Source: a virus (lineage: Duplodnaviria; Caudoviricetes). From it: a DNA stretch of 64,000 bases. Location: IMG/VR virus record IMGVR_UViG_3300033066_002431, positions 1-64,000 of that record; one strand, 5' to 3'. The notes under the pieces are model-generated. The model saw only the letters and a list, made by a program, of their open reading frames with translations, made no database searches and was not told where the DNA came from. Below are positions 1-64,000 of the stretch, piece after piece. The translations under genes were made by a program, and so were the position numbers. Positions within the stretch are counted from its first letter, which is position 1. Every line of letters begins with the position of its first letter.

Positions 1-1677
1 CCGCCCAGGACGGACTTCGTCGTTCCGCCCGCCTCTTCGTGGGACGGCATCGGCACCGTGCTCGGCATGAAGGACGGCAAACCCGTCGTGCTCAACAACG
101 GTCGGATCCAGGTGTGGACGAGCGAGATGCACCGCGGCTACGCGGATGTCTCGAGGGGGCAACCGATCGCAGACGTCGCCGTTGCGCTCAGGGAAAGCTT
201 GTTGTCCGAGATCGACAGGCTCGTGCGCGCCGGCACGGAGCGTCTCTTCGAGCGGGCATGGCGCGAAGCCCTCGTGCGTCGCCCCGGCAAGGTGTTCCTC
301 CGCACCAGCGATGGCAACGAAGTGTCGTTCGACCTATCGGTGAACGAGACGCTCGGGACCGCGTACGAACGGATCGGGACCGCGCTGCGGGCGATGGCGG
401 GCGACGCCCCGCTCTTCGGCATGAAAGACGGGCGCTTCACCACCCTGCGCGCCAGCAAGCTCGTCCTCGGGGAGACGTGGACCGAAGGCGCCCCCATCCC
501 CGTCGTGTCTGGCGACTCCCTGGAGCGCGTGCTCGACAGAATCAAGGAAGCGCTGGTCCTTCGCGCTGGCGGGGAGGTCGTAAAGGACCAGCGCCTCGTT
601 GGCTCCAACGCGCTCGGCGATGGCCTCGTTGGCTCCAACGCGCTCGACCCCGAGGCGCGGAGAGAGGCTCTCGTGGACCTTCTGGCCAAGTTCCACAGCG
701 TTGGCGTCATGATCCGCGCGAATGAGGGCGGCGCACCTCCCCCGGAGCGCCGCCGCCTCGTCAACGCCGATCTACTGGGCCAGCTCGACCACCTCACCAG
801 GCAGGCTGCGACCATCGTGTTCGGCCCTGGCGCGCCCGCAGGGGGGCCGTTTCAGCCGCAGGCTCCGGAGGGCGCGGGTCCCATCCTCGGTATCGTGGAC
901 GGGCAGGCGACCGTGTTGCGGGACGGGGAATTGCAGCTCTCCGTCTGGAGTGGCGGCGCCGGCACCACACTCGGTGTCCCTGCCCGCAAGGCGCTCGGCT
1001 TTCACGCGCTCGGTGCGGGCATCATCCAGACCTTGACGGTCTTCGCGACCGGGGATGACCCCGGCCCCTTCTCGGCCGGCATCGGCCAGGTGGTCAAGGA
1101 CGGCAGCGTCGCCCTCTCGGACGGCGTCCGGAAGGTGGGCTTCCCGCTTACCGCCGGCTTGTCCTACGGCAAGGTAACCGCGCAGCTACGCGATCTCGCC
1201 GTGCTCCTCGCCGCCCGGTCGGACCCCGCCAGCGCCCCCCTTCCCGACCACAAGGGCCTCGCTGCGGTCCTCCGCGCCGCCGCTGGCCCCCTCGCCCCCG
1301 AGACCTTCGACTCGGTGGAGATCATCTTCGTCGCCGACCACGTGAGGGCCACGGCCGAGTTCTCCGCCGCGCAGGTTCGCACCATCCTCGCCGGGGGCGA
1401 CCCGTGGAAGGAGCCTGCCGCCCCCGCCTCCAAGGGCGGCTTCCTCTACGCCAAGACCGTCCTCGACGGCGTCTTCCTCATGACCGGTACCAACCTCGTC
1501 CCCGACGCTCCCCTCCCCAAGGGCCGCGCGGAGGTGGTCAAGACCGGCCGCTACTACACCGGCGACGCCATCCCCTGCGTCTGGAAGGGGGAAGGCTCCT
1601 GCTGGCCCACCATCGCCCGCTGGTCCTTCACCTCGCCCCCCGCGGGCGTCTCCACCTACGCGACGTCCGAGCCCTGA
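1..1677 (+). CDS. Hypothetical protein, 5'-partial, with about three degenerate internal repeats
   Basis: Frame is open from base 1. Repeated segments LGMKDGKPVVL / FGMKDGRFTTL / LGIVDGQATVL. Stop codon is followed closely by the next ATG. Confidence 0.65.
   Translation, partial: PPRTDFVVPPASSWDGIGTVLGMKDGKPVVLNNGRIQVWTSEMHRGYADVSRGQPIADVAVALRESLLSEIDRLVRAGTERLFERAWREALVRRPGKVFLRTSDGNEVSFDLSVNETLGTAYERIGTALRAMAGDAPLFGMKDGRFTTLRASKLVLGETWTEGAPIPVVSGDSLERVLDRIKEALVLRAGGEVVKDQRLVGSNALGDGLVGSNALDPEARREALVDLLAKFHSVGVMIRANEGGAPPPERRRLVNADLLGQLDHLTRQAATIVFGPGAPAGGPFQPQAPEGAGPILGIVDGQATVLRDGELQLSVWSGGAGTTLGVPARKALGFHALGAGIIQTLTVFATGDDPGPFSAGIGQVVKDGSVALSDGVRKVGFPLTAGLSYGKVTAQLRDLAVLLAARSDPASAPLPDHKGLAAVLRAAAGPLAPETFDSVEIIFVADHVRATAEFSAAQVRTILAGGDPWKEPAAPASKGGFLYAKTVLDGVFLMTGTNLVPDAPLPKGRAEVVKTGRYYTGDAIPCVWKGEGSCWPTIARWSFTSPPAGVSTYATSEP
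593..646 (+). repeat. 24-bp direct repeat, 30-bp period, in frame (LVGSNAL x2)
   Basis: gcctcgttggctccaacgcgctcg at 593-616 and 623-646. Confidence 0.9.
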
Positions 1678-1680
1678 GCC

Positions 1681-2625
1681 ATGACCGACACCCCCGCACC
1701 GTGCTGCCTGGTAGGCGCCCGCCCCGACGTGGACGCCATCAACGCCGCCTACGCCAACGGCGGCACCGTGCGGGAGGTCCACGCCCTCTTCCCTGACGTC
1801 TCCCGCGCCTCCATCGGCCGGCACCGCGTCTGCCTGAAGCGCCTCGGAGACATCTCCGGAGACGAGCACGAGACGCGCGGAGTCAACCGAGACAGCCGCC
1901 GCGCTCCGATGCGCCCCGCGCTTCCTCCCGCGAACGAGACAGCCGCCGGAGACAACGGGAGACGATCCAATGTGCTGCCCTTCCGCCGCACGGTCCGCCT
2001 CTCGGAAGCCGCCGGCCTCGCCTCCCAAGAAGCTCACGTCGCCTTCCTGGCGCGCCTCATCGAAGGGGACCGCTTCAGGTTCCGCCCCACCCTCGAATGG
2101 CTCGCAGCCGCATGGGGCATCCCCGATCACGAGGTCCGCGACCGCTACCGGCTCGCCGTCCAGCGGGTCTCCGCCGACAAGCAGGTGGAGTGCGCCGAGA
2201 AAGAGGTGAACCTCGCCGCTCTGGAGACCAAGGAAGCTGCCGCCATGAAGGAGTTTCGCAGGCTCCGGGTGAGCGAGCCCACCACCGCGAAGGGGTACCT
2301 CCAACTCGCGACCAAGTGCCGCATGGAGTACGCGACCCTGGCGGGGCTCCGTCGCACGCAGGTCGACGTCAACGTGAACATCTGGCAGCGCCCCGAGTTC
2401 GTGATGGCCGTCGATGCCGTCGTGGAGACGTCGCTCGACGCGCTCATCCCCCAAGCGGAAGCCGAGTTCCAGGCCATGGTGCGCGAGGTAGAGGCGAAGC
2501 TCGGGATGGCGGTCGACCCGAAGGTGGCTGCGGCCGTCCTCGAGATCGCCAGCGGCCGGATGCAAGAGAAGCTCGGTGCTCAGGTGCGGCAGGGTGCTGC
2601 GAACGAGCCCGCGGCTGCGGAGTAG
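1681..2625 (+). CDS. Putative terminase small subunit-like DNA-binding protein
   Basis: N-terminal C-C...INAAYANGGTVREV...VSRASIGRH HTH-like motif, helical middle and a VDVNVNI strand, resembling TerS-like phage proteins. Confidence 0.45.
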   Translation: MTDTPAPCCLVGARPDVDAINAAYANGGTVREVHALFPDVSRASIGRHRVCLKRLGDISGDEHETRGVNRDSRRAPMRPALPPANETAAGDNGRRSNVLPFRRTVRLSEAAGLASQEAHVAFLARLIEGDRFRFRPTLEWLAAAWGIPDHEVRDRYRLAVQRVSADKQVECAEKEVNLAALETKEAAAMKEFRRLRVSEPTTAKGYLQLATKCRMEYATLAGLRRTQVDVNVNIWQRPEFVMAVDAVVETSLDALIPQAEAEFQAMVREVEAKLGMAVDPKVAAAVLEIASGRMQEKLGAQVRQGAANEPAAAE

Positions 2626-2628
2626 CTG

Positions 2629-2898
2629 GTGAGCTACCGGAAGGCCCAGTTACCGTCGCTCCGGGAGTGGCTCACCCTGGACGAACTGGCGAGCGAGCAC
2701 CAAGCACGGGATCGGGCCGCTGCCGCGCCCTGTCCGGCGTTCGTGGTCGACCCGGCCGCGGTCTGCCCTCCGATGCACAAGGTCTTCGCCTATGTGCCGC
2801 CTCCCGCGAGGCGGCCCCGTGCTCTTGCCGTTGAACGTGCCCGAATGACCGTGGACGTACCGGGCTCCTTCGCAGATTGTCGCACCACGCTCCACTAA
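2629..2898 (+). CDS. Hypothetical protein
   Basis: GTG start with GGAG at 2619-2622; fills the gap between genes. Confidence 0.5.
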   Translation: MSYRKAQLPSLREWLTLDELASEHQARDRAAAAPCPAFVVDPAAVCPPMHKVFAYVPPPARRPRALAVERARMTVDVPGSFADCRTTLH

Positions 2899-2927
2899 AC
2901 CCGTGCTGTAGCGTCGCGTGGTGCGAC

Positions 2928-2961
2928 TGGACGCGCCCCGGCTCGTAACTACCTCCGGGGC
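2928..2961 (+). promoter_or_regulatory. Class-A leaderless promoter
   Basis: TGGACG-N16-TACCTC-N6-ATG. Confidence 0.6.
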
Positions 2962-3630
2962 ATGATGAACATCGAATTGGTGGGCCAGGACTGGTGGGTT
3001 CGCATTGCCGGGACGGCCATCGTGAAGCTAGACGCGAAGCCAGATGTGCCCGCGTGGGTGGTCAAGGCCGCGGCGGAGAAGGTCCTCCGCGAATTGGTGG
3101 TCAACGCCACGATCAACGGCGGCATCGTGACCGAAGAGGGGGACCGTCAGCCGCCCAAGCCCGCCTCCACGCTGAAGACGCTTCATGACGCGCTGCTTGC
3201 GAAAGCGCTGTCCTTCCTGCCGCCGCACTTGGTGCTGCCCTTTCCCGGCGAGAGCGAGCGCCAGGACGCGGCGGCCCTCCGCATCTACGAGATGCTGGCG
3301 CGGAACCCGCTCCCCGTGGAGACGCCCCCGACCGGCCTCGACGCCGTGACGGCTGCGCTCACCGCAGCCGGCTTCGTGGACATCTGCGTGGAGCGCGATG
3401 GTAGCCACTACAGGCTTACCGCCACGGGGAAGCTGCCCGAGCCTTCTGTCCGCCGGGAGACCAGCGCGGACCTCTTCCGGAGCTTCGCGGCGGCCAACGG
3501 GTTCCAGGCGGCGATGGGGCTGGACCCTGCGACGGCCCCGCTCGGCCTCATCGCGACGTGGATCGCCGATGGGCGGTTTTACCCTGCGTTCACCGAGTGG
3601 TGCTCCTCGCAGGCTCCGGCCCGCGGATAG
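2962..3630 (+). CDS. Hypothetical protein
   Basis: ATG 34 nt downstream of class-A promoter -35 (TGGACG at 2928); protein-like composition. Confidence 0.75.
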   Translation: MMNIELVGQDWWVRIAGTAIVKLDAKPDVPAWVVKAAAEKVLRELVVNATINGGIVTEEGDRQPPKPASTLKTLHDALLAKALSFLPPHLVLPFPGESERQDAAALRIYEMLARNPLPVETPPTGLDAVTAALTAAGFVDICVERDGSHYRLTATGKLPEPSVRRETSADLFRSFAAANGFQAAMGLDPATAPLGLIATWIADGRFYPAFTEWCSSQAPARG

Positions 3631-3652
3631 CGCGCGACTTTGCGACTGGCCG

Positions 3653-3686
3653 GTGACGCCACACCGGCCGTGTCTACCCTCCGGAC
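3653..3686 (+). promoter_or_regulatory. Class-A leaderless promoter
   Basis: GTGACG-N16-TACCCT-N6-ATG. Confidence 0.7.
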
Positions 3687-4073
3687 ATGAGCCCCCAAGA
3701 CCGCGCACGCGCTCTTCTGCGTCACCTCGATCACGAGGTGCAGCGCGCCGAAGAGGAGTACACGACCGCCCGACAGCAGGCTGCGGAGAGCGTCGTGCGC
3801 CGGCGGCAGCGCTTCCACCGCATCCGGAGCATGGAGTACGCGGCCGCCGTCAAAGAGCTGGCAGACATGCAGATCCATCGCGGCATGCCCGAGCTTGCGA
3901 AGCGCGACGATGACGTGGACGCGCGCTGGGAACAGGCGCTCACCGAGTGCCGATGGAAGCAGGTGCGCGCGGCATCGGAGTACGAAGGCGCGCGGCGCGT
4001 GGCCGTCGAAGCCGAGTTGATCGCGTTCGATGAGCGCCCGCGGTGGGATGCGCCGTTCAAGGCCGCCCGATGA
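3687..4073 (+). CDS. Hypothetical coiled-coil protein
   Basis: Leaderless start after TACCCT; ATGA overlap with next gene. Confidence 0.75.
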   Translation: MSPQDRARALLRHLDHEVQRAEEEYTTARQQAAESVVRRRQRFHRIRSMEYAAAVKELADMQIHRGMPELAKRDDDVDARWEQALTECRWKQVRAASEYEGARRVAVEAELIAFDERPRWDAPFKAAR

Positions 4074-4660
4074 GCAGCCAGCCACGGCGCGGCCGTCTCC
4101 CGCAAGAAGGCCACGAGCGCCCATCCGACGAAGCTCTCCTTGCCGCGCTGGAAGCGGCGGAGGGCAACGTGTCCCGGGCGGCTCTCGCGCTGGGCCTGCC
4201 GATGGCGACCCTCCGCACGTGGCTCGTGAAGCTGGGGGTCACGCGGCGGGGGAGGGGACGCCCGAAGGGGCACGCCTACCGGCCGGAGCTCCCCGAGCTC
4301 GTCGAGCTTCACGGCGGCATGCTCACGCCCATCGGCGCCGCCCTCGGGCTGACCGCGGAGCGCGCGCGGCAGCTCATCGGCCTGGCTGGTCTCGACGAGC
4401 GCGCCGAGCAGCTACGGGAGGCTCGTCGCCTCCGAGCGCTGGCTGTCCAGGAAGCCGAACGGGAGGCCCTGACCCTCGTGAAGGTGTGCATGGTGTGCAG
4501 GCGCACGTTCCGCACCGTGAAGACGCGGGTGCTCACGTGCGGGGCCGAGTGCTCACGCGAGCGGAAGCTGGCCATCACCCGGAAGCGCGTGCTGGCGATC
4601 TACTACGCCAAGAAGGCGAAGGTGGACGTGGAGTCGGCCGGTCCTACCCTGCGGGCATGA
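4070..4660 (+). CDS. Transcriptional regulator: Fis-type HTH, second HTH and Cys-rich Zn-binding motif
   Basis: ALEAAEGNVSRAALALGL (Fis/NtrC HTH), IGAALGLTAERARQLI (sigma region 4-like), CMVC...TCGAEC. Confidence 0.7.
   Translation: MSSQPRRGRLPQEGHERPSDEALLAALEAAEGNVSRAALALGLPMATLRTWLVKLGVTRRGRGRPKGHAYRPELPELVELHGGMLTPIGAALGLTAERARQLIGLAGLDERAEQLREARRLRALAVQEAEREALTLVKVCMVCRRTFRTVKTRVLTCGAECSRERKLAITRKRVLAIYYAKKAKVDVESAGPTLRA
4623..4656 (+). promoter_or_regulatory. Class-A leaderless promoter
   Basis: TGGACG-N16-TACCCT-N6-ATG. Confidence 0.7.
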
Positions 4661-5346
4661 CCGATCCCGCAACTACCCCCTCGACCATCGGCGACAAGCT
4701 CCTTGCGACCGTGGAGACCGCCTTCCGCGCGTTCATGACGGGCAGGGAGGCGCCGCCCCTCCAACCAGGCGACAGCACGCAGGCTGCGTGGGAGCGCTTC
4801 CGAGCGTGTCTCGAGACGGCAGAGCGCGGCACCTACGTCTGGCGCGCCGTTCCTAGCGAGCCCCCGACGGTCTCGATCGCCTGCACCTGCAAGCTGGCCA
4901 ACGACCCCAAGAAGGACGGAGCGCACTTCGCCACCAACCCGAGGTGCAAGATCCACGGGACGGCGCCCATCTCGCCGATGGTGCAGGCTGTGCGCGATGG
5001 CATGCCCTGGAAGGAAGCCGTTGCGCAATTCAGTACCGCCGCAGAGAGCGTCCCCCGTGCCCTATCGAAGCAGGACGCCATCGCGTGGAGCTCGCGGCTC
5101 GGGCCGGCTGCCCGCAGCATGGTCGACCTCGACAACCCGCGCGAGTGCGCGGACAGCTTCGGCGAGGGGCCGATGTCCGCTCCTCCCGAGGTCTACACCG
5201 CGCGGGAGATCGTGCGAGCGTACGTGCGGCATCTCGACGAGCACGGCATGTGCGGCGACGGCTCGGGCTGGCTCGATCCAACCGCTGGCACCTCCCCGTC
5301 GACCTCGCGCGCTTCAAGACCCTCACCACGGGGAACACCCTCGTGA
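4657..5346 (+). CDS. Hypothetical protein, probably chimeric at its 3' end
   Basis: Leaderless start after TACCCT; CTC...CKIHG motif; last ~20 codons overlap the DHFR frame and read as out-of-frame sequence. Confidence 0.6.
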   Translation: MTDPATTPSTIGDKLLATVETAFRAFMTGREAPPLQPGDSTQAAWERFRACLETAERGTYVWRAVPSEPPTVSIACTCKLANDPKKDGAHFATNPRCKIHGTAPISPMVQAVRDGMPWKEAVAQFSTAAESVPRALSKQDAIAWSSRLGPAARSMVDLDNPRECADSFGEGPMSAPPEVYTAREIVRAYVRHLDEHGMCGDGSGWLDPTAGTSPSTSRASRPSPRGTPS

Positions 5347-5699
5347 TGGGGCGCCGTACCTACGACAGCATCGGCAAGCCGCTCCCTGGCCGGCGCACGA
5401 TCGTCGTCACGAGCAACCCGCTCGTGACGGGTCGGCGGAGCCCCACGGTTTCGCAGGCATGGACCCTCCAAGAGGCGCTCCGCATGGCCTCTCCCACCGA
5501 GGACGTCTTCATCGCGGGCGGAGTCGAAATCTACCGCGAGGCGCTCGAACAGCGGGCCGTCGAGCGGCTCTACCTCACCGAGGTGCATCAGGATGTCCAC
5601 GGCGACGTGCGCTACATGCCCGACCTCGCCGATTTTCGCGAGACCGAGCGCACCGACATGCCGGAATGCTCGTTCGTGACGTACGCCCGCGCGCGTTGA
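5280..5699 (+). pseudogene. folA: Dihydrofolate reductase lacking an in-frame N-terminus
   Basis: WHLPVDLARFKTLTTGNTLVMGRRTYDSIGKPLPGRRTIVVT, FIAGGVEIY, LYLTEV and GD are typical DHFR motifs; no in-frame beta-A strand or start codon upstream of WHLP. Confidence 0.85.
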
Positions 5700-5730
5700 C
5701 CACGCCCCTCGCGTGTGCAGCTTCCGGCTC

Positions 5731-7428
5731 ATGCACACGACCCCCGTCCTCTCGCCGTCGTCGGGACCGTCCGACGAAGACCAGCAATACGCGCGCTTCC
5801 TGGAGACGATCCGGGAGCGCTTCGCGGTCGCCACCGCCAACACGCCCCACCTCTTCACGGTCGCCCACCCGTTCGGTTCGCCCACCCTCTACGACGCCTT
5901 CCTCGCCGGTCTGCCGGCGGAGCGGCGCCAGCACTACGATTGCCGCGCGTGCCGCCGGTTCGTGGACACCTACGGCGGGCTCGTCGTGATCGACAAGGAA
6001 GGCGTGCCGCGCCCCGCGCTGTGGGCGGCGTCCGATACGCCGCCCTTCTTCAAGCGCGCGGTCATGAACCTCATGCGGGCGACCATCGGCAAGACCGACG
6101 GCATCTTCTACGCCGACGAGCCGACGTGGGGCCTGCCGATGAACCACCAACAGCTCACGGCGATCGAGCACGGAAGGACGGCAGTCGTCACATGGCACCA
6201 CATGCACGTCGTGCCGCGCGCTGGCGTGGTGCAACCCGACCGGCGCCCCACGAACGTGACCGCCTTCCAGGCCATGGCCGAGAAGAAGCAGGACTTCGAG
6301 ACGCTCTCCCGCGCGCTCGGCGACTTCAACATCGAGACGCTGAAGCAGGCGAAGGCGCTTCTCGAGTCCGACGCCCTCTACCGCTCGGAGAAGGTGCTCG
6401 GCGTCGCGACGTGGCTCGTGGAGCTCGCCGAGGCCCGCGCGGTCGCCAAGGCTCGCATCTTCGCCGACAACCTAACGTGGCTGGCTGTGGCGTCGGCACC
6501 GGCCGGCTTCTGCCACGTGCGCTCGACGATGATCGGCACGCTGCTCGAAGACCTCGCCGCGGGGAAGCCCTTCGAGGACGTGAAGCGCGCCTTCGCCGCC
6601 AAGATGCACCCGATGCAGTACCAGCGTCCGACGGCGGCACCGTCCGCGGGCAACATCGCGCAGGCGGAGAAGCTCGTCGCGCAGCTCCGGACGTCTGGGT
6701 CGCTCGTGCGCAGGTACGCGCGGCTCGACGACGTGCTGCCGTACGCCCTGTGGAAGCCGGCGCCCCCGAAGACCGATCTCGCTGCGGGTGCGAAGCTGGC
6801 GTCCGGCGTCTTCGGTCACCTCCTCCCGAAGAAGGACCGCGGCCCCGTCGACAGCATCGCGCCCCCGCAGGTGATGACGTGGGTGAAGTTCCGCACGACG
6901 GTGCTCCCCACCGCCGAAGCGATCGAGATGTTCACCCCCGACTTCCGCGCGCCGTTCTTCTCGATGGTGACCGCGCTCGACCCGACCTCGCCGCCGGTCT
7001 TGCAATGGGACCTCGCCGAATGTCGCAACCCCGTGTCGTGGTACTTCCACCTCAGTGGCTCGATCGCGGAGGAGTTCGGCCTTCGCCGCCGGGAGTACGT
7101 ACCTGTCGAAGCGGTGACCTTGCAGCCGAACCAGTGGAGCGGTGACGGGTTCGCCCATCAGGGAGATGGCGCGTTCTTCATCCTCCGCGGCTGTCAGGAC
7201 AAGCAGCCGGCGAACGGCGGGCTCTTCGTCGAGTGCCTGAAGAGCGAGTATCACGGCGTGCGCGCGACGCTCGAAGCGCACCTGCGCACGTCCACGATCG
7301 CGGGCGCTCCCCTCATGAGCGCGTGCGGCATCGCGCTCCAGAAGAGTGGCAAGGTCCGCGACCCGTACACGCTGCGCGTCACGGCCGGCGGCGTGCGGAG
7401 CGTCTACAAGATCGACCGCTGGGATTGA
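5731..7428 (+). CDS. Conserved-looking hypothetical protein (about 565 aa) with HYxCxxC motif
   Basis: Long ORF with globular composition, QHYDCRACRRFV; alternative GTG start at 5713. Confidence 0.8.
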   Translation: MHTTPVLSPSSGPSDEDQQYARFLETIRERFAVATANTPHLFTVAHPFGSPTLYDAFLAGLPAERRQHYDCRACRRFVDTYGGLVVIDKEGVPRPALWAASDTPPFFKRAVMNLMRATIGKTDGIFYADEPTWGLPMNHQQLTAIEHGRTAVVTWHHMHVVPRAGVVQPDRRPTNVTAFQAMAEKKQDFETLSRALGDFNIETLKQAKALLESDALYRSEKVLGVATWLVELAEARAVAKARIFADNLTWLAVASAPAGFCHVRSTMIGTLLEDLAAGKPFEDVKRAFAAKMHPMQYQRPTAAPSAGNIAQAEKLVAQLRTSGSLVRRYARLDDVLPYALWKPAPPKTDLAAGAKLASGVFGHLLPKKDRGPVDSIAPPQVMTWVKFRTTVLPTAEAIEMFTPDFRAPFFSMVTALDPTSPPVLQWDLAECRNPVSWYFHLSGSIAEEFGLRRREYVPVEAVTLQPNQWSGDGFAHQGDGAFFILRGCQDKQPANGGLFVECLKSEYHGVRATLEAHLRTSTIAGAPLMSACGIALQKSGKVRDPYTLRVTAGGVRSVYKIDRWD

Positions 7429-7430
7429 GC

Positions 7431-7808
7431 GTGGCCCGCGTTCCTATCCATGACCTCCCTCCGACGGAGCGCCAACTACAGGTGCTCCGTCTCATCGCCA
7501 CCATGACGAAGCGGGATGGCTACACGCCATCGGTGCGGAGCCTGTCCGTGGCTCTTGGGCTCTCATCGATGGGGAGCCGCGATCACCTTTACAGGCTCAC
7601 CCTGAAGAAGCTGATCGAGCATGTGCCCTTCACGAGCCGCACGGTGAAGCTCACCCCCGCCGGCTACAAGGCGATCGGGTGGTGGTGCGGGGTCTGCGAG
7701 CGCCCGACGAGCGAGCTTTACGCCATCCCGGGCGAGTTCTCGATGCGGTGCGTGCCCTGCGCGAAGGTCGCGATGGCGGCCCCGCCGGTGATGCACTTCA
7801 CCATCTGA
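7431..7808 (+). CDS. LexA-like winged-helix DNA-binding protein with C-terminal CxxC/CxxC, no peptidase domain
   Basis: TERQLQVLRLI...GYTPSVRSL...LGLSS...HLYRL.KKLI...SRTV matches the LexA DNA-binding domain; followed by CGVC...CVPC. Confidence 0.75.
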   Translation: MARVPIHDLPPTERQLQVLRLIATMTKRDGYTPSVRSLSVALGLSSMGSRDHLYRLTLKKLIEHVPFTSRTVKLTPAGYKAIGWWCGVCERPTSELYAIPGEFSMRCVPCAKVAMAAPPVMHFTI

Positions 7809-7842
7809 TCGACGCGCACGAGATGCTGGTTATCTGAGCGGG
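7809..7842 (+). promoter_or_regulatory. Class-A leaderless promoter
   Basis: TCGACG-N16-TATCTG-N6-ATG. Confidence 0.6.
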
Positions 7843-8931
7843 ATGCGAACCCTCGCCAGCATCCAATCCATCGCTTCCCTCACCCCCATCAAAGGCGCCG
7901 ACGCGATCGAGTGCGCCCACGTCCTCGGCTGGGACGTCGTCGTCAAGAAAGGCGAGTTCCAGCCCGGTGACCGCGTCGTCTACGTCGAGATCGACTCCCT
8001 CTTGCCGGAGCGCCCCGAGTTCGAGTTCCTCCGCAAGACGTGCTTCAAGCCGGCCATCCTGGACCGGGACGGCAAGGAGTTTCTCCGCGCGGGCTTCCGC
8101 GTGCGCACCGTGAAACTACGCGGACAGGTGTCGCAGGGCATCTGCTTCCCGCTGTCCATCCTGCCAGATGCGACGCTCACAGCCATCGCCACCGACGCCG
8201 GTCCGTATGAAGGAGCCGACGTCACCGAAGACCTCGGCATCGTGAAGTGGGAGATCCCCGAGGAGCTTGGAGGGCATTCGCTCCCGGGCATCCAGCGGTC
8301 CACCTTCCCCGGTGACATCCCGAAGACCGACGAGACCCGCGTGCAGGTGCTCGGTGGGCTCGTCGCGCTGTGCAAAGGGCAGCGCTTCGTGTCCACCGAG
8401 AAGCTCGACGGCTCCAGCTTCACCGCGTTCATCCGGGGCGGCGCCTTCGGCGTGTGCTCCCGCAACCAGACGCTCGACCTCGCCGACACGACGCACCTCC
8501 ACGTGGAGCTGGCCCTGCGGCTGGGCCTCGAAGGCCGCATGATGGAGATGACGTCCAGGCTCGGCGACTTCGCGATCCAGGGCGAGATGGTTGGCCCACG
8601 CGTGCAGGGCAACAAGTACAACCTGCCCGAGAGGTCCCTCTTCGTGTTCGACGTCTACTCGCTCGTCACGAGCGACTACCTCTCTCCCGCTCACGCGCAG
8701 ACCATCATCGGCGAGATGGGCCTCTCGTCGGTGCCGTGGCTGCACGAGTTCGACATGGACCACAAGATCGCCGATCTCGTCGAGATGGCGGACGGCAAGA
8801 GCCTGCTCAACTCGGGCGTCCCGCGCGAGGGCATCGTGATCCGCCCGCTCACCCCCATGCGCGACGAGAAGGGCAACCGGGTGAGCTTCAAAGCGATCAA
8901 CCCGAAGTTCCTGCTCAGATACGACGCATGA
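7843..8931 (+). CDS. ATP-dependent RNA ligase, Rnl2/DRB0094-like family
   Basis: N-terminal LASIQ...GADAIE..V.GWDVVVKKGEF...VYVEIDS; nucleotidyltransferase motifs TEKLDGSS, QGE, FVFDV, REGIV, SFKAIN. Confidence 0.9.
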   Translation: MRTLASIQSIASLTPIKGADAIECAHVLGWDVVVKKGEFQPGDRVVYVEIDSLLPERPEFEFLRKTCFKPAILDRDGKEFLRAGFRVRTVKLRGQVSQGICFPLSILPDATLTAIATDAGPYEGADVTEDLGIVKWEIPEELGGHSLPGIQRSTFPGDIPKTDETRVQVLGGLVALCKGQRFVSTEKLDGSSFTAFIRGGAFGVCSRNQTLDLADTTHLHVELALRLGLEGRMMEMTSRLGDFAIQGEMVGPRVQGNKYNLPERSLFVFDVYSLVTSDYLSPAHAQTIIGEMGLSSVPWLHEFDMDHKIADLVEMADGKSLLNSGVPREGIVIRPLTPMRDEKGNRVSFKAINPKFLLRYDA

Positions 8932-8934
8932 AGC

Positions 8935-8968
8935 TCGCACGCGGCCCCTCGCTGGTTACTTCACCAGC
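8935..8968 (+). promoter_or_regulatory. Class-A leaderless promoter (weaker match)
   Basis: TCGCAC-N16-TACTTC-N6-ATG. Confidence 0.5.
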
Positions 8969-9295
8969 ATGCCGAACCCCCTCTTCCTCACCACCATCGA
9001 AGCCGCTCGTTCCGGGTACACGTGGAGCGAGATCCTCCGCGCGTACGTGAAGTTCCTCCCGCGCTCCCCCGACCATGGCGGCGGGTACGACGTGGAAGTG
9101 ACCAAGACGCCTCGCACGCACCCCCTGTTCCAGAACCAACACCGTGCGGTGCCGCTCGACACGCCCATGCTCGACCGCGCCATCATGGCCTGCGACCTCG
9201 CCAGCCTCCCCGTGGGCGCGGAAGCACGCTGGGTCCTCACCGCCGACGGGACGCACGTGGAAGGCGCCTTCGAGCGCCGCATGGTGGGCCTGTAG
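8969..9295 (+). CDS. Hypothetical protein
   Basis: Leaderless-type start; fills the gap. Confidence 0.65.
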   Translation: MPNPLFLTTIEAARSGYTWSEILRAYVKFLPRSPDHGGGYDVEVTKTPRTHPLFQNQHRAVPLDTPMLDRAIMACDLASLPVGAEARWVLTADGTHVEGAFERRMVGL

Positions 9296-9326
9296 ACGCC
9301 GCCCCCCGCGTGCCTACCGTCTCGGC
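9293..9326 (+). promoter_or_regulatory. Class-A leaderless promoter
   Basis: TAGACG-N16-TACCGT-N6-ATG. Confidence 0.7.
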
Positions 9327-9527
9327 ATGCTCGATCCGCACCTCACCGACGAGATCCTGAAGCTCCGCATGAAGGCGACGAACGAGGGAGAGCCCCTCTG
9401 TCGTGACCTCGACTGCAAGCTCGCGGGCGGCTGGGCCCACGTCGGCCCCTGCGAGCCGTGCGGCTGCGGGCTCGGGCACGCCATCGCCGAATGTCCGGCC
9501 CCCACTGCCCCGAAGGAGACCCCGTGA
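9327..9527 (+). CDS. Small Cys/His-rich hypothetical protein
   Basis: ATG 6 nt after TACCGT; CRDLDC...HVGPCEPCGC..H...C. Confidence 0.65.
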   Translation: MLDPHLTDEILKLRMKATNEGEPLCRDLDCKLAGGWAHVGPCEPCGCGLGHAIAECPAPTAPKETP

Positions 9528-10756
9528 CGACCAAGAAGAAGCCGACGCCCATCGCCACCATTCACACCAAGAAGAGCTTCCTGGACGCCGTCACGCGGCT
9601 TCTCGGGTCGCGCCCTTCCTGCAACGCCTGCCGCTCGGACTACCCGTTCGATATCGCGTGGCTCGTGCTCGCCTCCGGTCACGTCTACCTCCGCGCGTCG
9701 CAGGGCGGCTTCACCGCGTCGGTGCGCATCTACGCGGCGACGACGGCCAACGATCGCGTGGACGAAGCGATCCCGATCGACGTCGGGCACCTGTTCGACA
9801 TCGCCGACGCCATGCCGGAGGGTGCCACCGTCACGAGGGAGAGCACCACCGGAGACGACTCCGGCTTCGCGAGCGTCCGCTTCACCGGCGACCGCGCCTC
9901 GCTCAACGTGCCGATGGCCTGCATCGACGTCGAGTGCGCGCCGGTGCTGCCCGAGATCACGACGCCGGTCGCGTTCCTCCCCGGCGCCATGCTTCAGGTG
10001 TTGAAGCGCGTCCGTCCGGCGATGGGGCCCGGCAAGAGCGACATCAAGAACGAGGCGACGCACGGGGCCCGCCTCGAGTTCAACGGCCGCATGATGCGCG
10101 CGGTCACCACCGACGGTCACCGGCTCCACATCGCCGAGCACGAGAGCACCGCAGCGTTCCCCGAGATGGCCCCGATGCTTCTCCCGCGCCCGTTCGTGGT
10201 CGCACTCTGCCAAGTGCTCGCCTCCCACCTCGACAAGGGCGCCCTGCCCCCTGTCTTCCACATGGAGTATGGACACGACTACGTAACCGCGAAGGTGAGT
10301 GACGACGTGCTTCGGTGCGATCGGAAGCTCGGCCTCGTCTTCCCACTCTACGACTTTTACGGCGCGCTCCCCGGCGATCGTCCTGTTGCTCGGGTGCGCT
10401 CTGACGAGCTGACGGAGTACCTCGCCCGCGTGATGGCGCTCCGGGTGAATCCGTACGTGGCGCTCACCCTCTCGGCGGACCGGCTCACGTGCCGCACGGA
10501 GGTGACCACGGGGGGCGTGAACGACTGCTTCGGCCTGACGCTGGATGACCGCTTCCGCGTCGACTACGAGGGCGACACCCGGTACACGAAGGTCCACGCG
10601 GAGTACCTGCGCGAGGCCCTCGCGGCGTGCGGGGCGCGCGCGGTGCTCTCTTTCAGTACCGAGCGCGCGGACCCCATCACGCTCGACGGCGACGGCTGCA
10701 AGGTGATCCTGATGCCGCGCAAGTTCGAGCCGACCGATCCCGAGTTCGGACCCTGA
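9524..10756 (+). CDS. dnaN: DNA polymerase III beta subunit (sliding clamp) homologue
   Basis: AVTTDGHRL, FPLY, AEYLREAL and C-terminal VILMPR are typical beta-clamp motifs; GTG start overlaps upstream TGA, with GGAG SD. Confidence 0.85.
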   Translation: MTTKKKPTPIATIHTKKSFLDAVTRLLGSRPSCNACRSDYPFDIAWLVLASGHVYLRASQGGFTASVRIYAATTANDRVDEAIPIDVGHLFDIADAMPEGATVTRESTTGDDSGFASVRFTGDRASLNVPMACIDVECAPVLPEITTPVAFLPGAMLQVLKRVRPAMGPGKSDIKNEATHGARLEFNGRMMRAVTTDGHRLHIAEHESTAAFPEMAPMLLPRPFVVALCQVLASHLDKGALPPVFHMEYGHDYVTAKVSDDVLRCDRKLGLVFPLYDFYGALPGDRPVARVRSDELTEYLARVMALRVNPYVALTLSADRLTCRTEVTTGGVNDCFGLTLDDRFRVDYEGDTRYTKVHAEYLREALAACGARAVLSFSTERADPITLDGDGCKVILMPRKFEPTDPEFGP

Positions 10757-10786
10757 CGACCGCGCGTCCGGTCTTACCGTCCGGAC
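10753..10786 (+). promoter_or_regulatory. Class-A leaderless promoter
   Basis: CTGACG-N16-TACCGT-N6-ATG. Confidence 0.7.
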
Positions 10787-11605
10787 ATGAAGTGGCTCAT
10801 CACTGCCCACGCGATCGATCGGCTCATGGGCCGCGTCGACCGCACCATCACCACCAAGCAAGCGGAGGACGTTCTCCACGGACAGCTCGCCGTCGCGCAG
10901 AAGCTCGACAAGCTCACGCGCCACGGACAGGGCTACTGGCATATCCAAGCCTTCGGAAAGCCCGTGCTCGTCATCGGGAAGCACGACGCGGCCATCCGCC
11001 GCATGGTCGCCGTGTCCGTCCTCCGCGTCGATGAAGAGGACGACGGCGAGGACGCCACCGATGAGGTGCTCGCCGCCTACCAGCGCGCGCAGAAGGCCGG
11101 CGCCATCGTCCCCTTCGTGGGGCTGTCCAACGGCGACATGAAGGCCGGCGCCAAGGTCGACGAGCTACAGCGGCGGATCGCTGCCCTCGAAGCCCACGTC
11201 GCCGTGCTGCAACTGGAGACGGCCCGCGCGGAGGAAGAGCGCGAGCGGGTCGCTCTCGAACGGAAGTTCCTCGAGAAGCAGAACGCCGCGGCGATGCGCG
11301 CTGCCGGGGAGCCAATAGCGACGGGGGAGAGCCGCCGGCTCACGCGGACCATCGCCCACGCCGACAAGATGTCTCGCGAGCGGGATGACCAGCGCGCCCT
11401 TCTTCGCGTCGCTGTTCGGGCGCTGCACGAGATCGCCGCTGCGGACGGCAACATGCTCGCCGAGGACGCGCTGGTAGCGATCCATCAGAAGTCTCCGGTG
11501 TTCGTCTCGCTGCCCTTCCTCTACCCCGACCGCTTCACTCGCGAGGAGCGTCAGGCGGCGGGACGGCTTGCTGCGGAGGGCGAAGCCCTTACGGTGCCGG
11601 CATGA
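10787..11605 (+). CDS. Hypothetical protein: N-terminal ITxHAxxR domain plus coiled coil
   Basis: MKWLITAHAIDRL; leaderless start after TACCGT. Confidence 0.7.
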   Translation: MKWLITAHAIDRLMGRVDRTITTKQAEDVLHGQLAVAQKLDKLTRHGQGYWHIQAFGKPVLVIGKHDAAIRRMVAVSVLRVDEEDDGEDATDEVLAAYQRAQKAGAIVPFVGLSNGDMKAGAKVDELQRRIAALEAHVAVLQLETARAEEERERVALERKFLEKQNAAAMRAAGEPIATGESRRLTRTIAHADKMSRERDDQRALLRVAVRALHEIAAADGNMLAEDALVAIHQKSPVFVSLPFLYPDRFTREERQAAGRLAAEGEALTVPA

Positions 11606-11645
11606 ACCTCCGCGCCTGCGGACATCTCAACCGAACGAGGACACC

Positions 11646-12047
11646 ATGAACGATCCGGTCCTGACCTTGCCCATGGGTACCGCCACGAAGGTCGTGAGCG
11701 CCCGCCATCCCAAGCCGACCGCGGCCGAGCTCTACGCGAGCGTCCGGCGCGCCTCGAAGCTCCGCGCCATCAACACCCTGCGCCAGATCGACGCCGGCCA
11801 GAAGATGCGGCTGCGGGTCATCACCGAGCGGGATGCCGCGTTCTCCTTCCTGGCGAAGAACTTCTACGGGCTCGGCGGCACGACCACCGAGGAAAACATC
11901 AAGTACGCGCAAGACGTCGTCGGTCAGTCGATCACGAAGCTGAAGCGCCTTCCCAGCGGCGACCGCCGGACCCGCAGGTACGTCGCTCGTGAGGTGGCCC
12001 GCGCGCAGCGTCGGCTCACCAAGACCGAGTTCCGCGTCGCCACGTAG
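11646..12047 (+). CDS. Basic hypothetical protein
   Basis: GAGG SD, ATG at 11646; Arg/Lys-rich. Confidence 0.65.
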   Translation: MNDPVLTLPMGTATKVVSARHPKPTAAELYASVRRASKLRAINTLRQIDAGQKMRLRVITERDAAFSFLAKNFYGLGGTTTEENIKYAQDVVGQSITKLKRLPSGDRRTRRYVAREVARAQRRLTKTEFRVAT

Positions 12048-12078
12048 ACCGGCTCCCCGCCGTGTCTATCGTCGGGAC
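12045..12078 (+). promoter_or_regulatory. Class-A leaderless promoter
   Basis: TAGACC-N16-TATCGT-N6-ATG. Confidence 0.7.
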
Positions 12079-13284
12079 ATGACCGACGACGATCTCCCCA
12101 CCGTTCCTCCCCACATCATCGAACAGTTGAAGACGATCGTCTCGGCGGTGACCGATGTCCCGACCGAGCGCGTCGCCATCGTCGTCGTCTTTGGCATCAA
12201 GAGCGACGCGTCCGTGGAGCTGTACGCCGATGGGTCGTTCCGGTGCCGTGGTTGCGACTCGATCGACGCTCCGATCCACACCGAGAAGTGTCCGGTGCCG
12301 AGGTGGGCGCAGGAGGCCGGCTGGACGGCGGCTCACGCTTTCAAGAGATGGGGCATGTCGGCGGCGAAGCGCGCGGGGGCGATGGTGATCCAAGAGAAGG
12401 CCCCCTCGTTCTCGTTCGCAGGGGCGATGTACGACGCCAACAGCCATCAAAAGATGGCCGATTGGATGGCTCGCCAGATGTCGACCGCGGTGTTGGGCGA
12501 CTCAGCGCTCAACTACAAGCGGGAGTACATGGGCACCTTCGAGAGCCTGCCTCTCCGACGAACATGCGCGGTCTGCGACGAGAACATCGGTGATGTCCGT
12601 GATCTCGCGAGCGTCCTCGCCGCGGACCAGAACGACCTCGACACCCGCGTTCGCTTCGAGGTCCACATGTCGTGCGGCGAGAAGCTCAACGGCGTGCGCA
12701 TCGCAGCGAAGCGCGGTCGCCTCAGGTACGATCAGTGCGCCAACTGCCGGAGGCCGAGCGCGGTCTCTCCCTGTCGTGGATGCACGATGAACGGCGTCCA
12801 CCCGAGCTATGACGCGGCGGCGAACAAGAACAAGTTCGCCGAGCTTCACGACTTGCTCAAGAGCGGGAAGGTCGTGCTCCGCGACGACTTCGTTGCCGAT
12901 CTCGGCATGCCTTTGCCGAAGACCGTGCCGGTCCACAACGTGTCGCCCCCGTACAACGTGTGGAAGGACGCCATTCCCAAGCAGGCCACCACGCTCCCTG
13001 CGGCCATCGCACAGGCCATCACGAACGCCCCTCCGGCGGTCGACGTTACCCGCTGGACGCGTGTGGTCAACGTGCTCGCCGCCGACATCGTGGAGGACAA
13101 GAGCCCCCCGCAGCGCATCCCCATGACGCTCGCCGCCGTCACCGAGGCGATCGTCGCGTACGCCACGCTCCGCTTCGTCCACAGGTACGACGCCAAGGAG
13201 GCGGCACGCCGCGCGACCGAGAAGGGGAACAGCTTCCCCCCGAAGAAGCTCGAACGGTTCTTCGCCGCCTACGAGGTTGGGTGA
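12079..13284 (+). CDS. Hypothetical protein with several CxxC Zn-binding motifs
   Basis: CRGC...H...C, CAVC...H..C, CANC...CRGC; leaderless start after TATCGT. Confidence 0.75.
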   Translation: MTDDDLPTVPPHIIEQLKTIVSAVTDVPTERVAIVVVFGIKSDASVELYADGSFRCRGCDSIDAPIHTEKCPVPRWAQEAGWTAAHAFKRWGMSAAKRAGAMVIQEKAPSFSFAGAMYDANSHQKMADWMARQMSTAVLGDSALNYKREYMGTFESLPLRRTCAVCDENIGDVRDLASVLAADQNDLDTRVRFEVHMSCGEKLNGVRIAAKRGRLRYDQCANCRRPSAVSPCRGCTMNGVHPSYDAAANKNKFAELHDLLKSGKVVLRDDFVADLGMPLPKTVPVHNVSPPYNVWKDAIPKQATTLPAAIAQAITNAPPAVDVTRWTRVVNVLAADIVEDKSPPQRIPMTLAAVTEAIVAYATLRFVHRYDAKEAARRATEKGNSFPPKKLERFFAAYEVG

Positions 13285-13329
13285 CGCTCGTCGCCTGGTA
13301 ACCGTCCCTCCTCGCCGCACCTTGGGGGC

Positions 13330-13581
13330 ATGCAGAAGCCCCCTCCCAACACCCTCACCTACTACCGTTCGCCCGCCTTCGAGGACTACGTCCGCGCGGC
13401 TCGCCCGCGTGCGGCATGGCTCTTGGAACGCCTCGATTGGTGCGGCGACCTTGGTCTCCTCAACCTCGAAGCACTCTCGACGGACGTCACGAAGTATCCA
13501 GGGGCTTATCCCACGGGGGCGCACGCCGAGATCATCTGGCTCACCAGTGAGTTCTCATGGGTGATCTGGCTTCGCCGATGA
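13330..13581 (+). CDS. Hypothetical protein
   Basis: ORF fills the gap; weak class-A promoter upstream. Confidence 0.55.
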   Translation: MQKPPPNTLTYYRSPAFEDYVRAARPRAAWLLERLDWCGDLGLLNLEALSTDVTKYPGAYPTGAHAEIIWLTSEFSWVIWLRR

Positions 13582-13591
13582 GCGCCTCGCG

Positions 13592-13716
13592 TATCTGAAC
13601 GGATAAGCGACAGTAGACGCGCGCCGCATAGTCAACTGGCAAATATGCGAAAAAGCTAGCAATTCCGACAACATGCGGCGCACAGGCGACAGCGATACGC
13701 TTTATCCGTTGAGATA
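13592..13716. repeat. Nested imperfect inverted repeats upstream of TerL
   Basis: tatctgaacggataagcg (13592-13609) pairs with cgctttatccgttgagata (13698-13716); gcgccgcat (13621-13629) pairs with atgcggcgc (13673-13681). Confidence 0.75.
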
Positions 13717-13754
13717 GGCAGGTGAGACCGGCATCTTAGGTACGCTCCCGCTGG

Positions 13755-15536
13755 TTGAGCCGACCGCTCCCCGCGTTGCACCTGATGACTGCCAACCCGG
13801 CCCTCGCCGCGATCTCAGATCGTTTCGCCGCTCGGCGTACGGAGCGTCTTCGCAATCGCGACATGCAGCAAGAGGTGCAGACCATCTCCGCGGGCGCGTT
13901 CACGATGGAGCGCCTGATCTGCGATCCGCAGTTCGGCGACTTCCGGCAAATCTCCCCCGTGCAGCGCGCCATCGTGCGCGCCGCGGACGGCCTCCCGGTC
14001 GACCTCTCTCGCTGCGTCTCGGGCACGCACGAAGAGCGGATGAAGTTCCACTTCGGGTGTGCGGCGCTCCCGAACATCCGGCCTCGGATGATGGTCCTCG
14101 AGACCGGCGTCCGTGCGGGCAAGACGATGCTTGCTGCGGGGGGCATCGTTCGAAGCTCGCTCACCTGTCGCTTCCGCCGTCGCCCAGAAGGTGACGAGAT
14201 CGCCGACGCAGACGGGCTCATCGGCGTGCGCCGCGGCGAGGTGGTGCGTACTCCCATCGTCGGCCCGACGCTCGACCACTGCCGCAAGGCGTTCAGCGAC
14301 GTCACGAACCTGATGATGCGCTCGCCGGTCCTCTCGGCGATGGTGCTGAAGCCGCTGATCAACAGCCTCTTGTTCCGGCGCCCCGACGGCTACGAGGTGC
14401 TGATCGAGAACGTCAGCACGGCGGCGGGCGGCGCGAACCTTCGCTCCACCTGGCTGGCCGGCGCCTTCTTCGATGAGGCCGACTTCCACGGTGCCGAAGA
14501 CGCGGCCGAGAACCTCGAAGAACAGCTACAGGCGGTCCGGACCCGCATGCTCTCCGACGCCCAGATTTGGGTCGCGTCGTCGCCGTGGTCGGACAGTAGC
14601 CCCTTCCACACACTGCACTCGAAGGCGTTCGGCTTCCCCTCCGCGGACGTGCTCGCCTTCCACAGCGATTCGCGCAGCATGAACCCGAGCTTGGACCGCC
14701 AGCTCGAAGCGGCCGAGCGCGAGAAGAATCCGACGAACGCCGCGCGCGAGTGGGACGCGATCCCGCTGCCCTCTGGCTCCTCTCGGTTCTTCCCCGAGGA
14801 CTGCATCCTCAAGTGCGTCAACGCGAACCGGCCGGTCATCCTCCCGCCGACCGCAGCACGTCACTACGCGGGCGCGGACTGGGGCTTCGAGAAGAACAGC
14901 AGCGCGCTCGGCATCGCACGGAATGAGTGGTGCGAGGGCACCCCTGCGCCGGCGGGATACAAGGCGCGCCTTGCGTATCACGAGGAGCTTCTCCCCACGC
15001 GCGAAGAGTCGCTCCGCCCGAAGGTGGTCGTGCGCCAGTTCGCCACGATGGGGATGGCGTACGGGGTGAAGACCATCCGGGGCGACCACTACCTCGAAGG
15101 CATCCGCCTCACCGAGTTGAACGACTTCCGCGCCACCTTCCCCGACAGCCACGACAAGGGCCGCGTCCCTGGTCAAGAGGGCTGGGATCCGAACCGTGAC
15201 GCGCAGACCGAGCTTTTTACCGAGCTTCGCCGTCGCATGCAGGATGGGCTCGTCGACCTCCCGAACGACATGCGGCTCCTGACGCAGCTTCGCGGGGTGA
15301 CGAGCAAGCCTGTCCCGGGCGGCAGCGTGAAGATCGTCCTCCCGAACCAGGGCACCGCGCACGGGGACCTGATCATCGCCGTGGCCCTCGCGCTCGTCGC
15401 GGTGCCGCCTCTCGAGAGACCGGCACCCGAGCGTCGGCCAGCCCGTCGCGCGCCCGCGGCGAACCCCTACGGGGACTTCTGCGCAGACGACCGGGGCGGC
15501 ACAGACGACCACGATAACTTCTTCCGGGGTGCATGA
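13755..15536 (+). CDS. terL: Terminase large subunit
   Basis: Walker A ETGVRAGKT, Walker B AFFDEAD, VASSP coupling motif, RuvC-like GADWG, GDHY and HGDLIIA; start is TTG 13755 or ATG 13785. Confidence 0.9.
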   Translation: MSRPLPALHLMTANPALAAISDRFAARRTERLRNRDMQQEVQTISAGAFTMERLICDPQFGDFRQISPVQRAIVRAADGLPVDLSRCVSGTHEERMKFHFGCAALPNIRPRMMVLETGVRAGKTMLAAGGIVRSSLTCRFRRRPEGDEIADADGLIGVRRGEVVRTPIVGPTLDHCRKAFSDVTNLMMRSPVLSAMVLKPLINSLLFRRPDGYEVLIENVSTAAGGANLRSTWLAGAFFDEADFHGAEDAAENLEEQLQAVRTRMLSDAQIWVASSPWSDSSPFHTLHSKAFGFPSADVLAFHSDSRSMNPSLDRQLEAAEREKNPTNAAREWDAIPLPSGSSRFFPEDCILKCVNANRPVILPPTAARHYAGADWGFEKNSSALGIARNEWCEGTPAPAGYKARLAYHEELLPTREESLRPKVVVRQFATMGMAYGVKTIRGDHYLEGIRLTELNDFRATFPDSHDKGRVPGQEGWDPNRDAQTELFTELRRRMQDGLVDLPNDMRLLTQLRGVTSKPVPGGSVKIVLPNQGTAHGDLIIAVALALVAVPPLERPAPERRPARRAPAANPYGDFCADDRGGTDDHDNFFRGA

Positions 15537-17536
15537 TGGCCAGCAACATCCGAATCCCCACCCTGCGCGAGCTTGTGACGCTCGGCTCCGAAGCGTGGGA
15601 AGCGGTGCGCGAGGCCTTCGTCACCATCAAGACGGAGATCGAGGCGCTCCAGGACGCGGGCGGTGGCGGCGGTGGCGCGGTCATCTACGGCTCGTCGGAC
15701 CTTCTCCCCGCGGAGCCAACGGACGGCTTGCAGGCCTTCGTCACCACGCAGAAGGCGCTATACACGGCCATCAACGGCACGTGGCAGCGCACGGCGACGG
15801 ACACCGCGTGGGCCTCACAGGCGACGTGGTACCTCTCGAGTGAGGGCACCGCGGACGCCGCGGGCGGCGACAGCGGCCACCCCGTCACGTACTCCGAGAT
15901 GGTGGCACGCCTCGGGAGCACGCCTCTCGCCACGGGCGTCACCATCTACGTCCTCGACAGCCTCAACCTCGCCGACGCGACGTTCCTCGGGCAGAACGAT
16001 CCAGACGGGACGCACTGGCTCTACTTCGAGGGTGTGCCGAGCGTCGTCGCGACGGGCACCATCGCCACGTCGACCGACTGGGCACCGGCGACGAACACCG
16101 CCGCGGTGATCACGGGCTCCTCCTCGCTCGTGAGCCACGTCGGCAAGCTCGTGAGGATGACGAGCGGGACCAGCGCGGGCGCGCGCTTCTGGATCCTGAA
16201 GAACACCAGCGGCACCACCGTGCGGCTTTCACAGGTGATGGCAGGTCCGGACGCGCCCGAGACCACGACGCTCGCGCCGGGCGATGGCTACGAGGTGCTC
16301 TCCCTCCCCCACTTCGCCGACAAGGTGACGGTGACAGGCGGCCGAGACGTCGAGTTCGCGCTCCTCGGCATCGTCCCCACCGGCGAGGCGCACGGGCTCT
16401 ACGTCGCCGCCGGTTCGACCTCGCTCTTCGATGCCTGCTTGCTCGGCGGGCTCGACGTGGACAGCGGCGCCACGGTCACGATGTACGGCACGCGCGTCGT
16501 GAACGGCATGCGCTGCTACGGCAAGTCGAACGTCATCGCCTACGGCTGCGTCGGCAACCCGAACCCGCGCATCGACGGCACGATGCGGCTCTACGATCAC
16601 TGCGTCCAGGCGAACCAGATCGCCGTGGGGACGCAGGGCGCCGTCATTTGCGACGACGCGGCCCGCTTCATCGCCGCGTTCGACTGCCCCGGTGCGGGCG
16701 GCGTGGTGACGCTGGACGCGCGCTCGCTATTCCGCTGCGACGGCTACCTGATCGGCAGCGGCAACACGACGAGCCGAGCGCACATCCAGGTGTGCGATGG
16801 GGCGCTGTGCATGCTCGGGAATGCCCCTCTGCTCTCGGGCACGGGCCCCGAGCTCCAGGTGGGCGGCATCCTCGCCGGCACGGGCGGCCGGCTGCTCACG
16901 TACGCGGACATCCCGTGGACGCACCCGAGCGGCGCACGGATCTACCTCTCCGGAGCGGCCACCGAGCCGCGGCCCCGGCCGAACTACTTCGAGAGCTACC
17001 TCCCGACGTCCACCGAGCTTCTCGGAACGACGTCGAACACGACAAGCGTCCGCTCTCACACCCTCACGCTCGGTGGGGACCACGCGCGCACCATCGCGCT
17101 CGTGCTGTCCGATACCGCGGGCTCCTTCGCGGGCCCCTGGACGGTCACCGGAACACGTAACGGCACGGCGCAATCGGAGAGCGTCAATGTCTCTCCCGAT
17201 GGGGGCCAGACCGTGGAGACGGTCAAGACGTACGACCCTGGCACCGTCACCGTGTCGCGCCCCGCGCAGAACAACACCTTCGGGTCGTACACCATCAACG
17301 TCGGATCCGGATTCGGCCTCACGTTGAAGGCGTACGAGGGGGCGACCGGCGTGAGCTACGCGGGGCACGTGCTCTCCATCACGACGGTGGGTCCGCTTCA
17401 GGTGCCGATCACCGCGGTGGCGTCGATCACCGGGCCGACCGCATCGCCGCCGTACGGGAAGTTCCAGCTCGCCACGGGACAGCTCGACACCTTCACCGGC
17501 GATCCCTTCGAGGTCCTTTTCCTCGCCGTCGAGTGA
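15533..17536 (+). CDS. Virion fibre/spike-like protein with predicted right-handed beta-helix
   Basis: WYLSSEG.ADAAGGD..HP.T..E entry motif typical of pectin-lyase-like helices; Gly/Thr-rich beta repeats; C-terminal beta-sandwich shared with the 26686 ORF. Confidence 0.6.
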   Translation: MMASNIRIPTLRELVTLGSEAWEAVREAFVTIKTEIEALQDAGGGGGGAVIYGSSDLLPAEPTDGLQAFVTTQKALYTAINGTWQRTATDTAWASQATWYLSSEGTADAAGGDSGHPVTYSEMVARLGSTPLATGVTIYVLDSLNLADATFLGQNDPDGTHWLYFEGVPSVVATGTIATSTDWAPATNTAAVITGSSSLVSHVGKLVRMTSGTSAGARFWILKNTSGTTVRLSQVMAGPDAPETTTLAPGDGYEVLSLPHFADKVTVTGGRDVEFALLGIVPTGEAHGLYVAAGSTSLFDACLLGGLDVDSGATVTMYGTRVVNGMRCYGKSNVIAYGCVGNPNPRIDGTMRLYDHCVQANQIAVGTQGAVICDDAARFIAAFDCPGAGGVVTLDARSLFRCDGYLIGSGNTTSRAHIQVCDGALCMLGNAPLLSGTGPELQVGGILAGTGGRLLTYADIPWTHPSGARIYLSGAATEPRPRPNYFESYLPTSTELLGTTSNTTSVRSHTLTLGGDHARTIALVLSDTAGSFAGPWTVTGTRNGTAQSESVNVSPDGGQTVETVKTYDPGTVTVSRPAQNNTFGSYTINVGSGFGLTLKAYEGATGVSYAGHVLSITTVGPLQVPITAVASITGPTASPPYGKFQLATGQLDTFTGDPFEVLFLAVE

Positions 17537-17576
17537 CGGCTTCCTCACCACCTCTCTTCTTCCCCGGAGTCAGATC

Positions 17577-18518
17577 ATGCCCACTCAGTACGGTGACCTT
17601 CTCGCGCAGAAGATCGCGGCCATCATCCACATCCCCGTCGCGGCGGAGGCCAACATCGCCGACATCCCCGCGGACGACCGCGTGAATGGGCAGACGGTCA
17701 AGGCCATCTCGGAGGGCACGTCGTGGACGTACGTCGCGGCCAGTTCGGCGAGCGGCTCGGCGACGTGCATCGTCCCCACGGACGCGCCGAGCACGGGCCG
17801 CTGGCTGATCGATTTCTCGACCTTCGCCACGTCGGTGGCCGCGCTCGCCGCACAGGGCACTTACACCTGCCTCTCCGGCGATGCGGTCGGTGACTGGGTC
17901 TACATCTCGGCCGCGAGCGCCGTCGCCAAGGCGGACGCGGACGACGCGGCCAAGCTGCCCGTCATCGGCGTCATCGTGTCGAAGCCCACCACGACCTCGT
18001 GCGTCGTGCAGACGACCGGCCAGGTGACCCTCTCGGGCCTCACCGCGGGCGCCATCTACTACCTGTCGGGCACGGCCGGCGCGATCACCGCGACCCCCGT
18101 CACGGACAACGCGGTGCCGGTCGGCGTCGCCAAGAGCACCACCGTGCTCGTGCTGCTCAACAGCGCGTTCGGCGCGGGCGCCACCACGGTGCGCGGCAAC
18201 CTGAACGTCGGCGGCACGGGCACTCTGAAGGTGGCCGGCGCCACGACCCTGTCGAGCACGCTCGACGTCACCGGCGCCATCGTCGGTTCCAGCACGGGCC
18301 GGGTGACCGCGCTCGGCGTCGGCGTCGCGCCCCTGGCGACCGGCATCAAGAGCGCGGGCCCTGTCGTGATCCCGAGCTTCACCATCGCCACGCTGCCGAG
18401 CGCGAGCACGTACGCGCGGGGCCTCATTTGGATCTCGGACCAGAGCGGAGGGGCCACCTTCGCCATCTCCGACGGCACCAACTGGAAGATCCTCACGCTC
18501 GGCGCGACGGCCTCCTGA
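17577..18518 (+). CDS. Virion fibre/head-decoration-like protein
   Basis: IVPT...GRW motif, cement-like LPVIGVIV...GLTAGAIYYLS...G.A motif, C-terminal TIATLPSAS...GG...SDGTNWK motif seen in phage fibres. Confidence 0.6.
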   Translation: MPTQYGDLLAQKIAAIIHIPVAAEANIADIPADDRVNGQTVKAISEGTSWTYVAASSASGSATCIVPTDAPSTGRWLIDFSTFATSVAALAAQGTYTCLSGDAVGDWVYISAASAVAKADADDAAKLPVIGVIVSKPTTTSCVVQTTGQVTLSGLTAGAIYYLSGTAGAITATPVTDNAVPVGVAKSTTVLVLLNSAFGAGATTVRGNLNVGGTGTLKVAGATTLSSTLDVTGAIVGSSTGRVTALGVGVAPLATGIKSAGPVVIPSFTIATLPSASTYARGLIWISDQSGGATFAISDGTNWKILTLGATAS

Positions 18519-18982
18519 TGAGCCGGCCCGTCTCCCTCTTCACGAACGCGATCTCCGCCGTCCGCACCAAGACGAACGGCGGGAGCGCGGTCGCAGCCGA
18601 CTCGGCCACGCTCTCCGATGCGAACTTCCCGTTGCTCGCTGACGCGACGACGGGCGGCACCATCGACTGCCGAGGCCTCTCCTCGCTGTGGGTGAGCGTC
18701 GAGTTCACCGGGGGGACAGGCCCGACGATCGACCTCGATCCGCTCATCCGTGACGAGGATGCTGCGGACGGCGCGCGGTGGAAGCGGCTCATGCCGGGGA
18801 CGACTCCTGCGCTCTACCAGCCCACGCTCGACGGCACTGGATTCGTCGAGATCCGCTGTGACGGCGGCAAGGTGTTCCCGCGTATCAAGGCGGTCACCGG
18901 CTCCCCGACTGGCATCGTGATCCTCGCTCGCCCCGGCGCTGCCCTCAACACGGGCAAGGGCTTCACGTCCGGAACCACCTGA
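18518..18982 (+). CDS. Hypothetical (probably virion) protein
   Basis: TGATG coupling to the genes on both sides. Confidence 0.7.
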   Translation: MSRPVSLFTNAISAVRTKTNGGSAVAADSATLSDANFPLLADATTGGTIDCRGLSSLWVSVEFTGGTGPTIDLDPLIRDEDAADGARWKRLMPGTTPALYQPTLDGTGFVEIRCDGGKVFPRIKAVTGSPTGIVILARPGAALNTGKGFTSGTT

Positions 18983-20610
18983 TGGCTCGCACCCCGAAGA
19001 CGTCCACGCGCTCTGCGTCCGCATCCAAGGCGCAGAGCCGCGCGTCGAAGCCTTCGGGGCTCACCAAGGGCCCGGCCGAGAACGCGGGTGTCGACCGCAG
19101 GCCGCTCGCACAGCAGTACCTCTACACCGGCCCGCAGAACCCGGCCGGCGTCTCGTCGATCATTCGCCTCGCCGATACCGGCTACATGTGGCGCCTGTGC
19201 GACCTCTTCGAGAAGTACCGGAACGAGGATAGCCACCTTCAGACGGTGGCCTCGCGCAGGGAGCGCGCTCTTGCGGACGTCCCCTGGCAGATCATCCCCG
19301 CCTCCGAGAAGCGTCGCGACCTCAAGATCGCCGCGTGGCTCGAAGACGCCTTCAAGGCGATGGGGGACAAGAAAATCGGCGACGTCTCCACGCGAGGCTT
19401 GACCGACGCGATCACGCACCTCAACAGCGGCGTGATCTACGGCTACGGGATCGGCGAAGTCCCGTGGACGAAGGACGGGATCTACGTCAAGCCGGCGGGC
19501 TTTCTCCCCATGGGGGCGCGCCGCTTCGTCTACTCGCAGTTCGATGCCTCGCTCCGCTGGTACGACATGAACGGGGCGCTCACTGCCTACCCCGGCGTCG
19601 ACCCCGTGAACGACTACCCGGAAGGGCGCTTCCTGGTTCACCGGCCCCGCATCAACGGCGCCATCGGGCCGCGCGAGGGTCTCATCCGCTGCCTGACGTG
19701 GGCCGCGATGTTCCGCCTGTGGACGGTCAAGGATTGGCACCGTGCGGGCGAGTTCTCGTGGAAGCCCTACCGGATCGGCTACTACAAGAAAGACGGCACG
19801 GTCGATGAGGACCGCACTGCCGTGGAAGAGGCCCTCCAATACCTCTCCACGAACGGCTTTGCGGCGCTCCCCGATACCGTCGAGATCGACATCCAGTTCG
19901 CCAAGAACCGCACGGCCGGCGATGGCGGCGTTCATGGTGGACTGGCCGCCTTCCTGGCGGGGGAGATGAGCAAGGTCACGCTCGGCGCGACGCTCTCCGT
20001 CGAGCAGGGCCGGGTCGGCTCCAACGCCCTCGGCAACGTCCACAGGGACGTCGCGATGACGGTGCGGGACGCGGATGCCCGCGCGCTCGAAGACACCATC
20101 CAGCGCCAGCTCATCGCGCCGCTGGTCCGCTACAACTTCGGCGACGTCCCCATCCCGTCCTTCCGCTTCACCACGGAAGAGGGCGCGGACCTCGCCGCCC
20201 TCGCGAGCGCGCTTCAGAAGCTCGGACCGAGCCAGCAAGGAATGGGGCTCCACATCCCCGCGCGATGGGTCCGCACCACCTTCGGGATTCCCGAGCCCGA
20301 GATCGGCGACGAGTTGATGGACGGCTCCGTGCGCCGCGACCCTGCCGAGGTGGCCGCCGAAGCCGCGCAGGCGAAGAAGGACATGGCCGCGCAGATGGCG
20401 GGGAAGGGCCCCCAGACGACGCCGGAAGCTCCCCAGCAAGGCGAGCCAGCCGGCAAGAAGACTCCCGCGGACGAGCCGGGCAACGACAACGGGCCTCCCG
20501 TGTCGGAGAAGGCCATCGAGCGCGCTTACCGCGCCTACGTGACGGACCGTGTTCTGACCATGGCTGGCTTCCGCAAGCGCAACTACGGCGCCTTCGAGAG
20601 GGCTGCGTGA
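18982..20610 (+). CDS. Portal protein, DUF935 / Mu gp29-like
   Basis: DSHL...R, G.GI.EV.W, GPREGL.R.L.W, GSNALGNVH, QLIAPLVRYNFG and W....GIPEP motifs; position after TerL. Confidence 0.9.
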   Translation: MARTPKTSTRSASASKAQSRASKPSGLTKGPAENAGVDRRPLAQQYLYTGPQNPAGVSSIIRLADTGYMWRLCDLFEKYRNEDSHLQTVASRRERALADVPWQIIPASEKRRDLKIAAWLEDAFKAMGDKKIGDVSTRGLTDAITHLNSGVIYGYGIGEVPWTKDGIYVKPAGFLPMGARRFVYSQFDASLRWYDMNGALTAYPGVDPVNDYPEGRFLVHRPRINGAIGPREGLIRCLTWAAMFRLWTVKDWHRAGEFSWKPYRIGYYKKDGTVDEDRTAVEEALQYLSTNGFAALPDTVEIDIQFAKNRTAGDGGVHGGLAAFLAGEMSKVTLGATLSVEQGRVGSNALGNVHRDVAMTVRDADARALEDTIQRQLIAPLVRYNFGDVPIPSFRFTTEEGADLAALASALQKLGPSQQGMGLHIPARWVRTTFGIPEPEIGDELMDGSVRRDPAEVAAEAAQAKKDMAAQMAGKGPQTTPEAPQQGEPAGKKTPADEPGNDNGPPVSEKAIERAYRAYVTDRVLTMAGFRKRNYGAFERAA

Positions 20611-21164
20611 AGGGCCTCCGACACCGCGACGGGCAGCCAGAGAGCACCCTGGAGCGCCACGGCCTCACCTTCGGTGTGGACCGTCACGACGGCACCGTGA
20701 TGGACGGCACCGGTCCCGACGGCACCCCGTACCACGTCGTGCAGAAGGGCGATTACGGCTACGTGCGCGGCTTCATCGGCGAGGCCGACAGCGCGCCTCC
20801 CAACGGCGACGATGGCGAGGGTTGGGACGCGTATCTCGGCCCCCACGTCGCGAGCGAGCGCGTCTACGTGGTGACCCAGCGCAACGCGCTGAACGGCCAC
20901 TACGACGAGCAGAAGGGCATGTTCGGCTTCACCGACGCGGCCGCTGCCGAAGAGCACTACCGCGCGCACACGCACCCCGCGATGTTCGGCCGGATCGGTG
21001 GGCTCGGGCTCGACGCCTTTCACGGCCAGCTTCGGGCGCATCGGGAGAGCGGCGCTCGCGTCTTCCGCGCGGAGACCGAAGAGGACGCCGCCGAGCTGGC
21101 CGATCTCGAGGCCATCGAAAAGGGCTTCACCGACGACGGCGACGACTCGCCGGATAGCGAGTGA
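20607..21164 (+). CDS. Inorganic-pyrophosphatase-fold (InPase) domain protein
   Basis: DGT...GDYGYVRG...DGEGWDAYLGP...VYVVTQ....GHYDEQKGMFGF...AA...Y matches the phage InPase domain pattern. Confidence 0.8.
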   Translation: MKGLRHRDGQPESTLERHGLTFGVDRHDGTVMDGTGPDGTPYHVVQKGDYGYVRGFIGEADSAPPNGDDGEGWDAYLGPHVASERVYVVTQRNALNGHYDEQKGMFGFTDAAAAEEHYRAHTHPAMFGRIGGLGLDAFHGQLRAHRESGARVFRAETEEDAAELADLEAIEKGFTDDGDDSPDSE

Positions 21165-21652
21165 CCATGTTCCGATCCCCCTGCCCCCGTCCCGAGTCGA
21201 TCCGCCTCGCCTTCTGTGAGGTGCTGAACGGGCTCGTCGCGAACGGGATGGCGCTCTACAACGCCGCCAACAAGGCGCACTGGAACACGCGCGGCCCGCT
21301 CTTCGAGGAGCTTCACAAGCTCTTCGGCGAGGTGGTGAGCGGCGCGGCCGACTGGAACGACACCATCGCCGAACGCGTGGCCCGCCTCGGTGGCGTCGCC
21401 GTGGCCCTCTCGGAAGAGACGGCGCTCCTCGTGACGCTCCCCGCGTTCCCCGTGGGAGAGACGGACGGGCTGAAGCTCTGCGTCGCGCTGGCAGCCTGCG
21501 TGGACGCCTACAACGTCGCCCTCTACGAGGCGATCGACCGCGCCGACACGATGGGTCTGTGGGTCGACGTGAACGACCTCTCCGCCATCGCGAGCGACGT
21601 GGAGAAGCTCGGGTGGAAGCTCGCTGCGACTCTGGAGAAGGCGAGCGCGTGA
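21161..21652 (+). CDS. dps: Dps-family ferritin-like protein
   Basis: AHWNTRGPLFEELHKLF...DTIAERVARLGG signature. Confidence 0.9.
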   Translation: MTMFRSPCPRPESIRLAFCEVLNGLVANGMALYNAANKAHWNTRGPLFEELHKLFGEVVSGAADWNDTIAERVARLGGVAVALSEETALLVTLPAFPVGETDGLKLCVALAACVDAYNVALYEAIDRADTMGLWVDVNDLSAIASDVEKLGWKLAATLEKASA

Positions 21653-23379
21653 GCGTCACGGACTTCCCCAAGACCGGCGACAACAAGGCCCTGTCGCTCC
21701 GGAACAGCAGCTTCGCGCGCTTCGACGTCGCTCTCGCGGAGTCGATCTGCAAGACGATCCCCTCCGGCGCACAGCACGCGATCCTCTGTCGGGTCGCTCG
21801 TCACGGCGGCATGGCGCGAACACGCGCCGAAGAGAAGGCCCTCCGGCTGCGCGAGGCGTGGGCCGAGAAGCACTACCAGAACAGCGACCGCGACGGCGTG
21901 CTCGCTCAAATCTCGTGGCTCGTCGTCGGCGAGCAAGGCGAAGCGGCGATGAAAGACGCGATCAAGAAGGGACAGAACGATGGACGAACGGCAGGCGGAA
22001 CGCCTTCGGGAGCGAGCGGCAGCGGAGAAACGCGAGACGCAGGTGCCGGGCCGGAGCGACGTGGCGGGGATGCGAGCACGGGTCCTGTGTACGTGCAACG
22101 AGCCGTCGTGCGCTCAGTGCGTCGAGAGGGCCGCCCGACTGGCGCGAATCCGGACCGCAAAGTCGTCGTCGTCCACTTCGTAGCTTCGACCGAAACCGAG
22201 GACTCGCACGAGACGATCATCCGGTCCAACTGGGACCTCACCCGCTACACGGCGAACCCCGTGCTCCTCTGGATGCACGGCCGGATGAACGACTTCCCAG
22301 CGATCGGCAACGTCGAGAACCTGAAGCGCGCCGGCACCACGCACGAAGGTGATGCCGTGTTCGACGACACGACGCAGTTCGACCGCGACGTCGCCGAGAA
22401 GTTCGAGAAGGGGGTGTTGAAGGGATTCAGCATCGGCTTCTACCCCAACACCGTGTGCTTCGAGCGCATCGACGGTGAAGACGTCCTCGTGCTCGACGAC
22501 ATCGAGCTTCTCGAAATCTCATGCGTGAACGTCCCCTCCAACCCGGAGGCCCTCGCTCGCAGCCAGGGCGCCGGCTGGGACAGGACGATCGCGAGCATGA
22601 GCGCTGATCTCCGGGCCTACGAGGCGCTTCACGCGCGCGCCACTGCGGCTCTTCAACAGACGCGCGGAACACCGACCACGAAACCTCACGGAGAGACCCA
22701 GATGAAGACCCTCGACATTCAGGAGCGCGACATCCGCGCGAGCGGCAAAGGCGTGCAGTGCGAGGCGGCGTGCCCCAACTGCAAAGAGGCGATGATGGTC
22801 AAGATGGACCACGTCCCTCTCCCCACCGAGAAGGCCGCGGAGATCGAGGCGCTCGGCACCCGCGCCGTCACCGCCGAGAAGAACCTCACCGCCGAGCAGG
22901 CGCGAGCGGCCGAGATCACGGCCAAGCTCACCAGCGCCGAGACCCGCGCGGCCGCCTTCGAGACGCAGCTCGCCGAGACCCGCACGCTCATCGTCCAGAC
23001 CCGCGTGGACAACGCCAAGACGGCTCTCGAGGCGCGCAGCGGCAAGAAGGTGCTCCCCGCCGAGATCGAGAGCGAGATGGAGCTGGCGCGCATGTACCTC
23101 GCCGACCTCACCCCCGACGCGGCCGACAAGACGCGCACGGTGGGAGAGGTGAAGTGGGCGAAGCGGCTCGCCGTGCTCGACGCGCGCCCCGAGATGCAGC
23201 TCCTCGCTCCGCCCGCGAGCACCGGCACGAACGCGGAGAAGCCGCGCGAGGACGACGCCACCGTGCGCGACGCGGCCGCGGGCACGCCCCCGGCCAAGGA
23301 CAACAAGGCCGCGGAAGCCGTCGTCGAGATGCTGCGCGCGACGGCCGACAAGCGCCCCGTCGCGTCCGCGACGATCTGA
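21649..23379 (+). CDS. HK97-type prohead protease with N-terminal extra domain and C-terminal scaffold-like coiled coil
   Basis: FVAST...DSH...W....NPVLLWMH, GFSIGF, LLEISCVNVPSNPEAL; Ala/Glu-rich coiled C-terminus. Confidence 0.9.
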   Translation: MSVTDFPKTGDNKALSLRNSSFARFDVALAESICKTIPSGAQHAILCRVARHGGMARTRAEEKALRLREAWAEKHYQNSDRDGVLAQISWLVVGEQGEAAMKDAIKKGQNDGRTAGGTPSGASGSGETRDAGAGPERRGGDASTGPVYVQRAVVRSVRREGRPTGANPDRKVVVVHFVASTETEDSHETIIRSNWDLTRYTANPVLLWMHGRMNDFPAIGNVENLKRAGTTHEGDAVFDDTTQFDRDVAEKFEKGVLKGFSIGFYPNTVCFERIDGEDVLVLDDIELLEISCVNVPSNPEALARSQGAGWDRTIASMSADLRAYEALHARATAALQQTRGTPTTKPHGETQMKTLDIQERDIRASGKGVQCEAACPNCKEAMMVKMDHVPLPTEKAAEIEALGTRAVTAEKNLTAEQARAAEITAKLTSAETRAAAFETQLAETRTLIVQTRVDNAKTALEARSGKKVLPAEIESEMELARMYLADLTPDAADKTRTVGEVKWAKRLAVLDARPEMQLLAPPASTGTNAEKPREDDATVRDAAAGTPPAKDNKAAEAVVEMLRATADKRPVASATI

Positions 23380-23439
23380 CCATCAACGGGCCGGTCCGCC
23401 GGCCCATCGACAACCACCCTTCACGAGAGATTCACCACC

Positions 23440-23862
23440 ATGACCAGCCCGCTCCGCGTTTCGGAACAGCTCGACCATGCGCTCCTGCGCTCGTTCGAGC
23501 ACGCCTCCATGCCCGCCTTCGCCAAGGGGGCGGAGGTCAAGTTCGGCTCCGACGATCAGCTTCTCGCTGCCGCCGGCACCGGCGACATCCTCGCCATCGG
23601 CATCACGCACAAGGCGAATGCGGCGGGTCGTCCCGCGCACGTCATCATGTACGGCCACGCGGTCGTGACCGCGCTCGTCGGCACGGGCGGCGCGACCCGC
23701 GGCGTCTGCGCCAAGGGCGTCGCGGACGGCTTCACCGACGCGGCCACGAACGGCGGCGGCACGACCTCGCAGATCATCAAGGGCCAGTTCCTCCAGACGG
23801 GCGTCGCGGGGGACTACGTCGAGATGATGATCGGCGTGAACCCGCGCAGCGTCACCACCTGA
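23440..23862 (+). CDS. Capsid decoration/cement protein (DUF2190-like)
   Basis: About 140 aa, Gly/Ala-rich beta protein between protease and capsid genes. Confidence 0.7.
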   Translation: MTSPLRVSEQLDHALLRSFEHASMPAFAKGAEVKFGSDDQLLAAAGTGDILAIGITHKANAAGRPAHVIMYGHAVVTALVGTGGATRGVCAKGVADGFTDAATNGGGTTSQIIKGQFLQTGVAGDYVEMMIGVNPRSVTT

Positions 23863-23874
23863 TCCCACCTCCGC

Positions 23875-23939
23875 GCGGCCCCTTCGCGCGCGGCGAACCC
23901 AACACGAACGAACGCGGACGCGCAAGGGCGCGGGGCCGC
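23875..23939 (+). promoter_or_regulatory. Predicted branched RNA structure just upstream of the capsid SD
   Basis: gcggcccc (23875-82) pairs with ggggccgc (23932-39) and encloses two small hairpins; AGGAG SD follows. Confidence 0.4.
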
Positions 23940-23956
23940 ATAGGAGAGCTTTACCC

Positions 23957-25078
23957 ATGTTCCAGAGCAACGAAGCCATCATGCTCGAAGCGGCCAACTT
24001 CGAGTCCATCGCGCGCATGCAGCGCACCCAGCGGAGCATCGAGTTCGAGGCGTTCAAGAACGACTTCGCGCGCATGCTCCAGAGCAGCGACGAGAAGACC
24101 AAGGCGAAGGTCCGCGCGCTCAACGACTCCTACGTCCAGATGCGCGACGTGAGCGGCGCCGTCCACGTCGATGCGCTCATGAGCGAGTTCTCCGTGCGCT
24201 TCACGAACGAGGCCTACATCGGCTCGCTCCTGATGCCGGAGATCCAGGTCGACAAGCAGTCGAACTTCTACGGCGTGTGGAACCTGCGGGACCAGCTCGC
24301 GTATCCCGACGACACCATCGGGCCGCGCGGTGACGTGAAGCAGCTCGCCAGCAACGTCGACCTGACGAACAGCTACTTCGCCGGGGAGTACGGTCTCGAG
24401 GAGTACGTGGATCTCTCCACGATCGACAACGCGGACGCGCCGCTTCAGCCCCTCATGCACGCCACGTTCAAGGCGAACGACGGCATCCTGTGGAATCAGG
24501 AGCGCCGCATCATCGACGTGATGACGACGACGGGCAACTACGGCTCGAACTACCTGTCGATCCCGGTCGGCTCGGAGTGGAACAGCTCGGGCGGTGGCAA
24601 CCCCGTCCTGAACATCCAGAACGCGGTGGCGAGCGTGCTGCCCGGCCCTGGCCCGACGCGCAAGCTCGGGTTCTGCTCGTTCCCCGTCTACCAGGCGCTC
24701 GCGCGCCATCCTCAGATCCGCGACCTGCACAAGTACACGGCGGCGGGCCTCATGCCGCCGACGTACCTCGCGCAGATCTTCGATCTGGACGCTCTGCTCG
24801 TCGGCAAGGCCTGGAAGGACAGCGCGAACCCGGGACAGACGCTCTCGCTCAACCGCCTGTGGCCCAACGTCTTCGGCGTCGTAAACGTCATGACCGCGCC
24901 GATGAAGGACTCGTACTCGTTCGGCGCCACCTTCCGCTGGGGGCCGAAGTTCAGCGAGGTCCGGTTCGAGAGGAACCGCGGCCGCCGTGGCGGGTACGTC
25001 ACGAAGACGAGCGTCTCGTACGTGCCGAAGGTGACGGCGTCCTACGCCGGCTTCCTCCTCACGAACACCCTCGCGTGA
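23957..25078 (+). CDS. Major capsid protein (HK97 fold)
   Basis: 373 aa, strong SD, position; N..YIG..L.P...V.K.S, LARHPQI, G.AW motifs seen in lambda E/Mu-like capsids. Confidence 0.85.
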   Translation: MFQSNEAIMLEAANFESIARMQRTQRSIEFEAFKNDFARMLQSSDEKTKAKVRALNDSYVQMRDVSGAVHVDALMSEFSVRFTNEAYIGSLLMPEIQVDKQSNFYGVWNLRDQLAYPDDTIGPRGDVKQLASNVDLTNSYFAGEYGLEEYVDLSTIDNADAPLQPLMHATFKANDGILWNQERRIIDVMTTTGNYGSNYLSIPVGSEWNSSGGGNPVLNIQNAVASVLPGPGPTRKLGFCSFPVYQALARHPQIRDLHKYTAAGLMPPTYLAQIFDLDALLVGKAWKDSANPGQTLSLNRLWPNVFGVVNVMTAPMKDSYSFGATFRWGPKFSEVRFERNRGRRGGYVTKTSVSYVPKVTASYAGFLLTNTLA

Positions 25079-25113
25079 CGGCCTGACCGACAAGGTCACA
25101 GGAGAGGAACCAG

Positions 25114-25770
25114 ATGGCCCCGCGCAAGAAGGCCGCTGACGAAGCGGCCAACCCCACCCCGGCCCCGGACGCTCCCGGGGCTCCCGCCCTGCCCGACAAC
25201 CCTCCCGAGGTCGCTTCGGCGATGCCCGCGGAGGGTGTCCCCGCCGACAGCGCTCCCGCGCTCGCCTCCGACGAAGCCGAGGAAGACGCCCACAAGGCCG
25301 CTCTCGAAGCTCTCGCCGCGGAAGACGACGTGGAGCCGGCCGCCGCTCCCGTGGAGCCCTCTGCGCCTCCCGAGGTGGTCTCGACCATCGACGCAGCGCC
25401 CGTCCTCACCGACGAGCAGATGGAGGTCATCCGTCTGAAGCGGGAGAAGGTCGCGCTCGAAGCCGAGGTCACCGCGCTCCAGGAACGGATCGGCGAGATC
25501 CGTGCTTCGGCGCAGACCGAGATCGAGTCGCTCCGGAGCCAGCTCGCGGGCATGTCCCACAAGCCGCCTCCCGCGCCCGTCTACGCGAAGGACCCGCTGC
25601 GGGAGGCGAAGAGCTTCGGCGTCCTCGCGACGTGGCTCGGTCCCGGCATCTACGGCGGACCGTACTACACGGTCGCTGGCGTGCGCATGCCGCAGGCGGT
25701 CGGCCTCACCACGGGCTACTTCCCGGCGGCGGACCTCCTCCGCTCGCCCGACGCCTTCAAGGCCACCTGA
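25114..25770 (+). CDS. Pro/Ala/Glu-rich protein with coiled coil
   Basis: GAGG SD; follows capsid gene; TGATG coupling downstream. Confidence 0.7.
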   Translation: MAPRKKAADEAANPTPAPDAPGAPALPDNPPEVASAMPAEGVPADSAPALASDEAEEDAHKAALEALAAEDDVEPAAAPVEPSAPPEVVSTIDAAPVLTDEQMEVIRLKREKVALEAEVTALQERIGEIRASAQTEIESLRSQLAGMSHKPPPAPVYAKDPLREAKSFGVLATWLGPGIYGGPYYTVAGVRMPQAVGLTTGYFPAADLLRSPDAFKAT

Positions 25771-26252
25771 TGCCCCGGCCGATCTATGCATCGCTCGATG
25801 ACCTGAAGGGGCGCGTGCGGATCGAGACGCTGCTGAACTGTCTCGACTTCACGCGCGCCAAGACGGTCACCGACGCGATCTTCCGCAGCGCGGTCGCAAA
25901 CCCGTCGTGCGCGGACATCGATCGGCAACTCGGGGGGGTGTTCCCGGGCCGTGTGCCGTTCGCGGACATCGACGCGGACCCGTCCACGCCAGAGGACATC
26001 AAAGAACTGGCGCTCGACTGGTACGTGTGGCGGCTCGCGAGCCTCTACCCGACCCACATGCAACTCGACGCCGTGATGCTGTGGACGAAGATCCAGAGCG
26101 ACCTCAAGAGGCTGCGCGAGGGGAGGGACGTCATCAACCAGAGCCCGCCCGACCCAGCGCGCAACACGGGCGGCACGGTGGGCGCGATCGGCGACGATCC
26201 GCCCTGCTCTCCGCCCCCCGCGTACTTCGACAACATGGGGGATTACGGCTGA
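25770..26252 (+). CDS. Head-tail adaptor, Mu gp36/DUF1320-like
   Basis: YASLDDLKGR start motif, P...KELALD...W.L, helical; position after capsid. Confidence 0.8.
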   Translation: MPRPIYASLDDLKGRVRIETLLNCLDFTRAKTVTDAIFRSAVANPSCADIDRQLGGVFPGRVPFADIDADPSTPEDIKELALDWYVWRLASLYPTHMQLDAVMLWTKIQSDLKRLREGRDVINQSPPDPARNTGGTVGAIGDDPPCSPPPAYFDNMGDYG

Positions 26253-26689
26253 TGACGAAGCCCTTCTCGCAGATCATCCCCGACGCGAACAGCTTCGACA
26301 TTGCGCTGGTGAAGGGCTTCCAGCGCGCCGTCACGCACACGATCACGGTCGTGACGATGGCGGCGCGAAACGAACACGACTGGCGCGACCGCACCCGAGC
26401 CACGCGCGAGGGGATGGAGCCTGTCATCGACGACGCGGCGAACGGCGCCACGGCTTCCCTGAAGCTCGAAGGCAACGCTGTCCGGCTCGCGGACGGCACC
26501 GAGCCGCACGTGATCACCGCTCGGAACGCCAAGGCGCTCCGCTTCTCGATGGGCGGAGACATGCTCTTTCGCCGGAGCGTGTATCACCCCGGCACGAAAC
26601 CGGACGCCTACCTCGACAACGCCGCCGAGAAGGCCGGTGAGGAGATCGCTGCGAGCGTGGAAGCGGCCATGGACGCGGTGTTCGGATGA
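26252..26689 (+). CDS. Neck/tail-completion protein (HK97 gp10 / virion morphogenesis-like)
   Basis: GTEPHVI.ARNAKALRF...V.HPGTKP..YL motif. Confidence 0.75.
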   Translation: MTKPFSQIIPDANSFDIALVKGFQRAVTHTITVVTMAARNEHDWRDRTRATREGMEPVIDDAANGATASLKLEGNAVRLADGTEPHVITARNAKALRFSMGGDMLFRRSVYHPGTKPDAYLDNAAEKAGEEIAASVEAAMDAVFG

Positions 26690-27786
26690 GCGAGGCCATC
26701 GGCCTTTCGTGGCTGCCGGCTATCGCGCCGACGCGGAACGCGGACAAGAGCATCGCCACCCGCGCCCCGGGCGACAACGCGCTCGTGCCGCTCGGCAGCT
26801 ACGTCGCCACCGTCATGCAGGCCCAGCTTGGCGCTGCGTGGACGGTGCTCGACTCGACGGCGGCCGTCACGCTCTCCGGCACCATCGACGGCACGCGGGA
26901 CGGCGCCAACGTCGTGCGGCGGGTCTACTACCACAACCCCCGCAAGGGCACGTTCATCGGGGCGGACCTCCCCGGCCTCTTCGTCTACCGCTTCGACGCG
27001 CCCGAGAAAAACCAGCGCGTCGCGCAGGATGCGCACCGTCGACAGGGCACGATCGGGCTCCTCTGGATCCCCAACGAAGCGCCGACGGGGGACATCCGCA
27101 CCGACGAGTGGACGACCTTCAAGAACAGCGTCAGCGGCTCGCTGCACAACGCGCTCACGTGGAAGCGACACCCCGCGTGGACGGTCACCGCCGATGACGC
27201 GATCCCTGCCGGCCTGAAGGCCAGCACGGCGACGAGCACGGCTGCGGTCGTCCTCACGAGCTTCACGGGGCCGACGCTCCCCGCGACCCCGAAGCGCTCG
27301 TTCTCGATCACGACGACGGCCGCAGCCGGCGCGTACAACATCACCGATCCGATCCTCGTCACCGGCACCGATGAGCGCGGCACCTTCACGGTGAAGCTCT
27401 ACCTGACGGACGCGGACGGCGGAGAGACGGTGGCCACGGTGCTGCGCTTCACCGCCATCACGCGAGTGGAGCTCCCCGCGCAGCTCCTCACCACGGGCAC
27501 GTACACGCTCGGGTGGTGGGAGAACTACGAGAAGACGCAGGGCTCGCTCGTGATGCGCGCGTGCGCGTTCAGCCGGATGGACCTGCGCGAGATCCGGGAC
27601 GTGGCCTTCGAGATCAAGCGCGAGGGGCTCCCCAGCATCCCTGTCACCGGCGTGGAGGCGATCGTCGACACGGCGGAAGATCCCTTCTGGGATCCCGACT
27701 TCCGCGCACAGACCCCCTACGTCATCGAAGCGCATGTGCGCCGGACCGATGGCACCGATTTCACCGATCTGGAGATCGACCCATGA
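26686..27786 (+). CDS. Tail terminator-like protein with inserted beta-sandwich domain
   Basis: Position before the sheath; LPGLFVYR; insert at 27292-27513 homologous to the C-terminus of the 15533 ORF. Confidence 0.55.
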   Translation: MSEAIGLSWLPAIAPTRNADKSIATRAPGDNALVPLGSYVATVMQAQLGAAWTVLDSTAAVTLSGTIDGTRDGANVVRRVYYHNPRKGTFIGADLPGLFVYRFDAPEKNQRVAQDAHRRQGTIGLLWIPNEAPTGDIRTDEWTTFKNSVSGSLHNALTWKRHPAWTVTADDAIPAGLKASTATSTAAVVLTSFTGPTLPATPKRSFSITTTAAAGAYNITDPILVTGTDERGTFTVKLYLTDADGGETVATVLRFTAITRVELPAQLLTTGTYTLGWWENYEKTQGSLVMRACAFSRMDLREIRDVAFEIKREGLPSIPVTGVEAIVDTAEDPFWDPDFRAQTPYVIEAHVRRTDGTDFTDLEIDP

Positions 27787-28352
27787 AGCTGCTCAAAGTC
27801 ATCCCGAACCCCTTCACGCTGCTCGACGCGGACGGCATGCCTGCCGGCTTCACGTTCAGCGACCCCTTCCACTGGCCCTCTGGCCGTCCGTTCCAGGTGG
27901 TCGGAGGCCGGCTCACGAAGCGCGTCGAGCCCCACGGCGACGGGCCAGCAACCGCCGAAGACAGCCGTGAGTCGAAGGTGGTCGTGGGCGCGCTGGTCTC
28001 CCTGAAGGCGACCCCCGTCATCAACAGCGAGTATCACCGCGCGCGCATCCTCGGGGGCGAGATGATCGCCGCCGACAAGGAGACCGCGACCGAGTGCGGG
28101 ATTCGGGAGTTCGTGGACGCCGCGACGCTCCTCCGTGACGAGCGCGATGCGCGGGCACGGGAGTGGATGGCCGAGCACAACGGCGAGGCTCCTCCCTGCG
28201 CGCGGCTGGTCTTCGCCATGGACGGCGACGCCGTGAAGCTCACCGACCCAGGCCAGGCCCCTGCGCCGGCCAAGAAGAGCGTGCCTGTCGCGCCGTCCTC
28301 CGTCGCCGTCCTCTCGCCGCGCGCTGCCACCCCGGTGGCGCCGTCTCGCTGA
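27783..28352 (+). CDS. Hypothetical virion-module protein
   Basis: ATGA coupling; lies between terminator-like and sheath genes. Confidence 0.65.
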   Translation: MKLLKVIPNPFTLLDADGMPAGFTFSDPFHWPSGRPFQVVGGRLTKRVEPHGDGPATAEDSRESKVVVGALVSLKATPVINSEYHRARILGGEMIAADKETATECGIREFVDAATLLRDERDARAREWMAEHNGEAPPCARLVFAMDGDAVKLTDPGQAPAPAKKSVPVAPSSVAVLSPRAATPVAPSR

Positions 28353-28392
28353 TCTCGCCCGCCGTCCCCTTCTTCATCCACCGGAGTAGTTC

Positions 28393-29946
28393 ATGTCCAA
28401 TCTCCCCATCGGGAACGTCGCCGAGCTTACGCCCGACGACAAGTTCCCCGGCATCTACCTCAAGAGCACCGTCGAAACCGGATCGAGCGACGGAATCCCC
28501 TACCTGCTTATCGTCGGCGCGGTCGCAGCGGACGCGAGCGGGGCGCTCACCCCCGACAGCGAGGTCGTGGACGTCCTCTCGGACGTGGACGCGCTCTACT
28601 ACGCGGGCGCCAACAGCGAGGGGTACCGCATGCTCCTTCGCGCGCTCGGCGTGGGCGGGGTCAAGGTCAAGTTCGCAGCCGCCGCCATCACGAGCGGCGT
28701 GCAGGCGGAGGCCACCATCACGGTGGACGTCACCGGCACGATCGCGGAGACGGGCTCGATCTTCTTCCGGCTCGGTGGTCGTCCGGTGGGCCCCCTCGGC
28801 ATCGGGCTCGCCGACACCCCGCAGACGATCGCGAACGCCATCGCGGCCTTCATCAACGCCGACCCGGCCATGTGCGCGGCGGCTGCGGTGACGGCGGGTT
28901 CCGGCACGACCTACGTGGTGACCCTCACGGCGGGATCGGACGGCGCGCGCGGCAACAGTCTGATCATCTGGAAGGACACGGCGCTCACCCCCTCGGCGGT
29001 CACGGCCGTGCTCGCGGGTGGGTCGGCGGTCACGTCGGGCGGCATCCCCTTCCACAATGGCGCCGGCACGGAGAGCGTGGCGACGCTCCTCACCGCGCTC
29101 CAGAACGACGAGTATTACACGGTCGCGTTCGCGCAGCGGGACAGCACCAACCTCGGGCGCTGGGAGACGGCCACGAACACGAAGCTCGGGCCGCTCGTCG
29201 GGCTCCTCGAGAACCTCGTGTGCGGCACGGGCGGCACCCTCTCGGCCGCGGGCTCGCTCGCGCAGACGACGCTCAACCACAGCAGCTTCGAGATGCTCTG
29301 GATGGAAGAGCCCGAGACGCCCCCCGAGGAGTTCGCCGCGCAGTGGGCTGCGATCCGCCACTCCACGGAGGTCGGCCCCAACCCGAACAACCGCTACGAC
29401 CTCGTGCGGCTCGACGGCATCCAGCCGCAGGAAGCGCGCAGCAAGCAGCCCAGCCGAGCGACGCAGGTCGCCGCGCTGAACTACGGGCTCACGCCGCTGG
29501 GGACGACCGACAACCGCGTCATCCTCGCTCGCGCGGTCACCACGCGTACGCAGACGGACACCGGCGGTCAGGACGACGGCACGGTGGACGTCGCGCAGTG
29601 GCGCACGGCCCTCGAGTTCCGCCGCGCCCTGAAGAACATGCTGACCGACCACATGACGGTTCACCCGTACATCGTGGACGACCCCGCCGAGGGGAACGAG
29701 CCCGACGTCCCGCAGGGCGTGACGTACCCGAAGAACATCGCCAACGCGACGTGGTCCCTCGAATACCAGAAGCAGAACGACAAGTGGCTCGCGCACGTGA
29801 AGCTCAACCCGCCGCGGTGCGCGCTGCACCCGACGTCGGCCACGCCGCGCCCGATCCTCTACGCCCCGATCGAGGTGCTGCCGCTCCTTCACCAGATCGC
29901 GGGGACCGTCGCGCTCCGGAAATTCCAGGTCGCCGCGACCAACTGA
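28393..29946 (+). CDS. Contractile tail sheath protein (Mu gpL-like)
   Basis: YAGANSE..RM, A.ATITV.., IANAIAAFINAD, G..GN, GLTPL.., R.VTT motifs; 517 aa. Confidence 0.9.
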   Translation: MSNLPIGNVAELTPDDKFPGIYLKSTVETGSSDGIPYLLIVGAVAADASGALTPDSEVVDVLSDVDALYYAGANSEGYRMLLRALGVGGVKVKFAAAAITSGVQAEATITVDVTGTIAETGSIFFRLGGRPVGPLGIGLADTPQTIANAIAAFINADPAMCAAAAVTAGSGTTYVVTLTAGSDGARGNSLIIWKDTALTPSAVTAVLAGGSAVTSGGIPFHNGAGTESVATLLTALQNDEYYTVAFAQRDSTNLGRWETATNTKLGPLVGLLENLVCGTGGTLSAAGSLAQTTLNHSSFEMLWMEEPETPPEEFAAQWAAIRHSTEVGPNPNNRYDLVRLDGIQPQEARSKQPSRATQVAALNYGLTPLGTTDNRVILARAVTTRTQTDTGGQDDGTVDVAQWRTALEFRRALKNMLTDHMTVHPYIVDDPAEGNEPDVPQGVTYPKNIANATWSLEYQKQNDKWLAHVKLNPPRCALHPTSATPRPILYAPIEVLPLLHQIAGTVALRKFQVAATN

Positions 29947-29985
29947 GCGGCTCTCGCTCCGCTCCCCGTAACTCTCGAGGTTCCC

Positions 29986-30366
29986 ATGAGCGCTCCCACC
30001 CAAGTCTTCAAGGGCAACGCGGCCGTCGTCCGCGTGAACGGCGACAAGATCGCCACCTGCACGTCGAGCGACGTCGACTACAACACGAACAAGTCCAACG
30101 TCCCGATGTCCGACGGACTCGGCATCTCGAAGGGCTTCCCCATCGGCACCGTGAACCTCTCGACCTTCGAGACGACGAGCGGTCTGTCGTCGGTCGCGAT
30201 GGCCCAGCTCATCGCCGATCAGGACATCATCCAAATCGAGTTCACGCAGGGCGGCCAGACGATCCTCGTCACCGGCACGGGCGAGAAGTTCAGCAAGAAG
30301 AGCCAGACGGACAAGGGCATGACCGACGGCACGTACTCCTTCAGCGGCGCCGTCCAGATCATCTGA
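29986..30366 (+). CDS. Tail tube protein
   Basis: 126 aa beta-rich protein directly after the sheath. Confidence 0.8.
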   Translation: MSAPTQVFKGNAAVVRVNGDKIATCTSSDVDYNTNKSNVPMSDGLGISKGFPIGTVNLSTFETTSGLSSVAMAQLIADQDIIQIEFTQGGQTILVTGTGEKFSKKSQTDKGMTDGTYSFSGAVQII

Positions 30367-30367
30367 C

Positions 30368-31054
30368 ATGGCCAAGCTGAAAGACGTTCTGTTCGGCAAG
30401 CCGCGCCGCGAGCCGTGCTCCGTTCCGTCACTCGACGGAACGAGCACGCTCGACTTCGCGCTGCGGCTGCTCACCGGCGAGGAGTCCCGCACGGTGGAGC
30501 TGCAAGCGCGCAAGGTCGCCGGCACGAACTCCCCGAAGCCGGAAGACGCGCTCTACCAGCACGCGCGCATGGTGGGGCGCCTCATGCTCGCGTGCATCGA
30601 CAAGGACGTGGAGAACGCCGACGAGCCGTTCTTCGCGAACGAGAAAGAGGTGCTTCAGCATCTCGACGACGCGCGCATTACCTACGTGTACTTCGAGCAG
30701 CTCGGCTTCCAGACGAAGCATGCCCCGCCGCTCGAAAGCGTCGACTACGAGGACTTCATTCGGCTCACGTGGGCCAGCGTGCAGGAGGCGCAGAAGGGCG
30801 GCGACCCTGAGCGCCCTTTCGTTGGTTTGCCCTATCGAAAGCTCACGAGTTTCGCAGCGAGGTCGGCCGCAGCCCTTACGAGTCCAGCGCTTCCGCAATT
30901 GCTGTTTGGATCGCCGACAACGCCTGGCGCGGCCGGGTCGCCGAGTTCCGCGAGTTCGTCGGAAAGCTCGTCGAAGCCAAAGTCCTCGACCCCGACGCCC
31001 ACCGAGTCGTCGAGTCCATCGACCCCTCCCGTGATCCCTCCCGGTGACTCGTGA
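30368..31054 (+). CDS. Tail assembly chaperone (G-type, zero frame)
   Basis: Position between tube and tape measure; slippery heptamer inside; Ser/Pro-rich tail after it. Confidence 0.75.
   Translation: MAKLKDVLFGKPRREPCSVPSLDGTSTLDFALRLLTGEESRTVELQARKVAGTNSPKPEDALYQHARMVGRLMLACIDKDVENADEPFFANEKEVLQHLDDARITYVYFEQLGFQTKHAPPLESVDYEDFIRLTWASVQEAQKGGDPERPFVGLPYRKLTSFAARSAAALTSPALPQLLFGSPTTPGAAGSPSSASSSESSSKPKSSTPTPTESSSPSTPPVIPPGDS
30814..31047 (+). other. -1 ribosomal frameshift site C CCT TTC (30814-30820) and the -1 (T) reading frame
   Basis: X XXY YYZ heptamer is in register with the 30368 ORF; the -1 frame reads PFRWFALSKAHEFRSEVGRSPYE...VWIADNAWRGRVAEFREFVGKLVEAK to TGA at 31045-47. Confidence 0.75.
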
Positions 31055-31755
31055 AGGCCGCTGACCACGTCGCCATCTCGGCCCCGCCGAAGGTCTTCGT
31101 GATGGGGCCGACGTGCTTCACCGACAAGTGGAACGCGCGGCCCATAAAGCCGCTCCACGTCGGGCTCCGTCGCATCCCCGCAGAAGACCGCGCGCGCTGC
31201 GACAGCGAGGCGATCAAGCGGGCGGACGCGCTCATGCCCGAGAGTCGCCGCATCCGCGAAGACCCGATGTGGCAGCGCATCTACGAGGTGGTGTTCATTC
31301 ACTACCTGATCGGGTTCGCGCTCTGCAATCCGGTCGACGCGAACAAGCCTCTCTGGCAGGCACAGAACGGACAGACGCTCATCAACGTGAAGTGGCTCGA
31401 CTCCGGCGAGGTGCCCGAGACGAGCAAGATGGCGCGCTTCGCGGAGGAGTGCCCCGTGTCGAGCGCGCGCTTTTCGGAAGCTGGCATCGCACGACTACTC
31501 GACGAGATGGATCTGCTCGCGCAGGAAGACGCCGTCGCGCGCCGCATGGCCACTGACGAAGAGATGGTCGCTATCGGTGAGGCGTTCGCCGATGGGTCCT
31601 TCCTCGCTCGCCTGCGGGCAGCCGACAACGACGACGCGCGCGCCGTGGAAGCGCACCTGCGGATGTACGCGGGCGCGATGCTGACGCTCATGGAGAACGG
31701 TCGCCAGGCTCCGATGCCGATCATCGGGAAAGAGGAAGAGCACAAGCGTGGCTGA
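31051..31755 (+). CDS. Second tail-assembly-chaperone-like protein
   Basis: GTGA coupling; LHVGLRRI..ED resembles LDFALRLL..EE of the 30368 ORF. Confidence 0.6.
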   Translation: MKAADHVAISAPPKVFVMGPTCFTDKWNARPIKPLHVGLRRIPAEDRARCDSEAIKRADALMPESRRIREDPMWQRIYEVVFIHYLIGFALCNPVDANKPLWQAQNGQTLINVKWLDSGEVPETSKMARFAEECPVSSARFSEAGIARLLDEMDLLAQEDAVARRMATDEEMVAIGEAFADGSFLARLRAADNDDARAVEAHLRMYAGAMLTLMENGRQAPMPIIGKEEEHKRG

Positions 31756-34015
31756 CACGGTCCGCACGTACGAGATCCGCGTCTCCGCGGTGCTCGATCG
31801 CAGCACGTCCGCGGCAGCCGCGGACTTCGTGCAGCAATTCGAGCGCGCGGGGAAAGCCTCGAACAAGCAGGCCAATGAAGGGCTCCGCGCCCAGCAGCGT
31901 GCGGCGGCCGAGCAGGCTCGGGCGGTCCAACACGTCGCCGGGATCAAGGACCGCTACTTTGCCTCCGAGCAGCGCGCTGAAGAGAAGAAGATCCGCGAAC
32001 AGGTCTCCGCGCAGGAGAAGGCGACTCGCCACGTCGCCGGCATCAAAGACCGCTACTTCCGCGAGCAACAGCGGAACGAAGAGCGGGCCGAGCAGCAAGC
32101 CGCCCAGCGTGCGAAGAAGGCTCTCGACGAGCGCCGCGCGCAGGTGCGCCAGATCGCCAGCGACTCCATCTCGAACGTCGCGGCCGTCGCCAACAAGGCG
32201 ATGGGCATCGGCAAAGAGATCGCCGGCGGACTCGGGGTCAACTTCGGGGTGGGCTCCGGCATCTCGAAGGCCGTCCAGCTCCAGAAGATGGCCGTCGCCA
32301 TCGTCAACGCGGGCAACCGCGGCGCACAGGGAGAGGACCGCAACGGCCAAGTCCTCGCGCTCCAGGATCAGGCTCGGTCGATCGGCAACAAATACGCGTT
32401 CGACCCGACCAAGATGCTGGCCGGCTACGCGCAGTTCCAGGCAAAGACCGGCGACACGGCCACGGCGAGCGCTGGACTCGACAGGTTCGCGAAGCTCGCG
32501 AAGGGGATGAACGTCGAGCTCGACGACATGATCTCCATGGCCGGCGAGGTGTCTTCGAAGCTCGAAGACGGCTTCAAGCCAGGTGAGCAGCGGGCCGCGA
32601 AGGTCTACGAGGTGCTCAAGGCCATCACCGCGCAGGGGCAAGAAGGCGCGATCGAGATCAGCGACCTCGCGAAGGAAACCGCCCGTATCGGTGGCGGCGC
32701 CGGGTTCTTCAAGGGCGATATCGGCAACACGATCGTCAAGCTCGGCACCCTCGCACAGCTTGCCCGCCAGACAGGCGGCGCGACCTCCGCAGCGGACGCT
32801 TCTCGCGCCGTGGCGGCGTTCGTCACGACCCTCAAGACGCCGGCTCGGCGCAAGGCGTTCGACGCCAACAACGTCGAGTACAAGAGCGCCGATGGGTCGT
32901 TCTTGGACCCGTTCACCATCATCAAAAACGCCCTGAAGGCGACCGGCGGCGACACCGAGAAGATGAACGAGATGTTCAAGTCTTCTCTCGGCACGAAGCC
33001 GGTCGACGCGCTCGCGAAGGAGTTCAAGGCTGGCGGTGGTGGGGATGCTGGCTTGGCGAAGGTGGACGCCTTGCTCGCCAAGTTCTCGGGCTCTGTCTCC
33101 GACAACGTCATCGACGAGAACGTGACCCGCGCGATGGGCACGATGGAGTCGAAGGCGCAGCTCTTCCAGAACAAGCTCGACGTCATCACGGCCAGCCTCG
33201 CAGACCGCGTGCTCCCCGCCTTTGAGCGTCTCGCGCCCACCGTCGAGAAGGCCGTCAAGGCGTTCGCCGATGTCGTCGCATGGGCCTCGGAGAACCCGGG
33301 CCGCGCCATCACGATGGCGATCGTGGGCAGCATCGGGAAGGCCACCATCGGCCCCATGGTGAGCAAGGCGCTCACCGACATCATCGCGGGCCAGATGGGC
33401 GGCCCCGGTGCGCCAGGGGCCCCCTCCGCGGGCCGCACGATCGGTGGGATGCCAGTGGGGGCGAATGCGCTCGCGTCGGGCATGGCCATCGCCGCCATCG
33501 CGGTGACCACCTTCACGGTCGGCAGCATGATCGTGGACAAGCTTGTCGACTCCTCGAACAAGGCCGACACGGACCACCTGAACGACGACCTCAAGTCGAT
33601 GGCCGGGGACAGCATCCTGAAGGGGATCCTGAAGACCGGACAAGCGACGGAGGCGGAGAAGGCCGCGGCGCAAGACTCCGTGGCTGCGCTCGAACGGCGC
33701 ATCAAAGCGGCCAAGGCCGAAGACAACCAGATGATCGGCGGGACGTTCGGCGCGGCCCTGCGCGCGGGCGAGAACTACGTCACCGGCAGCGGGCCGGATC
33801 TCTCGTCCATGCAGAAGGCCCAAGAGGACGCGAAGCCTGAAGTCATGGCGCGACTCGAAGAGGAGCTTGCGACGCAGAAGGCCGCTTTGGCGAAGATGAG
33901 CGATGGCCTGCTCAACGGCACGATCAAGATCGTCGGCAAGGTGGAAGTGACCAACGCGGGCGACTTCAGCGCAGGCGGCGGCGGGGGCACCACCGGCGTG
34001 CCGGATCACTCATGA
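31748..34015 (+). CDS. Tape measure protein
   Basis: 755 aa Ala/Gly/Lys-rich helical protein; G..GAIEISDLAK motif; precedes DNA-circularisation gene. Confidence 0.9.
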   Translation: MADTVRTYEIRVSAVLDRSTSAAAADFVQQFERAGKASNKQANEGLRAQQRAAAEQARAVQHVAGIKDRYFASEQRAEEKKIREQVSAQEKATRHVAGIKDRYFREQQRNEERAEQQAAQRAKKALDERRAQVRQIASDSISNVAAVANKAMGIGKEIAGGLGVNFGVGSGISKAVQLQKMAVAIVNAGNRGAQGEDRNGQVLALQDQARSIGNKYAFDPTKMLAGYAQFQAKTGDTATASAGLDRFAKLAKGMNVELDDMISMAGEVSSKLEDGFKPGEQRAAKVYEVLKAITAQGQEGAIEISDLAKETARIGGGAGFFKGDIGNTIVKLGTLAQLARQTGGATSAADASRAVAAFVTTLKTPARRKAFDANNVEYKSADGSFLDPFTIIKNALKATGGDTEKMNEMFKSSLGTKPVDALAKEFKAGGGGDAGLAKVDALLAKFSGSVSDNVIDENVTRAMGTMESKAQLFQNKLDVITASLADRVLPAFERLAPTVEKAVKAFADVVAWASENPGRAITMAIVGSIGKATIGPMVSKALTDIIAGQMGGPGAPGAPSAGRTIGGMPVGANALASGMAIAAIAVTTFTVGSMIVDKLVDSSNKADTDHLNDDLKSMAGDSILKGILKTGQATEAEKAAAQDSVAALERRIKAAKAEDNQMIGGTFGAALRAGENYVTGSGPDLSSMQKAQEDAKPEVMARLEEELATQKAALAKMSDGLLNGTIKIVGKVEVTNAGDFSAGGGGGTTGVPDHS
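31931..32058 (+). repeat. 29-bp near-identical direct repeat (HVAGIKDRYF x2), 99-bp period
   Basis: cacgtcgccgg(g/c)atcaa(g/a)gaccgctactt at 31931 and 32030. Confidence 0.9.
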
Positions 34016-34920
34016 CTGACGTCTTCGACAACTGGAAACAGCTCTCTTACGGGGGCATCGTCTTTCCGTTCACGGACATCACGATCAAGGGCTCGCTCCG
34101 CCACTACCTGCACGAGTTCATCAAGCGGCCGGGGGGCGAGGTCGAGACCCTCGCTCGCAAGGCGTACGTGATCAGCGTGAAGTGCGAGATGATCGACACG
34201 GTCATCCCCGTGAACGGCTTCGCTCGATACATCGACCTCTACCCGTCGCGCCTCTCCGCGCTCATCTCCCTCTGCGAGCAGGGCGAGCCACAAGACCTCT
34301 TCCTGCCGAACCAGGGCAAGACGCTGCGCTGCAAGGCGACCGACTGGACGCGGAGCATCTCGGCGTCGCGGCGCTCCGGCGAGAGCGTCTCGTTCGAATT
34401 TCTCGAGGACAGCACCGAGGCCTTCACCACGCTCAACCTCATCGGTGCGACGTCGGCCTCGATCGTCCCGTTGATGGCCGTCGTCCAGCGCGAGGTGGAA
34501 GCGCTCAACGACCCGCGCACGAAGGACCCGCTGGCGAAGCTCATCGACGCCGTGAACAGCTACTTGGATGCGGTCGACCGGGTGACCGGAGAGATCGACT
34601 ACCAGACGGCGCGCATCGACATGGTCGTCACCCGCTGTGCGGCGCTAGCTGCGGTGCCCACGCTCGGCATGGCGACGGCTGCGAAGGCGCTCCGCTCCCT
34701 GACGCGCTTCTGGGCCACGACGGTGCGTGTGAGGGACGCCCACGCGTCGGCCTCGCGCCCGCTGCTCAACTTCGTGACGGACCGGCCGATGAACATCATC
34801 GACGTGGCCATCGCGCTCGGCGACCCGACCAAGGCGATCGAGCTTCTCCGCCTGAACGACCTCAACGACGCGATGAACATCCCCCGCAACACCGAGCTTC
34901 GCTACCTGGCGGCCGCCTGA
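34012..34920 (+). CDS. Mu gp43-like DNA circularisation / tail protein with C-terminal LysM-like domain
   Basis: SYGGIVFP...G...HEF..RPGGEVE.L.RK at N-terminus; IDVAI....K..ELLRLN.LND...IP at C-terminus. Confidence 0.85.
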   Translation: MTDVFDNWKQLSYGGIVFPFTDITIKGSLRHYLHEFIKRPGGEVETLARKAYVISVKCEMIDTVIPVNGFARYIDLYPSRLSALISLCEQGEPQDLFLPNQGKTLRCKATDWTRSISASRRSGESVSFEFLEDSTEAFTTLNLIGATSASIVPLMAVVQREVEALNDPRTKDPLAKLIDAVNSYLDAVDRVTGEIDYQTARIDMVVTRCAALAAVPTLGMATAAKALRSLTRFWATTVRVRDAHASASRPLLNFVTDRPMNIIDVAIALGDPTKAIELLRLNDLNDAMNIPRNTELRYLAAA

Positions 34921-36269
34921 TGGAAGACATTGTCGAGCTGATCCTCGCCGGTGAGACGCTGGTGACGGCGAAGGAGTACGTCATCACGCTCGGCGTGATG
35001 ATGGTGCCGAACAACTTCTCCATCGTCATCGGCACGGGGACCAGCGCGCTCGCGCTCATGCGCAAGTACCCCGCGGGCACGCCGTTCGTGCTGAAGATCA
35101 ACGGCGTCGTCCAGTTCATGGGGTGGACCGACGGCTACGAGCGGCCGAAGGGCGAGCACACCGAGATCCACATCACGGGGCGCGACCGCATGGCGCAACT
35201 GCTCGACGATTGCGTGGAGCACGATCGCACGTTCACGAACGCCACCTTCGAAGACCTCGCGCGGGCGATGATCACGGGCTCCGGCATCACGAGCTACCAA
35301 CTCAACTTCGACGCTCGCGCGCAGGCGAAGGCCATCACGGGGACGCCCATCGTCGAAGAAACCAAGGTCTACGAGAAGCAGCTCCTCGACTTCAACCAAA
35401 TCTTCGCGATCGACTCGTCGGGCTTCCCACCCGGCACCGACCTCAACTTCGCGCCGTACGACGTGCGGAAGAAGGAGGACATCACGGTCGACGTCGAGAA
35501 GGTCGTCAAGAAGATCAAGGGGTACAAGGCCGAGAAGCCGATCGAGTGGAAGGCGGGTACGACCTTCTACGCCGCCGGCAAGAAGGAGTTCGACCGCGGG
35601 GGCCTGTTCTTCCGAGGCGGCGTCGATCCGCTCGGCAAGCAGCCCAACACCTTCTTGCTCGCCGAGCCGAACGCGGCCCAAGAGCCGCTCTTCGGACTGG
35701 TCTGCACGCGCGAGCCGAACCCAGCCGACAACCTGATCAACGTCATGCCCCCGCACATCACCGACAGCGTCGTGGGGCGGCACGCGAAGTACATCGTGCG
35801 GGGGCGCACCGGCGGCGGCAAGAAGGGCCGCGAGCCCGTCGAAGGCGTCTACATCGATCAGCAGATGGTCGACCTCGGCTTCACCACGCGCCGAGTTGTG
35901 GTGGACGACCACGCGAAGACGAACGCGCAGGCGCTCTACCTCGCTCGGAAGCTCTGCACCGAAGCGAGGCGCATGCACCGCGTCTTCACGTACCACATGC
36001 CCCGCCAGCACACGGGGCCGATGCTTCGCGACCCATCGCGGCGCGCCATTCTCGCTCCCGACATCTGCGTTTCGCTGAAGGACGACGAGAACGGCATGGA
36101 GGGGGTGTTCTACAGCGAACGCGTCCGGCACATGGCGAGCGCGAACGGGCCCACCGGTACGGACATCACGATCATGGTGCCGGAAGACCTCGTGTACGGA
36201 GACGCCGAGTTCCTGGCGAACGCCACTCGCAAGGTGAGCGGCCGACACTGGGGAAAGAAGAAGCGATAA
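34920..36269 (+). CDS. Baseplate hub protein (Mu gp44-like)
   Basis: NNFSI..G, L.ING...G..D, I.GRD....L.D.C; position. Confidence 0.85.
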   Translation: MEDIVELILAGETLVTAKEYVITLGVMMVPNNFSIVIGTGTSALALMRKYPAGTPFVLKINGVVQFMGWTDGYERPKGEHTEIHITGRDRMAQLLDDCVEHDRTFTNATFEDLARAMITGSGITSYQLNFDARAQAKAITGTPIVEETKVYEKQLLDFNQIFAIDSSGFPPGTDLNFAPYDVRKKEDITVDVEKVVKKIKGYKAEKPIEWKAGTTFYAAGKKEFDRGGLFFRGGVDPLGKQPNTFLLAEPNAAQEPLFGLVCTREPNPADNLINVMPPHITDSVVGRHAKYIVRGRTGGGKKGREPVEGVYIDQQMVDLGFTTRRVVVDDHAKTNAQALYLARKLCTEARRMHRVFTYHMPRQHTGPMLRDPSRRAILAPDICVSLKDDENGMEGVFYSERVRHMASANGPTGTDITIMVPEDLVYGDAEFLANATRKVSGRHWGKKKR

Positions 36270-36892
36270 TGGACTTCGACCTCTCCCGGCACACCGTTGC
36301 ACTTCGCGATGAGGACGGCTTCGTGCGCGTCCAGCCGGAGGCTACCAGCACCGAGGGCACGCGCGACAACTACGAGGCGCTGCTTCACGCGGGCGTCATC
36401 GCGCGGCCGAAGGACCCCACCGACGGCACTGGCGCCAATCTGCTCGTGATGCGCCAGGGCGACGACGGGCGCGTGTTCATCGGACACGACCCGCGCTGGA
36501 TGGGAGTCCTCCCCGACTTCGGAGACGGCGGCACCGCGCTCTACGCCACCACCGAGATGAGCGGCGCGAAGAAGACCCCGTTCATTGGCTTCTTCGGCTC
36601 GGGCGGCGCGGAGGACGAAGGCACCTTCAAGATCGATGTCCCGACCGCCGCGGGGACGGCGACGGTCGTCATCAACGCCGAGACGGGCGACCTCACCATC
36701 ACGCACCCGAGCGGTACCGTCGCCATCGTGAAGAGCACCGGCGTAGAGCTCGGCGCGGCCGGCGGCATGGCCCTCGTGAAAGAGCCGATCATGGTCGCGG
36801 CGTGGTCGACCTTGCAGGGCGTGATCACGAGCCTCGGAAAGACGCTTCCGCCCCTCACCGGCGCGGGCACCACCCTGGTGAAGGGCACGTGA
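36269..36892 (+). CDS. Baseplate spike protein (Mu gp45-like)
   Basis: GVIARP, D.R...., GGTALY, followed by beta-helix repeats. Confidence 0.8.
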   Translation: MDFDLSRHTVALRDEDGFVRVQPEATSTEGTRDNYEALLHAGVIARPKDPTDGTGANLLVMRQGDDGRVFIGHDPRWMGVLPDFGDGGTALYATTEMSGAKKTPFIGFFGSGGAEDEGTFKIDVPTAAGTATVVINAETGDLTITHPSGTVAIVKSTGVELGAAGGMALVKEPIMVAAWSTLQGVITSLGKTLPPLTGAGTTLVKGT

Positions 36893-37320
36893 GCGGCGCG
36901 GGCGACTCTGGCGCGGGCTACTACGGCGCCGGCAACAACCCTCCGACGGGGAGCGAAGCGGCGAACGCTGCGCGCGTGCCGACGGGCCTCTACCTCGACT
37001 TGTCTGTGATGGACTTCCCGCTCGACGAGAACGGTCGGTACGTCGTGATCCACAACGTGGATCACCTCGCGCTGATGCTCATCGGGCCGGCGAACCCGCT
37101 TTGGAAAGAGCTTCCCGTCTCGGACGAAGACGACATGACGAGGCGCGCGGAAGAGATCGTCCGCGCGCGCTGGGTGAAGCTCATCGCGAACGGGGACATC
37201 AAGGACATCGTGGTGCGGGCGACACCTCGCGCGAACGGTGGGGCGACGGTCTACGTACAGTTCTTCAACACGCGTGATCCGGCCGCGAAGGCGAACAGCA
37301 AATACAAGGTGAACCTCTGA
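36889..37320 (+). CDS. Baseplate wedge protein (gp46/gp25-like)
   Basis: GTGA coupling; size and position before baseplate J. Confidence 0.65.
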   Translation: MSGAGDSGAGYYGAGNNPPTGSEAANAARVPTGLYLDLSVMDFPLDENGRYVVIHNVDHLALMLIGPANPLWKELPVSDEDDMTRRAEEIVRARWVKLIANGDIKDIVVRATPRANGGATVYVQFFNTRDPAAKANSKYKVNL

Positions 37321-38858
37321 TGGCCGAGATCGATATCATCCTGCCGGAGCTGGACGACATCGCCGCGGACTTCCGCGACGCGTGGCAGGTGCGCGGCGAA
37401 GCGGCCAATCCTCCGCGCATCATCGACGTGAGCGAGGGCACGTTGCCCCACAAGGCCTCGCTCGCCACGGCGACGGTGACACTACCGTTCTACTACAACC
37501 ACAACACCATCGCGCGCAGCTTCATCGTGCGCGGCATGACGGGGGACCGGCTCGAGGCCTACGCGCGCGAGAGGCTCCTCCCGAACGATGACGGCACGAT
37601 CCGTCTCCCGGCAACGGGCGGCAGCGGCTACTTCGAAGCCACGAAGATCGCCGCAGGCGGCGCCTCCATCCTGCAAGGCACGGTGGTGCTTCACCGTGCG
37701 TCGAGCACCCGGTATCAGGTGGTAGTCTCCGCCACGTATTACGACGGCGACCCCATCCCGATTCAGGGCATCTCGACGGGGGCGAGTACCAACCTGGATG
37801 CGGACGAGCCGCTCGTCTTCGACTCTCCGCCGGCGGGCTGCTCGCAAGGCGGGCTCGTGCTTGCGCAGAACGACGGCACGGGCGTCTTGGTGGGCCTCAC
37901 GGGCGGCCGAGAGGCGGAGACGGACCCCGAACTGCAAGACCGCGTCATCGAAGCGCAGAGCGAGCCTCCGGCCGCCGGCAACAGCGCGGAGATCGTCCAG
38001 AAGGCGCAGAAGACCGGCGGCGTCCCTGTCCAGAAGGCCTTCGCGATTCCCGCGTGGTTTGGCCCCGGAGCGACGAGCGTCCCGTTCATCCTGCGGCCCG
38101 ATTCGTCGATCACGCGCATCCCGAACAGCACGCAGATCGGGCTCGTCGAAACGAACCTCCGTGCGAGCTTCCCCACCGACTACTCGATCACGGTTCCGAT
38201 CGTGTTGCCGCAGAACTTCACGATCGCGATCGGCGTGACTTGGCTGAACGCGGCGCGCGGCTTCACGGACCTCGTTCCCTGGCCGGAGTACATCCCCGGC
38301 GATCCGGTCGTGGTGGACGCGGGGGTGACGCCGTCTTCGTACGCGCTGCGCGCCACCACGGGGACCGACACGACCGCTCCCCAGGTGGGGCAGACCGTCG
38401 CGCTCTACGACCTCACCGCGCGCCGCTTCCGCCGCAAACGCATCGCGACGGTCACCGAGGTGGTGGCCGATCGAAGCTGGGATCTGACTTTCTCGACGAC
38501 GCTCGGCGCGTCGGAGGTGTTCGTCCCCTCGGAGAACGCGCTCCTCTCGCCCTTCTCGTCGAGCATGCAGCGGCTCGTCGCTCCGATCGTCGACTACACG
38601 CGCACGCTCGGCCCCGGCGAGCAATTCGCCTCGCTGCCCGACCCTGGAGGCCGCAGGCGGCGTTGGCCGTTCTCCCCTGATGCGTGGCCCAGCACCGTGA
38701 CGAACGAGGGCCTGGTGAACGCGGCGAAGCTCGGCGGGGCCATCTCGGACAGCGAGGTGCTCCTGCCGGCCGTGCCGTTCGCCACCACGGTGGGGACGCC
38801 CGGCGTGAGCGTGTACCTCCTCCAACTCGCCGATCTCGGCATCTTCAAGCAGACGTGA
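37320..38858 (+). CDS. Baseplate J-like protein (Mu gp47-like)
   Basis: GG.EAETD.ELQDRV....PPAAGN..., GPG...V motif. Confidence 0.9.
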   Translation: MAEIDIILPELDDIAADFRDAWQVRGEAANPPRIIDVSEGTLPHKASLATATVTLPFYYNHNTIARSFIVRGMTGDRLEAYARERLLPNDDGTIRLPATGGSGYFEATKIAAGGASILQGTVVLHRASSTRYQVVVSATYYDGDPIPIQGISTGASTNLDADEPLVFDSPPAGCSQGGLVLAQNDGTGVLVGLTGGREAETDPELQDRVIEAQSEPPAAGNSAEIVQKAQKTGGVPVQKAFAIPAWFGPGATSVPFILRPDSSITRIPNSTQIGLVETNLRASFPTDYSITVPIVLPQNFTIAIGVTWLNAARGFTDLVPWPEYIPGDPVVVDAGVTPSSYALRATTGTDTTAPQVGQTVALYDLTARRFRRKRIATVTEVVADRSWDLTFSTTLGASEVFVPSENALLSPFSSSMQRLVAPIVDYTRTLGPGEQFASLPDPGGRRRRWPFSPDAWPSTVTNEGLVNAAKLGGAISDSEVLLPAVPFATTVGTPGVSVYLLQLADLGIFKQT

Positions 38859-38864
38859 GGCACC

Positions 38865-39368
38865 ATGGGCGCGCCCGATAACAAGTACACCTACGAGCTC
38901 GAGATCGCCGATGGCGGTCCGCACCGCCCGGACCTCGCCGACCTCGGAGGAGCGGACTTCCAAGACCGCGTGGGGAGCCCTCCGAAGAAGGGGCGCGACC
39001 CGTACGCCGGCCTCTACTGCGAGACGGCGCGCAACCTCGCCGGACTCAACCGCGTGGGGTGGGTCTGCGGCTTGTGGATCGAGTGGGATAGCGGCCTGAG
39101 CGAGTGGAGCGTCATCCATGCCGCGGCGATGGCGAGCGAGACGTGGCTCACCGAGGAGAGCTTCACCGTCACCCCCGGCCCGACCGGCACCGTCACGGTG
39201 TCGTGGGACGCGGGGCTCCTCCCCGCGCTGGCGCGCAAGCCCATCGTCGAGATGACGGACGGCTTCGAGCGCGGCTACGGCACGATCGATGGGACCAGCG
39301 TGATCGTGCGCATTCACGACGAAGCGGGCAGCAACGCGAACGCGAACTTCGTGCTCTGGATCGGATAA
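38865..39368 (+). CDS. Hypothetical baseplate-region protein
   Basis: GAGG SD; in operon. Confidence 0.7.
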   Translation: MGAPDNKYTYELEIADGGPHRPDLADLGGADFQDRVGSPPKKGRDPYAGLYCETARNLAGLNRVGWVCGLWIEWDSGLSEWSVIHAAAMASETWLTEESFTVTPGPTGTVTVSWDAGLLPALARKPIVEMTDGFERGYGTIDGTSVIVRIHDEAGSNANANFVLWIG

Positions 39369-40361
39369 GTGCAGCCCTCCCTCTTCACTTCCGGCGGCCT
39401 GCTTCTCCTGAGCGGCGAGAAGCCCAGCGCGGAGATGCTCCACGAGACGATCGTGCGGTTGCTCTCCACGGGCGAGCCTGGCGATCTGTCCACCGAGGTG
39501 GGGTCGTGGGTGGACTGCTTCGCGTTCGCGCTGGCGACGGTGCTCGCGCGCGTTCAGGTGCGGCAGCGCCAGCTCAACGAAGAGCGGCTCGCCGTCGGGG
39601 CGTACGAGCTTCTCGCGGCGTTGGAGGAGGAGTTCGGTCTCAGTTCAGGGCCGGAGGACACCATCGCGCAGCGGCAAGCGGCGCTCCTCGCAGCCGGCAA
39701 GGCCGCGCTCGGCAGCCGGCGTCCCGCGCTCGAACAGGCGCTTGCCGATCTGCTCGGCGACGACTTCATCGGGATCCACGTGCCCGACCCGGCGAGCGAG
39801 GTCGACATCTGGCCGGCGGACCTCGGGGACGACCCGCAGCTTCTTGCGGAGGCCGACATCCCCCGCAAGCTCGTGGAGCTGCCAAACAGCATCTCGACGG
39901 GCCTCGGGGCGGCGCAGTACGTGGCCTACGTGCCGCTCGCGCCCACGACGACGGACGGATCGCACACGCTGCTCGTGGGTGACCAGATCGTGGTGGGGGT
40001 CGACAACCTTGGACTCGCCGAGACGGTCACCATCACGGCACTTGCGACCGATGGCGACACCCTCCTTTTCGAGGCGGTGCTGAACAACGCGCACGACAGC
40101 GGATCGCTGGCCGTGGCGATGCCCTTCCCGGCGTGGGGGAGCGCGCAACGGCACATCTTCGTGGTGCTCACCGAGGCGGCTGCGCTGGACGCGGAAAAGC
40201 GCCGCAAGACGCACGTGCTCATGGCCAAGACCGTGACGGGGATCACCACGTGGTCGATCTCCCCGGAGAGCGCGGCGGGGCAGGCGGGACCGTGGACGCT
40301 GGATGACCCCGTGCTCGGGGCGCTCGACTTCAACCCGATGGACGTCATCACCGTCCCGTAA
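39369..40361 (+). CDS. Baseplate wedge protein (Mu gp48/DUF2313-like)
   Basis: ELLAALEEEFGL...TIAQRQAALLA motif. Confidence 0.75.
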   Translation: MQPSLFTSGGLLLLSGEKPSAEMLHETIVRLLSTGEPGDLSTEVGSWVDCFAFALATVLARVQVRQRQLNEERLAVGAYELLAALEEEFGLSSGPEDTIAQRQAALLAAGKAALGSRRPALEQALADLLGDDFIGIHVPDPASEVDIWPADLGDDPQLLAEADIPRKLVELPNSISTGLGAAQYVAYVPLAPTTTDGSHTLLVGDQIVVGVDNLGLAETVTITALATDGDTLLFEAVLNNAHDSGSLAVAMPFPAWGSAQRHIFVVLTEAAALDAEKRRKTHVLMAKTVTGITTWSISPESAAGQAGPWTLDDPVLGALDFNPMDVITVP

Positions 40362-40367
40362 GGACCT

Positions 40368-41693
40368 ATGGGCCACTTCACCTATCCCGCCGGCACGCCG
40401 CTCGGCACCGTCCCCTTCGGTTACGTCGTGCCGTCTGCCGAGTGGCAGTCGACCATCCGGCAAATTTTCAAGGCCATCAACGGCGACGAGGGCGGCACGT
40501 GGGCGCCGTCCAGCTTCATCGTGGTGGGTGGGTCCGGCTTCTCCCTCACGGGGACCGGACATCAGATCGCAGCGAGCGCGCGGCTCACCGTCCAGAGCAC
40601 CGGCGAGATCCGCGTGGCCAACGGTGGCCTGATGCGGCTCGACGGCTCGGGCGGCGACATCCTGATGAAGGTGGCGTCCAACATCGCCACGATCGAGGTG
40701 GAGAGCGGCGCCGTCGTGCAGGTGAACGCGGGCGGTGCGCTCGACGTGTACGGCTCGGCCACCTTCAAGTCGGGCGGCACCGGGCAGTGGGAGAGCGGCT
40801 CCAACGCCACCTTCCTCTCGGGCTCCACGTTCACCCTGGCGAGCGGGGCGACGGCCAACCTGACCGGCAGCACGCTCGTGCGTGGCACGTTGACGATCAA
40901 GGCCAGCGGCGGCCCTGGCAGCCTCGTGATCGAGGCCGGCACCACCAACCCGTTCGCCGGCCTCATTCAACTGCTGTCGACGTCGGAGTTGCGGTTCACC
41001 GCGGGCTCAGCGCTCACCGGCACGATCGAGGTGAGCGGCGACACGTCGTCGATCACGCTCAAAGACGGCATGACCCTCACCGCAGAAGCGGGCGCCGATG
41101 GCGACTGGGATGGGACGTGGGTCTTCCGGGGGACGTCGATGACGCTCGCCGAAGGGCTCGACGTCACGCTGTCACCGGCCCGCTCGTGGACGCGGCGCGG
41201 GTATCGGGTGGCAGCGACGACCTATAACGCGAGCCTTGCGGCCGCAATCGGCGATGCCTTCTCGAGCGTCTACACGAGCACGCCAACCATCCTTCTGAAT
41301 GGGAGTATTTCGTCCATCACTCAGAAGGCGATCATCGAGATCGAGACTCCACCAGATGGCGCTACTGCGGTGAGCGTCAGCGTGAAGTGCCAGGGACTCA
41401 CGTCCGAAGCGATCACGGCCACGCCGACATACCGGCTGATTCGATGGCAGGGCAGTCTCACCGGCGCGACCTCGAACATGTCCGCCATCGCGACGGACGT
41501 TCACGACGGCACGGCGCCCAACTGGGTCACGACCGAAACAACGACGTTCGTCGTCACCGCAAACGCCACCATCGACAGGACGTATCGCTATGGCGTGCTC
41601 GTCACGTTCCCGGTCAACTCGACGGGTGACACGTCGATGGCAGAACTCGACATCGAGTTGACCGGAACGACGACAACGATCACGGGGAGGTAA
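40368..41693 (+). CDS. Tail fibre/baseplate-attached beta-helical protein
   Basis: AAGGA SD; Gly/Ser/Thr-rich adhesin-like beta repeats; follows gp48-like gene. Confidence 0.6.
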   Translation: MGHFTYPAGTPLGTVPFGYVVPSAEWQSTIRQIFKAINGDEGGTWAPSSFIVVGGSGFSLTGTGHQIAASARLTVQSTGEIRVANGGLMRLDGSGGDILMKVASNIATIEVESGAVVQVNAGGALDVYGSATFKSGGTGQWESGSNATFLSGSTFTLASGATANLTGSTLVRGTLTIKASGGPGSLVIEAGTTNPFAGLIQLLSTSELRFTAGSALTGTIEVSGDTSSITLKDGMTLTAEAGADGDWDGTWVFRGTSMTLAEGLDVTLSPARSWTRRGYRVAATTYNASLAAAIGDAFSSVYTSTPTILLNGSISSITQKAIIEIETPPDGATAVSVSVKCQGLTSEAITATPTYRLIRWQGSLTGATSNMSAIATDVHDGTAPNWVTTETTTFVVTANATIDRTYRYGVLVTFPVNSTGDTSMAELDIELTGTTTTITGR

Positions 41694-41928
41694 GCGCGCA
41701 AACTTGCGGTACGCAGACGCCGGATGAACACCATCCGATGGCGACACCGGCGCTACCGCTCTCGCCCGGGATGCAGCACATCCCCCCGAAGCGTTTTTGA
41801 CACCAGTCCTTCGGCTGTTCGCACGTGCAAGCCCCCTCGCACGTCACCAGCGTCGGCTTCCCCTCGCATTCCTGCGGAACCGTACACCCAGCCAGCCCAG
41901 CGAACACCAGCACGAGCATGAGTCGCAT
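41680..41928 (-). CDS. Small Cys-rich lipoprotein
   Basis: MRLMLVLVFAGLAGC lipobox and about 10 Cys; TGATG coupling to the upstream minus-strand gene. Confidence 0.7.
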   Translation of the reverse strand: MRLMLVLVFAGLAGCTVPQECEGKPTLVTCEGACTCEQPKDWCQKRFGGMCCIPGESGSAGVAIGWCSSGVCVPQVCALTSP

Positions 41929-42629
41929 CACAGACCTCCGCAGTCGGCGAGCCCGAAGTACAGAGCCCCGTCCGTGCCCGGCTCGTCGGGGAGATCCTCG
42001 GAGAGCAAGTGCCACCCCTTCCCTTCCGGCACCGGCCGGTACCGCATCGCTCGGGCCGGGTCGCACGACGGCATCACCGCCGGACAGAAATTCTCCCGCA
42101 CGATGGCTCCGACGAACGGGTAAAGCTCGGGCGTGTGCTCGGAGTGGACAGGCAATCGGACCTCGAAAATCGCGGGGTCGGACGTGGGGAAGAGCGGTCC
42201 AGAGACCGGCACGGTGGTGATGCCCGCCACCCCATCAGGGATCAGCGGCAACAGGGTGTCGAACGTCACCACGTCGATCGCGCTCGGCACCTCGCACGGC
42301 GCGGGGCCAACAGCGAGGCCGACGATCACGGTTTCGCACGCCGTGGGCGTGCTGAAGGGCGGCAGGACACTGGCCACGATGCCGTCGATCTCCACAGGGA
42401 GCGGGACCAGTGGGCCGAACGGATTGCTCGCGGGGTCATACCCGAGGAGCGGATCGGAGCAGTCCGGAGCGAGGCCGAGCATTCCCCCCGTGTCACCACC
42501 GCCGGGCGCTGTCCCCCCTTCGCCGCCGGTCCCGCCCCCACCGCAGTGAGCGAAGAATGGGATGTAGACTTGCGGCTGGTAACAGCCAGCCACGGTCATG
42601 AAGCACAAGAACGCCAAGATGGTTCGCAT
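41928..42629 (-). CDS. Lipoprotein with Gly-rich linker
   Basis: MRTILAFLCFMTVAGC lipobox, GGGGTGGEGG linker, AGGAG SD. Confidence 0.8.
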   Translation of the reverse strand: MRTILAFLCFMTVAGCYQPQVYIPFFAHCGGGGTGGEGGTAPGGGDTGGMLGLAPDCSDPLLGYDPASNPFGPLVPLPVEIDGIVASVLPPFSTPTACETVIVGLAVGPAPCEVPSAIDVVTFDTLLPLIPDGVAGITTVPVSGPLFPTSDPAIFEVRLPVHSEHTPELYPFVGAIVRENFCPAVMPSCDPARAMRYRPVPEGKGWHLLSEDLPDEPGTDGALYFGLADCGGL

Positions 42630-42814
42630 AACGTTGTCTCCTATTGGAAGTGCCGCGTGTACAGCACGAGCTTGCGTAAAATTGAAGCACAATCGCATAC
42701 GTGCGTGACGTTTGCGCCCTCTTCATGCGCACGGTCGACACCATTGTCGATACTGGGCGCGTGTCCAGCGAAGTCCCCCGCATCGCGCTTTCACCTCTCT
42801 GACTTGAGGTCTTC

Positions 42815-45640
42815 ATGGCTAGTGCAATTCTGAGGTTCCGGCTCGACGGCGGCGCGGTCCACACGACTAGTGTCTCGGACACTCCCGTCAATCTGGCGGA
42901 GAAGACCGTCTCTCTCTCGGCGTCCAGCTACGCCGGGTGGCGCTCGGCCGTTTGGATGATCGCCGAGTTCCCCGACGGCTTCGCCTGCCCAGCCGGGTGG
43001 ACCACGAACGCAACAGGCATCTACGTCTACGCGGCCGACCCCATCACGGGCACCACGCCACCGGACTTCGACCTTCCGAGCACGGCCGACATCGATGCCG
43101 GACAGTGGGGCAAATTCGAGTTCCGGCTGCTCGTAAACGCCACCACCTACTCGCAGAAGCTCGGGGTCGAGATCCTCTCGAACAACGGCGTCCACGACCT
43201 CGCGTACGGCGAAGAAGACGAGTTCGGGGGCGCGCAGCGCCAGTGGGTGGGAGACCAGAAGACGAACCTGCGCACCTTCGACGGCGCGCTCGCCGGTGGG
43301 GCTCCCGTCGGTGCGAAGTACCTGATCAAGGAAGCGAACGTGTCGCTCCCGCTCGCCACCGTGTGGACGTCGATCACGACCACCGTGGACTTCACGAGCA
43401 CGTCGACCATCCCCTGCTCGTTCGTTCGGCAGCAAGCGACGACGAACACCGCGGTCGACGCGATGCGGGTCGAGTCGTCCAGCTCGACGACGGCCGCGAA
43501 CAACTTCGGCGTGGCGTGCCTCTACCGTGCAGCGAACAAAGACGCTGGACGGCTCGCGTTCATCTTCACGGACATCACCGGAGCCAGCGAAGACTCCCAA
43601 GTCGTGATCCAGCTTCGCACGGCGGGCGCGGCGCTCGCGGATGCCTTCCTCCTCTCGGGGACCACGTGGCAGGTTCCGCAGCTCGGCGGCAACGGTACGG
43701 GCATCCTCGCCGTCGACAACAGCGGCAACATCACGTGGGCGGCTGGCGGCTCGGGTGCGCCATCGGACGCGCCGTACCTCACCGTGGGTGCCGTGTCGGG
43801 CCTCTCCGCAGAGGTCGACATCACCGCGGTGACGAGCACCGTGGCGTTCGCGTCGAGCACGGTGGTGCCGCTCTCGGTCACCCGAGCGGACACGGTCACG
43901 AACACCATGGTCGACGTGCTCACCAGCTCGGCGACGACGTCGAGCACGGCGACGACAAACTTCGGCGTCGGCCACCTCTACAAGGCCGAGAACGCGGACG
44001 GCTTCAACGTCGACATCGGCCGACACGGCTACCGCTGGGTCGACGCTGGATCGCTCTCCGCCGTGTCGGAGTACATCATCCAGCTTCGGCTTGCTGGCGA
44101 TGGCCTTGCGACGAAGCTTACCCTCTCGGGGACGGGCCTCCTCACCGTCGCGAATCTCACCCTCTCGGGACTTGCTACCGGCTACCTCTACGCGACGTCG
44201 GGCGCCGTCTCGATCGGTGCGACGCAGCCAGCGCCGAGTGATGCCCCCTTCCTGACGGTGGGGGCCGTGTCGGGCCTCTCCGCGGAGGTGAACGTCAACG
44301 CCATCAGCACGACGGTGGTCTTCGGATCAACGTCGACCGAGCCGTGCGACTTCCGGCGGACCGACAACAGTACGAACAGCGCGATCAACGTCTGCACGTT
44401 CCGGCGCGCGGTGAACGGCACCGCGGCGGCCAACAGCGGCGGCCTGCTCACCTTCGAAGCGCAGGATGCTTCCGGCGGCTTCCCCGTAGCCGGCTACCTG
44501 TCGTGGATCCTCACCACGGCAACGGCCGGCGGCGAGGTGAGCGAGCTCGGGCTGTGGACGCGCACGGGAGGCGGCGCCCTCGCGAAGAACGCCTACCTCA
44601 CCGGCGCCGGCAACTGGGTCGTGGTCGGCACCGTTTCGGGTGCAAACGTCACCACAGACGGCCGCTTCGATCGCTCGACATCGGGCACTGCCCTCTTCGG
44701 AACGAGCACGGCGACGGCGGTCACCGTTGGAAAGACGGGCATCACCGTCACCGTCCCCGGCGCCTTCGCGGTGACCCAGACGTCCGTCTTCTCGGACGCC
44801 GTCACCATCAACAAGGACAACATCACGACGACGCAGACCAGCGCGCTCGTGATCGCGAACGACACGAACAGCGGCACGCAGTACACGGGGCAGCTCGGTT
44901 TCCGGGCGTACGGCAGCGGCACCATCATCCAGATGGGCATGCGGCTCGAACCGCAGAGCGCGAGCCGCGGCAAGCTCGTCGTGTACTACGGCACGGGGAG
45001 CGGCGTGCCGGCGAACACCGCGACCTACTTCGACAACAACGACCCGAACTTCGGGACGTGCGTCGTCGCCGACTGCTTCGTGATCCGGAGCACGAGCACC
45101 ACGGGCTTCCGCTACGACGTGTCCGCCAACCGCGGAGGGTTCGACCAGAACGGTTCGAACTGGATGCGGATCAAGAGCTACAACACGAAGGGCATCGTCC
45201 TCGAGACGGGCGCGGACAGCGGCGGGTCCGGCGGCGTCGAGCGCTTCTTCATCGACGGCAGCGGCAAGGGCCGCGCGATCTTCGTCCCCCACGTCGTCAC
45301 CAGCTCGTCCGGGGCGGTCACCTTCCCGCTCGCCACGTGCTGCAACATCCGGCACACGACGACGGAGAGCACGACCGTCACGATCTCGGGCGCGACCCCC
45401 GGCATGCACGGCTTCCTGGACGTCATTCAGGGAGCGAGCGGCAAGGTGGTCACTTTGCCGATCAACGGTTCTGGCATCGAGTACAGCGCGGAGATCATGG
45501 CGCTCAACGGCGGCGTGAACCCTGAGCAATACGCGATTGACCAGACGGCGAACACTCGCACGGTGCTCGAGTACTACGTGACGGACAGCCCTGCGACACG
45601 GCTCGTGATCACGTCGCGCTTCGTTCACGTCCTCCCCTGA
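42815..45640 (+). CDS. Long tail fibre protein with three internal modules
   Basis: 941 aa, Thr/Ser/Gly-rich; repeated SDAP(Y/F)LTVGAVSGLSAEV modules; phage-fibre-like C-terminus. Confidence 0.85.
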   Translation: MASAILRFRLDGGAVHTTSVSDTPVNLAEKTVSLSASSYAGWRSAVWMIAEFPDGFACPAGWTTNATGIYVYAADPITGTTPPDFDLPSTADIDAGQWGKFEFRLLVNATTYSQKLGVEILSNNGVHDLAYGEEDEFGGAQRQWVGDQKTNLRTFDGALAGGAPVGAKYLIKEANVSLPLATVWTSITTTVDFTSTSTIPCSFVRQQATTNTAVDAMRVESSSSTTAANNFGVACLYRAANKDAGRLAFIFTDITGASEDSQVVIQLRTAGAALADAFLLSGTTWQVPQLGGNGTGILAVDNSGNITWAAGGSGAPSDAPYLTVGAVSGLSAEVDITAVTSTVAFASSTVVPLSVTRADTVTNTMVDVLTSSATTSSTATTNFGVGHLYKAENADGFNVDIGRHGYRWVDAGSLSAVSEYIIQLRLAGDGLATKLTLSGTGLLTVANLTLSGLATGYLYATSGAVSIGATQPAPSDAPFLTVGAVSGLSAEVNVNAISTTVVFGSTSTEPCDFRRTDNSTNSAINVCTFRRAVNGTAAANSGGLLTFEAQDASGGFPVAGYLSWILTTATAGGEVSELGLWTRTGGGALAKNAYLTGAGNWVVVGTVSGANVTTDGRFDRSTSGTALFGTSTATAVTVGKTGITVTVPGAFAVTQTSVFSDAVTINKDNITTTQTSALVIANDTNSGTQYTGQLGFRAYGSGTIIQMGMRLEPQSASRGKLVVYYGTGSGVPANTATYFDNNDPNFGTCVVADCFVIRSTSTTGFRYDVSANRGGFDQNGSNWMRIKSYNTKGIVLETGADSGGSGGVERFFIDGSGKGRAIFVPHVVTSSSGAVTFPLATCCNIRHTTTESTTVTISGATPGMHGFLDVIQGASGKVVTLPINGSGIEYSAEIMALNGGVNPEQYAIDQTANTRTVLEYYVTDSPATRLVITSRFVHVLP

Positions 45641-45649
45641 AAGAACACC

Positions 45650-45916
45650 ATGGCAGCCAAAGAAACCTTCCTCGCCGCGTGCGACGCGCTCGGCTGGACG
45701 ATCGCCGACGACTCGCCCGCTCTCGGCGACCTCGCGGAACACCTCTTCGATCACGCGGGGCGCGGGTCCGACCCGTGGTCCCTCGTGATGACGCGCGTAC
45801 GGGACGCGGCGCGCGAAGCGGCGGTCGGTGCCGACATCGCGATCGTGAAGAGCTTCCTCATCGAAGCAGCGGATCGTGCGACCGCGCGCGGCATTGCCCT
45901 GCCGGGTGCCTCGTGA
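45650..45916 (+). CDS. Hypothetical protein (possible fibre assembly protein)
   Basis: Directly after the fibre gene; GTGA coupling. Confidence 0.6.
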   Translation: MAAKETFLAACDALGWTIADDSPALGDLAEHLFDHAGRGSDPWSLVMTRVRDAAREAAVGADIAIVKSFLIEAADRATARGIALPGAS

Positions 45917-46149
45917 GGCGCGCGCTCGTCATTGCGGTGCTGCTGTTCTTCGCGCCGGTCTTCGTGGCCGCGTGCGCCACCGAGACGACCGACACGAACG
46001 GCGCTGGCGGCGGCGCTGCCGCGACGGACAAGTACACGAGCGCCTCGGCGTGCGTGGACGACTGCCAGGGCAGTGACCACCCGAACTGCGTCTCCATTTG
46101 CAACAGCACGGCGACGCTGTGCGCCGTCTCCAACCCAGGACTTCGATGA
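45913..46149 (+). CDS. Small Cys-rich lipoprotein
   Basis: RRALVIAVLLFFAPVFVAAC signal/lipobox, GAGGG linker, CxxxC pairs. Confidence 0.7.
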   Translation: MRRALVIAVLLFFAPVFVAACATETTDTNGAGGGAAATDKYTSASACVDDCQGSDHPNCVSICNSTATLCAVSNPGLR

Positions 46150-47129
46150 AACCCATTCTCCTCTTCCCCATCATGGGCGGACTGCTGATCGCTGCTTCAT
46201 GCGGCGGCACCTCGCCGGACTGCTTCTGTAACGGCGAGGTCGCTTCGGGCTGCGCGGAGGAATGCGCTTCCCACGACTCGCCCGAGCACGTCAGTGAAGC
46301 TGCAAGCGCACTGACCCTGTCGGCGTCGGCCTTCTACTCGATCGCCTACGCGGCCGGCTACGGGCCTTCGGACGGCTCGTACTGCAACAACCCAAGCATC
46401 AGCACGTGGTGCGAGTGCAACGTCGACTACACGGATGCGGCGGCACGTTGCAACGAACCGACGGCGACGGTGGTATGGGCGTTCCCCGCGCCTGCCTGCA
46501 CGGTCGCCAGCGCGTCGCTCACCTACCAGGCGATGGAAGGGGCTGCGGGGCGCACCGTCTCGATCCGGCGCATCCTCCGGCCCGTGGCGACCCCTCCGAT
46601 GGGGCTCGCGGGATCGTGCGTGACGGCGTCTGTGGCGTCGTGGTGGCGCTCCGGCCCCGAGGCGTGGACGGTCCCCGGTGCGAAGGGGGACGGCACCGAT
46701 CGCACCGCGACGGGCCCCTCCCGCACCCTCACGGCGACGTCGCTCCACACGGAGAGCTTCGACGTCACGGCCCTCGTGCAAGGGTGCCCGGCGTCGGGCG
46801 CGTGCGTGCTCGCGCAGTACGCTGACGCGCATGTGAGCGTGTACCCCGGTGCCGTGCTCGACATCGCGTGTGGCGCGGCGACGATCTGCGGGGACGGCAC
46901 CATCGAAGGCTCGGAGGCCTGCGACGACGGCAACACGGCCGGCGGCGACGGGTGTTCGGCCGCGTGCGCCGTGGAGACCGGCTGGACGTGCGCGGGCGCA
47001 CCGAGCGAGTGCCTCACCACGTGCGGCGATGGCATCGTGGCGGGCACCGAGGCCTGCGATGACGGCAACACCACAAGCCTGGACGGCTGCTCGGAGGCAT
47101 GCGCCCCCGAGGTCTGCGCCTGGCAGTAG
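46146..47129 (+). CDS. Lipoprotein with DNRLRE-like domain and two Myxococcus Cys-rich (DUF4215-type) repeats
   Basis: LIAASC lipobox; FDVTALVQG; CGDG.I...EACDDGN...GDGCS..C twice. Confidence 0.85.
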   Translation: MKPILLFPIMGGLLIAASCGGTSPDCFCNGEVASGCAEECASHDSPEHVSEAASALTLSASAFYSIAYAAGYGPSDGSYCNNPSISTWCECNVDYTDAAARCNEPTATVVWAFPAPACTVASASLTYQAMEGAAGRTVSIRRILRPVATPPMGLAGSCVTASVASWWRSGPEAWTVPGAKGDGTDRTATGPSRTLTATSLHTESFDVTALVQGCPASGACVLAQYADAHVSVYPGAVLDIACGAATICGDGTIEGSEACDDGNTAGGDGCSAACAVETGWTCAGAPSECLTTCGDGIVAGTEACDDGNTTSLDGCSEACAPEVCAWQ

Positions 47130-47133
47130 AGCT

Positions 47134-47187
47134 TCAGCAGCACGGGGGCCGGTCATCCCTCCGCTGGCCCCCGTGCTGCTGATTTTT
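47134..47187 (+). terminator. 19-bp stem hairpin followed by a T-tract (intrinsic terminator or processing site)
   Basis: tcagcagcacgggggccgg (47134-52) pairs with ctggcccccgtgctgctga (47164-82), then TTTTT. Confidence 0.65.
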
Positions 47188-47196
47188 GGAGACCCC

Positions 47197-47598
47197 ATGA
47201 ACGACTCCCCTCCCATGACCATTCTTTCGGCTCGCGCCCTGTGCGTGACGGTGCTCCTCGCCATCTTCCTCTCGGGGTGCGGCGCACCGCTGGCGAATGC
47301 CACCATCGCCGTGAACGACACGCGGTCGTTCCTCACCGTCGCGCACGAGAGCATCGACGAGCGGTGTGTCCCCGCCTACCAGGCGGCCAAGACGCCCGAC
47401 GACATCGCGGCCGCGGACAAGGTCTGTCTGCCGGCGCGAACGGTTTACCTCACCACGCGCGCGGCCTGGATGTCGGCGGGCGCCGTCGTGCTGGCGGTGC
47501 GCTCGGGTGGTGACCCGAGATTGCTGGGCCCGGTGATGCTTCGAATGGCAGAAGGCGTCACGGCGCTCGTGAACGCCATCCACGAGGTGTCGAAGTGA
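47197..47598 (+). CDS. Helical lipoprotein
   Basis: GGAG SD; VLLAIFLSGC lipobox; amphipathic helices. Confidence 0.75.
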   Translation: MNDSPPMTILSARALCVTVLLAIFLSGCGAPLANATIAVNDTRSFLTVAHESIDERCVPAYQAAKTPDDIAAADKVCLPARTVYLTTRAAWMSAGAVVLAVRSGGDPRLLGPVMLRMAEGVTALVNAIHEVSK

Positions 47599-47780
47599 TC
47601 CCCGCGAACGCCGTGAAGGGCGTGATCGAGCTTCTGACCGTGCTCGATCCGCTGTTCGAGCTTGGCGGGAAGCTCATCGAAGAAGCGATGAAGCAGGCGC
47701 CCGAGCTGAACCAGGCGCCCGTGCCCGCTCTCGAGGAGATGGACGCCGCGCGGGCGGGCGCGCTGAAGCGCGTAGGCTAG
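47595..47780 (+). CDS. Small helical protein
   Basis: GTGA coupling with the lipoprotein gene. Confidence 0.6.
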   Translation: MIPANAVKGVIELLTVLDPLFELGGKLIEEAMKQAPELNQAPVPALEEMDAARAGALKRVG

Positions 47781-48112
47781 TCGTCGATCTGCGACTTGTA
47801 GAGCTCGCGAATGTCGTCCAGCGCCTTCGCCCACAACGCGTTGGAGTCGCACTGCATGTGCGTGGGCCACATGACGGACATCGTCCACATGTACCAGTCG
47901 AGCGCGATCTCTCGCAGCACGTGAGGCGGAGGCATGGCCCTCAGGCCTTTCATGCGGATCTCGAGAGCGATCATCGTCGGCTCCGCGACGGCCGACAAGA
48001 AAGCTGCCTCGTCGGGGACGCTGTCCCGATTCCAATCGAGGCACGACGTGATGGTCGTCATCGGCAGGCGACCTTTGAGGTCTTCGAACGAGGCATAGAG
48101 GTTGTTGGTCAT
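47777..48112 (-). CDS. Truncated paralogue of the gp36-like head-tail adaptor
   Basis: YASFEDLKGR, CLDW.R, SAVA.P, EIALDWYMW, PTHMQ.D...LW.K align with ORF 25770-26252. Confidence 0.85.
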   Translation of the reverse strand: MTNNLYASFEDLKGRLPMTTITSCLDWNRDSVPDEAAFLSAVAEPTMIALEIRMKGLRAMPPPHVLREIALDWYMWTMSVMWPTHMQCDSNALWAKALDDIRELYKSQIDD

Positions 48113-48146
48113 GCCGTTCACGTAGTCACGAACCACAGGAGATCCA
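48113..48146 (-). promoter_or_regulatory. Class-A leaderless promoter for the adaptor paralogue
   Basis: Minus strand TGGATC-N16-TACGTG-N6-ATG with CGTGACTA, same geometry as the left-arm promoters. Confidence 0.6.
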
Positions 48147-48340
48147 TGAGTCGCTTCATCACCTTCGCGCTGGCGCTCTTCTGCCTCTGCACGCCTTCCA
48201 ACCCGGAGCCGGCCTGCGCGCTCACCCCAACGTGCGTGCTCGACGCTCCCGGCCAGCCTCCCGCGCCGGCGGGCACCCCCTGTGGTGATGGCACCTGCGA
48301 TGGTGCCGGTCTCTGCTGTCCCGCCTCGAACCAGCCTTGA
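48146..48340 (+). CDS. Small secreted Cys-rich peptide
   Basis: AGGAG SD; hydrophobic signal; GTPCGDGTCDGAGLCC. Confidence 0.7.
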   Translation: MSRFITFALALFCLCTPSNPEPACALTPTCVLDAPGQPPAPAGTPCGDGTCDGAGLCCPASNQP

Positions 48341-48379
48341 GCTTCGCGCTCCCCCGCCGGCTGGCTCTTCCTCCCTCCG

Positions 48380-48889
48380 CTACTCGCTCGTCCCGTTCAG
48401 CGCCCGCACGAGGTCACCGATCGTCCACGGGCCAGCCTTCAGAAGCTCCGTGGCACGCTCGACGATCTCCTTGTTGAGGTCGTCGTCCGCGTCGAACGTG
48501 ATGGTGACATGCTCGTCGTCCTTGTCGATGGACCGTGGCTCGCTCGCGTTCATCTCGCTCCGCAGCGCCTCGAAGCACGCCTTGGCGGCATCCTCGCCCC
48601 CTTGCTCGGCGCCACGGTAGCGCGCCTCGAGACTCCGCATCGCGTCCACGAACGGGACTGAATGGTCCCGGATCGCCCGGTAGCAGCCGATCAGTCGTGG
48701 GTTCGCGTCGGCCATCACAACGCGGCGCCCCTCCTTCAGCCAGTGGATCGCGAGCGCGCCGGCCCCCGTGAAGACGTCGAATGCGCGCCCCCTCGGCGAT
48801 GGTGATGGGATCCGTTCGGAGTAGAGGACGGGGAGCCAGCGCTTCGAGCCGGGCCACCGTCCGAGCGAGTCGACGTCAGCGGGCAGCAC
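48380..48889 (-). pseudogene. dam: Dam-family (D12 class) adenine methyltransferase, N-terminal half only
   Basis: RWPGSKRWL, DVFTGAGAL, ADANPRLIGCY, LRSEMN motifs; no DPPY motif seen in the downstream frames; ends in unrelated sequence. Confidence 0.75.
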
Positions 48890-49577
48890 GGGCCGCCACA
48901 GCTTGCCTGCGCGCGACCTCGATCACCTGGCGGATCAACGTCTGCGTGGTCTCGCCCCGCTTGGCGGCGTCCACGCGCAGCCGTGCCGCGTCCACCGCCC
49001 TCACGGAAAAGGTGGTCTGCGTCTTCGGCTCGGTAGTGTCGGAGGCCTCGGGGAAGGTCTCGGCCGCGGCGAGGAGCTTCGCGACCGTCCCGTCCGGTTG
49101 CGACCGGATCCACGCGAGCTGTTTCGCGGTGAGGCTCGTGTTCATCGTCTCGCGCGGGTCCTCGGAGCGTCCGCTACCGATCGGGGGGAGCAAGTCCTCG
49201 AACGCCTGCGACAGCGCGGTCGACCCGCGGATCTCCGTCATCACGTCGCGCTCGCTCCGGCCGGTGATGGTCGTGAGCTTCTCGATCACCAGCTCGCGCG
49301 CAGCGGCTCGCGTGGAAAGGCTCTTCTCGGTCGCGTACCTGGCGACCTCGCCGTCCAGGAAGCTCACCTTGCGGAGCACCCGCGCGAGCGGCTTGCGCTT
49401 GCGTGCGATGTCCGCGCGGGTCTTCTCGAGGGCCGCCGCGATCACCGGGTTCGTTTCGATATGGTGGTAGATGGCCTGCCGCGAGACGTTCAGCTCGGTC
49501 GCGGCCGCGGACACGCTGCCTCCGTGCTGTTGGAGTGCGCTGACGATCTTCTCGGTGGTGGTGTTCGCGGTGGTCAT
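48876..49577 (-). CDS. Regulator with Fis-like HTH and ribbon-helix-helix-like repeats
   Basis: ALQQHGGSVSAAATELNVSRQAIYHHI; C-terminal TFSV....AARL...A..RGET...LIRQVIE. Confidence 0.7.
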   Translation of the reverse strand: MTTANTTTEKIVSALQQHGGSVSAAATELNVSRQAIYHHIETNPVIAAALEKTRADIARKRKPLARVLRKVSFLDGEVARYATEKSLSTRAAARELVIEKLTTITGRSERDVMTEIRGSTALSQAFEDLLPPIGSGRSEDPRETMNTSLTAKQLAWIRSQPDGTVAKLLAAAETFPEASDTTEPKTQTTFSVRAVDAARLRVDAAKRGETTQTLIRQVIEVARRQAVAARAAR

Positions 49578-49629
49578 GGGATCCCCCGCACCATAGGTGC
49601 GCTGGACAGTGCTGCAACACGGGGATGGT

Positions 49630-52600
49630 TCACCCGTCGGTGAGGCGGTTGTAGAGCGCGCGGCCAAGGTCGGTCTCGAAGGCGGCCGACTCGCCGACGC
49701 CGGCCACCTCGAAGGCGGCGCTCGCGTCGATCCCGTCCGTTGCTTCGGCGACGACGCGCTTCTTCTGCAAGAGGTCGTTCGCGTCGGCCTGGATGGTGCC
49801 GCCGTAGACGAAGATCAGGAAGTCCACCTCTTCCGTCTGGCCGATGCGGACGAAGCGGCCGCGGAACTGCCGGAGCAATGTCGGATCGTTGTTCGGATCA
49901 TCGTAGATGCAGACCGTCGAGAAGTGCCCCACCAAGACGTTGAGGCCCTCGGGCAGGGCGGCCGGGTTGCACACGAGGATCCGCGCGCCGTTCTCCTTGG
50001 CGTCGATCACCCATTCACGGCGGTTCTTGGCCGACACCTTCTTCGCGTCGAGATGCGCGATGGTGACGCCGGTCGCCTTCAGGATGCGCGCGAGCCGCTG
50101 TCCGAGCGCCGTGCGCACCGTCGCGACCACCACGTTGCGACCGCGCTCCAGAGCGGCACGGACCTCGCGCACGAGAGCCTCTTCCTTGGGGAGGAGCACC
50201 TTCGGGTCCATGCCGGGCTCGACGTGCAGCACGTGCGACTCACCGGCCATGTCCGTGTCTTCGGGGTAGGCGATCGTCCAGTCTCCGCCTGCGGTGTTGC
50301 CGAGGTCCGCCGTCGCGTGGTCGTAGTACCGGGGGAGGTGTCCGAGCGCCCCGAAGAGCTTGCCCGCTCGCCCTGCCTTGAAGCGGTCTTTCCCGATCGC
50401 CTCGCAGATTTTCCGCTGCATGAGGTCGGCGGCCTTCTTCATGGGCTCGCTCGGCGCGCACGACACGAGGCGCTCGTGAACGGGCGGGAGCGCGATCTCA
50501 AGGTCCGCGAGCTGCACGACCACGGAGATCGGCAGCAAGAAGCGCATGACCGCGGTGGGGAGCACGCCAGGGGCCGCGCCAGTCGTGCGCTCGCGGGTCG
50601 TCACGCGGTCGCTGTGCGTCCCGAAGACGACGCGCTTCTTGTTCTCGTCGACTTGCTCGACAACCTGCACGAGGAAGCCGTAGCGCCGCTCGAACTCGCC
50701 AACGTCGCCGTGCTCGAACTCCTGACGGAAGCGGCTCGACAAGTGCCAGAGCAGCACGAAGAGCGTGCGCGCGTAGCCGTTCATCACCGATCCGGTGAGG
50801 GCGATTACGGGGATTTTGCGGCGCGATCGAAGGCTCAAGAGCCTTGATGCCGCGCGGCTTTGTGCGCTGTCGCCGTTCTGGAACTTATGGAATTCGTCGA
50901 TGATCATGAAGTCGAACAGGTGGGGTGCTCGCTTCAGGATGTACTTCGCAAGGGACACGCGCCGTGGGTTTGGGACCGCCTGGTAGAGCAACTCTCCGCA
51001 CGTCTCTTCCTCCCACGCAGCGACCGTGGCGAGCCGCTCGATCGCGAACTTCAGGGCGTCGTCCGAGCCGCGCTTCCTGCCATCCAAGAGAGGCTCGTCG
51101 CCGTCGCAGCCGAAGCCGCGGAGGTCGTACGGGAAGGGGTCGCCGTTCTTCCACTCGGCTTTCCACTTCCCATCTCGGCGGAGCTTGTTCGCGGTGAGGA
51201 TCTCGCTCCCGTTGAACAGCCGGTGAGGCTTGTTCCAGGCGTCGTGCCCCTCGTAGCGGCGCATCTCGCCGAGCGTGGACGCGATGAGGGGCGACGACGG
51301 CGGCAGCAAGAGCAGCGTCTTTGCGGCGACGTCACGCACGCCCGCATCGTCACCGCCCCCGTAGCCGGCGCTCCGGCTTTCGAGCGTCGAACGGAAGAGC
51401 CGCATCGCCTCGCGCACGATCAAGGCGTCATCGCCGAGCGCGTGCAGCACGTTCCAGTATGCGAGCCGGAGGGTGGTCCCGCGCTCGTCGTACTTCGTGG
51501 TCTTCTCCACAAGACGCCGGAGAGGCTTCACGATGCCCCGCACCACGCCTGCAAGGTCGCGCCAGTCGGCGTCCTCCCGTCGCCACGCGCGCCGGAGGAT
51601 GCGACCGCCCACGCGCCGGCATGCGTCTCGAAGCTGCGCGTCGTCGAGCTTGCCGCCGAGCACCGTCAGGCGAGCCAAGATGCGCGCCGGCCCGTTCGCG
51701 GGGGTCGTGATCGTGGTGCCGCACGACAGCCGTTGCTCGGCGAGCTTCTCGCGGCTCTCCGCCTGGAGAGCACCGCACGCCCCGCACCGTGCGACGCCCT
51801 CCCACGCATGGCCGAGCTTCGCGGGCTCCTTCGAGAGCACGGCGATCTCCATGCCCTCCGCGCGCATCTCGGCGAAGGCGTCGATGTCGTTCACGCTCTC
51901 CAGGAACGTCACGCGCGCGTCCGGGAGCACCTTCGCCACCTCGCTCTTCCACTCGGGCAAAAGCGACGTCGGACAGAGCACGAGGACCTTCCCGACGCCC
52001 CCGAGGTAGTAGTACGCGGCGAGCAAGCTCATCCGGGTCTTGCCGACACCGATCTGTCCGAGCAACACGGCCGCCCGGTCCGGTTCCTCGAGTAGCCGTA
52101 GAAGCGCGCGAACACCGTCCTCCTGTCCGCCGAGGAGCGGATCCGGCGACACGGGGAAGAGCAGCCGATCCTTGTCCTCCTCGCGCGTCGGGTCGTAGAG
52201 AAGCTCGCACCGCGCGCGAAGGGCATCGAGCATGCTGCCGCTGTAGCGCGCGAGGAGATCGCCCACGGACCACTGCGCGGGATCCTCGTGACCGGACGGC
52301 TCCACGCTGGACACAAGCCGGTGATACCGACCCCGCGAGAGGTCCAAGATCGACAGTTGAAGCTCGGGATGGTGTTGCCGCTCTTCCGCGACGCGCTCCC
52401 CCTTCGCTTCCTTCCACCGGAGGTGCCGGAACGTGCGCCGGTGAACGCCCTTCAGGAGAAGCTCCGGTCCGCGCTGGCCCGCGTCGGGGGTGAGGCGCGC
52501 CCCAGAGAGGATGCCCGCACCGGCGGCCATGGCGATGTGCGCCGGCCGTGGTGGGCACGCCAGACGCAGCCGCGGGGCCATGATCTCCGTGTACGGGTCT

Positions 52601-53475
52601 TCGGGCTCCACGTTCGCGACGGCTTGCCGCTGCCCGGCGCGATCGGTGATCGTCCACGGCTGGTAGGCGGCGAGGATGGAGAGCAAGTCGACCTCACCCA
52701 TCTTCCACGAAGGGGCCGCGGTCTCCGTCACCTTCACGGTGAGGTGTGCCCGGTGAAGGCCCTTCACGGGAAGCTCCGGGATGCTGGCGGCGTCCGCGCT
52801 CCACGCGCGCACCTGAGCAGCGATCGACGGCTCCGGCGTCGCCAAGGTCATCCGGCGCCGGCCGACGAGCACGACCTGCTTGAAGGCCTCGAAGTGGGGC
52901 GCGGGGACACGCCAGCACGCCACGTCCTCGAAGTGCCGTGCGATGGTGTCCGCGCTGTCGGCGAGCGTGTAGAACGGCACGAAGTGAAGGATCGCGCCCC
53001 CCACCGTCACGAGCGGGGCGAAGCGGCGAAGCCAGCGCTCTTCGAGCCGGCGGTACTGGCGATCGAAGTCGTACGGGCAGTTGTGCCAGAGGATGTGGAC
53101 GCCCTCGTTCGGGCTGTTGGCCAAGAGGAACGAGTCGCCGTGCGCGATCTCGTGCGAGAAGCCCGAGAACTGCCCGCTGTAGAGCGCGTTCCGAAGGCTG
53201 TGCCCGCGGGTCTCTTCCATCTCGCAGGCGAACACCTTCGCGTGCTGGCCCCATTGGGCTTCGCGACTGTCCTTCGGGCCGGAGAGCATGCCGGCCATCT
53301 GGATCCACTCGCGAGCGAGACCGACGACGGCATCGCCGGTGCCCGCGCACGGGTCCGCTACGAAGAGCTTCTCGCCGGCCTTCATGCTCACGCGCACGGT
53401 GGACGCGAGCGCGCGGTAAAGCTCGGGTGGTGCGGGGTAGAAGCCCCCCAGTGCAGTGCTCTCCGGTCTCGCCAT
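49630..53475 (-). CDS. DUF6094-like methyltransferase fused to SNF2-family helicase
   Basis: GFYPAP, DPCAGTGDA, HNCPY (NPPY-like); helicase motifs GVGKT, CPTSL..EW, IIDEFH, LTGS, EGLN, Q..GR..RIGQ. Confidence 0.85.
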   Translation of the reverse strand: MARPESTALGGFYPAPPELYRALASTVRVSMKAGEKLFVADPCAGTGDAVVGLAREWIQMAGMLSGPKDSREAQWGQHAKVFACEMEETRGHSLRNALYSGQFSGFSHEIAHGDSFLLANSPNEGVHILWHNCPYDFDRQYRRLEERWLRRFAPLVTVGGAILHFVPFYTLADSADTIARHFEDVACWRVPAPHFEAFKQVVLVGRRRMTLATPEPSIAAQVRAWSADAASIPELPVKGLHRAHLTVKVTETAAPSWKMGEVDLLSILAAYQPWTITDRAGQRQAVANVEPEDPYTEIMAPRLRLACPPRPAHIAMAAGAGILSGARLTPDAGQRGPELLLKGVHRRTFRHLRWKEAKGERVAEERQHHPELQLSILDLSRGRYHRLVSSVEPSGHEDPAQWSVGDLLARYSGSMLDALRARCELLYDPTREEDKDRLLFPVSPDPLLGGQEDGVRALLRLLEEPDRAAVLLGQIGVGKTRMSLLAAYYYLGGVGKVLVLCPTSLLPEWKSEVAKVLPDARVTFLESVNDIDAFAEMRAEGMEIAVLSKEPAKLGHAWEGVARCGACGALQAESREKLAEQRLSCGTTITTPANGPARILARLTVLGGKLDDAQLRDACRRVGGRILRRAWRREDADWRDLAGVVRGIVKPLRRLVEKTTKYDERGTTLRLAYWNVLHALGDDALIVREAMRLFRSTLESRSAGYGGGDDAGVRDVAAKTLLLLPPSSPLIASTLGEMRRYEGHDAWNKPHRLFNGSEILTANKLRRDGKWKAEWKNGDPFPYDLRGFGCDGDEPLLDGRKRGSDDALKFAIERLATVAAWEEETCGELLYQAVPNPRRVSLAKYILKRAPHLFDFMIIDEFHKFQNGDSAQSRAASRLLSLRSRRKIPVIALTGSVMNGYARTLFVLLWHLSSRFRQEFEHGDVGEFERRYGFLVQVVEQVDENKKRVVFGTHSDRVTTRERTTGAAPGVLPTAVMRFLLPISVVVQLADLEIALPPVHERLVSCAPSEPMKKAADLMQRKICEAIGKDRFKAGRAGKLFGALGHLPRYYDHATADLGNTAGGDWTIAYPEDTDMAGESHVLHVEPGMDPKVLLPKEEALVREVRAALERGRNVVVATVRTALGQRLARILKATGVTIAHLDAKKVSAKNRREWVIDAKENGARILVCNPAALPEGLNVLVGHFSTVCIYDDPNNDPTLLRQFRGRFVRIGQTEEVDFLIFVYGGTIQADANDLLQKKRVVAEATDGIDASAAFEVAGVGESAAFETDLGRALYNRLTDG

Positions 53476-53507
53476 GTCGCGCTCTCCCTGTAAAGGTGAA
53501 GAGCGCG

Positions 53508-53536
53508 AAGATAAGAACGCGCGCGCAGTCTGTCAA
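53508..53536 (-). promoter_or_regulatory. Class-B sigma70-type promoter
   Basis: TTGACA-N17-TATCTT. Confidence 0.75.
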
Positions 53537-54426
53537 AACTTCTCGTGCGCCATCACTTCGCGCGCGAGCCATTCCGCGACGTCGGTCTGAGACATCTTGA
53601 AGGCGAGCCCCGGCGCACGGCGCGCGAGCCCCATCCCCGTCTCGGCGAAGTGGACGTCGTGATCGGTGAGGGAGAAGCCCCACCGCTTGCGCTGGCTCCG
53701 CTTCACCTGTCCTCCCCGAAGCGCAGCGAGGAGAAGCCGCGTGCAGAACATCGGGTCCGGGGGGATCGGTAGCTCGCTCCGCTCGTTCAGCGAGGCGGCG
53801 AACCGCACGCTCTCCGCGATGATGGTGCGGCGGTCGACCGTGAACGGGTTCACCGCGAAGGTGTAGTCGTCGCGGCTGTCTTTCTCCGGCCGCTGGTAGA
53901 GCGCGATCAGCCGTTCGAGCGCTCGCAGGTTCGCAGGCGTGTTGAAGCGCGCTGCCTCTTCCTCAAGTCGCTCCGCCGGGAGGGAGAGCACGAACACGAT
54001 CTCGTCGCTGCTCATGCCCGGCTTGAACTCGAAGAGCGGCCGGAGGAAGGCTTCGATCAACGCCATCGGCTGCGGCTCGCCCGCGTGCTCGACGGTGACG
54101 TGCTGGACGGCGAACTCGTAGCCGGCGCTCTTCAGGAAGACGAGCGGGTGACCCTCGCTGCGAGAGGACGACCCCATCCCCATCGCCCGGAGCTTCCGGC
54201 CCGCCCGCACGTTCGCCAGGAAGGCGCTCGCAGCCGCGCGCGAGCACGTGAAGAGCGCGAACGTGGGCCGGAGCGGGTCCTTCTCCGAAAGCTCCCAATA
54301 CCCCTGCGCGTACTGGATAGCGACGAGCATCGCGCCGAAGCTCCGGCCCTTCGGTTCGGAGCGGTACCGACGCCGGCCGGTCGCCTCGCCGGTCTCGACG
54401 AGCACGGGGTAGGGTCCGTCGCTCAC
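53533..54426 (-). CDS. Hypothetical protein adjacent to the methyltransferase-helicase
   Basis: GTG start overlaps the upstream stop; globular composition. Confidence 0.75.
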   Translation of the reverse strand: MSDGPYPVLVETGEATGRRRYRSEPKGRSFGAMLVAIQYAQGYWELSEKDPLRPTFALFTCSRAAASAFLANVRAGRKLRAMGMGSSSRSEGHPLVFLKSAGYEFAVQHVTVEHAGEPQPMALIEAFLRPLFEFKPGMSSDEIVFVLSLPAERLEEEAARFNTPANLRALERLIALYQRPEKDSRDDYTFAVNPFTVDRRTIIAESVRFAASLNERSELPIPPDPMFCTRLLLAALRGGQVKRSQRKRWGFSLTDHDVHFAETGMGLARRAPGLAFKMSQTDVAEWLAREVMAHEKF

Positions 54427-55463
54427 TTCTTCGGCGCCTTCTTCTTCGACGTCGTGACCTCGGCGAGCAGCGGCTTGAACTCGTCGGGGATCTCGCCACC
54501 GAGCCCCCCGGCGATACGAAGCCCGGCCTCGAACGCCCCCATGCGCAGGTTCGTCTTCGCCTGGCGAGCGGCCGCGAGAACCAGCTCCGTCAGCGCGCGC
54601 CGCTCGAGCTTCTTCGGGGCCACCCCTTTCTCGACCGACTTCTTCGCCTTGTCCTTGTTCGTGGCCCGCGTTGCGGCCGCCGTCGTGGTGGCGCCGCTGG
54701 CCATGAGCATCTCGGCGGTCTCGATCTGCTTCTCGGGCATGGCGTCGAGCACCTTGGGGAGGAGCGCGAGCGGGATCTCGCCCGAGTCGAACCGCGGCCG
54801 GAGCGCCGGCACGAGGTTCCCCCAGCGCGACAGAGCCTCCATCTCGGCGGGGGACACGCGCGGGCGCATGCTGCGGAAGACGACGTCCATGTCCGCACCG
54901 CAGCGCTTTGCAGCCGCGATGGAGGCGGCGAGGACGGACGCCGAGTCGGGCAGGTTGCGCGGGTTGTTCGCCTGCAAGCGGGCGATCCAAAGCTCCGCGT
55001 CCGTCCCGGCGAAGGTCTTCAGCTCGACCCAGAGGTGCCAGGGCGCGTCGGCATCCGCCTTCGGATCGGGCGCGAGGGGCGCCGCGCGAGGGGCCGTGCG
55101 CCGGAGGTACGCCTGCACGAGCAGCGCGTTCTTGAGGCGCCGTGCGCCGTCGATCACTTCGAGCACGAGCGTCTCATCGCCGGGGAGCGTGGTCCAGCTT
55201 GCCACGACCTCGCCGGTCTTCTCGTTCACGGTGAAGGTCGGGCGCCCCTCCCTCACGCCGCGCTCGCGCACCGTGAAGTCCTCGGGGATGCCGTGCTTCT
55301 GGATCACCTCCTGAAGCTCCGCGTCGGGCGGGAGCATCCAGCGTGGGTGGGCCGTGTCCCCCTCGGTGATGATCGACAAGCTGTCGATCGTCGCCTTGGT
55401 GATGGAGCCCTTCTTGGTTGGGATGCCCTTCGAGCGGAGACGATCGGATTCGCTGAGACCCAT
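54423..55463 (-). CDS. ParB/Spo0J-like protein
   Basis: EVIDGARRL, ANNPRNL and HTH-like central region. Confidence 0.7.
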   Translation of the reverse strand: MGLSESDRLRSKGIPTKKGSITKATIDSLSIITEGDTAHPRWMLPPDAELQEVIQKHGIPEDFTVRERGVREGRPTFTVNEKTGEVVASWTTLPGDETLVLEVIDGARRLKNALLVQAYLRRTAPRAAPLAPDPKADADAPWHLWVELKTFAGTDAELWIARLQANNPRNLPDSASVLAASIAAAKRCGADMDVVFRSMRPRVSPAEMEALSRWGNLVPALRPRFDSGEIPLALLPKVLDAMPEKQIETAEMLMASGATTTAAATRATNKDKAKKSVEKGVAPKKLERRALTELVLAAARQAKTNLRMGAFEAGLRIAGGLGGEIPDEFKPLLAEVTTSKKKAPKK

Positions 55464-55488
55464 GGTAGTCCTCTTCTGTAGAACGTAC

Positions 55489-55517
55489 GTGATAAGAGCG
55501 CGATTGCGGATTGTCTA
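55489..55517 (-). promoter_or_regulatory. Class-B promoter
   Basis: TAGACA-N17-TATCAC. Confidence 0.7.
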
Positions 55518-55946
55518 TCCGTTCGGCGGCGGCGGGAGGTCGTCCGTGCTGGGGATGGCGCCGCCCGTGCCGACGAGCCGAGCGGCGAGGTCATCGGCGA
55601 CGCGCCCATACCAGATCGCTCCACGCTCGCCGCGCGGCCACGTCTCCGATCGCACCTTCGCGACCGGATCGATACCGAACGCGATGAAGGCGGCGTAGGC
55701 GTGCGAAAGAGCGGACGCCGCCCCCTGAAGATCCAGCCAGCCACGCGACAGGGGAGCCCCGGCATCCATCGCGCACATGTTGTCGGCGAGGACGAGCACG
55801 TGCGCCCGGCTGTAGTCGTCGACCGCGCGCAAGAGGCGGTCCGCCGTGGGAGAGGCGCGGCGACGGGCGCGCTCGTTTTCCTTCTCGGAGTTTTCCTTCT
55901 CGGAGGTGCGGTCGATGGGAGCGGTGAGCGGGTTCACGTGGTCCAT
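55515..55946 (-). CDS. Hypothetical protein
   Basis: AAGGA SD before ATG 55946. Confidence 0.65.
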   Translation of the reverse strand: MDHVNPLTAPIDRTSEKENSEKENERARRRASPTADRLLRAVDDYSRAHVLVLADNMCAMDAGAPLSRGWLDLQGAASALSHAYAAFIAFGIDPVAKVRSETWPRGERGAIWYGRVADDLAARLVGTGGAIPSTDDLPPPPNG

Positions 55947-55956
55947 GGTGGTCCTT

Positions 55957-56337
55957 TCAGGGAGCGAGCATGCGGTAGACGGTGTCGGCGAGGTCGCGCA
56001 CGGAGTCGCACGCCTTCTCGTCGCTGTAGCGGGCCGCCATCCGGTAGCAGAGCGCCATGCGCCGCAGGGCACCAGACAGCGGGATGAGCGTGGCGACGTC
56101 CATCGCCTCGCCCTCCGCGGGGAGGAGCTTCAAGAAGCTTTCCGTGGCGAAGACGGCCATCTCGTGACCGTCGGGGAGAGGCAGCTTGCGAGCACGACGC
56201 ACCACCTCGGCGATGCGTGCCGCGGGGTCGACTTCGGCGACGGCCGACACGGGGACCGGCGTCACGTCCGCCGGGGCGTGCGCCTTCATGTGAGCGGCGA
56301 AATCGCGGGGGTTCATGCGGCACGTTCGGAACGACAT
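55957..56337 (-). CDS. Hypothetical protein (leaderless)
   Basis: ATG 6 nt after TATCAC. Confidence 0.7.
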   Translation of the reverse strand: MSFRTCRMNPRDFAAHMKAHAPADVTPVPVSAVAEVDPAARIAEVVRRARKLPLPDGHEMAVFATESFLKLLPAEGEAMDVATLIPLSGALRRMALCYRMAARYSDEKACDSVRDLADTVYRMLAP

Positions 56338-56343
56338 GGGTAA

Positions 56344-56372
56344 GTGATAAGACAGCGAGCGCACGTTGTCAA
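56344..56372 (-). promoter_or_regulatory. Class-B promoter
   Basis: TTGACA-N17-TATCAC. Confidence 0.8.
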
Positions 56373-56443
56373 GAAAAACGACCGGGCCTCTCGACAGGGA
56401 TCGCGCTCGGCCGCACTCTCTCGCTCACCAAAGGAGCCTTCCC

Positions 56444-57064
56444 ATGCCCACCGTCCCCCTCTCGCTCTTCGTAGACTTCATGCTGATGGCCGGCACCGGC
56501 CGGATCGAGCACGCGCGCACTTTCAAGAAGACCGGCGCCGTGGAGAGCTTCTACAAGCCGCTCGTCGACTTGTTGGTGGGCGCGCACAGCGCGGGCCTTC
56601 CCATCAGGGAGACGATCGACGCCTTCATCTCGACTCGCATCGAAGAGCGCGAGCGGCGCATGTTCACCATCGTCGAGCGCGGCTACCTGAAGTTCCTCGA
56701 GACGCACCTGGATGTGGCCGGCGAGGAGCCGAGGTGGTTCGAGCCGCCCCTGCGGGACTACCCGATCGGCCAGCTCACCGTGCGCGTCGCCCCCGAGCTT
56801 GGCCTGCTCATCCAGGGCCGCCCGCACGTGATCAAGCTCTACCTCCGTGCGAACCCCATCAACCCACAGCAGATCGCCCTCACCACCACGCTGCTCACGA
56901 ACGCGCTCCAGACGACGTGGCCGGGGACGAACTTCGGTGTGCTCGACGTGCGGCGAGGTCGGCTCTTCACGCACCGCAGCGACAAGGGCGACCTCCCCAC
57001 GCTGGTGAAGGCCGAAGCGGCGACCTTCGCGGCCCTCTATGACGGCGTGACGGTGGGCCGATGA
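56444..57064 (+). CDS. Isolated plus-strand hypothetical protein, possible restriction-endonuclease-like fold
   Basis: AAGGAG SD; VRVAPELGLLIQG..HVIKLY motif; opposite orientation to its neighbours. Confidence 0.75.
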   Translation: MPTVPLSLFVDFMLMAGTGRIEHARTFKKTGAVESFYKPLVDLLVGAHSAGLPIRETIDAFISTRIEERERRMFTIVERGYLKFLETHLDVAGEEPRWFEPPLRDYPIGQLTVRVAPELGLLIQGRPHVIKLYLRANPINPQQIALTTTLLTNALQTTWPGTNFGVLDVRRGRLFTHRSDKGDLPTLVKAEAATFAALYDGVTVGR

Positions 57065-57249
57065 AGCCCGGCGTGGACGACTACCCGCCTGGAGTCCCTC
57101 TGCGCGGCTGCGGCGTCTTGCTGGTCATCGTCATCATGACGGCGATCGTTTACCCGCTTCTTCAGATCATCCCAGGTGAGCCGCCCACGACCCGAGGATC
57201 CGATCGGGCGTCACGAGCCACGGCGCGATCCTCGGGTGCTCGATCCTGA
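57061..57249 (+). CDS. Small membrane protein
   Basis: ATGA coupling; one hydrophobic segment. Confidence 0.45.
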   Translation: MKPGVDDYPPGVPLRGCGVLLVIVIMTAIVYPLLQIIPGEPPTTRGSDRASRATARSSGARS

Positions 57250-57784
57250 GCTTCTCCACCGCGCTCCACGCTGCGGTGACCGCGCCCCACCTCTCCTCGC
57301 CCTCCCCTCTCGACTTCAGCAAAGCCGTGGCGACCGCCTGCCCGGCGTGCGTGATGTCGTCGCGCAGCTCGGGGCACGCTCGCAGAAGCGACAGCAGCGC
57401 CAGCCGTGTGTTCGAGAGGTCGTCTACGAGATCATCGCTCCGGCCGATCGGGTCCACGCGGTCTGCCAGCGAGCCGGTGAGGCCTCTCCGCGCGCGCACG
57501 GTGGTGACGGGCACCTTCGCCCGGATGCACAGCACGCCGGCTGCCAGCGCCTTGTGGGTGAGCCGCATCGGGTCTGTCCCGACGGCGAACACGAGGCCCA
57601 CGTCCGCGCGCAGCGCTCTGTCGCGCCGAAGCTCCAAGGTGAAGCGCTGAACGCGGTCATCCCAGCCAGCGAGCACGCTGGTGCTCTCGACGATGACGGT
57701 GGTGGGAGAGACTTGGGCGACGAGCTCGACGGGCGTTGCGTCCGTGTCGGGCCAGTCCGCGTCGACGTGGAGGAAGAGGCGCAT
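57167..57784 (-). CDS. Hypothetical protein
   Basis: Protein-like ORF in the minus-strand run. Confidence 0.6.
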   Translation of the reverse strand: MRLFLHVDADWPDTDATPVELVAQVSPTTVIVESTSVLAGWDDRVQRFTLELRRDRALRADVGLVFAVGTDPMRLTHKALAAGVLCIRAKVPVTTVRARRGLTGSLADRVDPIGRSDDLVDDLSNTRLALLSLLRACPELRDDITHAGQAVATALLKSRGEGEERWGAVTAAWSAVEKLRIEHPRIAPWLVTPDRILGSWAAHLG

Positions 57785-57811
57785 CGCCTGACCGTAAGGC
57801 CGGGCCCAGCA

Positions 57812-58528
57812 TCAGCCAGCGGGCTTACGGCGGACCACGGTTACCTCGACTTCCACCGCGGCCTTCTTGCCCTTCTGGTAGGGGCTCTTCCCCTTGCTCT
57901 TGCCGCCCTTGCCCTTCTTCGGCTCGCGCGGCGGGCGTACGGGCTTCGGCTTCGGGGGCAGGATGAACCGCTTCGGCACGTGCCTCCCTTCGGCGGTGAG
58001 CCGCTTCACGATCCGCCTGTACTTCTTCCTGCGCGCGTCGGCGATCTCGGGGAGCGGCACCGGGGACGGCGCCGGCATGAAGAGCATCCGCGGCTGCGGG
58101 CGCTGCCAGTGGTCGCGATCGAAGATCCACAGGTAGCCGCGTCTGGAAAGCTCCTCTTGCCGGCGGCTCTTGAGGGCGCGGCTACGGACCACCGCGAAGA
58201 AGCGAGCGCCGAGCGTGCGCGGCTTGCCGTCGCTCTTGCGGGTGGTGACCCACGGCAGCGTGCTGGTGTTCGCCGTGCGCTCCGCGTCGAGCATCCAGGC
58301 CTTGCCGAAGAAGGCGTTGAGCCGTGCGAGCTGCAAGAGGGGGCGCGGGTTCGTCTCCCCGAGGCGCTGCGCGAGAAGCGCGAGCTGCTTGTCGGTGAGG
58401 ACGGGCGCGCCGGTGCTCTGCGGGAGCGCTCCGGTCTTGCGAGCTTGGAGGTAGACGGTGTGCGCGTCGGGCTCGCCCTTCGGAGGGCGGACGCGCGGCG
58501 TGTGCTGCACGCGAGGGTGGCGATACAT
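57812..58528 (-). CDS. Highly basic Arg/Lys/Pro-rich protein
   Basis: GGAGAG-type SD; KKGKGGKSKGK tail. Confidence 0.7.
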   Translation of the reverse strand: MYRHPRVQHTPRVRPPKGEPDAHTVYLQARKTGALPQSTGAPVLTDKQLALLAQRLGETNPRPLLQLARLNAFFGKAWMLDAERTANTSTLPWVTTRKSDGKPRTLGARFFAVVRSRALKSRRQEELSRRGYLWIFDRDHWQRPQPRMLFMPAPSPVPLPEIADARRKKYRRIVKRLTAEGRHVPKRFILPPKPKPVRPPREPKKGKGGKSKGKSPYQKGKKAAVEVEVTVVRRKPAG

Positions 58529-58558
58529 GCGGAGAGAGTAGGTCGCGCGGGCGAAGTG

Positions 58559-59311
58559 TCAGGTGTTCGCGAGCGTCTGAAGTGAGCGCGCGAGCACGCG
58601 GCGCTGCGCGTGAGACATGGTCGCGAAGTTGTCGCGGTTCGACCGGATCTCGGGGCCGGCGTCGAGCGACTCGACCTCGATCAGGTTGTCGAACGCGGGG
58701 CCGATGCGATCGAAGAAGAGCGACTGAGACACCACCGCGCTGGGAGCCTCTTCGCAGGCAGTCACGAACGCGTTGATCAAGATCGCGAGCGCCCGACGCT
58801 TCTCCCGCAGCACCTTCCCCCGGTGCGCCGCGCCACCGGCCGCCGGTTCGCCCGCGACCTCGGCAAAGACGTCCGTCGACACGGCGTCTTGCACGGCGTT
58901 CGTCGGGACCACCTTCACGAAGTCGACGAGCATCGCGCTGCTGTCCTGAAGCATCCCGTCCACGACCTCGATCAACACGGCTCGCGTATCGTCGCGCGGC
59001 TCGCGCTTCACGGCGTCGAGCACCATGCGCGCCGCCATGTTCCACAGGCCTGCCCCGAAGAAGAGGTAGGTCTCGGCGTCGATCGGCGTGACCTTCATGC
59101 TCGCGCACAGAGCCAACGCAGCACGCGCGCGAGTCGCCGTGGCCTCGTTCCGTGAGAGCGCATCGAACAGCCCGACGAGCACGCCGGCCGGCAGCGACCG
59201 GAAGGCATCCGCGGCGATGGTCTTGAGCGCGCCGTAGCGCAGCACGTCGGGGAGGCGCCCCGCAGCCATCGCGCGCTCGGTCATCTCGGTGAGCATCTCG
59301 GCGGCGGTCAC
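58559..59311 (-). CDS. Hypothetical helical protein
   Basis: GTG start overlaps the upstream TGA. Confidence 0.7.
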   Translation of the reverse strand: MTAAEMLTEMTERAMAAGRLPDVLRYGALKTIAADAFRSLPAGVLVGLFDALSRNEATATRARAALALCASMKVTPIDAETYLFFGAGLWNMAARMVLDAVKREPRDDTRAVLIEVVDGMLQDSSAMLVDFVKVVPTNAVQDAVSTDVFAEVAGEPAAGGAAHRGKVLREKRRALAILINAFVTACEEAPSAVVSQSLFFDRIGPAFDNLIEVESLDAGPEIRSNRDNFATMSHAQRRVLARSLQTLANT

Positions 59312-59895
59312 GAGTCGTCCTCCGCGCTGGTGAACGACAACGACACCTGCGCGGCCGCTCGGCCGGTGACGCCGACCTTGCGGCGCAGCTCGGGGTGTTC
59401 GGCGACGAGCGCGCGCACCTCCAACAGCGGCGACCGCACGCCCGACGTGGCGCGCTCCTCGGTGGCCTGGAGAAGGATCGCGAGGTCGAGCCCCGCCTGC
59501 GTCACGAAAGCGGCGTAGGCTGCCGCGCGCTGCCGCAAGGCGGGGTCCGTGAGGAAGCCCCGGTACATCGCCGCCCCGCGCGCGACGAGCGTCCCCCAGA
59601 CGCCCACGGCGGTCGCGATATCGTCCGGCTCCATGCGGTGACACTCGCTCTCGAGGGTCTGGCTGACGTTGAGCATGAGGAGCCGCCGCGTCGGGTCGCC
59701 CGCGAGCCCCTTCTCTCGGGCGGTCGCCATCGGGGCGAGACCGATCATCGCGTAGGCGGCGGTGAGGACTTGCGTGGGAAGCTCGACGAGCCCCTGACCG
59801 GCTGCGAGGAGAATGTGGTGCGTGGTGCGGAAGTCGGACGCGAGCGCTGGAAAGCGGGTGGCCAGCGCTGGGAGCGCCGTGTGGATGTTGCGCAT
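59308..59895 (-). CDS. Hypothetical protein
   Basis: GGAGG SD. Confidence 0.75.
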   Translation of the reverse strand: MRNIHTALPALATRFPALASDFRTTHHILLAAGQGLVELPTQVLTAAYAMIGLAPMATAREKGLAGDPTRRLLMLNVSQTLESECHRMEPDDIATAVGVWGTLVARGAAMYRGFLTDPALRQRAAAYAAFVTQAGLDLAILLQATEERATSGVRSPLLEVRALVAEHPELRRKVGVTGRAAAQVSLSFTSAEDDS

Positions 59896-59909
59896 GAGGT
59901 TCCTCCAAT

Positions 59910-59953
59910 GCAGCGAGCCCCGGCCCTTTCGGGTGCGGGGCCTGGCTCGCTGC
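59910..59953 (-). promoter_or_regulatory. Conserved GNRA-capped RNA hairpin, copy 1
   Basis: Core CCCGCACCCGAAAGGGCCGGG inside a 9-10 bp outer stem; second copy at 63009-63055. Confidence 0.65.
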
Positions 59954-59962
59954 GGAAGGACG

Positions 59963-60277
59963 TCAGGAGCCGGTCACCGTGGGGAGCGGACCGTCCTTCG
60001 GTGGTGCGACCACGCGATATCCGGACGCCTGCCAATTTTTCAGCGTGTCGCTGGCGATGTACGCAAGGGCCACCGCGGCGCGCCCGACATCTGTGTCGCC
60101 GACGTGCAGGAACACATCCCACGCAAGCAGCCCGAAGTTCCCAGCCACCTCCGGCGGCTGAAACAAGAGGCTTGCATACACGCCCAACAGACGACGGACG
60201 TCTTCGTCCCTCTCTGCGCCGACGAAGTGCGCGTCCACAGCCATCTTCCACGCTGTGATCCAATCGATCGCTTTCAC
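59963..60277 (-). CDS. Hypothetical protein
   Basis: GTGA coupling, GGAG SD. Confidence 0.65.
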   Translation of the reverse strand: MKAIDWITAWKMAVDAHFVGAERDEDVRRLLGVYASLLFQPPEVAGNFGLLAWDVFLHVGDTDVGRAAVALAYIASDTLKNWQASGYRVVAPPKDGPLPTVTGS

Positions 60278-60528
60278 GTCTCCCGTCCTTCCTTCGTGGC
60301 GCCGAGCGCCGCCATCTCTGCCACCGTCGCGGGCCTCGCCTGAAACTCCACGACCCAACCTCGATCCTCCGCGTACCCTTGCGCGACGCCGTTCTCGTGA
60401 ACGAAGAAGCTCGTCTGGGTCATCACGACGAGGTACTTGCCGTCCCGCTTCATGCAGCGACCGACGTAGGACCCGTACGCGGGGCGCTTCTCCCCCACCA
60501 TCACCTGCCACTTCGCCGCGATCCTCAC
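60274..60528 (-). CDS. Hypothetical protein
   Basis: GTGA coupling. Confidence 0.6.
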   Translation of the reverse strand: MRIAAKWQVMVGEKRPAYGSYVGRCMKRDGKYLVVMTQTSFFVHENGVAQGYAEDRGWVVEFQARPATVAEMAALGATKEGRET

Positions 60529-60716
60529 GATCGCACAGCTTCGAAGGTGGCCAGCCCCCGCGCGAGCTTGCGCAGCACGGCAGCCGGGAGCGGCTCATCG
60601 GCGAGCACGGCCATCACGTCGATCGGGGGCACCTTCGCCGCCTGCGCGAGCGCGCCCACGGTCAGCCCGGCGCCCACAAGCCGAACCACGCGACGGAGGA
60701 TGGTGTCCTGTTCCAT
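60525..60716 (-). CDS. Small Cro-like HTH protein
   Basis: GLTVGALAQAAKVP...V..VL helix-turn-helix pattern; AGGAGG SD. Confidence 0.6.
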   Translation of the reverse strand: MEQDTILRRVVRLVGAGLTVGALAQAAKVPPIDVMAVLADEPLPAAVLRKLARGLATFEAVRS

Positions 60717-60738
60717 GCCCTCGAGCCTCCTAACCGAG

Positions 60739-60768
60739 ATGATAACGGTACCGTGCGCATCGTGTCAA
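60739..60768 (-). promoter_or_regulatory. Promoter of the Cro-like gene, containing the operator core ACGGTACCGT
   Basis: TTGACA-N18-TATCAT; ACGGTACCGT at 60745-60754. Confidence 0.7.
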
Positions 60769-60772
60769 ACGA

Positions 60773-61051
60773 TCAATCGTGCGTGCCGTGGTGGCGCTCC
60801 CCGTGCTCGGGGCACCGCGTCACGTGACCGCACGTACATTCGTGCGAGACCACCGCGCGACGGCAGCACACCGCGCGCGGCATGATTGGTGGGAGCGCCG
60901 GCCCCTCGGCAAGCTCGGCCGCCTCAACCTCGGCAAGCTTGGCAGCACGCGCTTTCATCGGGGCCCCCGTCATCCGAAGGTCCCAGAGCTGCGCGCGGAG
61001 AGCTGCCACCGAGAGAGGAGCCGTGGGGACCAGAATGCGCGCGGCGTTCAT
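60773..61051 (-). CDS. Small protein with Cys/His-rich C-terminus (leaderless)
   Basis: CC...ECTCG...CPEHG; ATG 6 nt after TATCAA. Confidence 0.7.
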   Translation of the reverse strand: MNAARILVPTAPLSVAALRAQLWDLRMTGAPMKARAAKLAEVEAAELAEGPALPPIMPRAVCCRRAVVSHECTCGHVTRCPEHGERHHGTHD

Positions 61052-61057
61052 AGTTGA

Positions 61058-61086
61058 TTGATAAGGCCACGCGCTCACGTTGTCAA
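61058..61086 (-). promoter_or_regulatory. Class-B promoter
   Basis: TTGACA-N17-TATCAA. Confidence 0.75.
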
Positions 61087-61404
61087 AACATTATTTCGAC
61101 TTTCCTCGAAACGCGCATCCTGTCGCGCCCGCTCGGCCATGCGCGCTCGAAGGTCCGCCGCGAGGGACCGTACCTGCTCGGTCCGGCCGGTCAATGTCGC
61201 CTGTCGGGCGGTCGTTGTGAGCACGTACGTGTCCCCCTGGAAGCCGCCCACGCTCACCAAGCGCACCCTGTTCTTCTCGGCGCTCGCGGACGCGACGATC
61301 GTCCCCTCCGCGGTGCTCAGGAGGTGGGGCTCCTGGAAGTAGACCTCGTGCCCGTGAATCGCGAGGTCCGAAGCGAGGAAGACGAGAGCAGCAAGCGCGT
61401 CCAT
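61075..61404 (-). CDS. Hypothetical protein
   Basis: First gene of the leftward arm; ATG 8 nt after TATCAC. Confidence 0.7.
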   Translation of the reverse strand: MDALAALVFLASDLAIHGHEVYFQEPHLLSTAEGTIVASASAEKNRVRLVSVGGFQGDTYVLTTTARQATLTGRTEQVRSLAADLRARMAERARQDARFEESRNNVLTT

Positions 61405-61412
61405 GGTCGAGA

Positions 61413-61456
61413 GTGATAAGATATTTATTGCACTCTGTCAAGCGTCGCCTTACCCT
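61413..61456. promoter_or_regulatory. Overlapping divergent promoters
   Basis: Leftward TTGACA (61441-36)-N17-TATCAC (61418-13); rightward TTGCAC (61428-33)-N17-TACCCT (61451-56). Confidence 0.75.
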
Positions 61457-61465
61457 GGATTGACC

Positions 61466-62092
61466 ATGAGCTACGCAACATCGCCCTCCGCTCTTCTCGT
61501 CGCCGCGCACTGCGCATGCTGCGGCAAGGTCCTGTCGAACGCTCCGTCTGTCGAGAGCGGCATGGGCGACACGTGCCGCAGAAAGCACGGCTACGCGACG
61601 CCGGAGGGGACGGCGGACCTCTCGGCCGCTCTCGAGGCGGTGAAGCCGTACATGACCGCTCTGGCGCTCCCCGTGGACGCCACGTCGGACGCGCGCCGGC
61701 TGGCGAACCTGTTGGTGCATCGCATCGCGGTGCTTCAGGACGGCGAGGTTGCGGCCGCGTGCGTGGACGGGATCCGGGCCCTCGGGTTTGAGACGCTCGG
61801 TGGCCGCTGCGCGAAGCGCATGACGAAGATCGTGGTCCGGGTGGAAGACGACGAGAAGACCGGCGACACCACGATCGTGGTGAAGGCTCCCTACTCCGAC
61901 GGTGGGGCGCTCCGCTCCCTTCCTGGCCGGCGCTGGGATGCCGCTACGAAGACGACGCGCATTCGGGTGTACCGGAGCATGGAGGGGGCCAAGACGTCGC
62001 TCCTGTCCGCCCTCGCGGCCGACTTCCCCGGAGCTTGGGTCGACGGGCCGACCGGGTTGTTCCTTCTCCCCCGCGGCGAGGTGGCAGCGTGA
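61466..62092 (+). CDS. DUF6011-like Zn-finger protein with HARP-like C-terminal domain
   Basis: CACCGKVLSNAPSVESGMGDTC; KAPYS....LRSLPGRRWDAATK. Confidence 0.7.
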   Translation: MSYATSPSALLVAAHCACCGKVLSNAPSVESGMGDTCRRKHGYATPEGTADLSAALEAVKPYMTALALPVDATSDARRLANLLVHRIAVLQDGEVAAACVDGIRALGFETLGGRCAKRMTKIVVRVEDDEKTGDTTIVVKAPYSDGGALRSLPGRRWDAATKTTRIRVYRSMEGAKTSLLSALAADFPGAWVDGPTGLFLLPRGEVAA

Positions 62093-62316
62093 GCGCCTCG
62101 AAGCCGCCCTCCGGTCGCAGCCGGACCACCGTGCTCGCTCAGGTGCTCGGCTCGTTCGCGGGCATCAAGGGCAACCTGAGCGAAGCCGACTTCGAGTGGG
62201 GGTGCGCGTGGATCGAGCGCGAGCACGGGAGCGACCTCGAAGCCGCAAAGGTGGCCCTCGGGGGCGAGCTGGCAGAGCAACAGCGGGCGGTCGCGCTCGT
62301 CGTCCGGGTGCTCTGA
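62089..62316 (+). CDS. Hypothetical protein
   Basis: GTGA coupling. Confidence 0.6.
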   Translation: MSASKPPSGRSRTTVLAQVLGSFAGIKGNLSEADFEWGCAWIEREHGSDLEAAKVALGGELAEQQRAVALVVRVL

Positions 62317-62636
62317 TGGACGACGACTTCGACGCCAAGATGGACCGCGCCCGTGCAGAGAGGCGCCTCGCGCGGGTCTGTCTGCTCCGGGCGATGGGAG
62401 GGGCGCCGGTGCCCTTCTGCGCCCCGTGCGCGGCGCCCTACGCGGACACCGTCGTCGTGGTCCACCGCGACACCTACCAGGCGACCTTGGGGCAGTGGCG
62501 CGCGACTCGATTCGAGGGAGAGGAGCCGGTCGGACACACCACACACCGGACCTTCTGTGAAGCGCTCGACGAGATCGCGGTGTGGCGTGCGGTGCTCCCC
62601 CTCGCACGGTCCCTCGCGAGCCTCGCCGCGGAGTGA
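62316..62636 (+). CDS. Hypothetical protein
   Basis: TGATG coupling. Confidence 0.65.
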   Translation: MDDDFDAKMDRARAERRLARVCLLRAMGGAPVPFCAPCAAPYADTVVVVHRDTYQATLGQWRATRFEGEEPVGHTTHRTFCEALDEIAVWRAVLPLARSLASLAAE

Positions 62637-62682
62637 CGCCGAGAGGGGGCCAGCAACTATCTTGGGGGGCGGTCGCAAAAAG

Positions 62683-62713
62683 CGTTGACGGTATCGTCAA
62701 CGTGAATTAAGAA
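62683..62713 (+). promoter_or_regulatory. Promoter with overlapping 20-bp palindromic operator (one mismatch)
   Basis: CGTTGACGGTATCGTCAACG; TTGACG-N17-TAAGAA; A-tract upstream. Confidence 0.8.
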
Positions 62714-62762
62714 GAGGGGGCCGGCGACACGAAGGAAGTGTCCTGGCAGGAAGAAGACGACC

Positions 62763-63002
62763 ATGGCCATGCTCCGTACCCTCCGCACCGATGGCACCCG
62801 CTCGATCAAGCCCCTCGGCATCCTGACGAAGGGCGAGCGGGACGCGCTCCGCTTCGCGATGGACCGCGACGAGATGGTCATTCTGTACGAGGTGCTCCCC
62901 TCGAACGGGGAGGCGTGGGGCCGCTGCAAGCCGGCCGACTTCGAGGCGACTTGGCAGCGGCTCTGTGAGGGGGCGCGCTCCCCCGACGTCGAGATGAACT
63001 AG
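62763..63002 (+). CDS. Hypothetical protein
   Basis: Directly downstream of the operator-promoter. Confidence 0.65.
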   Translation: MAMLRTLRTDGTRSIKPLGILTKGERDALRFAMDRDEMVILYEVLPSNGEAWGRCKPADFEATWQRLCEGARSPDVEMN

Positions 63003-63008
63003 TCGACC

Positions 63009-63055
63009 CGTCCGAAGGTCTGGCCCGCACCCCGAGAGGGGCCGGGCCTTCGGGC
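63009..63055 (+). promoter_or_regulatory. Conserved GNRA-capped RNA hairpin, copy 2
   Basis: Core CCCGCACCCGAGAGGGGCCGGG inside the outer stem cgtccgaagg/ccttcgggcg. Confidence 0.65.
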
Positions 63056-63058
63056 GTT

Positions 63059-63646
63059 GTGAGCCTCTCCACGACCCCCGCGAACGACACGGCCGCCGTC
63101 ACCCTCACCATCGGCGCGACCTACCAGGCCGGCGCGTGGCGCGTCCAGCGGTGGACGGGCCGTGTCGAGGTGACCGCCCTCGAGAACGCCGGCCGCCGGG
63201 GCAAGGCGTGCCCGGTCTTCTCGGTGGACACGCCCTACACCACCATGGATACGCAGCTCGACGCGGTGGCGCACGTGGCGGTCGCTGCCGCGCGGGACGG
63301 CGTTCACGTCGAGACGATGAGGGCGACCCTCATGGCCGAAGCCGTGGAGAAGCTCGCCTTCAGGGCGAGCGAGAAGCGCGGCGTGAACGTGCCGCGTCAC
63401 CCCGAGATCAAGGTGGACGCGCCCCTCGTCCGGTGCCGCTTCACCGAGGTGGAAGCTCTGTGCTGCTTCTCGTTCTGGCTCGGGAAGCCAGGCGGCATGA
63501 AGCACGACGAGCTTCTAGCCGCCGTGTCGCGGCTGGACGCGGCCAAGGCCTACGCGTGGGCCAAGGACCGCCAAGAGGAGATCGTCGGTATGAACGTGCA
63601 GGCCTTCCGCGTCGCTATGATCAGGATCGGTGCTCGCTTCCGGTGA
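63059..63646 (+). CDS. Hypothetical protein
   Basis: TTG start right after the hairpin; globular composition. Confidence 0.65.
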   Translation: MSLSTTPANDTAAVTLTIGATYQAGAWRVQRWTGRVEVTALENAGRRGKACPVFSVDTPYTTMDTQLDAVAHVAVAAARDGVHVETMRATLMAEAVEKLAFRASEKRGVNVPRHPEIKVDAPLVRCRFTEVEALCCFSFWLGKPGGMKHDELLAAVSRLDAAKAYAWAKDRQEEIVGMNVQAFRVAMIRIGARFR

Positions 63647-63704
63647 GGGGAGAAGACCTCTTCTGAGGGGAGAAAAAACTTTCTTGAGGGTGGGTGAAGA
63701 AAAA

Positions 63705-63736
63705 ACGTTGACGGTACCGTCAACGTGAATTAAGGT
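63705..63736 (+). promoter_or_regulatory. Promoter with perfect 22-bp palindromic operator
   Basis: ACGTTGACGGTACCGTCAACGT (63705-26); TTGACG-N17-TAAGGT; A-tract upstream. Confidence 0.85.
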
Positions 63737-63783
63737 CAGGGAGTCGACGGCGAGGACAGCCGAGACGAAGAAGGACGGACCCC

Positions 63784-63972
63784 ATGATCAAGCTCACCAA
63801 GAAGATGATGCAGGCGGCGAAGGCGATGACGACCGAGCGCCGTGCCCTGATGGATGAGCTGCTGAACGAGGCGCGCGCGACGCGCCCCGGCATGACGGCC
63901 GAGGAGACGGTCCGCTGGATGCCGGTGAGCTACCAGCCCGACGTGGCGGCCATCCTCACTCTCGGGTTGTGA
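63784..63972 (+). CDS. Small hypothetical protein
   Basis: AAGGA SD; downstream of the operator-promoter. Confidence 0.65.
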   Translation: MIKLTKKMMQAAKAMTTERRALMDELLNEARATRPGMTAEETVRWMPVSYQPDVAAILTLGL

Positions 63973-64000
63973 GAGGGGCCGGGGGGCTCGTCCGGGGGGA

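What the first reader, a model, noticed from the sequence alone, without database searches (positions are those of the whole stretch)
47777..48146. Antisense, truncated duplicate of the head-tail adaptor with its own non-late promoter: candidate assembly inhibitor or decoy
Seen: the 111-aa minus-strand ORF aligns along its length with the gp36-like adaptor at 25770-26252. Matching blocks are YAS(L/F)(D/E)DLKGR, CLD(F/W).R, SAVA.P, E(L/I)ALDWY(V/M)W and PTHMQ.D...LW.K, and the DNA is still similar (ctcgactggtac(g/a)tgtgg). The copy lacks about 17 internal residues and the entire ~40-aa C-terminal arm. It lies 22 kb away, antisense to the structural operon, behind a promoter (TGGATC-N16-TACGTG-N6-ATG, CGTGACTA) matching the left-arm class-A promoters. 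Known: in SPP1 gp15 and HK97 gp6 adaptors the C-terminal segment docks on the portal. Inference: the copy could co-assemble into adaptor rings but fail to bind the portal. That would make it a dominant-negative inhibitor of competing phages, a timer for head-tail joining, or a decoy for defence systems that sense structural proteins.
Basis: partly seen in the sequence, partly recalled or inferred. Interest (0 to 1): 0.82.

Follow-up and report, generated by a model that had tools for sequence, protein, structure and literature searches.

The report
Portal-arm-less copy of phage head-tail adaptor
A Mu-like prophage of a high-GC, probably myxobacterial, host carries a second, selectively maintained copy of its head-to-tail adaptor that keeps the folded helical core but lacks the arm that anchors the adaptor to the portal; it may interfere with or regulate virion joining, which is untested.

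Summary
ORF 47777-48112(-), 111 aa, is a true homologue of the Mu gp36-type adaptor at 25770-26252(+): BLASTP E 4e-26, 36% identity.

- **Fold.** Its AF2 model (pLDDT 91.5) superposes on the solved adaptors Mu gp36 and JBD30 gp41 at Z about 10. The match ends where their portal-binding C-arm begins.
- **What is missing.** The two segments that are low-confidence in the resident adaptor's model (loop 59-70, tail 120-160) are absent or shortened.
- **Not decaying.** GC3 is 0.88. An intact 56-57% identical copy with the same neighbours exists in metagenome contigs. Two of the samples also hold a 79% identical canonical adaptor. dN/dS is 0.42 (bootstrap 0.21-0.70).
- **Not recent.** It falls outside the well-supported clade of resident-type adaptors.
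- **Promoter motif.** The upstream TGGATC-N16-TACGTG-N6-ATG belongs to a six-member motif family in the window, against 0.11 expected.
- **Rare.** It is absent from a related provirus, and none of 193 deposited gp36-bearing phages shows a second copy.

Function is inferred only. The most likely role is an adaptor mimic that engages adaptor partners without docking on the portal. Complex prediction and read data were unavailable.

Another first-stage note covers this same stretch. The scan holds no match on other DNA.

The parts
47777..48112 (-). Arm-less adaptor paralogue, 111 aa: five-helix core of the Mu gp36 / DUF1320 fold, without the C-terminal portal arm
   Evidence: AF2 pLDDT 91.5. VIA-align Z 10.6 to 5YDN, 10.2 to 8RKA_B, 10.0 to 9KNU_M. 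Model residues 4-109 align to chain residues 1-107.
48113..48146 (-). Promoter-like element TGGATC-N16-TACGTG-N6 directly before the ATG (leaderless-type layout). Its -35-like hexamer overlaps the start codon of the divergent gene.
   Evidence: Member of a six-site motif family. The same string is kept in L003.
25770..26252 (+). Resident head-tail adaptor, 160 aa: helical core plus a 41-aa Pro/Gly-rich tail with an aromatic end
   Evidence: Z 11.3 to Mu gp36 5YDN. pLDDT is below 50 for residues 59-70 and 120-160.
26249..26689 (+). 146-aa gene in the position of Mu gp37, the tail terminator and likely docking partner of the adaptor core
   Evidence: Assigned by position only. No family hit in Pfam. 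One weak hit to an unnamed family in PHROGs (E 0.0018).
18982..20610 (+). Mu-type portal protein, whose clip would receive the adaptor arm
   Evidence: Pfam Portal_Mu, E 2.6e-64.
47595..47780 (+). 61-aa ORF, last gene of the plus-strand block. It is convergent with the paralogue and the two stop codons overlap (CTAG). The pair is conserved in L003.
   Evidence: GC3 0.89, dN/dS 0.34.
47197..47598 (+). Lipoprotein (lipobox LSGC), part of the same conserved accessory module
   Evidence: 72% identical in L003, dN/dS 0.26.
48146..48340 (+). 64-aa secreted Cys-rich protein, divergent from the paralogue with 33 bp between the two start codons
   Evidence: GGAG lies 5 nt before its ATG. Conserved in L003, dN/dS 0.38.
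2944..2964 (+). Class-A motif site before ORF 2962-3630. Further sites at 3669-3689, 4639-4659, 9309-9329 and 12061-12081.

Best explanation
SHOWN. The ORF is a real gene under purifying selection. It encodes only the helical bundle of a Mu gp36-type head-tail adaptor. It lacks the C-terminal arm, which in Mu, JBD30 and SPP1 wedges between portal clip domains. It also lacks most of a loop that is low-confidence in the model of the resident adaptor. It is an old or horizontally acquired paralogue, not a fresh duplicate. It lies in a variable accessory module at the junction of the late genes and the minus-strand block. It carries the same promoter-like element as five left-arm (non-structural) genes.

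INFERRED. It is made separately from the late structural proteins and is not a normal virion adaptor, because it cannot anchor on the portal. The core is the part that, in solved necks, makes the large lateral adaptor-adaptor interface and rests on the next ring (terminator or stopper). The most likely action is therefore as an adaptor mimic. It would either take a place beside portal-bound adaptor subunits or cap the tail terminator. Either way it would block or delay head-tail joining. The likely targets are related superinfecting or co-resident phages, or the phage's own particles until late proteins outnumber it.
For: Homology: (E 4e-26). Fold. The seven best rows are all phage adaptors (Z 5.7-10.6), while unrelated rows score 4.5 or less. 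The alignment stops at residue about 107 of Mu gp36 and JBD30 gp41, where the C-arm starts. The best match is 5YDN, the crystal of arm-less gp36 residues 1-109. Resident adaptor model: the same five helices, plus low-confidence 59-70 and 120-160. Role of the arm and the core: PMC11915804, PMC11445458 and PMC9701221 (the lateral interface is 1250 A2 against 700 A2 to the portal). Selection: dN/dS 0.42 with bootstrap 0.21-0.70. The paralogue keeps all seven positions that are nearly invariant across the family. Conservation with synteny in L003-L005. The canonical adaptor P0003 occurs in two of the same samples. Separate regulation: motif family, 6 against 0.11 expected, with the upstream 40 nt nearly identical in L003. 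Precedent for prophage proteins that block virion assembly, with an antidote in the late operon: Tab (PMC10884400) and Tai (PMC11364771).
Against: There is no expression data and no interaction data. Adaptors of this type are monomers that oligomerise only after docking on the portal (PMC9701221), so an arm-less core might never be recruited. The paralogue has diverged 2.7-fold faster at non-synonymous sites than the resident adaptor between the same two phage lineages (dN 0.39 against 0.14), so the interface residues need not match. No defence-family hit. A related provirus does without it. If the motif drives early lytic rather than lysogenic expression, exclusion of incoming phages is less likely than self-regulation.
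Confidence: 0.4

Rival explanations
1. The helical bundle has been exapted for a job unrelated to virion assembly. It would work with its conserved neighbours, for example as one half of a two-gene unit with the convergent 61-aa ORF, or as part of the secreted and lipoprotein accessory module.
For: The four-gene module is conserved as a block and all four genes are under purifying selection. Two more arm-less homologues lie outside head modules. P0004 sits behind a 241-aa coiled-coil protein next to divergent regulators, and P0010 is fused to a 130-aa N-terminal extension near a host peptidase gene. The paralogue evolves faster than the resident adaptor.
Against: The blocks most conserved between the paralogue and true adaptors are the family's own signature positions, which fits retained adaptor-type contacts. 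No family or defence hit for any neighbour.
Confidence: 0.25
2. It is a structural or assembly-assisting protein of this phage's own particle: a minor neck subunit in mixed rings, or a transient cap or chaperone for tails or heads.
For: It keeps the adaptor core fold. In JBD30 the core itself rests on the next ring.
Against: It has no portal arm. It lies outside the late operon on the other strand with a non-late motif. It is absent from relative G001, which has an otherwise collinear structural module. None of 193 deposited gp36-bearing phages has a second copy.
Confidence: 0.12
3. It is a relic: a fragment of an adaptor gene brought in by illegitimate recombination in a mosaic hot spot. It would have no function and simply not be lost yet.
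For: The region is clearly mosaic. The adjacent Dam-type methyltransferase is cut to 169 aa against 338 aa in G001, G001 has another lipoprotein in this slot, and L003 has an extra inserted ORF.
Against: dN/dS is 0.42 with an upper bootstrap bound of 0.70. It has an intact frame, start and stop in two lineages that differ at 44% of residues. The truncation falls exactly at the domain boundary. The upstream element is conserved. The AF2 model is confident.
Confidence: 0.12
4. It is a decoy that soaks up a host defence sensor which recognises the adaptor. It would be made before the late proteins.
For: There is only the early-type motif, plus the general fact that many defence systems sense structural proteins (discussion of PMC10884400).
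Against: No known sensor of adaptors was found here. There are no defence or anti-defence hits. The faster divergence from the resident adaptor would weaken any mimicry.
Confidence: 0.08

Closest known systems
Bacteriophage Mu gp36 (gene J) adaptor. PDB 5YDN is the crystal of residues 1-109; 9KHX and 9KNU show it in the virion.
   Same: The helical bundle is the same: Z 10.6, rmsd 3.0 A, 102 residues aligned for the paralogue, and Z 11.3 for the resident adaptor. The paralogue is almost the natural equivalent of the arm-less crystallisation construct.
   Different: Mu gp36 has a C-arm of about 32 residues that forms a four-stranded sheet with two portal clip domains (PMC11915804). The paralogue has none. 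Sequence similarity to Mu gp36 is marginal: Pfam E 0.01 for the resident copy only, and hhalign E 5e-4. The gene is outside the head module.
Pseudomonas phage JBD30 gp41 (DUF1320 adaptor, PDB 8RKA chain B)
   Same: The core is the same: Z 10.2 for the paralogue and 10.6 for the resident adaptor. The resident family ends in an aromatic motif that resembles JBD30's Trp hook on the portal stem. This resemblance is by eye.
   Different: The paralogue lacks the whole extended C-terminus and the hook.
SPP1 gp15 / HK97 gp6 / YqbG adaptors
   Same: The general adaptor fold is shared: YqbG Z 5.7 for the paralogue, and HK97 gp6 Z 7.2 for the resident copy. The principle is the same: the C-terminus anchors in the portal clip, flexible parts order on assembly, and lateral contacts dominate.
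   Different: These are more distant in fold score and are always single-copy genes in the head-completion module.
Prophage-encoded virion-assembly blockers: Tab/anti-Tab of JBD26 and Tai/Ati of PICIs and phi80
   Same: The idea is shared: a small protein made from a temperate element outside the late operon blocks virion assembly, and a late-operon antidote spares the element itself. Here the 61-aa late-block ORF, convergent with the paralogue, is a candidate antidote by position only.
   Different: Tab and Tai act on tail assembly (Tab is linked to the tape measure protein). I saw no statement that either is a copy of a structural protein. No homology was tested here, and no phenotype is known for this gene.

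Membership tests
Mu gp36 / DUF1320 (PF07030) head-tail adaptor | Helical-bundle fold superposable on solved gp36-type adaptors | tested here: met
   Paralogue model (pLDDT 91.5): Z 10.6 to 5YDN, 10.2 to 8RKA_B, 10.0 to 9KNU_M, 8.8 to 9KHX_A. The next unrelated row scores 4.5. Foldseek's top four rows are the same four entries, TM 0.55-0.61, but with weak E-values of 0.07-1.6.
Mu gp36 / DUF1320 (PF07030) head-tail adaptor | Detectable sequence homology to the family | tested here: inconclusive
   The paralogue has no Pfam hit. The resident copy scores 16.4 bits, E 0.01, below the 24.7-bit cut-off. hhalign of the family profile against Mu gp36 gives E 5e-4 with probability 31%. The nearest Atlas clusters carry PF07030, score 0.93. 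Homology of the paralogue to the resident adaptor is secure (E 4e-26).
Mu gp36 / DUF1320 (PF07030) head-tail adaptor | Extended C-terminal arm that inserts between portal clip domains | tested here: not met
   The paralogue ends at the last core helix (residue 111), whereas the resident adaptor and ten other full-length relatives carry a 40-70-residue tail. Structural alignments stop at target residue about 107 of 137-140.
Mu gp36 / DUF1320 (PF07030) head-tail adaptor | Gene lies in the head-completion module, between the major head gene and the terminator and sheath genes | tested here: not met
   The resident copy meets this feature. The paralogue lies 21.5 kb away on the other strand, among secreted and lipoprotein genes.
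Mu gp36 / DUF1320 (PF07030) head-tail adaptor | Forms a dodecameric ring on the portal in the virion | not testable with these tools
Virion proteomics or cryo-EM would be needed.
Prophage assembly blockers with antidote (Tab/anti-Tab, Tai/Ati) | Blocks virion assembly of other phages while expressed from the prophage | not testable with these tools
Prophage assembly blockers with antidote (Tab/anti-Tab, Tai/Ati) | Linked counter-defence gene expressed with the late genes | tested here: inconclusive
   A 61-aa ORF ends the plus-strand block, overlaps the paralogue's stop codon, and is conserved with it in L003. There is no evidence that the two proteins interact.
Prophage assembly blockers with antidote (Tab/anti-Tab, Tai/Ati) | Sequence homology to Tab or Tai proteins | not tested
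PADLOC-DB of 2023 gave no hit, but I do not know whether it holds Tab or Tai, which were described in 2024.

The most novel reading that the evidence does not exclude
A temperate phage has turned a copy of its own neck adaptor into a weapon or brake. The arm-less core would poison adaptor rings or cap the tails of related phages, and the convergent 61-aa late-operon protein would neutralise it during the phage's own lytic growth. That would be a Tab/Tai-like defence and counter-defence pair built from a structural-protein paralogue.
Probability: 0.15. Interest if true: 0.8.

Novelty: new variant of a known kind. Interest (0 to 1): 0.5.

Why it matters
Neck adaptors are single-copy genes in the deposited gp36-bearing phages: 193 of 193 records hold one copy. 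A conserved, separately controlled copy reduced to the part that contacts other neck proteins, and unable to dock on the portal, is a natural 'separation-of-function' allele.

If it interferes with joining, that would be a case of a structural-protein mimic used for phage-phage competition or for timing of assembly. It would extend the recently found class of assembly-blocking prophage proteins from tails to the head-tail junction.

It is also a simple reagent idea: arm-less adaptor cores could serve as specific inhibitors of head-tail joining in laboratory phage-host pairs.

If it has no such role, it is still a clean example of domain-precise exaptation of a virion protein.

Tried and rejected

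- Complex prediction (resident adaptor core plus paralogue) was unreachable.

**Searches for relatives and families**
- tblastn of both proteins against 50,697 phage records: no match.
- Word-index protein search: only the protein itself and P0002. P0004 is a singleton.
- Exhaustive HMM search: 13 hits in 1.84 billion representatives.
- Two scans of species genomes found nothing. Viral contigs gave only G001. Metagenome contigs gave only canonical adaptors.
- PHROGs and PADLOC gave nothing for the paralogue or its neighbours.
- A PDB sequence-profile search found no adaptor.

**Signals and side ideas**
- The sigma-70 and terminator consensus scan found nothing in 47-49 kb.
- The conserved hairpin after the small secreted gene is not more stable than shuffles (z -0.5).
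- My first motif, CGTGASTACGTGA, did not recur.
- The idea that the extra L003 ORF and the L011 68-aa ORF are ribbon-helix-helix regulators rests on appearance only. Pfam gave no hit for the first and E 0.15 for the second.
- The tree cannot say whether the four arm-less forms share one origin.
- The Mu gp36 crystal paper (PubMed 29767456) is not held.

Full report
**What the window is**

The window is the first 64 kb of a 76.6-kb IMG/VR provirus record with 68% G+C. It encodes:
- a Mu-type portal at 18982-20610 (Pfam Portal_Mu, E 2.6e-64);
- a major head protein at 23957-25078 and a tail sheath at 28393-29946 (PHROGs);
- a DUF4215 Cys-rich-repeat protein at 46098-47129, a repeat that another first-stage note links to myxobacterial surface proteins.

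It is therefore a Mu-like myovirus-type prophage of a high-GC, probably myxobacterial, host.

**Observation**

The ORF at 47777-48112(-) has an ATG start and is 111 aa long. It aligns with the 160-aa product of 25770-26252(+) at E 4e-26 and 36% identity.

The copy stops 41 residues short of the resident protein's end.

An internal gap of 10-14 residues lies between the first two long helices. The same loop is short in Mu gp36 itself, so part of the difference is an insertion in the resident lineage.

Third-codon-position G+C is 0.88, like the bona fide genes here. The overlapping frames have 0.64-0.65.

**What the two proteins are**

The resident gene sits where Mu has gene 36 (J): after the major head gene and one further gene, and before a terminator-sized gene and the sheath.
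- Pfam gives only a sub-threshold Phage_Mu_Gp36 hit (E 0.01).
- Profile-profile comparison with Mu gp36 gives E 5e-4.
- Its AF2 model matches Mu gp36 (5YDN Z 11.3, 9KNU 10.8, 9KHX 10.7) and JBD30 gp41 (8RKA_B, 10.6). The next 13 rows are adaptors of other phages, including HK97 gp6, YqbG, Sf6 gp7 and P22 gp4.

The paralogue's model is confident (pLDDT 91.5, five helices).
- It gives the same top hits: 5YDN Z 10.6, 8RKA_B 10.2, 9KNU_M 10.0, 9KHX_A 8.8, P74-26 neck 8.6, P1 connector 6.3, YqbG 5.7.
- Unrelated chains score 4.5 or less.
- Foldseek ranks the same four entries first, though with weak E-values.
- In all these alignments the paralogue covers target residues 1 to about 107, and the targets' remaining 30 or so residues have no counterpart.
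- The best match, 5YDN, is the crystal of Mu gp36 residues 1-109, that is, the protein without its arm.

**What is missing and why it matters**

- *Mu.* gp36 is a 12-mer of a helical domain plus an elongated C-arm. The arm inserts into the portal clip and forms a four-stranded sheet with two portal subunits. Mu has no stopper, so the adaptor docks the tail terminator gp37 directly (PMC11915804).
- *JBD30.* The extended C-terminus wedges between two clip domains and ends in a hook whose Trp residues stack on portal aromatics. The helical bundles of two adaptors rest on loops of the next ring (PMC11445458).
- *SPP1.* gp15 is a monomer that first anchors by its C-terminus. Flexible parts then order, and the lateral gp15-gp15 interface (1250 A2) is much larger than the contact with the portal (700 A2) (PMC9701221).

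The full-length relatives found here (158-172 aa) share a Pro/Gly-rich tail that ends in an aromatic motif.

In the model of the resident adaptor, the two low-confidence stretches are 59-70 and 120-160. The tail is absent from the paralogue, and the loop is cut by about half.

The paralogue is thus the ordered core without the elements that would be expected to order on assembly.

**Is it a live gene?**

Only one close homologue exists in 5.8 billion clustered proteins. P0002 is 56-57% identical and lies on three short metagenome contigs.

Synteny is kept there. A Cys-rich protein, a lipoprotein and a 62-aa ORF run one way. The paralogue converges on them with overlapping stop codons, and a small secreted Cys-rich gene diverges from its start.

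dN/dS by the Nei-Gojobori method:

| Gene | dN/dS | Bootstrap or note |
|---|---|---|
| Paralogue | 0.42 | 0.21-0.70 |
| 61-aa ORF | 0.34 | |
| Lipoprotein | 0.26 | |
| Secreted peptide | 0.38 | |
| Resident adaptor | 0.30-0.33 | |
| Terminator-like gene | 0.24 | |
| Major head gene | 0.25 | |

A canonical adaptor 79% identical to the resident one (P0003) occurs on contigs from two of the same samples as P0002, SRR21621037 and SRR21621041. A related phage therefore very probably carries both genes, although they lie on separate contigs.

Between these two lineages the paralogue has changed 2.7 times more at non-synonymous sites than the adaptor (dN 0.39 against 0.14). Selection is purifying but looser, or partly diversifying.

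**Origin**

In a maximum-likelihood tree, the resident adaptor, P0003 and the adaptor of provirus G001 form a clade with 99/99 support. The two paralogues form their own clade outside it with 93/87 support.

The copy is therefore old or was imported from another Mu-like lineage. It is not a fresh duplicate.

**Distribution**

- G001 is a collinear relative whose adaptor keeps the same C-terminal motif. Its 62 kb hold no paralogue, and a different lipoprotein occupies the slot.
- The exhaustive profile search found 13 proteins in 1.84 billion. Two more of them are arm-less.
  - P0004 (113 aa) lies behind a 241-aa coiled-coil protein, next to divergent DNA-binding genes.
  - P0010 (243 aa) is the core behind a 130-aa N-terminal extension, near a host peptidase gene.
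  - Neither is in a head module.
- Of 193 deposited phages with a detectable gp36 homologue, none has two.

**Regulation**

The pattern CGTNNCTAY-N6-GRC-ATG has six matches in the window against 0.11 expected, and 0 of 100 shuffles reach six.

All six sites read T(G/A)GA(C/T)N-N16-TA(C/T)NNN-N6-ATG. Five lie before plus-strand ORFs of the left arm. That arm also holds an RNA ligase and a clamp-like gene. The sixth lies before the paralogue.

The ATG follows six bases after the -10-like hexamer, a layout expected of leaderless transcripts.

L003 keeps TGGATC-N16-TACGTG-N6-ATG exactly. It has a second partial copy, because an extra 78-aa ORF is inserted between the element and the paralogue.

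A generic sigma-70 scan finds nothing, and G001 lacks the motif. There are no expression data.

**Mechanism**

*Shown:* an arm-less adaptor core, under selection, with separate cis signals.

*Inferred:* it cannot be a normal portal-anchored adaptor. The surfaces it keeps are those that, in solved necks, touch neighbouring adaptor subunits and the next ring.

My preferred reading (0.4) is an adaptor mimic that blocks or delays head-tail joining, in competing relatives or in the phage's own cycle.

Tab and Tai show that temperate elements do block virion assembly and protect themselves with late-expressed antidotes. The 61-aa late-block ORF is a positional candidate for such an antidote, nothing more.

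Points against this reading:
- these adaptors oligomerise only after portal docking;
- the copy has diverged considerably from the resident adaptor;
- a motif shared with left-arm genes may mean early lytic expression rather than lysogenic expression.

The rival readings, with my odds, are:
- exaptation to an unrelated role with its neighbours (0.25);
- a minor structural or chaperone role (0.12);
- a relic (0.12);
- a decoy for a defence sensor (0.08).

**Verdict**

The function is open.

This is a new variant of a known protein kind, rare and computationally well defined, and worth a simple bench test.

Noticed in passing
2944-2964, 3669-3689, 4639-4659, 9309-9329, 12061-12081 (+) and 48110-48130 (-): A six-member family of promoter-like elements, T(G/A)GA(C/T)N-N16-TA(C/T)NNN-N6-ATG, with the start codon six bases after the -10-like hexamer (leaderless layout). 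There are 6 matches against 0.11 expected. The site at 12079 suggests that the 11989-13284 ORF really starts at 12079.
   Followed up: partly
48380-48889 (-), compared with L010:4615-5631: The D12-class (Dam-type) DNA methyltransferase is cut to 169 aa and keeps only the N-terminal part. The related provirus G001 has a 338-aa version. This marks the junction as a recombination hot spot.
   Followed up: partly
L003:476-757: In the metagenome relative, the 22-nt segment TCGTGAGTACGTGAGGGGGATG is duplicated and flanks an inserted 78-aa ORF upstream of the paralogue. The gene seems to have been inserted together with a copy of the initiation region. By eye the ORF looks like a ribbon-helix-helix protein, but Pfam does not support that.
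   Followed up: partly
L011:1595-1936 and L012:3272-4003: Two further arm-less gp36-like proteins lie outside head modules. P0004 (113 aa) is next to divergent regulators. P0010 (243 aa) carries a 130-aa N-terminal extension and lies near a host M16-type peptidase gene. Arm-less cores may be a small recurrent class.
   Followed up: partly
21161-21652 (+): A ferritin-like domain protein (Pfam Ferritin, E 7.7e-10) is encoded between the portal gene and the major head gene of the phage.
   Followed up: no
25114-25770 (+): The 218-aa Ala/Pro-rich coiled-coil gene between the major head and adaptor genes evolves much faster than its neighbours: dN/dS is 0.66 against 0.24-0.30.
   Followed up: no
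49630-53475 (-): A 1281-aa fusion of a DUF6094-type methyltransferase with an SNF2/helicase, with weak PADLOC hits to BrxH, DpdE and DrmD helicases. It lies in the minus-strand block upstream of the paralogue.
   Followed up: no
7843-8931 (+): An RNA ligase with a PHA02142-type OB-fold domain lies in the left arm.
   Followed up: no

Follow-up and report, generated by a model that had tools for sequence, protein, structure and literature searches.

Hairpins between co-directional genes of the provirus

The DNA analysed here, a 64,000-nt stretch of viral sequence (the window), is part of a provirus whose record runs to 76.6 kb. Between co-directional genes of this provirus, and in all five cases in the sense orientation, lie four or five copies of a small hairpin, A–D plus a weak copy E (Table 1). 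Copies A and B share the core CCCG-CA-CCC(C)-GARA-(G)GGG-C-CGGG on opposite strands; the pair of look-alike hairpins described in an earlier note was thus found at its sites, with A delimited as before and B ending at 63056, one base beyond the 63055 originally given. As that note had also claimed, the outer stems (9 bp for A, 10 bp for B) are unrelated in sequence while pairing is kept in both. A 5-nt bulge on the 5′ side separates outer from lower stem in each copy, and the lower stem of B, GGCCCG/CGGGCC, is compensatory relative to that of A. The sense strands of A and B fold with z-scores of -3.6 and -3.7, with 0 of 200 shuffles as good, and the antisense strand of B yields -1.3, not far better than shuffles, which supports a structured element acting on the transcribed strand. 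Covariance models R1 and R2 score copy A at 46.4 and 43.9 bits (E about 4e-9) and copy B at 51.6 and 46.3 bits, respectively.

Table 1. Positions of the hairpins and associated features in the provirus record
Feature	Position	Strand	Sequence or description
Copy A	59910-59953	minus	GCAGCGAGC-CAGGC-CCCG-CA-CCC-GAAA-GGG-C-CGGG-GCTCGCTGC
Copy A core	59914-59944	minus	lower stem, CA/C internal loop, CCC-GAAA-GGG cap
Predicted anti-Shine-Dalgarno, UCCUUC	59955-59960	minus	just past the upstream TGA; pairing with GGAGGA would extend hairpin A
Shine-Dalgarno GGAGGA of gene 59308-59895	59901-59906	minus	3 nt past hairpin A
Copy B	63009-63056	plus	CGTCCGAAGG-TCTGG-CCCG-CA-CCCC-GAGA-GGGG-C-CGGG-CCTTCGGGCG
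Copy B core	63019-63051	plus	CA/C loop, CCCC-GAGA-GGGG cap
Orphan 3′ half	63971-63983	plus	GAGAGGGGCCGGG; identical to 63034-63046 of copy B, starting exactly at the loop
Copy C	65205-65247		outside the 64-kb window
Copy D	66705-66737		outside the 64-kb window; loop UUCC
Copy E (weak, possibly degenerate)	54337-54365	minus	GCUCCG-AA-CC-GAAG-GG-C-CGGAGC, then UUC

Copy A starts 10 nt past the TGA at 59963-59965, and its far end lies 14 nt ahead of the ATG at 59895. Copy B starts 7 nt past the TAG at 63000-63002 and stops 2 nt short of the GTG at 63059. Both stand just upstream of a start codon, as had been proposed. The proposal that A lies between the first genes of the left arm did not hold, since the gene before it is already the third from the promoter at 60739-60768. 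The minimum-energy fold predicted for 59900-59965 (-39.8 kcal/mol) pairs the Shine-Dalgarno (SD) sequence of the downstream gene with the predicted anti-SD, and the same arrangement is predicted for copy C (GCCUC with GAGGC).

The GNRA-capped fold of the earlier note fared less simply. A GNRA-capped inner hairpin with a CA/C interruption is the conserved fold, adopted by the relatives described below and supported by their covariation, but it is not the minimum-energy structure of A, B or C in ViennaRNA, which prefers, by 3-7 kcal/mol, a slipped continuous stem with a loop of 10-12 nt.

Copies C and D, beyond the window, and the weak copy E were absent from the earlier note. Copies A and C are 91% identical over 53 nt, the following ribosome site included, and lie on opposite arms next to unrelated genes. 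Copy E, between a stop codon at 54423 and an ATG at 54330 that opens an ORF of 265 codons (GC3 0.90), scores 18.4 bits with R1 (E 0.03) and 16.8 bits with R2 (E 0.06), with a folding z-score of only -0.9.

Of the two partial 3′ halves proposed previously, that near 62641 (62641-62651, plus strand, GAGAGGGGGCC) is attributable to chance, 39 of 100 shuffles giving at least one match; it has neither a fold nor a covariance-model match and is not part of the element. The other, near 63972, is indeed an exact 13-mer copy, for which a composition estimate gives about 0.03 expected exact matches and the search tool a figure of 0.42 with one mismatch allowed, but it forms no hairpin and has no covariance-model match. 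It starts within the TGA stop (63970-63972) that closes the leading gene of the following promoter cassette, sharing two bases with that codon, and may be either a scar or a chance match. A hairpin after the first gene of every promoter cassette was considered and rejected, given that the gaps after 63972 and 66122 fold no better than shuffles. A covariance-model match at 25159-25184 lies in coding sequence rich in Pro and Ala and was discarded as a false positive; hence, no element follows the provirus's own capsid gene.

A family of related hairpins in uncultured phages

Covariance-model searches and a covariation check recovered what the earlier note had called for, namely further homologues with compensatory changes: at least 42 copies in 32 contigs of uncultured high-GC phages. 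The conserved part comprises a lower stem, GCCCCG/CGGGGC (in general form G(C/G)CCCG/CGGG(G/C)C), and a 2x1 internal loop with 5′-CA on one side and C on the other. Above it stands a freely covarying upper stem of 3-6 bp, of which 17 different sequences occur, closed by a small apical loop that is GNRA in 21 of the 42 members and otherwise CCCC, TCAC, ATCAAA, TCT, TTC and more. The median number of paired positions per element is 22. Directly after the lower stem usually comes UU: among 20 copies found without requiring T, a T occupies position +1 in 19 and position +2 in 16. The U run extends over only 2-3 nt in the family, and copies A and C have just one U. The 5-nt 5′ bulge is peculiar to this provirus, its place being taken in the relatives by a 3′ UU(U) bulge.

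In the family alignment, which was fitted to the model, 99.8% of the cells are paired and double-sided changes occur in 5 of 10 pairs; no shuffle matched the paired fraction or the covariation score, and sliding the 3′ partners by one column left at most 66% paired. Two comparisons show that the family is specific for the CA/C loop. In a pattern that fixed the lower stem and TT, the upper hairpin exactly fills the gap in 36 of 86 CA/C matches compared with 8 of 97 in an AC/C control (p 9e-8), these counts, like several of the family statistics, referring to the matches listed and to patterns in which part of the motif was fixed. When the loop was left free, the asymmetric loops obtained were CA/C four times and GC/U once. 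A genome-wide pattern scan returned mostly perfect-palindrome terminators, which were filtered out. The outer helix is looser in the family, a C-rich 5′ flank facing a G-rich 3′ flank, and pairs no better than composition-matched shuffles, so that covarying outer stems are claimed only for A versus B.

The family is oriented with respect to genes. Across the 42 members in 32 contigs, a stop codon upstream together with a start codon downstream is found 22 times on the sense strand and twice on the antisense strand (p 4e-5). The distance from the upstream stop to the lower stem is 11-28 nt (mode 19-20), and that from the stem to the next start codon is mostly 8-27 nt, with the downstream gene's ribosome-binding site a few bases past the hairpin; in copy B and the look-alike L084, a GTG start follows the hairpin by 2 nt and has no SD. 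Ribosome sites behind the element are predicted to be less open than controls (0.36 versus 0.48 unpaired, p 0.003). At least 5 carriers have the element directly behind the major capsid gene (Pfam Mu-like gpT or Major_capside), and one contig holds three elements within 700 nt among small early genes. The elements adjoin ORFan genes, and the proteins encoded on either side differ from phage to phage without being related. In the provirus, promoter repeats at 62683, 63707, 64858 and 65830 occupy other intergenic gaps than the hairpins. In Thermoanaerobaculia and deltaproteobacterial genomes, this core also occurs with 8-9 consecutive T behind it, which gives it the look of a canonical intrinsic terminator.

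Searches for known motifs and partners

Rfam 15, downstream-of-capsid motifs included, gave no match at the gathering score in the window and none at the elements in ten stretches searched at E up to 5 or 10; matches near copy B were at chance level, the best being 6C RNA at 20 bits against the 47 needed. When the region and a 43-nt element were compared with GenBank phages by BLAST, there was either no match or only chance-level GC hairpins, and thus no named phage carries the element. A covariance-model search of five bacterial genomes (3.5-8.8 Mb) yielded only the two known matches among the 150 of more than 8000 candidates per genome that were scored. Among ten flanking proteins compared with Pfam and PHROGs, the only matches were DUF6011 in the protein encoded at 61466-62092 and one unnamed PHROG in the small protein before copy C; the Arg-rich protein of 57812-58528 had no informative match in either. 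No protein common to six carriers emerged from tblastn and all-against-all BLAST, a search that could miss small, fast-evolving proteins, and this result points to a host factor or an intrinsic property.

A proposed role in punctuating polycistronic messages

The hairpins belong to an undescribed but ordinary kind of intercistronic hairpin of high-GC phages. As to their function, the best explanation, which we hold tentatively and at somewhat below an even chance, is that they act in cis as punctuation of the mRNA, giving rise to 3′ ends through leaky attenuation and protecting them. The core would fold just outside the footprint of the ribosome terminating on the upstream gene; 3′ ends would be made by leaky, U-poor attenuation of the host polymerase and protected by blocking 3′ exonucleases. 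If the hairpin makes and protects 3′ ends in this way, the front cistron would therefore outlast and out-express the cistrons behind it, that is, the capsid gene in other phages and the first small gene of an early cassette here. On read-through transcripts, the outer helix might partly cover the next ribosome site.

The distances to stop and start codons, the position behind major capsid genes, the T after the lower stem and the T-run versions in bacterial genomes agree with 3′-end formation at the element. The elements have the hairpin expected of an intrinsic terminator, being GC-rich with 5-14 bp and a small loop, but the stem is followed by 1-3 U rather than the U-rich tract of about 7-9 nt of a canonical one; a consensus terminator scan of 54000-64000 found nothing at any copy. 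Moreover, since none of the genes behind the hairpins has its own promoter, termination can only be partial. The hosts of the carrier phages seem to use few U-tract terminators. Stem-loops of the PeSL type, located between ORFan genes of T4-type phages, cut reporter expression like a strong terminator (PMC2839356). The preference of ViennaRNA for the slipped fold in A, B and C and the family outer helix, which does not exceed composition-matched shuffles, speak against the punctuation reading, and attenuation with exonuclease blocking leaves unexplained why CA/C, rather than any mismatch, is conserved.

RNase III processing and translational control, both listed in the earlier note, are still live. 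An unlikely yet credible reading is that the element is an RNase III-type signal resembling those of the T7 early region, in which the host enzyme would cut the internal loop between outer helix and core. The upstream message would then end in the core, which would protect it as a 3′ hairpin, and the downstream ribosome site, predicted to be partly occluded until the cut, would be freed. T7 RNase III sites are marked by a conserved internal loop that is asymmetric, such as the family has. The intercistronic position, the several copies per phage and the clusters among small early genes are consistent with this reading; so, too, are the five copies in the provirus, with none further among the candidates scored in the bacterial genomes. 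The two-tier architecture with internal loops would also fit, the median of 22 paired positions being close to the ~22 bp that RNase III accommodates (PMC6212723). Against it, the family outer helix does no better than its shuffles, and the conserved UU could equally be the remnant of a U-tract. CA/C is, to our knowledge, not an RNase III determinant. Cutting by RNase III and punctuation are not mutually exclusive.

That the element is an RNA operator, bound by a phage or host protein that reads CA/C and the lower stem in the manner of nut/boxB or of a translational operator, appears improbable. Conservation of CA/C and its flanking G-C pairs while both stems covary is the pattern expected from a sequence-specific reader, and the copies in both divergent arms, the fixed spacing to a ribosome site predicted to be partly occluded, and the parallel with RNA-phage coat-protein operators, which likewise rely on a bulged base on the 5′ side, point the same way. 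Yet there are 4-5 copies per genome, copies in other phages follow capsid genes of late operons, BLAST detected no common protein in the six carriers, and the neighbouring proteins, the Arg-rich one included, have no informative Pfam or PHROG match. The specific analogy with boxB put forward in the earlier note is not supported. The likeness to lambda nut is that of a small hairpin present in both divergent early arms and, in this provirus, GNRA-capped. In boxB, however, the loop is the very part recognised, being read by an Arg-rich peptide, whereas here it is GNRA in only half of the members and UUCC in copy D. An alignment of 13 copies with 22-nt flanks contains no boxA-like linear block outside the core, and one nut site per early operon is incompatible with the copies in this provirus and with those after late capsid genes in relatives. 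With the loop not conserved, boxA lacking, and copy number and placement wrong, we reject this reading; no N-like partner emerged among the proteins compared.

Translational coupling, in which the terminating ribosome would melt the outer helix and thereby license the next gene, the core merely anchoring the fold, seems decidedly improbable. It draws on the predicted anti-SD:SD pairing in A and C, on the predicted lower accessibility of ribosome sites behind the element, and on the GTG starts without SD in B and L084. In addition, the outer 5′ arm starts 5-12 nt past the stop, within the footprint of a terminating ribosome, and the core lies outside it. But only some members of the family would sequester the SD, the outer helix does not rise above its composition control, and the conserved core, CA/C loop and UU would go unexplained.

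An element acting at the DNA level, either a PeSL-like recombination linker or an ssDNA hairpin for a recombinase or replication protein (attC- or REP-like), is very unlikely. The near-identity of A and C on opposite arms with unrelated neighbours, the ORFan surroundings, and the orphan 3′ half that starts exactly at the loop, behind the first gene of another cassette, would suit it, PeSL crossovers having been mapped within the loop (PMC2839356). The stems, however, vary with compensatory changes instead of being copied, which also dismisses a mobile MITE or REP; orientation follows transcription; and each phage has only 1-5 copies. A resemblance of the 3′ end to the R box of attC (GTT plus purines) was likewise rejected, the purines of the 3′ stretch being the ribosome site and GTA or GTC equally frequent, as was stop-codon read-through, for which the frames do not join.

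Significance of the motif

Stable hairpins between phage genes are commonplace; what is new is a searchable signature, consisting of the lower stem, the CA/C loop and UU, which is shared, its stems fully covarying, by dozens of uncultured high-GC phages that are otherwise unrelated, stands both after Mu-like capsid genes and between early ORFan genes, and is absent from Rfam. Perhaps, although we consider this on the unlikely side, it represents a widespread phage RNA motif whose 2x1 loop is recognised by a single host factor that is itself conserved (RNase III or a different RNA-binding enzyme), serving very different high-GC phages as a common portable signal to cut or end polycistronic messages after the capsid gene and between early genes. 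If a host factor does read the CA/C loop, the motif would offer a handle on how expression is apportioned within long phage operons and a small building block with which operons of high-GC bacteria could be tuned; if it is merely a stable hairpin, it would be routine genome punctuation.

Comparison with known systems

The closest counterparts are found among intercistronic hairpins of other phages. Phage T4 reportedly has hyperstable C(UUCG)G tetraloop hairpins between cistrons of its mRNA (Tuerk et al., 1988). Like these, the present elements are short, very stable GC hairpins between a stop codon and the next ribosome site, often without a U-tract, several per phage and with a tetraloop preference (here GNRA). 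By contrast, the conserved part is here the CA/C internal loop and the lower stem, not the loop; the hairpin is two-tiered and followed by UU; and the carriers are high-GC uncultured phages. The RNase III signals R0.3 to R1.3 of phage T7 resemble the family in being irregular hairpins that recur between small early genes and in having a conserved internal loop that is asymmetric; they span about two helical turns, for which the counterpart here would be the median of 22 paired positions. Their sequences are unrelated to those of the present family, in which the outer helix is weakly supported and copies occur also after late capsid genes.

In the PeSL cassettes of RB49 and phi1, stem-loops likewise recur in the gap that separates a stop codon from the SD of an ORFan gene, and strong sigma-70 promoters are repeated in the same region (PMC2839356); the PeSL stem-loop acted as a terminator or attenuator in a reporter test, and the copies may recombine (PMC2839356). 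In the provirus, however, promoter repeats and hairpins occupy separate gaps instead of forming one fused cassette, and PeSL stems consist of polyG followed by polyC, without a CA/C loop (PMC2839356). Finally, SAS and ESAS of Cluster K mycobacteriophages are one-orientation phage repeats located a few bases before start codons (PMC3203893), upstream of non-structural genes from different families (PMC3203893). SAS differs in that it includes the ribosome site itself (PMC3203893), and the inverted repeats of ESAS, according to its authors, do not show RNA-type compensatory changes (PMC3203893), whereas the present family has them.

Results

Both hairpins of the earlier note are present at the positions it gave (copies A and B in the table below). 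The transcribed strand of each folds far better than dinucleotide shuffles (z -3.6 and -3.7), and the outer stems, unrelated in sequence, are paired in both. The two copies start 7-10 nt past a stop codon and end 2-14 nt ahead of the next start. For A, B and a further copy, C, ViennaRNA favours a slipped register, in which the proposed 5-nt bulge is paired and the loop is enlarged to 10-12 nt, by 3-7 kcal/mol over the GNRA-capped fold originally described. Nevertheless, the GNRA-capped fold is the minimum-energy fold of the relatives, and because of this comparison we prefer it.

Over 53 nt, a stretch that takes in the downstream ribosome site (GCTCGCTGC-[A/G]TT-GGAGG), copy C matches A at 91% identity; the genes behind the two are unrelated. 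In copy D, the lower stem CCCCU/AGGGG represents a compensatory change, and the loop is UUCC. All five copies, including the weakly matching E, lie between two same-strand genes and are oriented with the transcription of those genes. A 19-bit covariance-model match at 25159-25184 (+) falls within Pro/Ala-rich coding sequence beginning at 25115; it was rejected as a false positive and indicates how much noise the model gives in the G+C-rich DNA of this provirus. Two partial 3' halves had also been noted: that at 62641 matches at chance level and does not fold, whereas that at 63971-63983 is an exact 13-mer of the 3' half of B, directly past a stop codon, but does not fold either.

Hairpin copies, promoters and associated capsid genes. 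Positions are those of the whole provirus record or, for capsid genes, of the contig named.
Feature	Position	Strand	Sequence or evidence
Copy A	59953-59910	minus	GCAGCGAGC-CAGGC-CCCG-CA-CCC-GAAA-GGG-C-CGGG-GCTCGCTGC
Copy B	63009-63056	plus	CGTCCGAAGG-TCTGG-CCCG-CA-CCCC-GAGA-GGGG-C-CGGG-CCTTCGGGCG
Copy C	65205-65247	plus	search of the whole record
Copy D	66705-66737		covariance model, 38 bits, E 1e-7
Copy E	54337-54365		covariance models, weak, 17-18 bits
Promoter	60739-60768	minus	TTGACA-N17/18-TATC(A)
Promoter	~61058-61095	minus	TTGACA-N17/18-TATC(A)
Promoter	~61405-61445	minus	TTGACA-N17/18-TATC(A)
Promoter unit	62683-62712		
Promoter unit	63705-63736		
Promoter unit	64858-64887		7858 in L003
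Promoter unit	65830-65859		8830 in L003
Capsid gene, L005	3551-4594		
Capsid gene, L120	1241-2209		
Capsid gene, L243	5790-6737		
Capsid gene, L262	4236-5183		
Capsid gene, L154	12554-13588		

The IMG/VR provirus record comprises 76,578 bases (~68% G+C), of which the window covers bases 1-64000; the window contains no tRNA genes and has no DNA match among GenBank phages, and for the flanking proteins neither Pfam nor PHROG gives an informative match. Around a group of sigma-70-like promoters at ~59-67 kb, small genes without known function are arranged divergently. Strong promoter units recur four times at ~1 kb spacing and are nearly identical: an A-tract is followed by TTGACGGTACCGTCAACG, where the -35 box lies within a 20-22 bp palindrome, and then by TGAATTAAG. 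Each unit leads into 2-4 tiny genes that make up a cassette; B and C are both found past the first gene of a cassette of this kind. Only ~6 nt separate the second of the tabulated minus-strand promoters from the ATG at 61052, an arrangement suggestive of a leaderless message. In the first rightward gene (61466-62092, plus strand), Pfam recognises DUF6011 (PF19474, E 2e-7), and the small protein encoded before copy C (64935-65195) contains CxxC pairs and weakly matches an unnamed PHROG. A distantly related structural module (window 13740-45637; 25-48% identity) is common to the provirus and two other hairpin-bearing contigs, G003 and G005, which have none of its early genes.

Scanning IMG/VR with the exact pattern recovered this core in five further phage contigs, and species-representative genomes yielded five more cores, in small or misbinned MAG contigs. 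In the minimum-energy fold of these relatives, CA faces C above a GCCCCG/CGGGGC lower stem, the cap is CCC(C)-GAAA-(G)GGG, and the bulge, UU(U), is 3' rather than 5' as in the provirus. Covariance model R1 detected, in the same contigs, diverged copies whose upper stems differ widely (GGUC/GACC with a GCAA loop, CUGG/CCGG with AUCAAA, and CCCCU/AGGGG with CCCC). The structured hairpin of the earlier note is borne out: with a covariance model built and relatives searched, further homologues with compensatory stem changes were found.

The family statistics derive from patterns that fixed parts of the motif, from the matches listed in each scan, and from an alignment biased towards the model. When the pattern was restricted to the lower stem, the CA/C loop and TT, it matched at least 119 loci, 86 of them distinct; among the matches listed, an upper hairpin exactly fills the gap in 36 of these 86, compared with 8 of 97 in a control where AC replaced CA (p 9e-8), and in contigs of at least 58% G+C the counts are 26/42 and 4/59, respectively. 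With the internal loop left free, CA/C was recovered four times and another asymmetric loop once. Fixing the cap and CA/C with the lower stem free added a further lower stem, ACCCGG/CCGGGU. In the model-fitted alignment, 99.8% of cells are paired, with double-sided changes in 5 of the 10 pairs; no shuffle matched either the paired fraction or the covariation score, and shifting the 3' partners by one column leaves at most 66% paired.

Placement was counted for 42 copies on 32 high-GC contigs. In 26 copies, the lower stem is preceded at 11-28 nt (mode 19-20) by the stop of an upstream ORF, and a downstream ORF starts within 60 nt, mostly 8-27 nt, in 33; both occur together in 22 copies on the sense strand but only 2 on the antisense strand. 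Of 20 copies found without requiring T, 19 have T at +1 past the lower stem and 16 have it at +2. The core, UU(U), a G-rich stretch, (G/A)U(U/A), SD, 5-9 nt and AUG recur in that order. In five carrier contigs, a major capsid gene immediately precedes the element (by Pfam, Mu-like gpT or Major_capside; four Mu-like gpT and one PF09950); identity of these copies with the Rfam downstream-of-gpT motif was rejected, there being no Rfam match there. Other carriers have two or three copies amid tiny early genes. Copy B and the unrelated contig L084 have a common 3' flank, CTTCGGGCGTTGTGA(G/C)CC (63047-63066 at B, ~4798-4817 in L084), and a GTG start 2 nt past the hairpin with no Shine-Dalgarno sequence; their downstream proteins are dissimilar.

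The same core followed by 8-9 T is found in Thermoanaerobaculia and deltaproteobacterial genomes, apparently as a conserved terminator of the canonical kind. One such apparent terminator, a cross-species locus in Thermoanaerobaculia and Acidobacteriota genomes (L021, L026, L042, L048, L071, L074, L076 and L125), reads GC-CCCG-CA-CCCC-GAAA-GGGG-G-CGGG-GC plus 8-9 T, with CA opposite G. Model searches of five bacterial genomes gave nothing new among the 150 candidates scored, of more than 8000, per genome.

Discussion

Most likely, the element is a cis-acting mRNA punctuation hairpin. The core, which is very stable and followed by UU, sits just outside the reach of a ribosome stationed on the upstream stop codon, and would make and protect 3' ends through leaky attenuation and exonuclease blocking. 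This would favour the cistron in front, namely, a capsid gene in other phages and the first gene past a strong promoter in the case of B and C. In read-through RNA, the outer helix would partly cover the next ribosome site; in the predicted folds of A and C, an anti-SD segment pairs with the SD, and across the family the predicted openness of ribosome sites past the element is 0.36, against 0.48 for control sites (p 0.003). The nearest tested precedent is the stem-loop of the PeSL cassette of T4-type phages, which lowered reporter expression as a strong terminator does (PMC2839356).

An RNase III site like those of T7 is the main rival; the two-tier shape is consistent with it, as is the median of 22 paired positions per element, given that the enzyme accommodates ~22 bp (PMC6212723). 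Apparent scarcity in the bacterial genomes is a weak point in its favour, 150 candidates having been scored per genome. However, the outer helix of the family does not exceed composition-matched shuffles. Moreover, retention of CA/C is explained by neither a punctuation hairpin nor an RNase III site, so that a specific reader of this loop, either an enzyme or a protein of the host, continues to be a candidate. Lesser rivals are translational coupling and, at the DNA level, a recombination linker; the only hints of a linker are that A and C, on different arms, are 91% identical and that the orphan half-copy starts at the loop.

A canonical terminator can be dismissed because the U run is only 1-3 nt and a consensus scan flags no copy. 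The boxB-like reading of the earlier note also fails: the GNRA loop is present in only half of the family, there is no conserved boxA-like flank, neither the copy number nor the location behind capsid genes suits a nut site, and no common partner was found, no protein being shared at the BLAST level by six whole carrier genomes. Finally, a known Rfam family is rejected, with no match in the window.

The element is of the same broad kind as several stable hairpins long known from between phage cistrons: T7 RNase III sites, PeSL, SAS/ESAS repeats, and the C(UUCG)G hairpins of T4. The SAS/ESAS repeats are those of Cluster K mycobacteriophages (PMC3203893). What sets the element apart from the known intercistronic hairpins is its own signature, a CA/C internal loop with freely covarying stems, which is common to dozens of otherwise unrelated uncultured high-GC phages.
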